From Candidatus Bathyarchaeia archaeon (GTDB taxonomy: Archaea; Thermoproteota; Bathyarchaeia; Bathyarchaeales; Bathycorpusculaceae): a stretch of 40,767 bases of DNA. Positions within the stretch are counted from its first letter, which is position 1; the number at the start of each line of letters is the position of its first letter. Under the pieces are notes generated by a model. It saw only the letters and a list, made by a program, of their open reading frames with translations, ran no database searches and had not been told where the DNA came from. Positions 1 through 40,767 of this stretch are shown in pieces. Position numbers and translations under genes: made by a program. The DNA lies in NCBI GenBank assembly GCA_050012755.1, contig JBEKGO010000024.1, positions 1 through 40,767 of the forward strand. The letters are read 5' to 3'.

Positions 1-989
1 TGGCTTTCTTCGCTGTAATTGGCTTACTTTTCATGGTCTTTAACGTAACTTCGGTAACTGCGAATTTTTCTCCGTTTACTCCTCTTGGCATTGGCGGTTT
101 TGGGGCAGCTCTTGTGTTGATATTCTGGGCTTATGCAGGCTTTGAAATTTCAACAATACCGGCCAATGACATACAAGATCCAGGCAAAACAATCCCCAAG
201 GCAATAATACTTGGAATCACAATCGTAACTGTATTCTATTTGGTTACAAACATTGTGCTTTTTGGAGTAAGACCTTGGAGTTTGCTGGCTTTAGATAAGG
301 CACCTTTGACTGCTGCAACCGGCGCAATTCTCGTTTCAAACCCAACATGGGCTCTGATCGGCGTAATTATAGTGGGAGTAGGAGCCTTAATCTCGGTTTC
401 TGGTTCTGACGAGTCCGGAATGATAGGAACTTCGAGATTGGGTTATGCACTGGCTGCTGACGGTCTTTTCCCTAAAGTTTTCGCTCGAATTCACCCAAGG
501 TTTAAGACGCCTTATTTGGGAATAATCATTTCAGCAGTCACGGCGCTTGTAGCAGCGCTTTTTGGCAATCTAAGAGTGCTTATAGCGGCTTCTGTGTTTT
601 TCATGGCAGTTGCTTATGCTGCGACAAGTGCGTCAACCTTTTTCTTGCGCCGCAAGGATACTAAAACTCATTTTAGCCTTAGAAGCTTGTTTATTCCAAC
701 TCTTGGAGTAATCTTTTCTGTATACCTGATTACACAGTGCAACTTTACCCAAATTGCATTAGGTCTAATCCTGCTTTTAGTGGGAGTCCCTATATACATT
801 AAATATTCGCCTAAGAAAGAAATAGCTGAACTCAAAGAGGCTTTAATGTCTCCAGAGGCAACCTTGAAAAGAGCACACGCTCAAGAGGACAGGTTTCTGG
901 CTAATGTTCTGAAGCACATCAAAAATTTCTATAGAAAAAGAATTGGAAAGAAACAGGTACAGGACTTAACTGAGCAAGTTGAAGCGTAA
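1..989 (+). CDS. APC-family amino acid permease (5' truncated by window edge)
   Basis: Frame is open to the window start (AFFAVIGLLFM...). Many TM helices; motifs FWAYAGFE, SRLGYALAADGLFP, HPRFKTP. Confidence 0.9.
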   Translation, partial: AFFAVIGLLFMVFNVTSVTANFSPFTPLGIGGFGAALVLIFWAYAGFEISTIPANDIQDPGKTIPKAIILGITIVTVFYLVTNIVLFGVRPWSLLALDKAPLTAATGAILVSNPTWALIGVIIVGVGALISVSGSDESGMIGTSRLGYALAADGLFPKVFARIHPRFKTPYLGIIISAVTALVAALFGNLRVLIAASVFFMAVAYAATSASTFFLRRKDTKTHFSLRSLFIPTLGVIFSVYLITQCNFTQIALGLILLLVGVPIYIKYSPKKEIAELKEALMSPEATLKRAHAQEDRFLANVLKHIKNFYRKRIGKKQVQDLTEQVEA

Positions 990-1115
990 CCCAACAACAT
1001 TGACAATGACAATTTTGAAGCTTAGGTAACTTGCCACTTCGGACTTGTTAGCAAAAAACTTTAACTTAGTTCGATCGATAACTAAATTAGGGTTCCCAAA
1101 TGGTCGGGAAATATT

Positions 1116-2459
1116 ATGAAACAAAATGTCACAAATGAAGATATTAAGCGTTTTTCAGCATCTTTCGACAGTGACCCTAAAAATCTTCTTGCTTTGAACG
1201 CGGTGACACGGAACGGTATTGCAGATGTAGCTTTGAGTCGAAAAGAAGTCGATCGAATCAACTACACATTCAGTAATCTCATAGAGTCACCCGAGGCTAC
1301 TAATCAAGAAAGGTCAGGGCGGTGTTGGTTATTCTCCGGGCTTAGTCTCCTTTCTCTAGAAGCTATGAAAAAATTGAACCTTCAAACCTTTGAACTCTCC
1401 GAGGTCTACCAGATGTTCTGGGATAAATTTGAGAAGGCGAATTATTTCCTTGAGAACATCATTGAGACCAGGGATGAACCATTGGACAGCCGGATGATTT
1501 TGGCGCTTCTCATTGATCCACTTTCCGATGGTGGACAATGGGACATGTTTGTAAATCTCGTTGACAAGTACGGGGTCGTTCCAAAGTCTCTTATGCCAGA
1601 GACATTCAGTAGCAACGATTCCGATTCAATGAACACTCTTCTAGTTTCCAAGCTGAGAGAATACGCAAAGCTGCTTAGAGATATGAATGCCAAGGGCATT
1701 TCTGTAGAGAAGTTGCGAAAGTCAAAGTGCGCGTTACTTGAGGAGTTCTATCGAATGCTTGCAATTCACTTGGGGAAGCCTCCGACCAATTTTTACTGGG
1801 AGTGGCGAGACAAAGAAAAAATATTCCACAGGGATGGCGATATTACGCCTCGAGAGTTCTACAAGAAGTATATAGAAGTTGACTTGGATGGTCTTGTCTG
1901 CCTAATAAACGCTCCAGCAAAGGACAAGCCTTTTAAAAAAATCTATACGGTGCAGTATCTTGGGAATGTTATCGGTGGACGTTCAGTGCGTTACTTAAAC
2001 GTTGATATGGAGACTTTGAAGAAAGCCGCGGTCGACATGATAAAGGGTAACCATGCGGTTTGGTTTGGATGTGACGTTGGCCAAATGCTTGAGACAGAAA
2101 TGGGCGCCATGGATTTGAACGTTTATGATTATAAAATCGTTTATGGAACAGATTTTAAGCTTGATAAAGCGGGAAGGTTAGCATACAGAAATAGCGAAAT
2201 GACACATGCAATGGTCTTAACAGGTGTGGATCTTGATGAGAAAGAAAAACCGAGAAAATGGCGAGTTGAAAATAGTTGGGGTGCCATGATCGGGGACAAA
2301 GGTTACATGTATATGATGGACAAGTGGTTTGATGAATACGTATTCGAAATAACTGTTAGAAAAGAATACCTCTCTCCAGAGCTCTTGAGCGTTCTTAGCA
2401 CCGAACCTGTTGTTCTTCCACCTTGGGATCCTATGGGCGGATTAGCAAAGCAAAATTGA
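1116..2459 (+). CDS. pepC: Aminopeptidase C / bleomycin hydrolase (peptidase C1B)
   Basis: QERSGRCWLF (catalytic Cys), THAM (His), VENSWG (Asn), C-terminal PWDPMG. Confidence 0.95.
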   Translation: MKQNVTNEDIKRFSASFDSDPKNLLALNAVTRNGIADVALSRKEVDRINYTFSNLIESPEATNQERSGRCWLFSGLSLLSLEAMKKLNLQTFELSEVYQMFWDKFEKANYFLENIIETRDEPLDSRMILALLIDPLSDGGQWDMFVNLVDKYGVVPKSLMPETFSSNDSDSMNTLLVSKLREYAKLLRDMNAKGISVEKLRKSKCALLEEFYRMLAIHLGKPPTNFYWEWRDKEKIFHRDGDITPREFYKKYIEVDLDGLVCLINAPAKDKPFKKIYTVQYLGNVIGGRSVRYLNVDMETLKKAAVDMIKGNHAVWFGCDVGQMLETEMGAMDLNVYDYKIVYGTDFKLDKAGRLAYRNSEMTHAMVLTGVDLDEKEKPRKWRVENSWGAMIGDKGYMYMMDKWFDEYVFEITVRKEYLSPELLSVLSTEPVVLPPWDPMGGLAKQN

Positions 2460-2490
2460 ATTTCATTAAAGGCTTTACAAACTGGGCATT

Positions 2491-2513
2491 GTAGCTGTTT
2501 ATTCGCAGTCACA
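2491..2513 (+). promoter_or_regulatory. Conserved motif copy 1 (GTAGCTGT-N7-CAGTCACA), 4 bp upstream of TATA-like TTCAAATA
   Basis: Same sequence and spacing as the copies at 5373, 5838 and 5907. Confidence 0.65.
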
Positions 2514-2563
2514 CATCTTCAAATAGGCTCAGCCAAGTTAATGGTAAGTGAGGCTTGTTAGAA

Positions 2564-2722
2564 ATGGGCTTACTTGATTTACTTTTCGTAGTTGCTGCTA
2601 TACTTATTGTATTGTGGCTCCTTGGCTTTGTATTCTTCAACCTTGGAACCATAATATGGGTACTGCTTGTCATCGCCATCCTCATAATACTTGTTCGATT
2701 GCTTACAGGACGAAGAATATAA
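2564..2722 (+). CDS. 52-aa two-helix membrane protein, lmo0937/DUF5670-like (not in ORF track)
   Basis: Manual translation: MGLLDLLFVVAAILIVLWLLGFVFFNLGTIIWVLLVIAILIILVRLLTGRRI*. LIVLWLLG...LLVIA...GRR pattern. Confidence 0.8.
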   Translation: MGLLDLLFVVAAILIVLWLLGFVFFNLGTIIWVLLVIAILIILVRLLTGRRI

Positions 2723-2788
2723 CATACGCCAGAAAGTATCTATGAGTCGTTAATTTGAGAAAAGGTAAAGTTAGGAGGAAAAAAATGA

Positions 2789-3484
2789 ATGAAAGATATT
2801 ATGAATATTTTTCTTGAAGCTGGAACTTTCAGGATGTTTGTCTCAGCAATTCAAGCTGCGGAACTAATTGATACCCTCAGAGGTACTGATCCCTTAACTG
2901 TTTTTGCACCAAATGATGAAGCGTTCGCCAAACTCCCCAAAGGCGCGTTTGACGATCTTCTAAAGAACGTTCCAAAGTTAAAGGCAATTCTAATGTACCA
3001 TATAATTGCTGGAAAACATACAATTAACCAAATCAGTAAAATGAATTCCGCGAAAACAATTCAAGGCCAAGAAGTCAAAATTGACGGCCACAAGTGGCAT
3101 CTTCACGTGACCCCGAAAATCAATGACGCAAACATTACAAATTACAACCTCGTAACAGACAACGGCATAATTCATGTCATAGATAGAGTGCTTATGCCAA
3201 ATATGAAGCTAACTTGCCCCGTGTGCGGGATGGGTTTCATGACACTGGAAGCTTTGAATGCTCATACTAAAATGGGTCATGTCGTTGAGAAAGTATCAGA
3301 GCCAAGGCTAGAAGTTGAAAAAGCTACTGAACCAATGTCAGGCATTTCATCTCAAGAGACTCCACTGAGTGGTTTAGAACCTAATCAGGTCAAATGTCCT
3401 GACTGTGGAAGAACCTTCAAGAGTCATTCGGAGATGGAGAGGCACAGAGACACAACTCATCATGAAACAAAAGGACACGATTAA
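2789..3484 (+). CDS. Fasciclin (FAS1) domain protein with two C-terminal C2H2 zinc fingers
   Basis: TVFAPNDEAF, ILMYHII, NGIIHVIDRVL (FAS1). CPVC-x12-H-x4-H and CPDC-x12-H-x4-H. AGGAGG RBS upstream. Confidence 0.9.
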   Translation: MKDIMNIFLEAGTFRMFVSAIQAAELIDTLRGTDPLTVFAPNDEAFAKLPKGAFDDLLKNVPKLKAILMYHIIAGKHTINQISKMNSAKTIQGQEVKIDGHKWHLHVTPKINDANITNYNLVTDNGIIHVIDRVLMPNMKLTCPVCGMGFMTLEALNAHTKMGHVVEKVSEPRLEVEKATEPMSGISSQETPLSGLEPNQVKCPDCGRTFKSHSEMERHRDTTHHETKGHD

Positions 3485-3523
3485 CTGAAGGAACAATTCC
3501 AGAAATGATAATTTACTGTGGTG

Positions 3524-4516
3524 TTAATTTAAGCAGAATCTCTTGACGACGCGGCAGATTGCCAAAGTTATCCAGAGATTCAAATCCTTATCTTTGCCCC
3601 TAACCAGATGCACATTCCATAAACCGTTTTCATTTTGTGAGTTAATGAGCCAATCAATTGCCTTCTTGATTTGTGGTTCTTCTATTTTGAATCCTAAAAA
3701 CGACAAAGAATCCAGGGATGACAAAATATCTGTGAACCAGAACGGAAAAGAGAATTCTGTCCAGAAAGCAACTGTTCCTCGATCTGGATAAGCATCTTTC
3801 TTAAAGAATCTTGACGCTAAGAGCTCTCCAGCGGCTTTTGCCTCGTCCAATTGACGATACTTGGGGTGCCCTGCAAAGGCGCGTAACACGACGCCAGTCA
3901 CTAAGTGCGAGAACGGCTTTGTCCTGTCAGGCTGCATTGTTTCTTGGCGAAACAGAAAATCATTAATTTTCGCGTTTTTTGTTCGGCTTGCTATTGCCCA
4001 TCCCCCATCATTCTGCCGAATAGAAAGCAGCCAAAGGAAACCTTTCTCGATGCGCCGGTCGCTTTGGTAGCCTGATTTTATAAGAAGCTCCATAATTGCA
4101 GCGGTGTAATTTGGAGAATACTGGTTTCCGTATATTCCTCTGAAATCTCCTTCTTGCGTTTGGAAGCTGAACAGGAAATCGGCTGCATTTCGTATGGCAT
4201 TATTGCGGTTGGTGAAGCCGTATTTTTCCACTAGTTCTCCAATGATTCGGTAAGTTTCAATCTGATTGTAATTCTGCTGAGAACGGATATCCAGCTTTGC
4301 TCCAGGGTATCTCCAAGAACCGTCAAGCTGCTGGTTATTCACAATCTTTTTGACTAAAGGCTGCTCCCAGAGAGTCTCTGTTTGAATGACCTTTTCGTTT
4401 TGCAGGTCACGCTTTGTGAAGAAAACGATTGCTTGATTCTTTGATGAGGTCAATTGAGGTAACGGGTCGTACCTTAGCAGGTTCTGCCATTTCTCCAAAG
4501 CAATGCCCAGAATCAC
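3524..4516 (-). CDS. Prenyltransferase/squalene-cyclase-repeat (QW motif) protein of unknown function
   Basis: Repeated QxxDGxW motifs: QQLDGSW, QTQEGDF, RQNDGGW, QNENGLW. Confidence 0.75.
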   Translation of the reverse strand: MILGIALEKWQNLLRYDPLPQLTSSKNQAIVFFTKRDLQNEKVIQTETLWEQPLVKKIVNNQQLDGSWRYPGAKLDIRSQQNYNQIETYRIIGELVEKYGFTNRNNAIRNAADFLFSFQTQEGDFRGIYGNQYSPNYTAAIMELLIKSGYQSDRRIEKGFLWLLSIRQNDGGWAIASRTKNAKINDFLFRQETMQPDRTKPFSHLVTGVVLRAFAGHPKYRQLDEAKAAGELLASRFFKKDAYPDRGTVAFWTEFSFPFWFTDILSSLDSLSFLGFKIEEPQIKKAIDWLINSQNENGLWNVHLVRGKDKDLNLWITLAICRVVKRFCLN

Positions 4517-4599
4517 CTCTGCTCAAAGCGTTAATATCATTTTCTAGAACCTGCAGGCTTTGGCACTGATTTTTTTAGTGCAAGTTTGCAATCTATGCT

Positions 4600-5289
4600 T
4601 TAATTTGTTGTTTCAAGCATTATTCTTTTCAGGATCGTGAATCCGTGTTTCATTCCAAGTTTCTTTTCGCCTAATCTTTGCCTGTATTTTATGGGTATTT
4701 CGATGATTTTTAAGCCTCTGCGCTCTACTTGGTGGTTTAACTCCACTTCAAAATCAAATCCTTTGGATTCTACATGCCAACCTCGCATTATTTCCGCACG
4801 TACCACTCTCAGTCCAGTTAATGGGTCACTGAGTGTTACACCGTTAAGTTGATTGTGGGCAAATGCAAGAAGCTTATTTCCAAAATGAAACATGCCTTTC
4901 CAAGCCATTTTATCAGGAGTCCCTTCAAACCTGCTGCCCAAAACCATACCTACATCGGGATTTTGTTCCAGTATTTCGAGCATTCGGGGAACATGTTCAG
5001 CCGGGTACGTATGGTCAGCGTCGGTAAAAATAACAAAATCTACGTTTGAGTTAATGTTTTTTATAGCCTTGGCTATTGCGTTGCCTTTGCCTTTTCCATC
5101 TTGATAGATGACTTCTGCGCCTTCGTTTTTTGCGATGTTTGCTGTTTCATCCCGACTATTACCATCGACGACAAGGATATTTGTATTCGGAAGATGTTCT
5201 TTCAGTTCTGATATTGTGGGACCTATGCCGGGTTCTTCATCTAAAGCGGCAATTATAACTTGAGTTTGGGGTATCCCTAATATTTGCGT
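4600..5289 (-). CDS. Glycosyltransferase family 2 (DPM1-like), with no canonical start codon
   Basis: Frame stays open about 100 codons upstream of the listed ORF (VIIAALDEE, VVDGNSRDET, GKGKGNA, TDAD) to a TGA at 5296-5298. Candidate start is ACG at 5289-5287. Confidence 0.8.
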   Translation of the reverse strand, partial: TQILGIPQTQVIIAALDEEPGIGPTISELKEHLPNTNILVVDGNSRDETANIAKNEGAEVIYQDGKGKGNAIAKAIKNINSNVDFVIFTDADHTYPAEHVPRMLEILEQNPDVGMVLGSRFEGTPDKMAWKGMFHFGNKLLAFAHNQLNGVTLSDPLTGLRVVRAEIMRGWHVESKGFDFEVELNHQVERRGLKIIEIPIKYRQRLGEKKLGMKHGFTILKRIMLETTN

Positions 5290-5372
5290 ACTAAATCAAA
5301 CCTAACAGCCAAATAACTGAGCGTTCTTTAGCTATTAGCATCTTAAAGATGCAGGTCCAACACTTAAACGAC

Positions 5373-5395
5373 TGTGACTGTATGGTTACAGCAAC
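5373..5395 (-). promoter_or_regulatory. Conserved motif copy 2 (GTTGCTGT-N7-CAGTCACA), 4 bp upstream of TTTAAG, before GT2
   Basis: Read on the minus strand; same spacing as the other copies. Confidence 0.7.
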
Positions 5396-5484
5396 AAACA
5401 TTTGGATGATTACTTGCTTGCGTGTTTATGTGTGGAAGTGAGTGAGCGAGAAAACCAGAGAAAAAGATTAAAATCTAATCTAAG

Positions 5485-5766
5485 TTAGGGTACTGGTTTA
5501 AGATACATGTGAAGCTGATCTTTTGGAACATTTAAGTGCAATCCAGTGTCTGTCCAAGCGGTAGTCCCTTTCTTTAGGGCTGAGACGTCCATCAAGTTTC
5601 GTACTCCGCTTTTCTTTGCGCCAAGCACTGACTCAGCTATATCCTTTTCCAATTCAATTTCAAGATGAGTTACTTTCCACCCTTCAAAGTCTATTTCTAT
5701 TCCTTTGACTTTACCGATTTTCTCATTTAACGCAAAAACGTCTTTATCAATAAGACCCAATCTCAT
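5485..5766 (-). CDS. PRC-barrel domain protein
   Basis: LIDKDV...KIGKVKGIEIDFEGWKVTHLEI pattern. AGGAGG RBS. Confidence 0.75.
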   Translation of the reverse strand: MRLGLIDKDVFALNEKIGKVKGIEIDFEGWKVTHLEIELEKDIAESVLGAKKSGVRNLMDVSALKKGTTAWTDTGLHLNVPKDQLHMYLKPVP

Positions 5767-5837
5767 GCTTTCTATCCCTCCTTTTCACATCCATAATCTG
5801 TACACCTTATTAATGGTCATTGGCGGACTTAAGTGGG

Positions 5838-5860
5838 TGTGACTGTAAGTCAACAGCAAC
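5838..5860 (-). promoter_or_regulatory. Conserved motif copy 3 (GTTGCTGT-N7-CAGTCACA), 4 bp upstream of CTTAAG, before the PRC-barrel gene
   Basis: Read on the minus strand; same spacing as the other copies. Confidence 0.7.
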
Positions 5861-5906
5861 TCCATTCATTAATGAAAATAGGTTCTCTTTAACGCAAAGG
5901 CTCTTT

Positions 5907-5929
5907 GTCGGTGTTAGATAGCAGTCACA
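5907..5929 (+). promoter_or_regulatory. Conserved motif copy 4 (GTCGGTGT-N7-CAGTCACA), 4 bp upstream of TTTATA
   Basis: Precedes the 75-aa membrane protein gene; same spacing as the other copies. Confidence 0.65.
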
Positions 5930-5980
5930 CATGTTTATACTTCAGCCAAATACTCTAAATAAAGATAAAGGCGAAAAGAT

Positions 5981-6208
5981 ATGGGATTTGGAAGTTACAT
6001 TGGTGGTCCAGTACTCTGCGTATTAGCAGTTCTGTTAGGATTTTTTGGAGTTGCAGTTCTATTAGGAATTTTTAAATTCGTTGCAACAAGCTTTGTTATC
6101 CCATTAGGAATAGGTGCAATAGTAGTAGCGCTCTTCATATTCATATTTGGATGGTATTTATACAAATCGGCAAAGCCACAAGGAACATTAAACGTCCACA
6201 ATCAATAA
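5981..6208 (+). CDS. Small two-TM hypothetical membrane protein
   Basis: Two hydrophobic helices; TATA box upstream. Confidence 0.7.
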   Translation: MGFGSYIGGPVLCVLAVLLGFFGVAVLLGIFKFVATSFVIPLGIGAIVVALFIFIFGWYLYKSAKPQGTLNVHNQ

Positions 6209-6364
6209 AGATTTTAGCAACTCGATTCATCAATGTAGACTACTTATTCCTATTATTAATATTTCAATTGCTTTCTTATGATGATGAACCGTCTTGAAAA
6301 AAGGTGGAAAATACCTATTCGCCAGTGGAGTTCAAGTTCGGCTAGGCTTGTTGGAATCTTAGGC

Positions 6365-6946
6365 TCATTTTTCTTCTTTGGTTATCTCTTTTCCAATTGA
6401 GAACACTTGTCCCACGGCTTTCCCAACTTTATGATATGCCATCCCTGAAGGATTCCAGATTATGGGTTTCACTTTTTCAATGTCTGGAAGGTTCTCCTCA
6501 TTGAGCACAAGAGAATCAGCTTTGACATCCATGATTTCACCTATAAACTCCGTGTGTAAGCCGATTTCAACTATTTTTAGAACTTTGCACTCTATAATCA
6601 ACGGAAATTCTTTCACATAGGGCGCATCAACAAGATCGCTTTTCACAGGAGTAAGCCCTGTTGCCGCGAATTTATCCACCGTTTTTCCCGAAGTGAGGCC
6701 AAAATAATCAGCCTCCTTGACATAGTTTTCAGATGGAATGCTCACTGTAAACGCTTTCCGCTCCACAATATTATTGTAGGTATACGTGGCTTTTCTGAGA
6801 GATACATAGATGCATGGCGGTTTGGAACAACATACTCCTCCCCAAGCAGCAGTCATAACATTTGGTTTTCCCTCTCGATCAAAAGTTCCTACAACCCAAA
6901 CAGGAGTCGTGGGAACGATGGTTTCTGCACCTAAAGATTTTTTCAT
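6365..6946 (-). CDS. Flavin reductase-like protein (flavoredoxin family)
   Basis: MKKSLG...[10 protein letters not shown]...[10 protein letters not shown]...ECKV...[17 protein letters not shown] supports a start at 6946. Confidence 0.9.
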
Positions 6947-6979
6947 AGGAAACCTCCTTAACATTCTGTCTTTTGAGCA

Positions 6980-7825
6980 CTACTCTGTTTTCAATGCAGA
7001 AACTTTTATGCTTACCACTGTGTTGGCTGCTTCCTTTACCTCTTCCTCTGTCATGTTTGCCATTTTGATTGCTTCTTTCAATGTGGATTCACTTATGATG
7101 TATTCAAGCGGGTAAGTTTTTTCTTCTATGACTTTTACTTCTTTGAATCCAGCTTTTCGCATTAGTTCAAGATATTTATCCTTAAGCTCTGCTCCCGAAA
7201 TGCATCCAGCATACGCTTCAACATTATTTTGAATAGATTCAGGCAACTCTTTTAAGAGAACAATGTCCGAAACCATCAATCGTCCCTTTGGAGCAAGAAC
7301 TCTGAATGCTTCTTCAAACACTCGCTTCTTGTTTGGGGCGAGGTTGATTACGCAGTTTGATATTATAACGTCGACTGAATTGTCTGCGACAGGAAGATTT
7401 TCAATTTCTCCTAGTCTGAACTCGACGTTTGTGTATTTGCCTTTTCTTGCGTTAGCTCTTGCTTTGTCAATCATTTCGGGAGTCATGTCTACTCCTATTA
7501 CTTTGCCTTTTTTGCCCACTTTGTTGGCAGCTAAGAAGCAGTCAAAGCCTGCCCCTGCACCTAAATCAAGAATTGTCTCCCCTTCTTTTAGCGATGTCAT
7601 AGCCGTTGGATTACCACAGCCAAGTCCCAAATTTGCCCCTTCAGGAACGGCGGTCATCTCAGCTTCACTGTAACCTATCATGCTGCATACTTCCTTGTTA
7701 GTTGGAGCCGAGCAACAGCTAATAGGTGATGCGCAACAAGAGCCATTGGTTTTGGCAACTTTGGCGTATCGATTTCTAACAAGTTTCTTAATTTTTTCTT
7801 CTTTCTTTTCCATACTGTTCACCAT
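6980..7825 (-). CDS. arsM: Arsenite S-adenosylmethionine methyltransferase
   Basis: [33 protein letters not shown] and N-terminal CC pairs; directly downstream of arsR. Confidence 0.93.
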
Positions 7826-7826
7826 T

Positions 7827-8156
7827 CTATCTGCAAGTCATTTGATCCAGAACCTCTTTCGTTAGTACGTTGACAAGCTCTGGCGTTAAATCGTCAACAA
7901 TATTGTGTATTCTGGGATCGACAATTGAATACATTCGTTTTGTTCCTTCTTTTCGGCATCTGACTATTCCGGTTTCTTTGAGGATTCTTAAGTGGCGTGA
8001 AACGAGCGGTTGAATTAGATTTAGATGTGGAACGATTTCGCAGACGCATTTTTCTCCGTCTCTCAAATATGCTATTATTTCGAGTCTGATTGGATCGGAG
8101 AGAGCGTAGAAAACTGTTGATTTGAAGCGATTCTGGTTTTCCACTTTTGCAGACAT
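7827..8156 (-). CDS. arsR: ArsR/SmtB metalloregulator
   Basis: [12 protein letters not shown]...EKCVCEI...QPLVSRHL. Start uncertain (8156 or 8180). Confidence 0.9.
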
Positions 8157-8227
8157 GGTTTGATTTAGTGTTGATAACAATATTTAAAAGTTGCTATGAA
8201 TAATCGAAATGAAATAAGGCAACAGAT

Positions 8228-8533
8228 ATGTCTGAAGAAACTTGGCACGGAATTCCCCGAAGCAAGATACTCTGGTATCCTACAATAGACTACGAAAAAT
8301 GCATCAGCTGCGGAAAATGCGTGGAATACTGCAAACTCGGAACCTATGAATTTGAAGAAATCAAAGGCAAAAAGATGTCAGTTGTGAAAAATCCAACTAA
8401 TTGCGTTGTACTCTGCAATGGGTGCGATGCAATATGCCCTGCCCACGCTATTCACCATCCCTCTAAGAAGGCAACTCGTGAGAAGATACAGGAACTCAGA
8501 AGAGACCCTTTACTAAAATTGAGAAAGAACTAA
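8228..8533 (+). CDS. 4Fe-4S dicluster ferredoxin
   Basis: CISCGKCVEYC and CVVLCNGCDAICP. Confidence 0.9.
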   Translation: MSEETWHGIPRSKILWYPTIDYEKCISCGKCVEYCKLGTYEFEEIKGKKMSVVKNPTNCVVLCNGCDAICPAHAIHHPSKKATREKIQELRRDPLLKLRKN

Positions 8534-8608
8534 GCCCATTGAAAACATCCGAGAAATTATAGATGAAATGGAACGCAAAGTCAAAGGTTAATTGAAGAAA
8601 ATGAGTGA
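8532..8608 (+). pseudogene. C-terminal remnant of an ArsC/LMW-PTP gene
   Basis: Translates as KPIENIREIIDEMERKVKG, then after a frameshift LIEENE*. Resembles the ArsC C-terminal helix (compare [15 protein letters not shown] at the end of the 9490 gene). Confidence 0.5.
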
Positions 8609-8930
8609 TGGTCACGTTAGAATTAGAGATTGGGAAGAATTCAAGCGTTTAGTTAGCGAAAAGAAGCCAAAGTCGATTGTGTTTATACTTGAGCAAAATG
8701 CTCTTTCACCAAACAAAGAACTTACAACTTTAAGAATAATATTGATGCACGACAAGCGTTACTACATCTTCCTGGATTTTCCTAAAGACCACTTCCTTAG
8801 AGAAACAAAAATTCCTTTGCACAAAGACAAAAACGGTCTATGGAATCTTGATGAGGCTGAGGTGAAAAATATATTGAAGAAGCAATTTGAAAAAGAGAAC
8901 GTGGAAGTGTTTTCTTTTTGGACTACTTAA
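8601..8930 (+). CDS. Hypothetical protein
   Basis: Intact ORF with protein-like composition; no motif recognised. Confidence 0.7.
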   Translation: MSDGHVRIRDWEEFKRLVSEKKPKSIVFILEQNALSPNKELTTLRIILMHDKRYYIFLDFPKDHFLRETKIPLHKDKNGLWNLDEAEVKNILKKQFEKENVEVFSFWTT

Positions 8931-9011
8931 AAGACGAAACAACTACTTCTATAAATAATATATTGACCATGTTTTTATGGTTCAAAAAGAATCGTATAAG
9001 GATGAGTCTTA

Positions 9012-9488
9012 ATGGTTGAAACTAAGGTTTTGTTTTTGTGCACTCATAATTCAGCTCGGTCTCAGATAGCTGAAGGTCTCCTTAGACATTTGTATGGCGA
9101 TGAGTATGAGGTTTTTAGTGCTGGAACAAATCCCATGCAGGTCAATCCTTTAGTCATTAAGGTTATGGATGAAATCGGGATAGATATTTCTGGGCAATAT
9201 TCTAAAAGCCTCGATGTTTTCAAAGATGTCGATATCGACCTGGTTGTATCAGTTTGCCGCAGCAGCTCAAAAATAAACTGTGCCATTTGCGCCTCACCAA
9301 TAGTTATGGGTAGACCTGAGTTGATTCGTTCAAGATTGCCTAAAGCTAAGGATTATCTGGATCATCCTTTCGATGACCCTTCCGAAGTGCAGGGAACTGA
9401 AGAAGAAAAACTTGAGGCCTTCCGTCGTACAAGAGATGAAATGAAAAAGTGGATAATCGAGGAGTTTAGTAACTTGAGGTGGGCGTGA
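9012..9488 (+). CDS. arsC: Arsenate reductase ArsC (LMW-PTP fold) with a CxxC-bearing insertion
   Basis: P-loop [25 protein letters not shown]. Confidence 0.88.
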
Positions 9489-9489
9489 G

Positions 9490-9939
9490 ATGGGAAAAAC
9501 TAAAGTCATTTTTCTATGCACAGGAAATTCGGCACGGAGCCAAATGGCAGAGGCATTTCTGAGGAAATATGCTGGTGATTATTTTGAGGTTTACAGTGCA
9601 GGCTTCGAGACTCGACCTATTCACCCCTACACTATTAAGGTGATGAAAGAGCTTGGTTATGACCTAAGTGGTCACCGTTCAAAGAACTTGTCGGAGTATC
9701 TTGGAAATATACATTTTGGGATAGTCATAACCGTATGTGTAAAAGCAGAAGAGGCGTGCCCCACCATACCGGGAGTATCCACAAGAATGTATTGGCCCTT
9801 CGAAGACCCAGCGGCATTTCAAGGGACAGAAGAAGAAAAACTGGCAAAATTCCGTGAAATTCGCGACAAAATTAACGAAAAAATAAAAGCATGGTTGAAA
9901 GAAAGATGCATAACGGAAACTGAAAACCCTCATTTTTAG
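9490..9939 (+). CDS. arsC: Arsenate reductase ArsC (thioredoxin-coupled type)
   Basis: [15 protein letters not shown]-x6-CP, WPFEDP. Confidence 0.92.
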
Positions 9940-10097
9940 CGGAGGTTTCCGTTTATGGGGTCTGCTCTAAGCCTGTGAGAATCCATTGCATCTTCAAAAT
10001 CCAGACAAGATTCGCCCGTTTTCTCTGGTTCTCTCAAGGAACAGCGTCCCTCCTTCCAGTTTATACAAGTTTTTTTCTCACAGGAAGGATAACTCAT
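9936..10097 (-). CDS. 53-aa four-cysteine microprotein (not in ORF track)
   Basis: [57 protein letters not shown] just upstream; fills the intergenic gap downstream of trmB. Confidence 0.6.
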
Positions 10098-10184
10098 TAA
10101 GACTCCTTCAGAAAGAAACTAAGAAAGATTCTGATTTTTAACGTTCTATTCCATACCATATGAAGACCTTGGTTATCACTAGTA

Positions 10185-10958
10185 TCAACAAGATGTTGCT
10201 TTGCTTGAGAAGTTAGGTCCGCAGCATCTTGGGTTGTCATAGTAGTCGCGGCAAACCTGCATAAGGCTCTGGTCCTGAGTCAAAAGCGCACTTTCACTCG
10301 GCCAGTTAGTGAGCGTCACGAGATTTCTCATGTCTGAAATGAACATCGCTAGACTACAGTAAAGAATCCTAACCTCACCTAGGTCTGAGAGGTCTTGGCT
10401 ATTTGCGATTTCAGGAGTTACAGCTAAGTTAAGTTTAACTCTTCGTTTTTCTTTAGCGTCTCTCAATGCTGGGTGAATTTCCCTGACTACTTCAGGTAAT
10501 GTCATGAACATGGTTATTTCTTGCTTCGAAGCTTGAATTAGACTTTTCATGCGGTTGACGATACTTTTTTGTCCACGCAGGATGTAGGCGATTTCAAGTT
10601 CTTCAGGTTTCTCCGAGCTATCGTAGATCGGCGTCAACTTACTTGCAATGATATCGGCCTGCTTGATTTTCTCGTCTAGCTCGTCCTTTAGCTGCTGTTT
10701 GACGTTGGCAACCGCTTCATTTGGTGCAATGGGACGATAAACTGCCGGAGTGCTTTGCTGCATAGTAAGCATACCTTTTTTTGACAAGCTATCTAGTGCA
10801 TAGTATATTTTTGAGTCAGGGATTTTGGTTTCATTACAGAGCGCACTCGCTGTTATGTTGGGATGCGCCAAAAGTGCGATGTACGTTAGGGCTTCGTGGG
10901 TTGAGAGCCCGAGGTCTTTGAGCTGTGAGACTATCTGATTTAACGCACCATTTTCCAT
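10185..10958 (-). CDS. TrmB-family transcriptional regulator with Cys-rich C-terminus
   Basis: LKDLGLSTHEALTYIALL...IPDSKIYYALDSLSKKG wHTH plus effector domain; tail VCRDYYDNPRCCGPNFSSKATSC. Confidence 0.9.
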   Translation of the reverse strand: MENGALNQIVSQLKDLGLSTHEALTYIALLAHPNITASALCNETKIPDSKIYYALDSLSKKGMLTMQQSTPAVYRPIAPNEAVANVKQQLKDELDEKIKQADIIASKLTPIYDSSEKPEELEIAYILRGQKSIVNRMKSLIQASKQEITMFMTLPEVVREIHPALRDAKEKRRVKLNLAVTPEIANSQDLSDLGEVRILYCSLAMFISDMRNLVTLTNWPSESALLTQDQSLMQVCRDYYDNPRCCGPNFSSKATSC

Positions 10959-11006
10959 CGCTATTAGCCTTCTACTGTTTTCTGATAAGTATATGTGAGA
11001 AAACTG

Positions 11007-11040
11007 TTATATAGTTTTTTCTACTACTAAAAAGTAGTAG
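11007..11040 (+). promoter_or_regulatory. hgcA promoter: TATA (TTATATA, 11007-11013) and perfect operator palindrome CTACTACT-AAAA-AGTAGTAG (11021-11040)
   Basis: 8-bp perfect inverted repeat between the TATA box and the hgcA ATG. Confidence 0.8.
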
Positions 11041-11051
11041 AGAATGAGAAC

Positions 11052-12101
11052 ATGAGTAAACAATCATGTAACTGCACTGACGCAAAAACAGGCACAAACG
11101 TGCCAGACAAATCACTTCCAGAAATACTACCAACAAGCTGGTCAACAGGCAATGCTGAATTAAAAGATCACATTCTAGCCCGCTTGGGTGTCTATCGACT
11201 AAATCACCGCGTAGCACCTGGTTTGTACTCTTTAGGACAGCCAACTCAAAAGTCGCCCGTCTTTGTCTCCGCAAATTATACTTTGAGCTTTGATGCATTG
11301 CGGTCTTCTTTGAAGGAGACTGACGCCTACATCCTGGTTTTGGATACACAGGGAGTTAACGTTTGGTGCGCTGCAGGCAAAGGTACCTTCGGCACCGACG
11401 AGTTAGTAAGCAAAATAAAAACCACCAATCTTGCCGATGTCGTCTCCCACAGAAATCTAATTCTGCCACAGCTTGGCGCCTCGGGCGTTAACAGCTTTGA
11501 AGTGGAAAAACAAAGCGGCTTCAAAGTTGAGTATGGACCCGTGCGAGCTAATGACCTTCAAGAATATCTAAAAACTGGCAATGCAACCTCTGAAATGCGC
11601 CAAGTAAAATACACACTCAAAGACCGCTTAGTGTTAATACCCGTTGAACTTAGTGTTGCTGCCCTTCCACTTATTGCAGGCGTCATTGCTTTATACCTTC
11701 TTGGCGGCGTTTACCCTGCATCAGCGGTTGCTGTCTCGATGTTGGCAGGCACTGCCTTGTTTCCTATAGTTTTGCCTTGGCTGCCAACAAAAGACTTCAG
11801 CTCTAAAGGCTTCATGCTAGGAGCTATCTTAGCATTGCCCTTTGCAGCAGTTGCCTTTCTGTTTCACTCCGACTCGGTGATGTGGTTGCGAATCGCCTTG
11901 GGGTCGACTTACGTCTTCCTTATGGCGCCAGTCACAGCCTACCTTGCATTGAACTTCACCGGTTCAACAACCTTCACAAGTCGAACTGGCGTTAAGAAAG
12001 AAATCTTCCGCTACATTCCAGCCATGGCAGCATCACTAGTAATCGGCGCAGTATTAGCAGGAACAGTGATTGCTATGCATTATTTGGGAGGTGCAATTTA
12101 A
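11052..12101 (+). CDS. hgcA: Mercury methylation corrinoid protein HgcA
   Basis: Cap-helix motif NVWCAAGK; PGLY, ANYTLSFD, LILPQLGA, YGPVRA; C-terminal TM domain with NFTGSTTFTSRTGVKKEI; overlaps hgcB. Confidence 0.95.
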   Translation: MSKQSCNCTDAKTGTNVPDKSLPEILPTSWSTGNAELKDHILARLGVYRLNHRVAPGLYSLGQPTQKSPVFVSANYTLSFDALRSSLKETDAYILVLDTQGVNVWCAAGKGTFGTDELVSKIKTTNLADVVSHRNLILPQLGASGVNSFEVEKQSGFKVEYGPVRANDLQEYLKTGNATSEMRQVKYTLKDRLVLIPVELSVAALPLIAGVIALYLLGGVYPASAVAVSMLAGTALFPIVLPWLPTKDFSSKGFMLGAILALPFAAVAFLFHSDSVMWLRIALGSTYVFLMAPVTAYLALNFTGSTTFTSRTGVKKEIFRYIPAMAASLVIGAVLAGTVIAMHYLGGAI

Positions 12102-12379
12102 TGTTCAACTCCTACCAACAAACCACCCTACAATACGACAAAGCAAAATGCGTCGGTTGCGGTAAATGTAGCACCGTTTGCCCACACAGAGTCTTCACCC
12201 AATATGGAAACAAAGCAGAGCTTATAGATGCCTCAGCTTGCATGGAATGTGGCGCTTGCCAACTTAACTGCCCCGCAGGTGCAATAAGCGTAGACAGCGG
12301 AGTAGGATGCGCAGGCGGAATGATTCGGGCAGCCCTTAGAGGAGAAAAACTTGATAAAGCCAACTGCACCTGCGGATAA
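12101..12379 (+). CDS. hgcB: Mercury methylation ferredoxin HgcB
   Basis: CVGCGKCSTVCPH, CMECGACQLNCP, GVGCA and C-terminal CTC; TAATG stop/start overlap with hgcA. Confidence 0.93.
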   Translation: MFNSYQQTTLQYDKAKCVGCGKCSTVCPHRVFTQYGNKAELIDASACMECGACQLNCPAGAISVDSGVGCAGGMIRAALRGEKLDKANCTCG

Positions 12380-12498
12380 AAGAGATAACGAATACATGAG
12401 CGAGCCAGAGCTCGCCTTCAAAATAAGACAATCTCAATTTTACGACAAGAAAAGGAGAATTCGAATGAAATATATTCATAGGAATCAGACCCTTTAGT

Positions 12499-12936
12499 TT
12501 ATTGGGGTTCTAAGAGTACTGCAAGTCTGTCTTTGATGCTTTTTAGCTTGTCTATGTATGGAGCTATCTTTGATTTGTCAGATTTGGCTATGTCTTCGAG
12601 GTACAAGATGTAGCTGTTCATCTCTGTTACCATCTCATCCACCGTTCGTGGCTGTTTTGTTGACGTCCCCCACGGCCACATATAATCTTGGTCAGCTTTC
12701 TCTGTGAGCTCATATTTGCCGTCTTCTCGTTTTTGAATGATTCCCTCTTTTTGCATTTCATCTAGCAACGGATATACCGAGCCTGGAGAAGGTCTCCACC
12801 ACCCTTGGCTCATCATTTCTATCTGATCTATTAACTCGGCACCATTTCTCGGCGCCTGACGCAGCATTGAGACCAGCATCATTCGTAAGCCTCCTCTTCT
12901 GTGAGGCCCCATGCCCATTCTTGGGTTAAACCACAT
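12499..12936 (-). CDS. PadR-family transcriptional regulator
   Basis: RGGLR...GAELIDQI...WRPSPGSVYPLL...YELTEK. GGAGGTGAT RBS supports a start at 12936. Confidence 0.9.
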   Translation of the reverse strand: MWFNPRMGMGPHRRGGLRMMLVSMLRQAPRNGAELIDQIEMMSQGWWRPSPGSVYPLLDEMQKEGIIQKREDGKYELTEKADQDYMWPWGTSTKQPRTVDEMVTEMNSYILYLEDIAKSDKSKIAPYIDKLKSIKDRLAVLLEPQ

Positions 12937-12965
12937 TTCTATATCACCTCCAACCATCCTAAGTT

Positions 12966-12983
12966 ATATCGATTATTCGATAT
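12966..12983. promoter_or_regulatory. Putative PadR auto-operator ATATCGA-N4-TCGATAT
   Basis: 7-bp perfect inverted repeat about 30 bp upstream of the padR start. Confidence 0.55.
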
Positions 12984-13094
12984 CGTTTATACGATGTACA
13001 AATCAATAAATGTTTCGGTTTTTGGCAGTTATTTAATTCTAAACATCGCGTGGTGCGCTGAGTAAAGTCTTCGTTTCCAACTCAGCTCTTTGTT

Positions 13095-13310
13095 TCAGTT
13101 TATATTTGCATCTATAATATCTTCTAAATCCCCTGTTCTGACAAAAATGAGTGCTTGAACCTCGCCTTCCTTCTCATAGCTTATGATGGCAAGCTTATCT
13201 CCGCCTTTTACGGAAAGTTTACTTCTCAATTCGTTAGGCAGTACAAATTGCCCTCGTTTACCAACGGTTACTATCCCTTCGATCTTGTACTGAATGTCAA
13301 CTTCGCTCAT
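13095..13310 (-). CDS. AbrB/MazE-fold protein resembling HgcAB-associated HgcC but lacking cysteines
   Basis: IVTVGKRGQFVLPNELRSKL-x3-GGDKLAIISYEKEGEV; lies about 0.7 kb from hgcB. Confidence 0.75.
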   Translation of the reverse strand: MSEVDIQYKIEGIVTVGKRGQFVLPNELRSKLSVKGGDKLAIISYEKEGEVQALIFVRTGDLEDIIDANIN

Positions 13311-13333
13311 GTTCCCTTGCTCAACTGAGAGGT

Positions 13334-13912
13334 TCACGCCTGTGATTTAATCCAGTTCAGGATATTTGGTGGGTTTCTTTTTCCTGACCCGAATTTTACC
13401 CTTGGTTGACCTAAAATCAAGGGAACTTGCACTTCGTAGCCACTTGGCACTCCTGCAGCTTTCAAGACATCGGGGTTTTTCTGGTTCATTATATCAATGA
13501 AGCCCATATAGCATGTTCCCAACTCTAATTCATACGCTTTCAAGAACATGTTTTGAGCTGCAAGCACACTGTCAAGCAAATTAAGCCGACTGCGAATTGG
13601 GTCAGCAACTTCGGTACATATTAGAACTAGAACGGGAGCATTGTAGCAAACAACATCAGCATCTGTCTGAAAGAAAGAGCCGTAGCGTTTTTGTCCTTCC
13701 GGTGATTCGTTGAAGAATTCTTTAGTTTTGTCTGAAACTAGCTTAATTACGCTCTCGTCCTCGATTATAATGAAACGCCAAGGTTGTACGTTGGTTGCGC
13801 TAGGTGCCCAGACGGCAGCTTCCAAGATGGCTTCAATTTTCTCTTTCGGTATCGGCTTATCTGCAAACGCTCTTACACTTCTTCTACTTTTAATGCAATT
13901 GTCAAGTTCCAT
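13334..13912 (-). CDS. Nitroreductase family protein
   Basis: IKSRRSVRAF, APSATNVQPWRF, AAQNMFLKA, LGTCYMG. Confidence 0.92.
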   Translation of the reverse strand: MELDNCIKSRRSVRAFADKPIPKEKIEAILEAAVWAPSATNVQPWRFIIIEDESVIKLVSDKTKEFFNESPEGQKRYGSFFQTDADVVCYNAPVLVLICTEVADPIRSRLNLLDSVLAAQNMFLKAYELELGTCYMGFIDIMNQKNPDVLKAAGVPSGYEVQVPLILGQPRVKFGSGKRNPPNILNWIKSQA

Positions 13913-13930
13913 TTTTTTCCCTCTATTTTT

Positions 13931-13962
13931 CTACTTACAAAAAGTAGTAGTAAGCTATTTAA
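13931..13962 (-). promoter_or_regulatory. Second copy of the hgcA operator (CTACTACT-TTTT-GTAAGTAG on minus strand, 13931-13950) just downstream of TATA TTAAATA
   Basis: 17/20 identical to 11021-11040; also positioned between the TATA box and the start codon. Confidence 0.7.
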
Positions 13963-14012
13963 GGCTAATCTGATTCTTTCTTACTAGAAAAAGGAAGAAA
14001 GCTGCCTCAAGC

Positions 14013-14357
14013 TTAGATTCGATTTTGAGTTGGAGTTGCAGGATTGATTGCTTTCTGTATTACTTCGGTTAGTTTCTCGATAGAGGGCACGCCGCCGTAG
14101 AGTACCAATTCGCGGTTTATGAACAAAGCAGGCATTACATCCATGCCATACTTGTTAAGGAGAGGCTGCAATTTTCGGAGATACTCAGCTTTGGGGCTGT
14201 AGATCGCAGTGGTAAAAGTTAATAGTTCCAATTCGGCGTCGATTTTTGCTTTGGCTAGCACTTCTCTTATTTTCACTTTGTATTGCTGGTCAAGGGGTGC
14301 TAATGATGGATTGCAGCATGAGGCTGAAAGAATATCGATTTGCATTTTACTGCTCAT
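14013..14357 (-). CDS. ArsD-like / thioredoxin-fold metallochaperone
   Basis: ASCCNP vicinal Cys; MPALFINRELVLYGGVPS; overlaps the arsA stop. Confidence 0.7.
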   Translation of the reverse strand: MSSKMQIDILSASCCNPSLAPLDQQYKVKIREVLAKAKIDAELELLTFTTAIYSPKAEYLRKLQPLLNKYGMDVMPALFINRELVLYGGVPSIEKLTEVIQKAINPATPTQNRI

Positions 14358-15264
14358 AAAGGTACTCTCCCACCTTTCGCAGGTTTTGAATTCCATAGAC
14401 ATCGGTTTCGAAGAGAGGAACTTCTTTTTGCAGTATTCCATTGAACCTGGTGGCTATTTCTTTGAAGTATTTTTCCTGTGTGGCCCTTCGTTTTTCCAAG
14501 AACCAGTTGCCCTTAAGAACGTCGGGCGGAATTACTTCGTTGACGATTAATGCCGGGACTTTTACACCAAAGTTTGACAGGTCGCTAATTGCCCGCGCTG
14601 TCTCTTCAATTGGCAACCTTTCGGGTAACAGGACAAGGTTGAATGCAGCTATGTTTTCATCTGATAGGCTCTTCACTGCCTGGTCGTATCGCAGTTTCTC
14701 TTTTTTCAATCGTTCCAGCGTCTGTTCATCGTTAGCCACACCCAATGCCACTGCCAGTTCCTTGCGATTATTAATCTGGCTTGTCATGTAGACTGACCAG
14801 TCAAACGGCATAGATAGCTCCCTTAGCGTTTTACCTGTAGGTGCCGTGTCGAAAACCACGCGGTCATGCTCAGTATCGCCGAGATAGGTAACGAATTGGT
14901 CAAAAGCAGCCATCTCTTCTGCACAGGGAGTGCTGACGGCTTCTTTTCCGAAAAGACCCTCAAAGCCCTGCATCATTCCTTCTAGTCTCTTTTGAAAAAC
15001 ACCAGTTGCTTTTTTAGGGTTGATGTTTAAGCCGCAAAGGTTTTTCACAGTTTCTATCTTGGTGATTTCTGTTTCGCTGATTTTCTGTTCATATGTAGCT
15101 GAAAGGCTAACTGTAGGGTCCGTGGCTACGATAAGGGTTTTGTAGCCGTTGTCGGCCAACCATGTTGCTGTAGCCGCGGCCATTGTGGTTTTTCCTACGC
15201 CTCCTTTTCCGCCGAAGAACAGGAATTTTCGGTTTTCTACTATTTCTCTTAGGTTTTTCTGCAT
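14347..15264 (-). CDS. arsA: ArsA/GET3-family ATPase (single ATPase domain)
   Basis: GKGGVGKTT, STPCAEEMAAFD, FDTAPTG. Confidence 0.88.
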   Translation of the reverse strand: MQKNLREIVENRKFLFFGGKGGVGKTTMAAATATWLADNGYKTLIVATDPTVSLSATYEQKISETEITKIETVKNLCGLNINPKKATGVFQKRLEGMMQGFEGLFGKEAVSTPCAEEMAAFDQFVTYLGDTEHDRVVFDTAPTGKTLRELSMPFDWSVYMTSQINNRKELAVALGVANDEQTLERLKKEKLRYDQAVKSLSDENIAAFNLVLLPERLPIEETARAISDLSNFGVKVPALIVNEVIPPDVLKGNWFLEKRRATQEKYFKEIATRFNGILQKEVPLFETDVYGIQNLRKVGEYLYEQ

Positions 15265-15300
15265 ATATTGGTCACTCCGATATTGTGATATCCGATGTGT

Positions 15301-15527
15301 TTATAAGTTTTCGTGTCGGCATCCGATAGCGGCACACAAATCGCAGACGAGGCAGTCAGAGATTACGCGGCTCACTTCAGACGAAAATAATTCTGATCCT
15401 AAAGAATGAGCAGCTTTGCGGAGTGGAAATCATGCGCCGACTTAGAATAAAAATTCCAAGAACAATCTATCCTGAACTTGAGGTTTTAAGAAAGAAAGGC
15501 TTGATCATCACAAAGTTGAAACAAAAA
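15301..15527 (+). pseudogene. Decayed copy of the promoter and N-terminal wHTH of the 16169 PadR-like gene
   Basis: 15301-15328 matches 16141-16168 at 26/28. ATG is replaced by GCG and there is a +1 frameshift. Encodes LCGVEIMRRLRIKIPRTIYPELEVLRKKGL versus LCGVDIMRQLRIKSPGTIYPVLEVLRNKGL. Confidence 0.8.
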
Positions 15528-16001
15528 TTAATGGAGTTTTTTTGTCAATTCAGCGATCCTCTGCCCCTGCCGCAGGCATTGCCGTTTAACCCTGTCATCA
15601 GGCTTATTGATGGATACCGGCCCGTAGTGGTCGCCTTGTGGGTCGCCGTGAACAACCATACCCGCAACAAGCATTGCTTCTATTATACCCATAACTGTGG
15701 TTTCATTACCACCGCCGATATTTGCTGAACTTGAAAAAGCACCGCCTACTTTGCCGTCGAGTCTGCCATGGAAAATAATGGTGTCTTCGAAAAACTGCTG
15801 AAGCTGCACGGCCATGTGACCGTAATATGTCGGAGAACCCACGACAATCGCATCGTATTTAGGCAGGTCATCGGCTTTTACATTTTCGACAGATTTGCAG
15901 TCGGTTGATAAGCCGGCATCATTCATTGACTTGGCTATTATCTCGGCCATTTCTTTTGTATGACCGCTTCTCGAATAATAGATAACTATCCCGTTTGCCA
16001 T
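15528..16001 (-). CDS. Flavodoxin / WrbA-like NAD(P)H:quinone oxidoreductase
   Basis: YYSRSGHT, GSPTYYG, LDGKVGGAFSSS, GGNETT. Confidence 0.9.
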   Translation of the reverse strand: MANGIVIYYSRSGHTKEMAEIIAKSMNDAGLSTDCKSVENVKADDLPKYDAIVVGSPTYYGHMAVQLQQFFEDTIIFHGRLDGKVGGAFSSSANIGGGNETTVMGIIEAMLVAGMVVHGDPQGDHYGPVSINKPDDRVKRQCLRQGQRIAELTKKLH

Positions 16002-16140
16002 TTTTCTCGCACCTTTGACCTAGTTTTATGTCATTTCTTTTTTGTCTGTCTTCAGAACAGGAACTTGCGATTTTCAGCTATTCTTTTTAAATGTTTTCCT
16101 GTACATATTTGCCACACCAATATTGGATTAACCGATAAGC

Positions 16141-16168
16141 TTATAAGTTTTCGCGTCGGTATCCGATA
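16141..16168 (+). promoter_or_regulatory. TATA (TTATAAG) plus palindrome TCGG-N3-CCGA directly before an apparently leaderless ATG
   Basis: Conserved in the paralogous copy at 15301. Confidence 0.6.
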
Positions 16169-16924
16169 ATGGTGTTCAAGGTGGAAACGTCAAAATCTGA
16201 AATCGCCGGTTCACTTCAAGTAAAAATAATGATGGTTCTGAGAGATGAAAGACTTTGCGGGGTAGACATCATGCGTCAACTCAGAATCAAGAGTCCTGGC
16301 ACAATTTACCCAGTGCTTGAAGTTCTGAGAAATAAAGGGTTAGTCGATTATACAGTTGAAACGTCGGGGGCAGTTCGAAAGAAAGTATATTCCCTAACAA
16401 ATACTGGGAAAAAGGAAATTCGAGACCATCTAACTCAATCTGCAAGATTATGCTGCGACATCCCCGCGCACATCGCCAAAATCTTAGAAAACGCAAGGGG
16501 TTTGGTAGAAATCAAACGCCACCAAAAAGTCCTCTGCACTCTAGAATATGAGGAGATCAAGCATTTCCTAAAAGGCGCCGACATAACCTTTTCAAGCGAT
16601 CTAAGCGTTCCCGCAGATTCCTATGAAATGGCATTGAGTTTTTTGGGGGTCCGATGCTTAATTGGCAAAGAAAACACAGACATCGCCGATTACGTGAAGC
16701 GCCTGTACAAAAGCTTGAAGAGGGGTGGTTCTCTGTTAGCTATCGAAATTGAAAAAACGGATAACCTGTTCAGCCAAATCCTATTTAATGATGTTTATGG
16801 TTTAAAGGAACCTCCAGGATTGCAAACGGAGGAATTAAAGAGCATTCTGGAAAAAAATGGATTTGCCACTGCGAAGGTCACAAGCAAAAATGGCTTGCTT
16901 TATGCTGTTGCAAAGAAAACATAA
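16169..16924 (+). CDS. PadR-like wHTH fused to a degenerate class I SAM-methyltransferase-like domain
   Basis: SPGTIYPVL...RKKVYSLTNTG; RLCCD linker; RLYKSLKRGGSLLAIE...LEKNGF MTase-like C-half with no clear GxGxG. Confidence 0.75.
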   Translation: MVFKVETSKSEIAGSLQVKIMMVLRDERLCGVDIMRQLRIKSPGTIYPVLEVLRNKGLVDYTVETSGAVRKKVYSLTNTGKKEIRDHLTQSARLCCDIPAHIAKILENARGLVEIKRHQKVLCTLEYEEIKHFLKGADITFSSDLSVPADSYEMALSFLGVRCLIGKENTDIADYVKRLYKSLKRGGSLLAIEIEKTDNLFSQILFNDVYGLKEPPGLQTEELKSILEKNGFATAKVTSKNGLLYAVAKKT

Positions 16925-17148
16925 CTTTTTGCTCTTTGTCCTCTAAAAGTTTGTTCAGAGCTCCACGCAAAACTAAATCTTCATAAATCATTAAAAAACC
17001 AAGCAGTCTTCCCAGAGATATTCTTGCACATTTCCCAACAATTTTCGGATCCTAACGACCAATATACGTCTATTTCCTTTCCTGTTTTTAGGTATAACAA
17101 CATTTAAATTTTGATATATAGAATAGTCTAAAAGGGCTGGGCAAGAAA

Positions 17149-18450
17149 ATGTTGAAAAATGTAAACAAAAAAATTCTTTGTTCCATACTTATGATTACAT
17201 TCTTGCTTGCGATAGAATCACAGGTACTTGTCAGTGCTGCTTCAAATGGCTGGCCAATGTTTCACCACGATTTAGCTCACACCGGCTACTCATCAAGCAC
17301 TTCGGCATCCTCTGCCACCTTACTGTGGAACTATACAACCAACAGTGTAGTTTCGGCTTCTCCAGCAATCGTTGATGGCCGCGTTTACATAGGCTCTGAC
17401 GGCGGAATCGCCTACTGCCTTGATGCGTCAACTGGTTCTGAAATATGGAACTTTACACCCCGAGCTATAACTCATGGACAATTCGGGGCAGTTTCAGCGA
17501 TAGGTTCTTCCATGGCGGTCACCGGAGGCAAAGTCTACTTTGGATGTTACGACAGAAACGTTTACTGCCTTGACGCTTCCACGGGAGACAAAATTTGGAA
17601 CTACACAACAGGAAACACTGTTGAGTCATGTCCCTCCATCTCTAACGGTTACGTTTACGTTGGCTCTTGGGACGGAAACGTCTATTGCCTAAATGCCTTA
17701 ACAGGAAGCAAGATTTGGAACTACACAACTGGAAGCCAAGTAGAATCGTCCCCAGCCATTGTGGACGGCAAAGTCTATGTTGGATCAGTCGACAGTTATG
17801 TCTACTGTTTGAATGCGCTTACTGGCGATAAAATATGGAGTTACAGAACTGGGAATCTTGTGCAGTCTTCTCCAGCAGTTGTTGATGGGCACGTTTACAT
17901 AGGGTCTGAAGACATGAACTTCTATTGTCTTGATGCTGCCACTGGTCTTCAGATATGGAATTTCAGCGCCTCAGGATGGGTTGATTCATCGCCTGCAGTA
18001 GTCAACGGGTATGTTTACGTCGGATGCACTGTCGTGAACGCGGCTCAAAATGATCTTCCTTCAAACCTTTACTGCCTTAAGGCGTCAACCGGTGAAAAAG
18101 TCTGGAATTATACTATGAAGGGAGGCGCTAGTTATTCATCTCCTGCAGTTGCAGGCGGCTTAGTATACATGGGAGATTGGGCTAACAATGTTTATTGTCT
18201 TGACGCATCAACGGGCGCTGAAATGTGGACCTTTACGGCTCAAAACCATGTGAATTCTTCTCCAGCCATTTCAGGAGGAATAGTTTACGTTGGATCATGG
18301 GACCATCATATCTACGCTTTTGGCAACCTGCAGGCACAATCAACTTCAGGTTCATCTCCATTAGAACAATTAATTCTACCAATAGCCGTTATAATTGCTG
18401 CTGTAGTCATCGCTGCCGTAATTGTGATAGTTAGACGTAGAAGGCGCTAA
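17149..18450 (+). CDS. PQQ-like (BamB-type) beta-propeller surface protein
   Basis: Signal peptide, WPMFHHD, about 8 repeats of SSPAxxxGxVYxGSxDxxxYCLxAxTG-xW, C-terminal TM and RRRRR. Confidence 0.92.
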   Translation: MLKNVNKKILCSILMITFLLAIESQVLVSAASNGWPMFHHDLAHTGYSSSTSASSATLLWNYTTNSVVSASPAIVDGRVYIGSDGGIAYCLDASTGSEIWNFTPRAITHGQFGAVSAIGSSMAVTGGKVYFGCYDRNVYCLDASTGDKIWNYTTGNTVESCPSISNGYVYVGSWDGNVYCLNALTGSKIWNYTTGSQVESSPAIVDGKVYVGSVDSYVYCLNALTGDKIWSYRTGNLVQSSPAVVDGHVYIGSEDMNFYCLDAATGLQIWNFSASGWVDSSPAVVNGYVYVGCTVVNAAQNDLPSNLYCLKASTGEKVWNYTMKGGASYSSPAVAGGLVYMGDWANNVYCLDASTGAEMWTFTAQNHVNSSPAISGGIVYVGSWDHHIYAFGNLQAQSTSGSSPLEQLILPIAVIIAAVVIAAVIVIVRRRRR

Positions 18451-18619
18451 CTCTAAGGCAATTGAAGATAGCAATTTGCCCAGACTTAAGTGCGCTCTCA
18501 CCAAACATTTGCACCTGAGAAAAACTTGCCACTTATTCTCTTGTTTGCACAGTTCTGAACCAAAGAATGCTAATTAATTTAAATACCAAAAGCTCCCAAA
18601 GTGCTGGTGAGGAAATCAT

Positions 18620-19051
18620 ATGAAAATTGCCCTGGTCTATTTTTCGCGTGGAGGAAATACTCGCAAAATCGCAGAAGCTATGGCTGAAGAACTGGGAGTA
18701 ACAGCTGTAGATGTAAAGAAGGAGCAACCCGACGTAAGCGATGTCGACTTGCTGGTTGTCGGCAGCGGAACGTACGGAGGCAAACCTGGCAAAGAAATGG
18801 TCGCTTACCTCGAAAATCTGAAACCTGTGGCAAGCAAGAAAGCGGCGTGCTTTTCCAGTTGCGCAAGCGGCGACGCCTCCAAAACGCTACAAACCATGAA
18901 AGACATCTTGAGCAAAAAAGGCTACTCCAACGTTGACTCTTTCAGTTGCTTAGGAAAGTGGCTAATGGGGCTATCCAGAAGAGGACACCCATCTGACGAA
19001 GAACTTGCCCATGCCAGAGAATTCGCGAAGAAACTAAAATCCACCGTCTAG
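18620..19051 (+). CDS. Flavodoxin family protein
   Basis: YFSRGGNTRKIAE, VVGSGTYG, GHPSDEEL. Confidence 0.9.
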   Translation: MKIALVYFSRGGNTRKIAEAMAEELGVTAVDVKKEQPDVSDVDLLVVGSGTYGGKPGKEMVAYLENLKPVASKKAACFSSCASGDASKTLQTMKDILSKKGYSNVDSFSCLGKWLMGLSRRGHPSDEELAHAREFAKKLKSTV

Positions 19052-19146
19052 CTGGCTTCTTTTTGGTGCATTATGTTGGGAAGTTCTTGACTAAATCGAT
19101 GTTAGGAAGCTCAGACCGCGTGTGCCGCTTTAGTCTTTTTCTTTGA

Positions 19147-19227
19147 TTACCTTGAAAAACTTTGTTTCCCTTTTCGTTTCAAAAGTAGTTCGTAGATTTC
19201 GTTTGAGATGGAAATTAGTCTTGTCAT
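19147..19227 (-). pseudogene. Frameshifted VapB-type (DUF217-like) antitoxin remnant
   Basis: MTRLISISNEIYELLLKRKGKQSFS, continuing VIKE only after a frameshift. Confidence 0.55.
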
Positions 19228-19355
19228 CCATTCATCAATATGTTTTGGGGAAAAATGGTAAATACCGCGTTTTTGTTGAGTTTGAGTATGATGCTTGTGT
19301 CTGAAGGCTACTGTTCGGGACCTCGCTCAAACATACCTTGTAAAGTGGTATCACG

Positions 19356-19895
19356 TTGACGGAAAAAACAACAAATAACAATAGCCCAATCTGGGTAAGC
19401 CGGGAATTCTCAAAGTGTAGCGGGTGCAGAAAATGTGAAATTGCCTGCTCGCTGAGTCATGAAAACAAGATCTGGCCTGAAGCCTCCCGAGTCCGCGTGT
19501 TCATGCTTGTTCCAGGCACAGAATTCCCACACCTATGTACGCAATGCGAGGATTATCCCTGCGTTGCAATCTGCCCGTCTAAGGCTCTGGGCATTAACAA
19601 GAAAACCAGCGCTGTCACTATCGACTCGGCAAAATGCACTGGCTGCGGAAAATGCGTAGACGCCTGCCCAGGCAAAGTTCCTCATATTCACCCGGCAACC
19701 AAGAAGATTCTTATCTGCGACTTATGCGGCGGCAACCCGCAGTGCGCCAAAGTATGCCAAGAAGGCGGCTGGAACTGCCTTCGAGTTGTAGACCGCGAAG
19801 ACCACGAGTTTAAACTTTTCGCGCGCCCGCCCGAAGAAACAGCCAAAGCTCTCGCGACAAAACTGTACGGAGAGAAGGCGGAGGAATTCCTCTAA
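19356..19895 (+). CDS. Multi-[4Fe-4S] electron-transfer subunit associated with AOR
   Basis: CSGCRKCEIAC, CTQCEDYPCVAICP, CTGCGKCVDACP, CDLCGGNPQCAKVC. Confidence 0.9.
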   Translation: MTEKTTNNNSPIWVSREFSKCSGCRKCEIACSLSHENKIWPEASRVRVFMLVPGTEFPHLCTQCEDYPCVAICPSKALGINKKTSAVTIDSAKCTGCGKCVDACPGKVPHIHPATKKILICDLCGGNPQCAKVCQEGGWNCLRVVDREDHEFKLFARPPEETAKALATKLYGEKAEEFL

Positions 19896-21763
19896 TGCTT
19901 GGCTACAATGGAAAACTCTTAGAAGTCGACCTCTCAAACTCCAGCTTCAAAGACACCACGATCCCTGACGAGTGGCTCAGAGACTACATAGGCGGCAGAG
20001 CGCTCGCCGCAAAAACCCTCAGCGAACGCCTCATTGCCAAGTGGGAAACCGTCGATCCACTCGGACCCGAAAACCTCTTATTCTTCATGCCTGGTCCGTT
20101 CACAGGCTATTTTCCCGGCGGCAGAACCTGCGTCACAGGCAAGTCGCCACAGAGCAACGGTATGGTTGGATCCACTGTCGGCGGCGAATTCGGCGTTGAG
20201 CTACGTTGCGCAGGCTACGACGGCATCATAATGTCGGGCAAAGCCGAAAAACCCGTTTACCTGTTCATTAAAGACTCTGACATAGAGCTCAGAGACGCAG
20301 GCGGCATCTGGGGCAAAGACGGTAAGCAAACCGAAGCGTTGCTCAACAAAGAATGCAGACAAGTGCTAGCCGAGCGCTATCCCCGGGTTGGCGTTTGGAG
20401 ACAGCCAGCCAAGCTGTACATAGGACCTGCGGGCGAACGGAAAGTCCGAACTTCAGTTGTTATTGCAAAGTGGACTCACGCGGCAGGCTACGGCGGCTAC
20501 GGAGCAGTCATGGGCTCGAAAAACCTCAAAGCAGTTGCGGTCAAGGGCACGGGGCCGTTGCCCGAAGTGGCGGACATGAAGAAAGTCAAGGATATGATTG
20601 ATGAGGCTTGCGAGGGCGCATATGGCAACGTGCTGTGGCGGCGATGGGGCACAGGCGGAGGCGGCTACAGCTTCGGAGCGGAAACGAGTTCCGAGCCTGT
20701 TCGCAACTGGCAGGAAGAATGGCATGACCAGAAAAGCTACGGCGTTGACCAGTTCGAAAGCAAAGTGTGGGTGAAGCCGGCTTGGAGCGACTTTGGCTGC
20801 CCCACGAACTGCCTGAAAATCAGCTGCATCCGCTCAGGCAAATACAAAGGCGCCATAACAGACAATCCCGATTATGAGTTGCAGGCTTTTCTGGGTCCGA
20901 ACTTGGGCTTGTTCACGCCCGAAGAGAACGTTTACCTGTCTTCGCTCATCGAAGATCTTGGTCTTTGCGGCATCCAAGGCGGCAGCACACTGGGCTTCGC
21001 GGCGGAACTATACCAGCGCGGTATCCTAACCAAAGCAGATCTAGACGGTATTGAGTTAAAGTGGGGCGATGTCGAAGCGTTCGCAGCGCTTTTAAGGAAG
21101 ATTGCTTCCCGAGAAGGCATCGGTGACCTATTGGCGGAAGGCACATACCGCGCAGCACTTAAACTTGGAAAACTAAAAGGCAAAAACCTCTTACCCTACA
21201 CCGTGACAAGCAAGGGCATAAGCATCGGAGCCCACGGCATCCGAAGCGGCAGAGACTTCTCACGCGAAATAGGCTACGCCTGCAGCGTACAAGGCGGCGA
21301 CCACTCATCCATGACTGACGTGCCCATTGACGGATGGGGCAGCGAAATCTGGACAATATTCAACGACTCAGCTGTCATGTGCATCTTCACGTCGTTCAAC
21401 ATAAGCCCAACTTTCAGATGGGATTTCTACACTGCCATAACAGGTCAACCTCTGCGACGAAAAGACTGGCTGAACGGTGGCGGACTGAAAACGCTACAGA
21501 TACAGCGGGCTATGTTACTCCTCGGCGGACCAGACTTAAAGTGGAACCCAACAGTTGACGATGATAACCCAGCAAGATTCTATGAGCCGTTGCCGACTGG
21601 ACCATGCAAGGGACAAGCTGCTGACCTTGCAAGCGTGAAAAGAAAAGTGATGCAATACTACGAGCAAGCAGGGTGGGACCAAAAAGGCATACCTACAAAA
21701 GAGACTCTCACAAAGCTAAAACTAAACTGTGTTAACGAGAGCTTAAACAGACTGCGTGGCTGA
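19895..21763 (+). CDS. aor: Tungsten-dependent aldehyde:ferredoxin oxidoreductase family protein
   Basis: GYNGKLLEVDLS, KSPQS, GYDGI, IGPAGE, GAVMGSKNLKAVAV, YYEQAGWD...GIP. Confidence 0.92.
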   Translation: MLGYNGKLLEVDLSNSSFKDTTIPDEWLRDYIGGRALAAKTLSERLIAKWETVDPLGPENLLFFMPGPFTGYFPGGRTCVTGKSPQSNGMVGSTVGGEFGVELRCAGYDGIIMSGKAEKPVYLFIKDSDIELRDAGGIWGKDGKQTEALLNKECRQVLAERYPRVGVWRQPAKLYIGPAGERKVRTSVVIAKWTHAAGYGGYGAVMGSKNLKAVAVKGTGPLPEVADMKKVKDMIDEACEGAYGNVLWRRWGTGGGGYSFGAETSSEPVRNWQEEWHDQKSYGVDQFESKVWVKPAWSDFGCPTNCLKISCIRSGKYKGAITDNPDYELQAFLGPNLGLFTPEENVYLSSLIEDLGLCGIQGGSTLGFAAELYQRGILTKADLDGIELKWGDVEAFAALLRKIASREGIGDLLAEGTYRAALKLGKLKGKNLLPYTVTSKGISIGAHGIRSGRDFSREIGYACSVQGGDHSSMTDVPIDGWGSEIWTIFNDSAVMCIFTSFNISPTFRWDFYTAITGQPLRRKDWLNGGGLKTLQIQRAMLLLGGPDLKWNPTVDDDNPARFYEPLPTGPCKGQAADLASVKRKVMQYYEQAGWDQKGIPTKETLTKLKLNCVNESLNRLRG

Positions 21764-21872
21764 TTCATTAAGAGAAACAAACGTGACTTGGGGGCTTAAT
21801 TCTTCGTGATGTTCAATCGAAGATGATGTTATATTTTTGATTCACCCTTTTGTTTGAAATCCTCTGGTTGCA

Positions 21873-22817
21873 TTATTTAGACAGGAATCTCCAGGAGAGA
21901 ACAATTCCAATTGCTGATAATATGACTGCGAAGGCGATTAGGACTGCAAAGTCAATGAGAAGATTGTTTGTACCTGTAGCGCCTATCAGAAGTTGTCTTG
22001 TTGCGTCATTAGCATAGCTAACTGGGTTAACGCTTACGATGTCTTGGAACCAAGTTGGCATTATTTTTGTTGGGAACAGTGCATTGCTTGCGAATAGCAG
22101 AGGAAGATTAAGCAGGTTGATTATCGCCATCTGAGTCTGCCAATCAGCGGACCTCAATGCAAGCATGGTAAACAATGCGGATAAACCTGTAGCCATAAGG
22201 AAAATGACAACAAAAGCTCCTGCAATTCCCTGTGCGGTAAAGTGAGTTATATCCATTCCAAGCAGCACAGCAATGACAAGAATTATGGCGGCTTGGATGA
22301 GTGACCTGCCAACGCTTTGCAGAATCTTCCCCATTACAATCGATCCACGTGCCACAGGTGTACTCAATGCCTTGTTTAGGAAACCAAATCTGCGGTCAAA
22401 CACAACTGACATTCCGCTGAAAGCAGAAGTGAATAGAACTATGAAAGCCAGCATTCCGCAAGCTAAGAATGAAAAGTAGCTGGTTGTTCCGAAGAAATTC
22501 TGCAGAATCGCGTTTTGTTGTGCGATCGATGCTCCTGATCCAGAAATGAAACTTCCAAAGTTCAATGCTTTTCCGAACAGTCCGAGCCAGACTATCGGTT
22601 GGATTAATGACACAAACAGTTGAACTGGATTAGTATACCACTTTCGCAGGTCTCTGTTTGTTAGCGCCCATAAACCATGTAAAGGGCTCCTGTTCAGCTT
22701 CGGAGGAGTCCTAAACGTTCTGCTGTTGCCTGTTGAATCATTCGTTTGCTTTTCTTGAGCTGTCGAATCTCCTGAAGGCGTTTCTTGGTTTAGTTTGTTC
22801 TTGTCCATGTCTGTCAC
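21873..22817 (-). CDS. ABC-2 type exporter permease (DrrB-like)
   Basis: QPIVWLGLFG, DRRFGFL...TPV, NPVSYA; six TM segments. Confidence 0.9.
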   Translation of the reverse strand: MTDMDKNKLNQETPSGDSTAQEKQTNDSTGNSRTFRTPPKLNRSPLHGLWALTNRDLRKWYTNPVQLFVSLIQPIVWLGLFGKALNFGSFISGSGASIAQQNAILQNFFGTTSYFSFLACGMLAFIVLFTSAFSGMSVVFDRRFGFLNKALSTPVARGSIVMGKILQSVGRSLIQAAIILVIAVLLGMDITHFTAQGIAGAFVVIFLMATGLSALFTMLALRSADWQTQMAIINLLNLPLLFASNALFPTKIMPTWFQDIVSVNPVSYANDATRQLLIGATGTNNLLIDFAVLIAFAVILSAIGIVLSWRFLSK

Positions 22818-22819
22818 TT

Positions 22820-23848
22820 CTACGATCTTGCTCTTCTCAAAGTTGCACGTTGACGAAACATCTGAAGCTTATCAACTTCTTCTTCTCTGAGGTTACGTCC
22901 TGTAAATTCTAAATATGCCTCGTCCAAAGTTGGCTTTGTTAGAGAGACTTTCGTAACATGAAGCCCTTTGGACCGAATAAGATCAGTGATCTGTGGCGAA
23001 GCCTCTTCCCCGAGCTCCACCTTGATGCGATAAGTATTTTCGTTTTTCTTTACGCCTTTTACTAACTCGATTTTAGCAATATCAGGTGAAATGTCCGGCT
23101 CCGGTTCTTTCACGACTACAGTGATTACGTCCCCTCCGATGCTTTCTTTCAGTTCCTCAGGGGAGCCGATTTTTATAATGTGACCATGATCGATTATGGC
23201 TATTCTATCGCAGAGGGAGTCGGCTTCTTCAAGATAGTGAGTTGTCATGAAAAGAGTCATGCCGTAATTTTCTTTTAGCATTTTTATGTATTTCCAGATG
23301 ACAGTGCGTGTTTGAACGTCGAGACCAAGCGTTGGTTCGTCGAGGAAAAGCAGTTTTGGATAGTTGATTAAACCGTTGGCCAGTTCCAGTCGCCTGCGCA
23401 TTCCTCCTGAGTACGTGCTGACCTTTCTGTTTGCTGCGTCTTGAAGCTCAACCAATTTCAAAAGTTCTTCCGCATGCGCCTTTGAATCGCTTCTAGGTAT
23501 CCCATAGAGGTCGGCGCAGAGAAGGATGTTCTGAAGTCCAGTCATGTCTTCGTCGGCTGTATATTCTTGCGGTACAACTCCGACGTTTCTTCGCACTTCG
23601 TTTGCCTCTTTGAATATGTCATAGCCACATATTTTCGCGAAGCCAGAAGTGGGCTTAAGTAGCGTCGTAAGCATGTTGATGGTGGTGGTCTTGCCTGCTC
23701 CGTTGGGGCCAACGAAACCAAAAATCTCTCCTTCTTTGACCTCAAAACTGATATTGTCAACGGCTTTCAGATTTCCAAAAGTCTTTGAAAGGTTCTCGAC
23801 TTTTGCAATGATTGAAGACACATGGTTTCCTGTTTCTGTTGCAGACAT
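22820..23848 (-). CDS. ABC exporter ATP-binding subunit (DrrA-like)
   Basis: GPNGAGKTT, YSGGMRRR, LFLDEPT, TTHYLEEA. Confidence 0.95.
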   Translation of the reverse strand: MSATETGNHVSSIIAKVENLSKTFGNLKAVDNISFEVKEGEIFGFVGPNGAGKTTTINMLTTLLKPTSGFAKICGYDIFKEANEVRRNVGVVPQEYTADEDMTGLQNILLCADLYGIPRSDSKAHAEELLKLVELQDAANRKVSTYSGGMRRRLELANGLINYPKLLFLDEPTLGLDVQTRTVIWKYIKMLKENYGMTLFMTTHYLEEADSLCDRIAIIDHGHIIKIGSPEELKESIGGDVITVVVKEPEPDISPDIAKIELVKGVKKNENTYRIKVELGEEASPQITDLIRSKGLHVTKVSLTKPTLDEAYLEFTGRNLREEEVDKLQMFRQRATLRRARS

Positions 23849-23859
23849 GTAAGATCACC

Positions 23860-24282
23860 TTAAAACCTAACTAAGATTTTGTCTCCTTCTACTTTCACTT
23901 CATATGTTTGTACATCGTAAGTTTTTACGGGGTCCACTAGTTTTTTAGCATAAATCAGGAATTTCTGCATCTCTTCGGGAAGCTTATCGAGGTTTCCAAA
24001 CGATTCTTCCTGAGGATCTTTGATTTTTTGGCCTGTGGTAACATCAAACTCTGCGAAATGAAATGGACAAACAACGGTTTTTCCTTTTAATGCTCCCATT
24101 GAAAGCATGGCGTTCATGTGTCCACATCTATCATTCATGGCATAGAATTTGCCGTCAACATTAGCTATTAAGACAGCTACGCCGTTCACATCCACACTTT
24201 TCATTTTTCCCAGCTCTATTTCACTGGTCTTAGCAACTTCCACAAAATCAGATTCTTCTCTCACAGTTTGCTTAAATCTCAA
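23860..24282 (-). CDS. Rieske [2Fe-2S] ferredoxin
   Basis: CGH...CPFH; start uncertain. Confidence 0.88.
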   Translation of the reverse strand: MRFKQTVREESDFVEVAKTSEIELGKMKSVDVNGVAVLIANVDGKFYAMNDRCGHMNAMLSMGALKGKTVVCPFHFAEFDVTTGQKIKDPQEESFGNLDKLPEEMQKFLIYAKKLVDPVKTYDVQTYEVKVEGDKILVRF

Positions 24283-24712
24283 TTTGAACAGAACTCCAAA
24301 ATAGAAAGATTTGTCGACCCTTATACAGTTTTTTAGGATTGAATTCTAACTTTGAACCGTTGCTTGTTTTCTCGCTGTCCACACATCTGCTTTATCCACT
24401 TTTGTTTTCTTATTGTGACGTACGGGCGGTGTGTCATACGCGCTTGTCAGCATTCCATGTCTGGTTCTGAACCGAGAGCAACAGAAAACACCGGAGATGT
24501 GATAAAGCAGCTTTCCCAACTTACTTCAACACTAGCTATCTTGACAAAGAAGCGCGCGACTCCAATAAACAATTGTTCATTGGAAAATGTTAACAGTGAA
24601 AATACATTGAAAATTTCTGGTAAAGTCTTTTATAGCATTTCGGGTTAACAGACTTAGACGTAGCTTGCAGGCATCAAGTGCACGTTATAAAACGAAAGGT
24701 TAAGGAATACAT

Positions 24713-25843
24713 ATGAAAAACAAAATTTGGAAACTAATAGGTTTGTTGACAATTATGGTCTTTGTTTTGTCAGCGGTCAACTCAGTTCATGCCCAAACAA
24801 CAATTTCAGACGGAATCGGAGTCTACCCTAGCGGAATAGCATACAATCCAAGCACAAATCAAGTGTACGCGGTCAATCCCTACGCGGGCACCATTTCGGT
24901 AATTCAGGACAGCACTAACGAAGTCATTCAAACTATAACCGGTTTGTCAGCAACTCCCCATGACTTAGCTTACGATTCAGGCACAAAAGCGATGTACATT
25001 TCCACGGATGACGGAGTAGATGTGGTACCAGACAAATCCAACAATGTTACCGCCACTATTCCAGTCGCGAATGGTTGCGTAGGCATAGCCTACGCTTCTG
25101 GCCAAAACGAGATATACGTATCCTACGAATACAGCACAAAGGTCGCGGTTATATCTGACAGCAGCAACACGATTGTTAAAAACATCACTATGCCCGAATA
25201 TCCTGGTAGCATGACTTATGATAAAACCCAAAACGAAATCTTTGTGTCAGAAGGAAATCCTTACACTGGCAATGTTGCGGTAATAACAGCTAGTCATGAA
25301 ATCCATACCACTATAAGCGTCGGAGGTGTGGGAAGTGGTCCTGGAAGCGTAGTCTACGATTCTGTCAAAAACAGTATTTACGTAACAAACAGCACTACCG
25401 TTTCCATCATCTCAGACAGCAACAACAAAATCTCTAAAGTGATCAGCAACGTGGGAGCAGCAGGGAGCTTAGTTTATGACAAAACCGACGGCAAAATATT
25501 CTGCAGTAACGGCCAAGTCATTTCTGACAGCACTAACTCTGTTGTCGCAACCCTTACTGTCGGAACTTCTCCTGCTGGCATAGCTTACGATTCAGACACA
25601 GGCTCAATCTACGTAACCAATGGCAACGACCCAGGCACAGTAACTGTGAACCTAGTTTCATCAGGTACGCCTTCAACTGAAAATCCAACTAGCTCCGCCT
25701 TGTCCTCTTCAACTTCTACTCCAACACCAGCAGTTCCAGAGTTCAGCAGTGCCGCTCTTGTTGCAGTTGCTGCAGCCATGATTGCATTGACAGTTTCCGC
25801 AGTTACATTGAAATCGAGAACAAGAAAAACCCTCCAAAAGTAA
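24713..25843 (+). CDS. YVTN/YncE beta-propeller surface protein with VPEF (PEF-CTERM-like) tail
   Basis: Signal peptide, PxGIAYD...IYVTN repeats, S/T linker, VPEF + TM + basic tail. Confidence 0.88.
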   Translation: MKNKIWKLIGLLTIMVFVLSAVNSVHAQTTISDGIGVYPSGIAYNPSTNQVYAVNPYAGTISVIQDSTNEVIQTITGLSATPHDLAYDSGTKAMYISTDDGVDVVPDKSNNVTATIPVANGCVGIAYASGQNEIYVSYEYSTKVAVISDSSNTIVKNITMPEYPGSMTYDKTQNEIFVSEGNPYTGNVAVITASHEIHTTISVGGVGSGPGSVVYDSVKNSIYVTNSTTVSIISDSNNKISKVISNVGAAGSLVYDKTDGKIFCSNGQVISDSTNSVVATLTVGTSPAGIAYDSDTGSIYVTNGNDPGTVTVNLVSSGTPSTENPTSSALSSSTSTPTPAVPEFSSAALVAVAAAMIALTVSAVTLKSRTRKTLQK

Positions 25844-25989
25844 CATAGACGGAACAGGCTGGAAAAATGAAAGAACTTTGAATTTTCCCTTTCTTTCTTT
25901 GTTTTTTGTCTTCAATTATGAAATTCTTGCCGAGCAAATCGGCAGTGTTTTGTTTTTTGTAGCGTTTGAGAAACTGTGACTTTCACTTG

Positions 25990-26361
25990 TTATTGGATGT
26001 CAATAAATAAGTCGTCGCCAACAACTTTCACTTCGTAAGTTGATAAGCTGCTGCGTGTTCCAGAGATTGCTCTTCCTGTTGTTACATCAAAGGTTGAAAG
26101 ATGTCTGGGGCAGGTAACAATTGTTTTATTCAAAGTGCCCTCGGATAAAGTAGCATTAAGATGAGGGCATCTGTCCCCAACTGCATAAAACCTGCCTTCA
26201 ACATTAGCGATCAGAATCTCTAATCCATCAACTTCCACATGCTTCATCGTGCCAGCGGGAATATCGGTTGTCTTGGCTACTTTTACAAAAGACCCAATTT
26301 GTCCGCCCACTTCAATAACTGCTGAAAAACCTTCTTGTTTAGGAATATTTTCTGCCGTCAT
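25990..26361 (-). CDS. Rieske [2Fe-2S] ferredoxin
   Basis: CPH...CPRH. Confidence 0.88.
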   Translation of the reverse strand: MTAENIPKQEGFSAVIEVGGQIGSFVKVAKTTDIPAGTMKHVEVDGLEILIANVEGRFYAVGDRCPHLNATLSEGTLNKTIVTCPRHLSTFDVTTGRAISGTRSSLSTYEVKVVGDDLFIDIQ

Positions 26362-26614
26362 AGGTGGACACTGCCTAAACAGTTTGGTTAAGTTGGATAA
26401 ATAAAATTTATGAATTGTCCGTTCAGAACAATTCTCGCATTAGATATACTTTAAGTTGTCAATGGAAAAACGACTTTGGAGTATGGTCGTTGTTTAATTG
26501 AGATTTACAAAAAATCAGGTTCAAAAGCAAAACAGCTTTTCTTGAGCCTTCAAGTCTACGTTTCGCAGCAAACGTATGGACTTACAATTCAAAAAAGAAA
26601 GGAAGTTTGGCTGT

Positions 26615-27835
26615 TTACGATGCAGTTCCTGTGGTTGGCGGGGGTCTTGTGCCCAGAACTACAGAAATGGTTATGCTCTGACTATTTCGTATAACTGCTA
26701 AGTTAATGGTTTGGTTTGGCTGGGTGAATTCTTCAAGGTAGGTTGATAAGTCGTCTGAGTTTCTGATCCTGTTCCCGTTGATGCCTACTATTATGTCGCC
26801 GCCCAAGGTTACAGTATTTCCATCTACGACAGCTTGTGTTGTTCCAACTTTGACGCCTGCTTTGTCTGCGGGACCACCACTTGTAACTTGCTGGATTAAA
26901 ACGCCGTATGTTACGCTTGTTTTCATTTGAGTTGCGATGTCATAGGTCATGTCTAAACCGCCAATGCCCAAGTATGGATGTTGGTTATAGGAACCGTTTT
27001 GTGCTAGGTCTTGGATTTCCCGCAGTATCGTGTCTGAAGGTATTGCGAAACCTAAGCCCTGTGAATCGGTAACTATTGCTGTTGTTATTCCGATTACTTG
27101 TCCTTGGTCGTTTAGAAGTGGTCCGCCTGAGTTGCCTGGGTTAATGGCGGTGCTTGTTTGAATAATGTCCGATATAGCGTAGCTGTTTGTCGTGCTTTCC
27201 GTGATTGTTCTGTTCAAAGCGCTGATTATCCCCGTCGTCATTGAACCTGTTAAACCGTAGGGACTTCCGATTGCAATTACTTGGTCGCCAACTAGTAAAT
27301 CTGATGAACTGGTGATTGTTAAGGGGACGAGTTCGCTTTGTGGCGCATCAGTTGAAAGAACAGCTAGGTCTGAGTACGCATCTGAGCCAAGCACTTTCGC
27401 GGTATATGTGTTGCCATCTTGGAATGTGACTGTAACGTTTACGGCGCTGTCAACAACGTGAAAGTTTGTGATTATAACATCTTGACCGTTGAGGCTATAG
27501 GTGAATCCTGAACCTTGAACTTGCGCGTAGGACGCTTGGTTAAACAAGTTAGTTGAAGGTTGCCAGTCTTGAACAACTACCACTGACGGCTCTACTTGCT
27601 GGTATATTTGTGAAAGTGAAGCGTTGTCCGTTAAGCTGCTGTCGCCGGTTTGGGTTGAGTCAGTTGAGCTCGTGCTTAATGGTGTCAGCTGGTTGTTTGC
27701 GCCCTGATTGTTGGAAGAGGCTGGGTGGGCTATGTAATATCCCGCTAGTCCTGCGATGAGACTGGCTAAAATGAGAAGTGTAACTATAGCGGCTGCAAGT
27801 TTGATGTTTCTTGGTTTTTTGGGTGTGGTTTCCAT
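26615..27835 (-). CDS. htrA: HtrA/DegP-like serine protease with PDZ domain
   Basis: TNFHVV, DLAVL, INPGNSGGPL, PDZ domain, N-terminal TM anchor. Confidence 0.93.
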   Translation of the reverse strand: METTPKKPRNIKLAAAIVTLLILASLIAGLAGYYIAHPASSNNQGANNQLTPLSTSSTDSTQTGDSSLTDNASLSQIYQQVEPSVVVVQDWQPSTNLFNQASYAQVQGSGFTYSLNGQDVIITNFHVVDSAVNVTVTFQDGNTYTAKVLGSDAYSDLAVLSTDAPQSELVPLTITSSSDLLVGDQVIAIGSPYGLTGSMTTGIISALNRTITESTTNSYAISDIIQTSTAINPGNSGGPLLNDQGQVIGITTAIVTDSQGLGFAIPSDTILREIQDLAQNGSYNQHPYLGIGGLDMTYDIATQMKTSVTYGVLIQQVTSGGPADKAGVKVGTTQAVVDGNTVTLGGDIIVGINGNRIRNSDDLSTYLEEFTQPNQTINLAVIRNSQSITISVVLGTRPPPTTGTAS

Positions 27836-28095
27836 AAGTTTTGATCTTCCTTTGTCTACATGAACTCTAAGCTGCTATTTTTGGTGTCGTCGGCGAGTAT
27901 AAATTTTATTCCAAATCCACCCCTAATTAATACCACAACATAGCTGCTCGTAGTTACAGTGATGTTTTTGATAGTCGCGTCGGGTTTGGTTGCTTATCGC
28001 CGACGCAACTCCTTCGCGCAGTAGTTTGACTCCAAACTTGTTCTGCGTTTACAAAACTCTCTTAAGAGCTTGTGCGGTAATATTAATAGAGTGTT

Positions 28096-31000
28096 ATGGC
28101 AAAGACGAAGGCTTTCCTGTGCGCTTTCTTGATAACCGTTATGATCAGCGGGTTATTTTTTATCGATAGTGTGAATTTTAGTGCGGGTGCTCAATCAGCC
28201 GGAGCGAACGCGAGCGCACAATGGATGCCAGATTCAGCGCTGGTCAACGGACTACCAGAATTAGGGATTATTGGAGAGAATTGTCAATGCCCCATCTTCA
28301 ACTTAACAGGTAACAATCAATGGGAGTTAATAATAGGTCAATTCAACAGTTGGACCGTAAATGAGTATCCTTTTTTAGGGTACAATTGGAACGGCTCCCA
28401 ATGGATCAGCAACTCTGCAATAGTCAAAGGGTTAACCGCTTTACCTAATGAAAACGACCCAACTGTCGGTTTCAACGTTACTGGCGATAATACCTTTGAC
28501 ATGATAGTTGCGCAATGGGCGGGTAATCTAATAGGTAACGGACAAAGTTGGACGGGATACTCTTGGAATGGTTCCCAATGGATAGTCAATTCAAATATAA
28601 TTAGTGGTTTGCCAATGAATACTCTTGACGCCGACAACTATGCATCTTTAGGTTACAACGTGCTAGGCGACGACAAATGGGATTTAATCGTTGACAACTA
28701 CGGAAACAACGGTTACATCGGGTTTGAATGGACTGGAACAGCGTGGACGAAAGAAAACACCTTGGTAAGTGGCTTACCCAATGCGGGGTCGCCGAGCAAT
28801 GGTGACCAATTCCCGATTCCATGTTTAGCTAATAACTTTGCAAACGACAACACATCAATGCTCATAGTCGGTTATTCGAGCGGTGGTGGACCAAATGGCG
28901 CAATACAGGGTTTTCAATGGGAAGGTACTGCATGGGTCTTAAACCCCGCATTCGCTGAAGGTATCACCAACTTGCAACCTTGGTCTAACACTCCAACCGT
29001 AGCTTACAATATCACTGGCAATGGCAACTGGGAGCTACTAATAGGCTCTGCCACGGCGAATCCTAACCAACCAACCTACTACACTGGTTATTACTGGTCT
29101 GGTAATAGCGTTCCACTTTCAGTCTCGATAACTCCACTTTTAGTCTCAATGAACATCGGGCAGTCCCTAAATTTCACCTCAATTGCGTCTGGCGGCACAT
29201 GGCCCTACACGTATCAATGGTATGTAAACGGCAGTGCTGTTTCGGGAGCTACAACAACTTCTTGGACCTTCAAGCCAGCAACAAGCGGAACCTTCGACGT
29301 ATCCCTTAATGTTACAGACCCAACTGGAAACATTGCACAATCAGATACTGCTTACATAACAGCAGACTTCTTGACCAAGTACAACATCACCTTTAGCGAA
29401 ACAGGTGTCGGCTCGGACTTTAATGGCACGGTTGCCATTATAGATGGATCAAGCTATACCGCGAACAATCTTCCCTTGGTTTTCTCTTGGGATAGTTTCT
29501 CAACCCACACATTTGCCTTCCAATCATCGCTCCTACCTGATGGAAACACAACTGGACAATATGACTGGGCTTCAACAAGCGGTCTGTCGACAAGTCAATC
29601 GGACACATTCAATGTAACTCATTCTGGAAGCGTAATTGGCAATTACAATAGCCAGAAATCTGTTCCCATAAATCGTGTTCAAGGATGCTTTCACGCATCG
29701 ACTTTGGGAAACAGTTTGATAGTCAACCTTGCACACACACCTACAAGCGGCGATGTGCTAATCGCAATTATAAGTACAGTTACAAACACGGGGTCCCCTG
29801 CAATTCCTATTAGCATCACAGAGGCAGGTGTCGATAATTCTACAGGTGGCACTTATTGGAACGAAGTAGCGGGAGGAGGAGGTGGAGGTACCTCCCCTGG
29901 AGAGCATGGGCTAGACATGGAGATTTGGGTCGGAAAAGTAGGTCAGAGTCAAGCAAGCAATACTATAAATGTCATATTGAATGCTGCTGCCAATCTTGGA
30001 GCTACGATCGACGTTTGCGAATACAGTGGAGTAGCAAAGATTGATACGACATGGACAAATGGCACTCAGTCCGACACAGCAAATCTATCAACTGGCTCGG
30101 TTATTAGCTCAATGAACGGTGAACTTGCAGTTTGCGGAATTTTTGATGAAGGATATAATTTAACAAATGCAAGCAATGGATTCACACTCTTAGATGGTAC
30201 CTATTCCAATAATCAAGCGTTAGCTTATCTTGAAAAAACAAATTGCCCGATAGGGGAGGAAAGTTCTACAATAACCGTTCCAGGGAATACTGACGGATAT
30301 GGTTGTATAGCGGTCTTTCAACCCACTCTAGTAAAGAGCAATGTAACTGTAACCGACCAGGAGACCGCGAACGGAGTTCTAACCTTTACCGCTTCAGGAC
30401 CGAGCGGACAGCTAGGATATGTTAACGCCACAATCCCCGTCGGATTCAACGCCACAGACATCACAGCGTTCATCGATAACCAACCGGTCCAGCAGCCAAC
30501 CATAACCACGGACGGCTCTAACTACTTCGTCTACTTCGAGTTTCATCTAAGCACCCACAACATCATAATCCAATATGCACCTGCGCCGGCGCCTTCGGTG
30601 TCGATTTCGCCAATGTCTGTTGTTATGAATGTTGGTCAGTCTCAACCGTTCACCGCTACTCCCAGCGGCGGCTCAGGAACATACACAATCTACCATTGGT
30701 ATGTAGATGGCTTTGCAATGTCTGGCGCAACTGCTTCAACGTTTAATTTTGTGCCTGCTTCCGCTGGTTCTTACTCGATTTCTGCAACGGTTACTGACGA
30801 TTCAGGCGCAACATCGGCTCAATCCATGGGTGCAACGGTTACGGTTTCGGCAATTGCAACTCCCCCTCCATCGCAGCCAACTCCTATACCAACTCCTACT
30901 CCAACTCCCACACCAACACCAACCCTCACTCCTACGCCCACGCCAACAGCCACCCCAACTCCAACACCCACTCCAACTCCAACACCTACCCCCTCTCCAA

Positions 31001-31368
31001 GCCCAAGTCCATCACCTAGCCCCAGCCCAACTCCATCAGCTAATCCAACCCCAACCCCCACACCAACCCTAAGTCCAACTCCCACTCCTACACCTACTCT
31101 GAGTCCAACCCCTACTCCTTCAGCTAGCCCAACACCAACAAACAATCCTAACCCCACTCCAACTGCCACACCAGAACCAACACCTAGTCCAACCACGCCC
31201 TCAACTCAAGACCCAACAGCCAACCCAAGCAATAGCCCAAACGCTACCCTTTCACCTACTCCAACAGTACCAGAGTTTCCATCTTTGCTGACTTTAGTGC
31301 TTGTTGCCGGGTTACTTTCCCTGAGTATAATTACCATAAAAAGAAGGAGACAATTCAAGCTTCACTAA
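28096..31368 (+). CDS. Large mosaic surface protein: five Trp-rich repeats, two PKD-like domains, Pro/Thr stalk, VPEF tail
   Basis: Signal peptide; 5 copies of WxxxxxLxxGL...xxLIxG...GxxWxG; SGGxxxYTxxWYVxG PKD-like motifs; TVPEFP + TM + KRRR. Confidence 0.88.
30860..31266 (+). repeat. Low-complexity coding (PT/PS)n repeat
   Basis: Degenerate CCNACN hexamer array encoding a Pro/Thr linker. Confidence 0.9.
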
Positions 31369-31401
31369 TCAATGAAAGCGTTTTAAGGAGTTTACATTCC
31401 G

Positions 31402-31447
31402 AACATACTGCCAGATTCTTCTGTTAGCTGGTCATCCCAGCATTCCC
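31402..31447. repeat. 46-bp direct repeat, left copy
   Basis: 44/46 identical to 36036-36081, with a 34-bp perfect core GATTCTTCTGTTAGCTGGTCATCCCAGCATTCCC. Confidence 0.9.
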
Positions 31448-31557
31448 CTTGATTATTCAATTGTGGGTAATTGGGGTGCCTTGGCATAGCTGTTTTATTG
31501 AGTTTTTAGGGAAGTTTAATAGGTTACGTTTGATATCTAACGTATTACGGTGGATTC

Positions 31558-31851
31558 ATGTCTGAAACAATCACCCTGAGATTACCGCCCCAAACAGCAA
31601 AGAAACTCCAAGAAATCGCCAAAAAAGAAGGCAAAGACCGCTCAACCCTCATACGTGAACTTCTTGAAAACGGCGTTAAAGAAAAAAGCGTAGAGCAAGC
31701 CGTTGAACTCTACCGAACAGGGCAGGTTACGGCTTGGAAAGCTGCGCAGTTAGCTGGAGTTTCGTTGTGGGCTTTCTACAAAATATTAGAACAGAAAGGC
31801 ATCATCTTTCAGTATTCTGAACACGATCTAGAGCAAGACTTGAAAACTTAA
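31558..31851 (+). CDS. UPF0175-like RHH/HTH antitoxin
   Basis: TITLRLP...DRSTLIRELL...AVELYRTGQVTAWKAAQLAG. Confidence 0.85.
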   Translation: MSETITLRLPPQTAKKLQEIAKKEGKDRSTLIRELLENGVKEKSVEQAVELYRTGQVTAWKAAQLAGVSLWAFYKILEQKGIIFQYSEHDLEQDLKT

Positions 31852-31866
31852 GGAGCAACAGACGCC

Positions 31867-32403
31867 ATGCCCCCAACAGTCTCAAACACTAGCCCCCTTA
31901 TTTGGCTTGCCAAAATTGGCAAACTCAACTTGCTCAAAGATCTTTTTGATGAAGTCCTGGTTTCGGAAGAAACCTACAAGGAAGCAGTAGAAGTAGGTCT
32001 GCGAGAAGGCTACAGTGACGCGTTAGTAATCAAGGATGCTTGCGACCAAGGATGGGTCAAAGTTGAGCGGCTTGATGAAAAACAGGTTGCGATTTGCCAG
32101 AAAATAATGCGGCACAGTTTTGAACTCCATGAAGGTGAAGTTAAGGCAATAGTGCTAGCTCGCGAAATTGGTAAGGACGCGCTTCTTTTGATGGATGACT
32201 CTAGTGGTCGAGCCTTTGCTGAAACTTGGGGCTTAAAAGTCAAAGGAGTACTCTACGTCATAATCACAGCCATGCGGAATGACTTATTAGATACGACTGA
32301 GGCAAAGGAGGCAGTGCTAAATTTGGTAGGTAGAGGGTTCAGAATTGAACCAAAGTTTTTGGCAAAAATAATTCAAGAAATCGAAAAAGAAAATATGCAA
32401 TAA
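31867..32403 (+). CDS. DUF3368-like PIN-domain toxin
   Basis: VSNTSPLIWL, LHEGEVKAIVLA, LLMDD. Confidence 0.88.
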   Translation: MPPTVSNTSPLIWLAKIGKLNLLKDLFDEVLVSEETYKEAVEVGLREGYSDALVIKDACDQGWVKVERLDEKQVAICQKIMRHSFELHEGEVKAIVLAREIGKDALLLMDDSSGRAFAETWGLKVKGVLYVIITAMRNDLLDTTEAKEAVLNLVGRGFRIEPKFLAKIIQEIEKENMQ

Positions 32404-32442
32404 GCAAACCATTGATGAGACTTCGACAATCTTATCGGTAGA

Positions 32443-32475
32443 AGGTGACTACAAAACGCACAAATGTAGTCACCT
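32443..32475. repeat. 11-bp perfect inverted repeat AGGTGACTACA-N11-TGTAGTCACCT
   Basis: Directly visible; function unknown. Confidence 0.75.
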
Positions 32476-32498
32476 CGCATCGGTAACCTATCGGATAA

Positions 32499-32545
32499 TC
32501 TGGTCTGACGTACAGAAGGGTACCGGTTCGAATCCAGGCTGCCTA
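32499..32545 (+). pseudogene. Degenerate tRNA 3' half (possibly tRNA-Val GAC)
   Basis: Anticodon-like arm TCTG(G)T-CTGACGT-ACAGA, short variable loop, T-arm GGTTCGAATCC; no D-arm or 5' acceptor strand recognisable. Confidence 0.55.
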
Positions 32546-32638
32546 ATGTTTTTCTGCATCACTTTTATGCCAAATACTTACAATAAATATTGGAAAACGT
32601 TTTAAGATACAAATATTTTGGACGAAAAGAGTGTTTAA

Positions 32639-32891
32639 TCACTTGTAGACTTTCTTTCTCAGTTCAACATCATGAAAGATAATCGACTTGTCTTTTTCGT
32701 CGATTTCATACAGTAGCCTATATTTTCCAACCTTTAACTTCCATAGCCCTCTCAAAGGACCTACTAACATAATGCCGCCGTAAGGTTTAAGAAGAATTTC
32801 TTTGATGGCTTCTGTTGTTCTTGATTTAATGCCTTTTGACATTTTTCCTTATTTTCTTAGAAAAATCTTAGAACTTGGCCTTATATGGCAT
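32639..32891 (-). pseudogene. RelE/ParE toxin disrupted at its 5' end
   Basis: C-part LRGLWKLKVGKYRLLYEI...RKKVYK. The ATG at 32891 (MPYKAKF*) is out of frame with the C-part, and that frame has its own stop just upstream of 32842. Confidence 0.75.
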
Positions 32892-32892
32892 A

Positions 32893-33114
32893 TTACTTCA
32901 GGATCTTTTCTAAGTCATTCATGGAACATTCAACGTATTGGCCTTTGGTAACTTGCTCTTTGCTTTTTTCTATTGTATCTAATGCTTCTTTGTCGGCAAG
33001 CGTTTCTAAAGTTTCAAGAATCTGCTCCATTTTAACGTATGTTCCAAGGATCTCTCTGAAAAGGTCTTCAGGAATGACAATTCCTTCCTTAGTGACCTTA
33101 ACTCTTGCTTCCAA
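32893..33114 (-). CDS. Cognate antitoxin of the RelE-like gene
   Basis: ILETLETLADKEALDTIEKSKEQ pattern; directly upstream of the toxin. Confidence 0.75.
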   Translation of the reverse strand: MEARVKVTKEGIVIPEDLFREILGTYVKMEQILETLETLADKEALDTIEKSKEQVTKGQYVECSMNDLEKILK

Positions 33115-33230
33115 TTAATTGCACCTTAATAATAAACTGGTTAAACTGCTTAAATCCTTTCAGTACGCGGTTATTTTTCAGCGAAAAAGTTATGTGTTAC
33201 ATTGTAGTCTCTGTATTTTGGAGTGAGAAG

Positions 33231-33539
33231 ATGGTCGAGGTTGAAAAAAGCAGCGTTGTTACGGTTCGTTTGTCAAAGAGAAATCTGCGTAGAGTTGAGG
33301 CTGTTAGGGCCCTTGAAAATGTTGACCGCTCCACATTATTTAAAGAGTTCATCGAGGATGGTTTGCGCGAGCGCGTTGTGCGTTTGTATACGAAGGGCAA
33401 ACTGAGTGCAGGTCGTGGTGCGGAGATTTTAGATATTTCGCTTCGAGAGTTTTTGGAGTTGCTTGAGCGTGAATGCGTTGCCGTTAACTGGGATTCCGAA
33501 GGCATAGCGAAATATTTGAAATCTAAATATGGAGAATAG
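33231..33539 (+). CDS. UPF0175-like antitoxin
   Basis: VVTVRL...DRSTLFKEFI...LYTKGKLSAGRGAEILDIS. Confidence 0.85.
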   Translation: MVEVEKSSVVTVRLSKRNLRRVEAVRALENVDRSTLFKEFIEDGLRERVVRLYTKGKLSAGRGAEILDISLREFLELLERECVAVNWDSEGIAKYLKSKYGE

Positions 33540-34086
33540 GCGCTTGGTTGCGGTAGTTTCTGATGCGGGACCGCTGATTCATCTATCGCAAATTGACAAA
33601 CTATTTTTGTTAAAGAAGCTTTTTGGGGTTGTGTTTGTTACTGAGAAAATTAAGGTTGAGGTTTTTGATGAGGGGTTGCGGCTTGGTTGTGTTGATGCTC
33701 AAGTGGTCAGTGAGGCTTTGTCGGATGGTTGGCTTCGGGTTGAACCTGTTTCTGAACGTTTAGTTGGGTCTGCTCTCAAGCTGGCTGAAGGTGAGAATAT
33801 TTCGAGGGCAGATGCTGAAACGCTTTTGCTGGCTGTTGAGAAAAAAACTGCGTTGTTGGTTGATGAAAGGTTGCTTTCGGATCTTGCTAAAATGTATAAG
33901 CTCAGGGTTTGGAGTACATGGACGTTGCTTCTGGAAAGCTTAGCTCCGGATTATTTAGTGTTGGATGAGGTTGAAGGTGCTGTTGAGGAGTTAGGCAACA
34001 GGAAGTTTAGGTTAAGTGCTAAACAATCAGAGGAAATTTTAGGTGCAGCTAAATTCATTGAAAAGCACAAAGGAAAGTTGGGCTAA
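33529..34086 (+). CDS. DUF3368-like PIN-domain toxin
   Basis: VVSDAGPLIHL, ADAETLLLA, LLVDE. Confidence 0.85.
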   Translation: MENRRLVAVVSDAGPLIHLSQIDKLFLLKKLFGVVFVTEKIKVEVFDEGLRLGCVDAQVVSEALSDGWLRVEPVSERLVGSALKLAEGENISRADAETLLLAVEKKTALLVDERLLSDLAKMYKLRVWSTWTLLLESLAPDYLVLDEVEGAVEELGNRKFRLSAKQSEEILGAAKFIEKHKGKLG

Positions 34087-34232
34087 GAGTTAAGGAATTT
34101 CTTGAAAAACAAAGGATGGACTCATCAGTCGATAAGTTTTCTTTTAGGTAGTTCTTAGCTCAACGGGTTTTTCCGACCGCAATAGTTAAGTTGTACTTTT
34201 TGTATTTGTTGTACTTGGAGTTGAAGTTGAAT

Positions 34233-34463
34233 ATGGAGGATGTTTTAGTAACTCGCAAAGGGCAAATTACAGTTCCTGTTGCGTTGAGACGCAAATATGG
34301 AATAAAAGAGGGCATGAAAATGTCGGTTAGAGATTCAGGCTCAAGTATAATTCTACAGATTGTACCAAGAATCGAAGATCTGGTTGGTGTTGACGCTGGA
34401 AAAATAGATGCGAAAAAAGCCGTAGAAATGTTGGATAAAATGCGTTCAGAAGACAGATATTAA
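34233..34463 (+). CDS. AbrB/MazE-type antitoxin (VapB)
   Basis: VTRKGQITVPVALRRKYGIKEG; TTGTA repeats upstream could be operators. Confidence 0.88.
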   Translation: MEDVLVTRKGQITVPVALRRKYGIKEGMKMSVRDSGSSIILQIVPRIEDLVGVDAGKIDAKKAVEMLDKMRSEDRY

Positions 34464-34867
34464 TGAGAGCCGTGTTGGACACTCGGTTCTTTATAGATAG
34501 CTTCACAAGCAACAACGAGCAATTCAAAAAATGGGCAAGAGCAACCCTTCAAGCACTCCAAACAAAAGGTAATCTAGGTGTTGTCCCATCGATAGTAATA
34601 CATGAATTCTATAAAATCCAACTAGAAAACTTGGGGAAAGACATTGCCGAATTAAGAATTACCTCTATTCTCAAATCAGATCTTAACGTGGCAAATCTTG
34701 ATTCAGCTATAGCGATAGAAGCTGCAAAGCTCCGGTGCAAATACGCTGAATTGCCAACCGCTGACGCTGTAATAGCTGCCACAGCCATTATAATGTCTTG
34801 CGAATATGTTTTAACCGATGACAAGCATATAAAACAGATTAAAGAAACCAAAACAAAATGGATTTAG
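34463..34867 (+). CDS. VapC PIN-domain toxin
   Basis: VLDTRFFI, VIHEF, LPTADAVIAATA, LTDDKH. Confidence 0.9.
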   Translation: MRAVLDTRFFIDSFTSNNEQFKKWARATLQALQTKGNLGVVPSIVIHEFYKIQLENLGKDIAELRITSILKSDLNVANLDSAIAIEAAKLRCKYAELPTADAVIAATAIIMSCEYVLTDDKHIKQIKETKTKWI

Positions 34868-34980
34868 CAAACAAAAAAGATTCAAGACGAAATTTGAAAG
34901 AACAAACCAGATGCTTCCCCGTGCATTAAGTTTTGAGCAACCTTAACATAGAGAAACTGCTGTTTTCTGGTTTGATCTTG

Positions 34981-35826
34981 TTAAAAATCCCAGAGTGTGT
35001 TTGCGCTGTGTTGAGCTTTTTCTATAATTGACAGCACGGTTGCTTTGGGTAATCCTGTTTTCCTTTCAATCGTTAATCTGTCTTGGTCAAACAACTGTTT
35101 TATAAGAACAATTCCCGAGTCAACTAGCCTTCGTCTTTCTTCAACGCTTACTCCTCTGAGGCAACTAAGCGGATATAACTTATTTTTTTCAATAGCATCC
35201 CGCAGTCCAAAGTGTTCAGGTGAAGTCCATCCTATCTGTATGATATTCTTGCATTTACCATATTGAATTGCCTGCTCTGAATATCTGGTGTTGGTAACTA
35301 TAACCGCGCGGTCAATTTTTAGGTCAGTTAAGCCAAGCGTAAACGCATCTGTAACGTCTTCCAGCACTGCCCACGCTATTCGACTTTCATCCAGCCCCGT
35401 TAAGGCGTGATAGTTGAAATGATGCTTAACCTCAACAAAATAAGTAACTCCATCCTTTCTTGCGATGCCGTCTACCTCATGTTCACCGCATTTTCCCCTA
35501 AGAATCTGATTAGGCGTAACCTCAAAACCAGTATGTGCCAACAAAACCTGTATGAACAATTCAAATTCTGGTTTGGACTCCATTAGGCTTATGCCTCGTT
35601 TTAAGTCGAAAAGGTGACTAACAGCAGGCCTGTATTTCCTCATATACGTGAAAATTAGCTGGAGAATCTTCTGAGTTGTTATGTCTTCATATAGTCTTTT
35701 TTCAATTCGCTCTGCAACTTCATTAGCAATGTAGCTGTCTGCGCCCATCCTTAGGCAAGTCTGCACAATTTTTTCTCTGCTAAACAACTGTTTGGAGCCG
35801 TTTGCTTTGGTAACGAGAAATGCCAA
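34981..35826 (-). CDS. ATP-cone + Mrr-like PD-(D/E)xK restriction endonuclease
   Basis: VTKANGSKQLFSREKI (ATP cone); FELFI...EHEVDGIA...VEVKHH...IVTNTRYS. Probable TTG start at 35826. Confidence 0.85.
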   Translation of the reverse strand: MAFLVTKANGSKQLFSREKIVQTCLRMGADSYIANEVAERIEKRLYEDITTQKILQLIFTYMRKYRPAVSHLFDLKRGISLMESKPEFELFIQVLLAHTGFEVTPNQILRGKCGEHEVDGIARKDGVTYFVEVKHHFNYHALTGLDESRIAWAVLEDVTDAFTLGLTDLKIDRAVIVTNTRYSEQAIQYGKCKNIIQIGWTSPEHFGLRDAIEKNKLYPLSCLRGVSVEERRRLVDSGIVLIKQLFDQDRLTIERKTGLPKATVLSIIEKAQHSANTLWDF

Positions 35827-36035
35827 GTTGCATGCACCAGCTAGAGAGAAAAATACGTAGGTTGCAGTTTTAAGTTTATTCAATTCTCAGGGGGTTTGAT
35901 TCTTTTGTGAGATCCCTTTGAGCCGAGTGAAAAGCAATAATACACGATTAGAGATACTGTGGTGTTTGACTTTTCAATCTTTCAGCAACTACACCTAAAA
36001 AAACACAGACATTTTATAGCTACATAAGTTCTGCA

Positions 36036-36081
36036 AACATACTGTCTGATTCTTCTGTTAGCTGGTCATCCCAGCATTCCC
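36036..36081. repeat. 46-bp direct repeat, right copy
   Basis: 44/46 identical to 31402-31447. Confidence 0.9.
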
Positions 36082-36224
36082 AACACACATTATCTCATAA
36101 ACTAACGAACTGCCTGATTTGTTTTCTTTACTACAAACTTCTATTTGTTTGTGGTCGTTGGTGTCATGAAGTCTGGCTATTGATTTGAGCACCACAATTC
36201 TTAAAACTATATTAAGATATAAGA

Positions 36225-37292
36225 ATGGCGAATATGCCCAAACCATCGAGTTTAAGCGGTGGGGGTGGGGAAACAGTCGATAAAAAAATCAGTAAACTGA
36301 TTTTTCACCCATCGTTTGAAGATACATTGTTAGAGCTCAAGAAACGAAAAATTGTGTTACCCACTAATCCAATTGATGAGGAAATCGATTTTAGTAAGTA
36401 CGGGTATCCCCAAGAGGGCGCTCTAATTTCACATATTGAAGATTTTGGCAAGTTTAAGCTTGATGCAAATAAGGGTCAGGCTCTAAGTAATTCACTTTTG
36501 ATAACAGCGTATGATGAATCGGTAAACAAATTTGAAGGCCTGCAGGGAACTGGGTTTCTAACTTCTCATTCAATGATTATTCATGGGTTAAGCGATTACA
36601 TCCCAGTTAGTTTGTTAACGTTTTATTTCTATACGCGGTCACGAATCCTTTCGGATGGATCAACTCATATTAAGTACTCTGAAGAACCAGAGACTGATTC
36701 AAATAGAGACTATATTATCGACAGAAGAAAACTTCTCATCGAAAATCTTCCAAACAACTCGATAGTGTTTATCGATGGTCCTTTGATTGGTGGTAACATG
36801 GCTACCGCTACTATTGACATGAACAGAGAATTGGCTAAAAGGAACATAACACCATTATGTTTTGTTAAAAATAGCCATAGCAATATGGTTACTGATAATA
36901 TCCCCGAACTTAGTGGCAGGTATAATTCCGATATGCACTGGGCTTACAGTTTTCTAAAACCAGGAGAAAGAACGAATCTCTTTAGATATACAGATGCTGT
37001 AAATCATAATCTTACAAAAATTTTTTGTTATATGAAAGCGTTTGATGTCAGTCCACAGAGAGTTGAGCTTGATTTGAAGACGTATTCTAGATACTCAAAT
37101 AATATTGATGATTTTTTTGATTTGATTTTCTATTTGATGCTCGCGCAAGGCAACTTAATGAATCCTCAGGTCAGGTCAATTGCGGTCGCAGAAGCTTTTG
37201 CTAGAACAACATTGAAGTTGGTAAATTTTGAGCAAATAATGAAAGAATTAGGAATTATTCCAACAATGAATCAAGAGAGGTTTGCATGGTAA
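36225..37292 (+). CDS. nurA: Divergent NurA-family nuclease
   Basis: AYDES, VFIDGPL, FVKNS, RVEL, IAVAEAFAR; directly upstream of HerA. Confidence 0.75.
   Translation: MANMPKPSSLSGGGGETVDKKISKLIFHPSFEDTLLELKKRKIVLPTNPIDEEIDFSKYGYPQEGALISHIEDFGKFKLDANKGQALSNSLLITAYDESVNKFEGLQGTGFLTSHSMIIHGLSDYIPVSLLTFYFYTRSRILSDGSTHIKYSEEPETDSNRDYIIDRRKLLIENLPNNSIVFIDGPLIGGNMATATIDMNRELAKRNITPLCFVKNSHSNMVTDNIPELSGRYNSDMHWAYSFLKPGERTNLFRYTDAVNHNLTKIFCYMKAFDVSPQRVELDLKTYSRYSNNIDDFFDLIFYLMLAQGNLMNPQVRSIAVAEAFARTTLKLVNFEQIMKELGIIPTMNQERFAW

Positions 37293-40767: not shown

Follow-up and report, generated by a model that had tools for sequence, protein, structure and literature searches.

The TrmB-family regulator encoded divergently from hgcA in this Bathyarchaeial genome belongs, together with a palindromic operator, to a system whose usual targets are arsenic-methylation genes and not hgcA. 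On balance, its sequence suggests a repressor that senses As(III) or organoarsenicals on a TrmBL2-like fold, a functional analogue of ArsR, which would have captured hgcAB once. The window, the whole stretch of 40,767 nucleotides that was analysed, contains the following features:

6365..9939, both strands: flavin reductase, arsM and arsR (minus), ferredoxin and two arsC-like genes (plus); context, without operator copy
10185..10958, minus strand: TrmB-family regulator gene; winged HTH, coiled coil and PLD-like C-terminal domain in a TrmBL2-like architecture
10975..11003, no strand assigned: O2, a further conserved element between trmB and the TATA box, degenerate as an operator in this window but almost perfect in distant family members
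11007..11014, plus strand: hgcA TATA box TTATATAG (family consensus TTAAATAG), identified from sequence; conserved columns -12 to -5
11021..11040, no strand assigned: O1, a perfectly palindromic operator CTACTACTAAAAAGTAGTAG that is predicted to span the transcription start of hgcA
11052..12101, plus strand: hgcA, mercury methylation corrinoid protein (NVWCAAGK); NF040863 415 bits, cut-off 275
12101..12379, plus strand: hgcB ferredoxin; NF040864 112 bits, cut-off 99
13095..13337, minus strand: HgcC-like AbrB/MazE-fold protein; NF040962 69.1 bits, cut-off 70; PF04014; overlaps the nitroreductase stop
13334..13912, minus strand: nitroreductase-family flavoprotein; PF00881
13931..13950, minus strand: O1', second copy of the operator, which reads CTACTACTTTTTGTAAGTAG on the coding strand; 21.2 bits
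13955..13962, minus strand: TATA box TTAAATAG serving nitroreductase-hgcC, separated from the operator by 4 nt as is typical of the family
13966..13994, minus strand: O2', duplicate of the trmB-side element, the second-best such site of the genome with 17.3 bits
14013..15264, minus strand: thioredoxin-fold protein and ArsA-family ATPase; context, without operator copy

The hgcAB genes of the window are true hgcAB. The cap-helix motif of HgcA, N(V/I)WCA(A/G)GK, is present in the translation as NVWCAAGK, and the gene product of hgcB, which adjoins hgcA, contains two ferredoxin Cys motifs and terminates in CTCG, not in the CC pair that forms the tail of HgcB. Counting against an arsenic-sensing role of the regulator, arsM of the source genome (G000) is located behind ArsR and carries no operator, and ArsN2 was not found. 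As described in an earlier note on this DNA, the regulator gene (open reading frame 10185-10958 on the minus strand) is divergent from hgcA (11052-12101 on the plus strand) and a perfect palindrome is placed between the TATA box and the start codon of the latter. O1 matches CTACTACTAAAAAGTAGTAG exactly, 6 nt 3' of TTATATAG and 11 nt 5' of the hgcA ATG, and the window contains two matches to the palindrome where 0.06 are expected. The conserved arms encompass 7 bp, CTACTAC-N6-GTAGTAG, instead of the 8 bp proposed earlier. The hgcA TATA box is predicted to serve both directions, and O2, the top site of the genome in a scan with an O2 matrix (27.0 bits), would be the autoregulatory site of the regulator gene; at its position, operator-like scores of 17-24 bits are found in loci L154, L156 and L157. 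Contigs from four other metagenome runs, covering one or both operator sites, show no difference inside the sites, which are therefore not assembly artefacts.

The regulator consists of 257 amino acids and ends in VCRDYYDNPRCCGPNFSSKATSC. Residues 13-79, constituting the N-terminal winged HTH, match PF01978 with 62.5 bits (cut-off 25.6), and the PLD-like C-terminal domain of the effector type matches PF11495 with 32.2 bits (cut-off 22.2). Top Foldseek matches are TrmBL2 and TrmB (E 1.8e-13; hmmsearch E 4.8e-26), the pTM of the predicted structure being 0.49. Equivalogs of the sugar-sensing TrmB and TrmBL1 are matched with 41-68 bits at cut-offs of 500-650, the TrmBL2 equivalog NF041141 with 45.7 bits against 530, and a sugar-binding profile only at positions 4-125 of 233, short of a full-length domain. 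The ArsR/SmtB HTH models PF01022 and NF033788 gave no match, and the two-domain organization differs from the single winged-helix architecture of the OxsR type. The earlier emphasis on a cysteine tail is not supported: among 120 near homologues, C236 (68/120) and C257 (28/120) are not conserved, whereas C245 (114/120) and C246 (117/120) are, and conservation extends to C201 (119/120) and to C41 (120/120), the first cysteine of the protein, located in a predicted helix comprising residues 37-44. The conserved thiols of the regulator are C201 plus C245/C246, not the entire tail. Loop and tail together hold at least three cysteines in 117 of the 119 untruncated near homologues, and the three near homologues with a single tail cysteine all contain two in the loop. 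The regulators at L080 and L095 are truncated, and that of L024 has CC.

The genes following the operator define its prevalent role. In 84 non-redundant loci, whose metagenome part comprises the 80 most similar of 527, the target is arsM in 35 cases, an ArsM-like methyltransferase in 19, AhpD-like or membrane genes only in 19, hgcA in seven and a nitroreductase only in four. Operons of arsM or ArsM-like genes are thus targeted in 54 of 84 loci and hgcA linkage is restricted to one derived clade, and the earlier view of a regulon built around hgcAB is not supported; that account had missed the dominant arsM association as well as the operator on the trmB side. As in the functional class of As(III)-responsive ars repressors, the operator lies in promoters of ars genes. 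All six operator-linked ArsM proteins of the near type that were tested pass NF008823, while the ArsM-like type (166-177 bits) and the arsM of family f30 (246-257 bits) score below its cut-off of 263, so that their substrate is putative.

The same neighbourhoods bear on a reading in which operator and repression would be the same, but the signal would be general thiol oxidation or electrophile stress, detected by a disulfide switch as in OxsR, MsvR and SurR, with arsM and hgcAB as Cys-dependent enzymes of a thiol-stress regulon. AhpD-like proteins are the second most common neighbour (49 of 112 loci), non-orthologous nitroreductases, 26-35% identical to that of the window, are the first target in six loci (L023, L137, L138, L143, L148 and L149), all 120 near homologues retain C41 in the DNA-binding domain, and with OxsR a thiol-based redox regulator of the TrmB family is known (PMC9426492). 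A broader role in thiol stress would also fit the 23 of 84 loci (19 AhpD/membrane-only and four nitroreductase-only) that have no ars gene within 1.9 kb. We nevertheless consider this reading unlikely, as arsM, ArsM-like genes and arsN2 are the most constant targets across five families, three thiols, with compensation, form the core, several distant members have lost C41 yet keep the cysteines of loop and tail, and an arsenical is a documented substrate of a nitroreductase (PMC11730784).

The hgcA-linked regulators form a single clade (SH-aLRT 100), nested within ArsM-like-linked lineages and consistent with one change, in a quick LG+G4 tree whose support is by SH-aLRT only. Rooting with paralogues from the source genome produced long-branch joins and was left out. 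The earlier note had proposed a check of synteny and palindrome in relatives, and the trmB-operator-hgcA arrangement is indeed present in all five hgcA-carrying genomes among 120 in the genus. The gene arsN2 follows hgcB in G165, G257, G533, G538 and L020, and in L150 it comes first among the targets. A point against the arsenic model is G156, which contains hgcAB without regulator and operator.

The 17/20 copy that had been reported in front of the nitroreductase and HgcC-like genes proved to be real. O1' differs from CTACTACTAAAAAGTAGTAG by three mismatches and is placed 4 nt after TTAAATAG, with 18 nt separating it from the nitroreductase ATG. By the earlier 16-base pattern alone it is unremarkable, with 13 sites in the genome at three mismatches, and we considered it as a chance match, which was ruled out by matrix scans: with a matrix built from 71 operators that are not linked to hgcA, it is surpassed by a single site of the genome, the best unrelated one scoring 16.5 bits, and its full 64-bp promoter reaches 59.2 bits compared to -26.8 for the best unrelated site. 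Since O2' is present beside O1', the whole cassette was duplicated, and the nitroreductase-side site is a genuine copy of the full promoter cassette. The genome matrix scan of G000 revealed no third site, the best other one (16.5 bits) being without cassette. Only one extra site of at least 17 bits, without TATA box, is contained in 744 kb of the 112 loci; the extra site in G138 precedes a further AhpD-arsM operon, situated where a contig ends. Unrelated nitroreductases do recur behind the operator elsewhere.

These data also concern the possibility of a dedicated sensor of Hg(II) or another metal, or of the methyl donor (SAM/SAH), which would have arisen to serve hgcAB, this nitroreductase being a functional partner of HgcAB. 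The strict synteny in the genus, the hgcC gene behind the second site, the nitroreductase between operator and hgcA in L023 and the response of ArsR2 from Pseudodesulfovibrio mercurii ND132 to SAH besides arsenic (bioRxiv 10.1101/2022.10.17.512643) would be in line with this view. We regard it as quite improbable in light of hgcA being the target in only seven of 84 loci, of a DNA-binding helix and operator that are unchanged in the hgcA clade, of the mere 26% identity of the L023 nitroreductase to that of the window and of a source genome without MerA above cut-off. The operator is found at none of the 29 best-scoring orthologue loci of this nitroreductase in the genus, and four hgcA-positive relatives contain one exact-pattern site each. 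With the nitroreductase site found in the source genome only, a conserved link to HgcAB is not supported, and the earlier proposal that tied the enzyme to HgcAB was rejected.

The pairing of a thiol-rich TrmB protein with a palindrome in repressor position, as suggested initially, is supported by its distribution. The palindrome (at most four mismatches) is located at -100 to -70 of the regulator gene in 102 of 109 loci, with near-invariant arms in 77 distinct 20-mers, although these loci are kin. Of 301 family genomes, 41 are trmB-positive, and 27 of these contain the TATA-plus-operator pattern, which is absent from the 260 trmB-negative ones; a reversed control yielded none. In families at class level, the pairing is maintained down to 32-43% protein identity. 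Within a phylum sample the regulator occurs in four of 351 genomes, all from the order of the source genome. Homologues are also found in Asgard archaea and, with the WP_021788146 cluster, in Ferroplasma, around which plasmid and viral searches returned nothing relevant. The regulator very probably binds CTACTAC-N6-GTAGTAG and is likely to act as repressor, and a trivalent arsenical is probably its main inducer, all three gradings being rough and not independent. That the palindrome would instead be bound by another factor, or that the protein would mainly activate or organize chromatin like TrmBL2, appears very improbable: TrmBL2, whose title names it an archaeal chromatin protein, is the nearest solved structure, and for the trmB transcript O1 resides upstream of the TATA box in an activator position, with OxsR working both ways, but the site is confined to genomes with the regulator gene, at about one per genome, is located downstream of the target TATA box and is divergent (CTTCTACTTC..GGGAGTAG) in the one clade with SDTKIY or PDTKIY as recognition helix.

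In the favoured mechanism of an arsenic-sensing repressor, a regulator dimer on O1 would cover the transcription start and block RNA polymerase, while a dimer on O2 would repress the regulator's own gene from the shared TATA box. As(III) or methyl-As(III) would be held by three thiols, contributed by C201 in a strand-end loop and the C-terminal pair C245 and C246, and its binding would release the DNA. We have counted the layout of a vicinal Cys pair with a third Cys in favour of arsenic sensing because it corresponds to the As(III) sites of AfArsR and CgArsR. Behind the cassette hgcAB, mostly with arsN2, would once have taken the place of an ArsM-like gene, and in the source genome the second copy would place the nitroreductase-hgcC unit under the same arsenic switch. 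With this operator preceding it in one lineage, hgcAB would likely be arsenic-inducible there. A more far-reaching scenario, which we view as doubtful, would be that archaea have an arsenic repressor of their own making, built on a TrmB scaffold and spread among Bathyarchaeia, Asgard archaea and Ferroplasma, and that hgcAB-arsN2 in one lineage replaced the ArsM-like gene because the selected substrate of HgcAB is an arsenical, with methylmercury as arsenic-switched by-product in archaea of peat and sediment.

The results bear on what hgcAB does natively and on how it is controlled; its prior link to arsenic consists of one ArsR system and gene neighbourhoods. The capture of hgcAB, with arsN2 along, by an archaeal regulator that is unrelated to this ArsR and otherwise mostly targets arsM would provide independent evolutionary support for this connection. 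The regulator likely represents a scaffold not previously known to sense As(III). Since the protein, a 20-bp site and three candidate cysteines are defined, the system is amenable to in vitro experiments without culturing. Bathyarchaeia from peat and wetland metagenomes emerge as candidate mercury methylators (five of 120 genomes in the genus). Our literature search, mostly not extending to subscription papers, found no description of this regulator/operator system, and Bathyarchaeial hgcA may already be listed in supplementary hgcA database tables outside this search.

Among known systems, the As(III) repressors of the ArsR/SmtB family, including AfArsR (C95/C96/C102), CgArsR (C15/C16/C55) and SpArsR (PMC11868830), share with the predicted properties of the regulator a dimeric repressor, a palindromic operator, ars targets including arsM and a vicinal Cys pair with a third Cys. 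Unlike these, the regulator matches neither PF01022 nor an ArsR model, is with 257 residues a protein carrying its thiols on a PLD-like C-terminal domain, and is encoded by a divergent and not co-transcribed gene with an archaeal, TATA-linked operator. In P. mercurii ND132, qPCR and RNA-seq have demonstrated that hgcAB responds to arsenic via ArsR2, homologues of which were found upstream of hgcAB only (Gionfriddo et al., bioRxiv 10.1101/2022.10.17.512643). Both systems place a Cys-rich regulator next to hgcAB, the arsenic response being shown for ArsR2, but they differ in fold and domain of life, and the location of our family mostly in front of arsM, in contrast to that of ArsR2, provides an evolutionary direction. 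Fold and domain order are shared with TrmB, TrmBL1 and TrmBL2 of Thermococcales (PDB 3QPH, 5BPD), from which the regulator is distinguished by about 20% identity, by a rare specific operator and by a set of cysteines unique to it. Haloferax volcanii OxsR (PMC9426492) is a PF01978 member with a conserved functional Cys and thiol-based sensing, as predicted here, but it has only one domain, a winged helix, with a C24 disulfide between subunits and a CG-rich motif. The regulator, in contrast, has a second domain with three core cysteines, and its palindrome, rich in AT, lies downstream of the TATA box. Finally, an AbrB/MazE-like gene (HgcC) was proposed in 2023 as archaeal, non-arsenic regulator of hgcAB (PMC10349881); an HgcC-like gene is equally present in our locus, although not directly upstream of hgcA but downstream, as part of a separate unit behind a TrmB operator.

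Profile matches and the sequence itself confirmed the positions assigned in the earlier note to the trmB reading frame and its C-terminus, to hgcA and hgcB and to both palindromes:

10185..10958, minus strand, TrmB-family regulator of 257 residues
11021..11040, palindromic operator O1 before hgcA
11052..12101, plus strand, hgcA
12101..12379, plus strand, hgcB
13095..13337, minus strand, HgcC-like gene
13334..13912, minus strand, nitroreductase
13931..13950, operator of the second cassette copy

HgcA and HgcB score above their curated cut-offs and the HgcC-like ORF falls 0.9 bits short of its own. Close homologues carry the label Ca. Bathyarchaeota, and metagenomes from peat and wetland yield near-identical DNA. 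In a profile search of the window, the locus is part of an arsenic island with arsR-arsM-flavin reductase and genes for an ArsA ATPase and a thioredoxin-fold protein. The island also includes two arsC-like genes, which stand in tandem (9012-9939) and are fused into one 306-residue ORF at locus L020. The PadR regulator encoded at 16169-16924 (plus strand) has a methyltransferase-like tail and a CC pair; its gene is divergent from arsA in three genomes (G165, G257, G295), while in the window a flavodoxin gene stands between the two and a 64% identical PadR fragment, a remnant near 15357-15506, adjoins arsA. With PadR beside ArsR and TrmB, the island thus combines three Cys-bearing regulator families. 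The window also encodes a fusion of C2H2 zinc fingers with a fasciclin domain (2789-3484) and a defence-like island (31558-38864) with three antitoxin-PIN-like pairs, an Mrr-type nuclease with ATP-cone and a NurA-HerA pair.

Searches for the regulator identified 510 homologues at E≤0.001. Among 112 collected loci, 109 had sufficient upstream DNA, and in 102 of these a palindrome with at most four mismatches is found at –100 to –70 from the regulator start (18 exact), a count that takes in duplicates and the window's own copies and corresponds to 77 distinct 20-mers. Towards the target gene, the conserved cassette consists of the trmB-side element O2, which is TTCTAGTAAGTAGTTGTCAGAGAA-like, followed by TTAAATAG, four bases that are mostly T and CTACTAC-N6-GTAGTAG. 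In archaea, transcription begins some 25 nt downstream of the TATA box. Since the operator persists in class-level members with 32-43% regulator identity, and since O2 itself is a near-perfect operator in the class-level family f30, the arrangement speaks for one TATA region with a site on either side, of which one would cover the target start and the other the regulator's own.

The genes behind the operator were classified by tblastn and motif within 1.9 kb in the divergent direction, using 122 loci from which near-duplicates were removed, leaving 84 with at least 1.5 kb upstream. The target is arsM at 35 of the 84 loci, an ArsM-like methyltransferase at 19, nothing but AhpD-like or small membrane genes at another 19, hgcA at seven and a nitroreductase as sole labelled gene at four. 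Six operator-linked arsM products, tested one by one, pass the profile NF008823, which is also the best match, below its cut-off of 263 bits, of three ArsM-like products (166-177 bits) and four f30 arsM products (246-257 bits). The uncharacterised ArsM-like protein, recurrent in L025-L052 and others, has a very Cys-rich N-terminus, lacks the GLGCG motif and keeps two later Cys motifs. After hgcB, arsN2 is found in G165, G257, G533, G538 and L020 (two of three tested products exceed the profile cut-off; the G257 ORF is short), and ArsN2 is the first target at L150.

An AlphaFold2 model of the regulator (mean pLDDT 87.5, pTM 0.49) and two structure searches describe a TrmBL2-like fold in which a winged helix and a coiled coil are joined to a PLD-like domain; of the TrmB sugar-binding domain, the second half is missing. 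The Cys tail emphasized in the earlier note is conserved in part: among 120 near homologues C245 (114) and C246 (117) are retained, as are C41 (120) and C201 (119), whereas C236 (68) and C257 (28) are not. At least three Cys in loop plus tail are found in 117 of 119 near homologues, the two exceptions containing a displaced CxC, and proteins with a single tail Cys instead have a CC in the loop. The set is absent from ordinary TrmB relatives. By source names, the family extends to Asgard archaea, Sysuiplasma and Ferroplasma, where loop and tail Cys are mostly kept and C41 is sometimes lost. In the predicted structure, C201 lies at the end of strand 196-199, and there is a beta-bridge at residues 246-247; for this fold, a proximity of C201, C245 and C246 is plausible. 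As most likely reading, with moderate confidence, the dimeric regulator would repress both the target operon and its own gene and would be released upon binding of trivalent arsenic by these three residues. A general thiol-redox switch appears unlikely. One subclade (L122, L123, L125-L127, L135, L139-L142, L144) differs in having a single tail Cys, changes in the recognition helix and an operator that has diverged. Its targets are AhpD-like and membrane genes but not arsM, in many cases followed by a C-GCAxxG-C-C gene, and the signal has perhaps changed.

Within the genus, hgcA is found in five of 120 genomes, and all five have the trmB-operator-hgcA arrangement, so that the synteny and palindrome described in the earlier note hold up among relatives. 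Against generality count G156, containing hgcAB with neither regulator nor operator, and G034, where an ArsR precedes hgcA on a short contig (L132 on C117, 2.7 kb, possibly misbinned). In a quickly built tree of 61 sequences picked from about 125, the hgcA-linked regulators group as a single clade (SH-aLRT 100) within ArsM-like-linked lineages, with hgcA linkage accounted for by one change, and regulators on the deeper branches stand before arsM, arsN2 or nitroreductase. A regulon centred on hgcAB is at odds with this single derived clade and with the predominance of arsM and ArsM-like targets. A sensor dedicated to hgcAB, responding to Hg or SAM/SAH, is accordingly improbable even with the arrangement kept in all five genomes. 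The sequences are best described by an archaeal ars-type regulon that would have captured hgcAB. That HgcAB substitutes for ArsM is opposed by arsM being kept elsewhere in the window's own genome (G000), G165, G257 and G533, and by the lack of detectable methylarsenicals in ND132 (Gionfriddo et al., bioRxiv 10.1101/2022.10.17.512643). In G533 a single 441-residue ORF (L160:7946-9271) spans hgcA and, in frame, hgcB; the junction resembles a frameshift close to the end of hgcA and is possibly an assembly error. In G198 (L134:4936-6872), and similarly in G159 and G237, a CpaM methyltransferase is fused to an HgcA-like domain (NVWCSARGG); at L134 an HgcC-like gene precedes and a ferredoxin follows, with arsC and arsM nearby. 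Least probable is that another protein binds the operator or that the regulator acts as activator: the combined TATA and operator pattern occurs in 27 of 301 family genomes, every one within the 41 carrying this trmB, and in none of the 260 without it, a reversed control also giving none. The regulator-operator system is real and conserved, and apparently undescribed.

By mismatch count alone, the second site is one of 13 in the G000 genome. With matrices trained on 71 operators, all hgcA-linked loci left out, the hgcA site scores 29.7 bits and the nitroreductase site 21.2, compared to 16.5 for the best unrelated site. On a matrix for the whole 64-bp cassette the nitroreductase copy reaches 59.2 bits, and no unrelated place exceeds –26.8. 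The hgcA copy scores low there due to a 2-nt insertion after the TATA box. The second palindrome is therefore a true copy of the hgcA operator, as had been suggested, and the cassette was duplicated before nitroreductase-hgcC. This duplication is local: no operator was detected at the 29 best-scoring orthologous nitroreductase loci (66 genomes had a match), and hgcA-carrying G165, G257, G533 and G538 each contain one exact-pattern site. The proposed tie of the nitroreductase to HgcAB thus finds no support; with non-orthologous nitroreductases as first targets at six loci (L023, L137, L138, L143, L148, L149), the class recurs in the regulon and not as HgcAB partner.

Described regulators of hgcAB include ArsR-like, AbrB/MazE-like, GntR and MarR proteins and one unnamed putative regulator, with no TrmB among them in the available portions of these sources (bioRxiv 10.1101/2022.10.17.512643, PMC10349881, PMC9426492, PMC11868830, PMC7438021, PMC11730784, PMC8261052). 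Literature searches found nothing on hgcA together with TrmB or on TrmB and arsenic in Ferroplasma, and nothing relevant, judged by the items listed, on TrmB with arsenite in archaea or with arsM. Arsenic regulators of folds other than ArsR exist (MarR-type), and the present system is thus not a new category of regulator. It is predicted to work like an ArsR regulon with a regulator that is not ArsR, and the latter shares its family with the sugar-sensing TrmB, TrmBL2 and OxsR while matching none of the three.

Follow-up and report, generated by a model that had tools for sequence, protein, structure and literature searches.

A canonical hgcA-hgcB pair facing a TrmB-family regulator in the genome of a probable Bathyarchaeia archaeon

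A stretch of 40,767 nucleotides (the window), which is one contig of an archaeal metagenome-assembled genome (MAG), carries hgcA and hgcB, the gene pair of mercury methylation. The findings taken together are best explained by a genuine, intact, chromosomal hgcAB operon of a non-methanogenic Bathyarchaeia of peat and wetland. The operon would work by the mechanism of its family, would descend from an ancestral unit that was lost in most species of the genus, and would be under TrmB-type repression. We put the probability of this reading at about 80%. The new part is the proposed regulation, that is, a divergent TrmB-family regulator together with a putative promoter cassette at hgcAB; no report pairing hgcA with TrmB was found in the literature searched.

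The hgcA-hgcB pair

HgcA scored ~415 bits with the NCBIfam equivalog model HgcA_corrinoid (NF040863, cut-off 275) and 210 bits with the fused-type model NF043039, which is below the cut-off of 285. Pfam placed the CdhD family (PF03599), a CFeSP-like corrinoid-binding domain, on residues 53-169, and the structural match was to CFeSP gamma (2h9a, 7.5e-12). The cap helix expected of an HgcA, N(V/I)WCA(A/G)GK with a Co-ligating cysteine, is present; the ligand role of this cysteine is taken from parts of PMC11588087 and PMC7305189. A Kyte-Doolittle scan with a threshold of 1.6 gave hydropathy peaks at about residues 202-220, 223-241, 253-271, and 324-342. A fifth hydrophobic stretch (278-300) stayed under the threshold, and the C-terminal half is compatible with about five transmembrane (TM) helices. 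The N-terminus contains C6-x-C8.

The stop codon of hgcA (TAA) and the start codon of hgcB (ATG) overlap by one base (TAATG), and this start codon is preceded by GGAGGTG at a distance of 8 nt. HgcB scored 112.2 bits with HgcB_ferredoxin (NF040864, cut-off 99), and Pfam placed Fer4 families on it. It has the two CX2CX2CX3CP motifs of an HgcB encoded directly 3' of hgcA, the first at C17/20/23/27 (CVGCGKCSTVCP) and the second at C47/50/53/57 (CMECGACQLNCP). According to parts of PMC7305189, an HgcB also has one or more C-terminal cysteines and, ~12 residues past the second cluster motif, an extra conserved cysteine (Cys73 of ND132). Likewise, the window protein has Cys70 within GVGCA, 13 residues past C57, and the tail N-C89-T-C91-G.

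The first-pass annotation had read a motif-complete pair here, namely an HgcA with NVWCAAGK and a TM domain and an overlapping HgcB with two 4Fe-4S motifs and GVGCA. This description holds in each of its parts, as both equivalog models are passed and all catalytic and cluster cysteines are present. It had also called the CTC tail of HgcB unusual. The tail is there, but it is a common variant: NC[TS]CG occurs in all four congeners, and a C-terminal CxC is found in several Chloroflexota and other relatives (e.g., SCSCG, TCGCS, SCGCGG). A reading of the tail as the mark of a divergent HgcB was rejected on the same grounds.

The neighboring genes form an arsenic island (Table 1). HgcC, as defined by the NF040962 cut-off and a position directly upstream of hgcA, is absent from this locus; the HgcC-like gene scores just below that cut-off and lies downstream of hgcA on the opposite strand. 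HgcC-like homologues stand directly upstream of hgcA in methanogen loci, and one member of the class (G424) has a true HgcC (100.5 bits) in that position.

Table 1. Features of the hgcAB locus and its surroundings in the window
Feature	Position	Strand	Description	Family or support
arsM (arsenite methyltransferase)	6980..7825	-		NF008823, 362 bits (cut-off 263)
arsR	7827..8180	-		NF033788, 89.8 bits (cut-off 55)
Two arsenate-reductase-like genes	9012..9939	+	LMW-phosphatase type	PF01451; TIGR02691 below cut-off
TrmB-family regulator	10185..10958	-	Divergent from hgcA; Cys tail ...DNPRCCG-x9-C	PF01978, PF11495
Divergent promoter cassette (putative)	10959..11051	.	TATA-like TTATATAG (11007-11014), then palindrome CTACTAC-N6-GTAGTAG (11021-11040), ending 12 nt before the hgcA ATG	
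hgcA	11052..12101	+	349 aa; corrinoid (cobalamin) methyltransferase with C-terminal membrane domain	NF040863, PF03599; canonical clade
Cap-helix motif NVWCAAGK	11358..11381	+	Residues 103-110; Cys106 is the predicted Co ligand	
HgcA transmembrane domain	11619..12086	+	~Residues 190-345; ~5 TM segments	Kyte-Doolittle scan
hgcB	12101..12379	+	92 aa; 2x[4Fe-4S] ferredoxin, Cys70, C-terminal C89-x-C91	NF040864
Truncated GNAT acetyltransferase start	12396..12497	+	33 codons; the gene follows hgcB in congeners	
PadR-family regulator	12499..12957	-		PF03551
HgcC-like gene	13095..13337	-	AbrB/MazE type	NF040962, 69.1 bits (cut-off 70)
Nitroreductase-family gene	13334..13912	-	First gene behind the second cassette	PF00881
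Second cassette copy (putative)	13913..14012	-	TTAAATAG (13962-13955), palindrome within 13926-13950; in front of the nitroreductase operon	
Thioredoxin-like gene and ArsA/GET3-family ATPase	14013..15264	-	The pair follows hgcB in congeners G113 and G062	

Proposed function and native substrate

How would the pair methylate mercury? Activity is predicted from the family, and the steps below follow parts of PMC11588087 and PMC7305189. About five helices would hold HgcA in the membrane, and HgcA would bind cobalamin, with Cys106 of NVWCAAGK as the lower Co ligand. The two [4Fe-4S] clusters of HgcB would reduce the cobalt to Co(I), which S-adenosylmethionine (SAM) would methylate to methyl-Co(III). 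Hg(II), held ready by Cys70 and the flexible C89-x-C91 tail of HgcB, would then take up the methyl group to give CH3Hg+.

It is conceivable, if on balance unlikely, that this canonical-looking HgcAB natively handles or methylates another metal(loid) such as arsenic, or carries out another corrinoid reaction, and that mercury methylation is incidental or weak. The genes around the pair are those of an ars island (arsM, arsR, two arsC-like genes, and arsA), a setting in which mercury may not be the native substrate. The same regulator and cassette face arsM operons in other genera, arsR-arsM-hgcA are colinear in one class member (G455), and parts of PMC10349881 link hgcAB to ArsR and arsenic. 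However, HgcA and HgcB both pass their equivalog models, and the residues known from mutagenesis (the cap Cys, the Cys73 equivalent, and the C-terminal Cys) are all kept, as judged from parts of PMC7305189. Furthermore, a purified enzyme of the family methylates mercury with SAM, according to parts of PMC11588087. Another native substrate would in any case be compatible with the preferred reading of a genuine hgcAB operon rather than exclusive of it.

The divergent regulator and its promoter cassette

The regulator matched both PF01978 (62.5 bits) and PF11495 (32.2 bits) over the cut-offs, which correspond to a TrmB helix-turn-helix and a C-terminal regulator domain. Among solved structures, the best matches were those of TrmBL2 (5bpd and others, 2.6e-11). 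The NCBIfam models NF040851, NF047390, NF041141, and NF047392 gave 41-68 bits against cut-offs of 500-650. By these scores the protein is a member of the TrmB family and belongs to none of the named orthologue groups TrmB, TrmBL1, or TrmBL2. The cysteine tail is kept in all five orthologues of the genus, and a vicinal CC occurs at 11 of 14 loci of the class.

The 2.4-Mb genome has just two copies of the cassette motif, both at the hgcAB locus. The cassette is kept at 5/5 loci of the genus and at 12/12 loci of other genera, and it adjoins a TrmB-like gene in all 17, with an arsM operon, a nitroreductase, or hgcAB as the target. The three arsM partners tested in other genera scored 348-362 bits with NF008823. 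At loci L139, L142, and L143 the TrmB-like gene diverges from a nitroreductase gene according to Pfam, and at L141 according to a reading of the sequence only. The TATA box, the operator, and the repressor are putative roles, assigned from position and conservation. In the proposed scheme, the TrmB-family protein would repress hgcAB by binding to the palindrome that closely follows the hgcA TATA box, and binding of a thiophilic metal(loid) to its cysteine tail may cause its release. Such TrmB-type control would be an archaeal counterpart of the ArsR control of hgcAB in Pseudodesulfovibrio mercurii.

We tentatively suggest, at somewhat less than even odds, that the TrmB-like protein founds an undescribed archaeal class of thiol-based metal(loid) sensors. 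This class would consist of repressors with a TrmB/TrmBL2 fold, marked by a C-terminal ...P-x-CC... tail and by a ~70-nt cassette of their own (TATA plus a TTCTAC..GTAGA palindrome), which would have captured arsM operons, nitroreductases, or hgcAB in different Bathyarchaeia. If the sensor reading is true, a thiophilic stress such as As(III) or Hg(II) would induce hgcAB in the Bathyarchaeia of peat, and three unrelated folds (bacterial ArsR, methanogen HgcC/AbrB, and the TrmB-CC protein described here) would have come by convergence to tie hgcAB to the arsenic regulon.

Does another protein bind the palindrome? Either of two products of the neighboring operon, the HgcC-like AbrB protein and the PadR protein, could do so instead of the TrmB-like protein, since an HgcC-type gene stands ahead of hgcA in methanogens and in G424, and the HgcC-like gene of the window sits behind the second cassette. 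This is improbable given that the cassette lies next to a TrmB-like gene at all 17 loci. Moreover, the other four hgcAB loci of the genus showed no adjacent HgcC-like gene, bar an AbrB-PIN (VapBC-like) pair in G113, and most loci of other genera show no visible AbrB gene within 1.5-kb flanks. That AbrB-PIN pair, which stands beside the G113 TrmB gene, was rejected as a component of the system because it is not conserved.

Phylogeny, ancestry, and loss

In the HgcA tree, the window protein and three congeners form a clade with 100/100 support, and the sister is another HgcA of the Bathyarchaeia class (82/95). The genus clade is nested in an archaeal/Chloroflexota group of non-fused HgcA, which a 99* branch splits from the fused paralogues. 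The tree was built without four fragments (L045, L048, L049, and L050) and with L004 trimmed to 300 aa. By its placement the protein is a canonical, non-fused HgcA and does not group with the fused HgcAB-like paralogues; a grouping with non-methylating paralogs had been named by the first-pass annotation as a danger to its claim. The closest sequences are those of congeners, with 74-80% nucleotide identity across TrmB-hgcAB.

The HgcA cut-off was passed in 4 of the 120 species of the genus, and one more is fragmented. Across the class, canonical HgcA was present in 7 of 401 sampled genomes, and fused HgcAB-like proteins, below the HgcA cut-off, in 9 of the 401 and also in congener G072. Frameshifts in congener copies (the HgcA of G104, which is in four pieces, the TrmB of G113, and the C-terminus of HgcA in G094) could be long-read assembly errors or decay.

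Two congeners that lack hgcA carry relics of hgcB. G080 retains, at the same site, the last ~13 codons of hgcB (TGC>TGA) and the GNAT gene, and G056 retains only HgcB residues 52-92. In view of these relics, hgcAB looks ancestral in the genus and repeatedly lost. G113 and G062 share the order TrmB-hgcA-hgcB-trx-arsA-PadR, and the quartet topologies of HgcA and EF-2 are concordant. The species with hgcA are scattered on an EF-2 tree (four changes; a number as low arose in 88 of 500 shuffles), a single-marker tree of 50 of the 120 genomes (the 30 nearest and 20 picked) with all hgcA-positive ones included, and transfer within the genus would also account for this scatter. In the proposed history, which is partly borne out by these loci, the ancestor of the genus would have had a unit of the TrmB-like regulator facing hgcA-hgcB-GNAT-trx-arsA within an arsenic-resistance island, and later deletion would have removed it from most species.

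A recent horizontal transfer of hgcAB into the species from a methanogen or a Chloroflexota bacterium would account for the small number of congeners with HgcA. It would also fit the finding that, outside the class, the HgcA most similar to that of the window (55-60% identity) belong to Chloroflexota and Methanomicrobia, the grouping of the G455 HgcA with Chloroflexota (86/77), and a GC content (46.8% for hgcA and 49.5% for hgcB) somewhat above the genome mean of 41.6%. However, it is a doubtful prospect in view of the fully supported clade with congeners, the trx-arsA synteny that congeners have in common, the hgcB relics, and the congruence with EF-2. The regulator is native to the order or class, and a tetranucleotide anomaly is absent, as the TrmB-hgcAB stretch lies at the 80th percentile of distance among genome windows. 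An older transfer into the class is conceivable because the backbone of the HgcA tree is unresolved.

Host genome and continuity

The host MAG is 100% complete and 0.97% contaminated, with 2.4 Mb in 65 contigs. It shares a GTDB genus of 120 species genomes with two MAGs catalogued as 'Candidatus Bathyarchaeota archaeon', and the NCBI titles of these congeners indirectly suggest that the host belongs to Bathyarchaeia, as had been suspected from the look of the flanking genes. The genome has aEF-2 and CdhC. No mcrA was found in it, and the host is on that account taken to be a non-methanogen. A MerB search of the genome gave no match, and the control genomes were equally silent. Rfam and tRNA scans of the window gave no match either.

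Both flanks are syntenic with the ars flanks of hgcA-negative congeners. G097 has a homologous ars island on the same 469-kb contig as EF-2. Window DNA was detected in 18 peat or wetland runs from 15 studies, beyond possible source runs, and was confirmed in four. In all four runs compared with the window, which come from other studies, hgcAB is covered. Contigs of run X3 tile positions 9874-15312 with short gaps (13077-13093), contigs of X3 and X8 bridge the junction between arsC and TrmB, and X4 extends into it (to 10151); X8 leaves 13012-14013 uncovered, and there are holes in several runs. Around the block, neither direct nor inverted repeats of an IS-like or att-like boundary were found, and the sole meaningful repeat pair is the promoter cassette. 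As far as the sequence shows, the continuity and possible chimerism of the contig, raised as a concern by the first-pass annotation, give no cause for doubt, with congener synteny in the flanks, junctions bridged by other runs, and unremarkable composition. That the contig is mis-binned or chimeric, with hgcAB from another organism, is largely refuted: the MAG is in 65 pieces with the window as a single 40.8-kb contig, and no rRNA was found on the contig and no SSU rRNA in the whole MAG, but gene order on both flanks agrees with that of congeners, at 75-95% protein identity, high-quality congeners carry the hgcAB unit on 182-366-kb contigs, independent runs bridge the junctions, and estimated contamination is below 1%.

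Significance

Peatlands are a major source of methylmercury, and Bathyarchaeia rank among the most abundant archaea in both peat and anoxic sediment. If fused and Asgard-type homologues are set aside, the archaeal carriers of hgcAB that the consulted papers discuss are reportedly methanogens (Gilmour and co-workers). With a canonical and apparently ancestral hgcAB in a non-methanogenic Bathyarchaeia genus, some of the archaeal hgcA that surveys classify as 'methanogen-like' may be wrongly assigned. Bathyarchaeia hgcA could already be listed in McDaniel 2020 or in the Hg-MATE database. The earlier statement that Bathyarchaeia are not established as a methylmercury source stands insofar as no claim of hgcAB in Bathyarchaeia was found in the main texts of the literature searched, but it needs tempering, as parts of PMC12484752 (2025) list Thermoproteota among putative methylators.

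Repeated loss with relics offers a natural set of near-isogenic species with and without hgcAB for probing gene function. The TrmB-type regulator and its putative operator provide a testable handle on the inducer of archaeal hgcAB. With regulation of the kind proposed, the TrmB-type case would be a third independent tie of hgcAB to arsenic-responsive control.

Comparison with known systems

The HgcA and HgcB of Pseudodesulfovibrio mercurii ND132, which reportedly go back to Parks in 2013, are the bacterial counterparts of the window pair. Both systems are two-gene operons whose HgcA has an N(V/I)WCA(A/G)GK cap helix, a PF03599 domain, and ~5 TM helices (parts of Cooper 2020, PMC7305189, and Zheng 2024, PMC11588087), and in both HgcB is a dicluster ferredoxin with an extra conserved Cys and C-terminal cysteines. 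The window HgcA is ~40-48% identical to the bacterial HgcA clade. The HgcB tail is C-x-C in the window and CC in ND132, and the N-terminus of HgcA has C6-x-C8 in place of the CC/CU extensions in bioRxiv 10.1101/2022.07.06.499078.

The hgcAB of methanogens (Methanoregula, Methanolobus, and Methanomassiliicoccaceae; L008-L024) are closer. Their HgcA belong to the same archaeal/Chloroflexota group, with 55-60% identity and an N-terminal Cys-x-Cys. The AbrB-type HgcC lies directly upstream of hgcA in methanogen loci (parts of PMC10349881), whereas in the window the TrmB-like gene takes that position and the HgcC-like gene is found on the opposite strand, 716 bp downstream. The window host also differs from methanogens in the lack of mcrA. 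Fused HgcAB-like proteins (NF043039, Pyrococcus furiosus type), which have been reported as non-methylating (PMC10083202), are distant homologues that likewise occur in the Bathyarchaeia class. In contrast to them, the window HgcA is non-fused, keeps the GK of the cap motif, and stands on the other side of the 99* branch.

As for regulation, the ArsR-like regulator of ND132 hgcAB (Gionfriddo 2023, via parts of PMC10349881) is likewise a metal(loid)-type regulator adjoining hgcAB with a link to arsenic genes. ND132 uses an ArsR type, while the window has a TrmB type: a TrmB/TrmBL2-like winged helix with a short C-terminal domain and a Cys tail, encoded divergently rather than co-transcribed. 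The ArsR gene of the window is 3 kb away, beside arsM. The sugar-responsive or chromatin-type TrmB, TrmBL1, and TrmBL2 of Thermococcales share PF01978 and PF11495 with the window regulator, which at ~257 aa is as long as TrmBL2. Unlike them, it ends in a ...P-x-CC... tail, and in place of sugar genes the partners of its kind are arsM, nitroreductase, or hgcAB.

Genes and proteins

The hgcAB pair itself is canonical. The first-pass annotation, which had reported a motif-complete mercury-methylation pair, describes both ORFs exactly as they stand, and its finding is real and rightly interpreted. hgcA and hgcB form an operon in which the stop codon of the first (TAA) overlaps the ATG of the second by one base; 8 nt 5' of that ATG is the sequence GGAGGTG. 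Family membership comes from NCBIfam: HgcA passes the equivalog model HgcA_corrinoid (415 bits, cut-off 275) but reaches only 210 bits on the fused HgcAB-like model (cut-off 285), and HgcB passes HgcB_ferredoxin (112.2 bits, cut-off 99). Pfam places a CdhD/CFeSP corrinoid domain at HgcA residues 53-169 and Fer4 dicluster domains in HgcB. Both genes are intact and in a chromosomal setting. Every key residue was found: the cap helix NVWCAAGK (HgcA residues 103-110, including Cys106), the HgcB cluster cysteines (C17/20/23/27 and C47/50/53/57), an extra cysteine (Cys70) 13 residues past the second cluster motif, and the C-terminal C89-T-C91-G. The proposed transmembrane (TM) domain is borne out by a hydropathy scan of HgcA, in which four above-threshold peaks in residues 200-345 and a hydrophobic stretch at 278-300 fit about five TM helices in the C-terminal half. 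A PDB search returned no HgcA structure; the nearest entries were CFeSP large subunits (2h9a, 7.5e-12).

Features of the contig (window coordinates)
Feature	Position	Strand	Remark
Arsenic-resistance island	6365-10097 and 14013-16924		conserved across the genus
112-aa gene	8592..8930		no family; congener identity 76-91%
TrmB-family gene	10185..10958	-	257 aa; PF01978 + PF11495; upstream of and divergent from hgcA
hgcA	11052..12101	+	349-aa ORF
hgcB	12101..12379	+	92-aa ORF
GNAT stump	12396..12497		33 codons
Second copy of 25-nt motif	13926-13950		ahead of nitroreductase / HgcC-like operon, other strand
1090-aa ORF	28096-31368		PKD/Ig-like domains; strong negative GC skew
Contig far end	31867-40766		defence- or mobile-like; GC drops to 36-39%

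The HgcB tail had been singled out as ending in CTC rather than CC. The C-x-C is indeed present, but it is not unusual: four congeners end in NC[TS]CG, and Chloroflexota and other relatives in SCSCG, TCGCS, SCGCGG, TCGC and similar tails. According to the available text of Cooper et al. 2020 (PMC7305189), HgcB orthologues differ in tail length and cysteine number, HgcB of strain ND132 keeps activity after removal of either C-terminal cysteine, and the double mutant alone loses 95% of it. Since one C-terminal cysteine suffices in ND132, the C-x-C tail supplies what HgcB is known to require. A Cys-x-Cys at the HgcA N-terminus (MSKQSC6NC8; window 11052-11078, residues 1-9) mirrors this tail. It is kept in congeners (SCGCS), has similar Cys-rich counterparts in methanogen HgcA, and is absent from the other Bathyarchaeia-class HgcA proteins extracted. 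It recalls the CC/CU N-terminal extension described in the accessible part of bioRxiv 10.1101/2022.07.06.499078.

Host and contig integrity

The window is an entire contig of a 2.41-Mb genome (65 contigs, 100% complete, 0.97% contaminated). This genome encodes an archaeal EF-2 and a CdhC adjoining a CdhE-like gene; mcrA was not found in it, and the MAG holds no SSU rRNA. In a search of 185,579 species genomes, the closest HgcA proteins came from the congeners G104 (87% identity, best segment), G094 (75%) and G113 (75%), followed by Chloroflexota and methanogens at 55-60%. Identical match coordinates equate these three with MAGs of which two are labelled 'Candidatus Bathyarchaeota archaeon' and the third 'uncultured archaeon'. 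The host is thus assigned to Bathyarchaeia indirectly, via the genus it shares with Candidatus Bathyarchaeota MAGs.

The contig is not a chimera. Proteins on both flanks of hgcAB are 75-95% identical and in the same order in four hgcA-negative congeners (G118, G098, G097 and G080). The shared left flank comprises arsM, arsR, a ferredoxin-like gene, the 112-aa gene and two arsC-like genes, and the right flank a thioredoxin-like gene together with arsA and PadR. As DNA, the flanks match many congeners at 80-88%, and the homologous island of G097 shares a single 469-kb contig with EF-2. Furthermore, a 5-kb stretch around hgcAB is present in 20 public runs labelled peat or wetland metagenome, from 17 studies; two of these runs are possible sources of the DNA. 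Four runs from four other studies were compared with the window; all four covered hgcAB, and contigs from them bridge both junctions. Contigs of run X3 tile 9874-15312 with short gaps. The left junction (arsC/TrmB-like gene) is spanned by X3 record 2 (9874-10886) and record 27 of run X8 (9855-10284), and record 9 of run X4 (9830-10151) extends into it; the right junction is spanned by X3 record 5 (13093-14358). GC is 46.8% in hgcA and 49.5% in hgcB versus 41.6% in the genome. The TrmB-hgcAB stretch stands at the 80th percentile of tetranucleotide distance among 1017 genome windows and is no outlier.

The arsenic-resistance island contains genes for a flavin reductase, arsM, arsR, a ferredoxin-like protein, the 112-aa protein, two arsC-like proteins, a thioredoxin-like protein, arsA, a flavodoxin and PadR. 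The 1090-aa ORF probably encodes a surface protein, as judged from its domains. The far end carries UPF0175/PIN and DUF3368 toxin-antitoxin-type pairs, an Mrr-type endonuclease with an ATP-cone, NurA-HerA and an SMC-like AAA protein.

Distribution and phylogeny

Canonical hgcAB occurs in public data of Bathyarchaeia yet is rare, because HgcA exceeded the cut-off in 4 of 120 species genomes of the genus (the host, G062, G094 and G113), in none of 16 genomes from other families of the order, and in 7 of 401 genomes of an even class sample, spread over three families (f1, f30 and f35). Nine further class genomes gave sub-cut-off, fused-type matches. The congener G104 has hgcA in four pieces with a TAG, and the congener G072 only a fused-type paralogue (35% identity). 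Such paralogues (L068 in G072; L105-L109), seen in 9/401 class genomes and one congener, are about 377 aa long with cap motifs NVWCAARG, NVWCAATG and similar. Several genes of the hgcAB unit are frameshifted in G113, G094 and G104 (loci L003, L004 and L049), where the frameshifts affect the TrmB-like gene of both G113 and G104 and, in G094, the HgcA C-terminus; they may be either assembly errors or decay.

A quick IQ-TREE of HgcA (59 rows; four fragments omitted, one row trimmed) united the window protein with those of G094, G113 and G062 (support 100) within a group of non-fused archaeal and Chloroflexota HgcA. Neither the main bacterial clade (100) nor the class's own fused HgcAB-like paralogues (99) fell with this clade, which places the protein among canonical HgcA and not among paralogues. 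In a careful tree of 34 rows, the genus clade (100/100) was sister to HgcA of another class family (G198; 82/95), with no resolved backbone among Bathyarchaeia, methanogen and Chloroflexota HgcA. HgcA of G455, from another genus, grouped with Chloroflexota (86/77) and may be a separate acquisition.

How did hgcAB come to be so scattered in the genus? A tree built from EF-2 DNA covered 50 of the 120 congeners, namely the 30 with the closest EF-2 and 20 hand-picked ones. On it the five hgcA-positive species fell at four places, and the nearest relatives of the host lacked hgcA. Intragenus transfer is possible. The favoured reading of these sequences is ancestral presence with repeated deletion, because of a common gene order and of remnants in other species. 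The order TrmB-like gene, divergent hgcA-hgcB, ~490 nt, trx-arsA-PadR is common to G113 and G062. The hgcA-negative G080 has a GNAT acetyltransferase gene between arsC and trx-arsA, preceded by an hgcB relic (L067, contig C7, 8253-8364) of the last ~13 codons, which matches the window at 38/41 nt and whose final Cys codon has gone from TGC to TGA; the same GNAT start lies 3' of hgcB in G113 and G062. Of the pair, the hgcA-negative G056 (L153, contig C33) retains only HgcB residues 52-92, and HgcA is absent from the 1.5 kb around them; G094 carries an additional, fragmentary hgcB. HgcA and EF-2 agree on the quartet G000 (the host), G094 / G113, G062, which fits the 'vertical with extensive loss' picture in the available text of Lin et al. 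2023 (PMC10083202).

Regulation and relation to known systems

The nearest solved relatives of the TrmB-like protein are TrmBL2 structures, and it scores far below the cut-off of every named TrmB equivalog. Its C-terminus, ...CRDYYDNPRCCGPNFSSKATSC, holds an RCCG invariant in 5/5 genus orthologues and more cysteines. The 93-bp region between it and hgcA is near-identical across five species and carries a TATA-like TTA(T/A)ATAG, a few bases, and the palindrome CTACTAC-N6-GTAGTAG, which ends 12 nt 5' of the hgcA ATG. Within the 2.4-Mb genome, the 25-nt motif has one further copy (<=4 mismatches), with the same TATA-palindrome-ATG layout.

Regulator homologues (31-73% identity) occur in 26/401 class genomes. 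In 14 loci inspected, 12 of them from other genera, the vicinal CC near the C-terminus is kept in 11, and the same cassette separates regulator and divergent neighbour in all 12 other-genus loci. That neighbour is a CMD/AhpD-like gene together with a small membrane protein and arsM in six loci, a CMD-like gene in two, and a nitroreductase in four (Pfam-confirmed in three). All three arsM partners tested pass the arsenite methyltransferase model (348-362 bits, cut-off 263). At L132-L137, in other Bathyarchaeia genera, the CMD/AhpD-like protein has a CxxC motif and forms a conserved operon with the small membrane protein and arsM behind the cassette, echoing the NCBIfam ArsM/AhpD fusion selenoprotein model NF041537 (lower match). 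In our reading, hgcAB would fill a promoter slot that elsewhere drives arsenic-methylation genes. The TrmB-like protein is a predicted repressor of hgcAB that would bind the palindrome, and its cysteine tail might, speculatively, sense As(III) or Hg(II).

The archaeon would be expected to produce MeHg through hgcAB under control of the TrmB-like protein. In the HgcAB family, HgcB has two [4Fe-4S] clusters and the methyl group comes from SAM by way of methyl-Co(III) (available text of Zheng et al. 2024, PMC11588087), and the HgcB C-terminal cysteines are proposed to deliver Hg(II) (available text of PMC7305189). In the literature searched, no paper linking Bathyarchaeia with hgcAB was found, although supplements could already contain such records; Thermoproteota are already listed among 83 hgcAB-bearing sediment MAGs, with the class not named in the main text (PMC12484752, as far as its available text goes).

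The TrmB-type arrangement is undescribed. Among 56 other hgcA loci, a TrmB-like gene occurs in four congeners only. Three hgcA contexts were seen in Bathyarchaeia: the TrmB-like gene in the host's genus, arsR-arsM-hgcA in G455, and HgcC-hgcA-hgcB in G424, another member of the class. In G455, of the same family as the host, the three genes are colinear on a 2.7-kb contig (L144, contig C117, 530-2738). The AbrB gene of the window is a borderline HgcC (69.1 bits, cut-off 70). The place upstream of hgcA is taken by ArsR in many bacterial loci and, in methanogens, by an AbrB/HgcC-type gene, the latter in agreement with the available text of Zhang et al. 2023 (PMC10349881).
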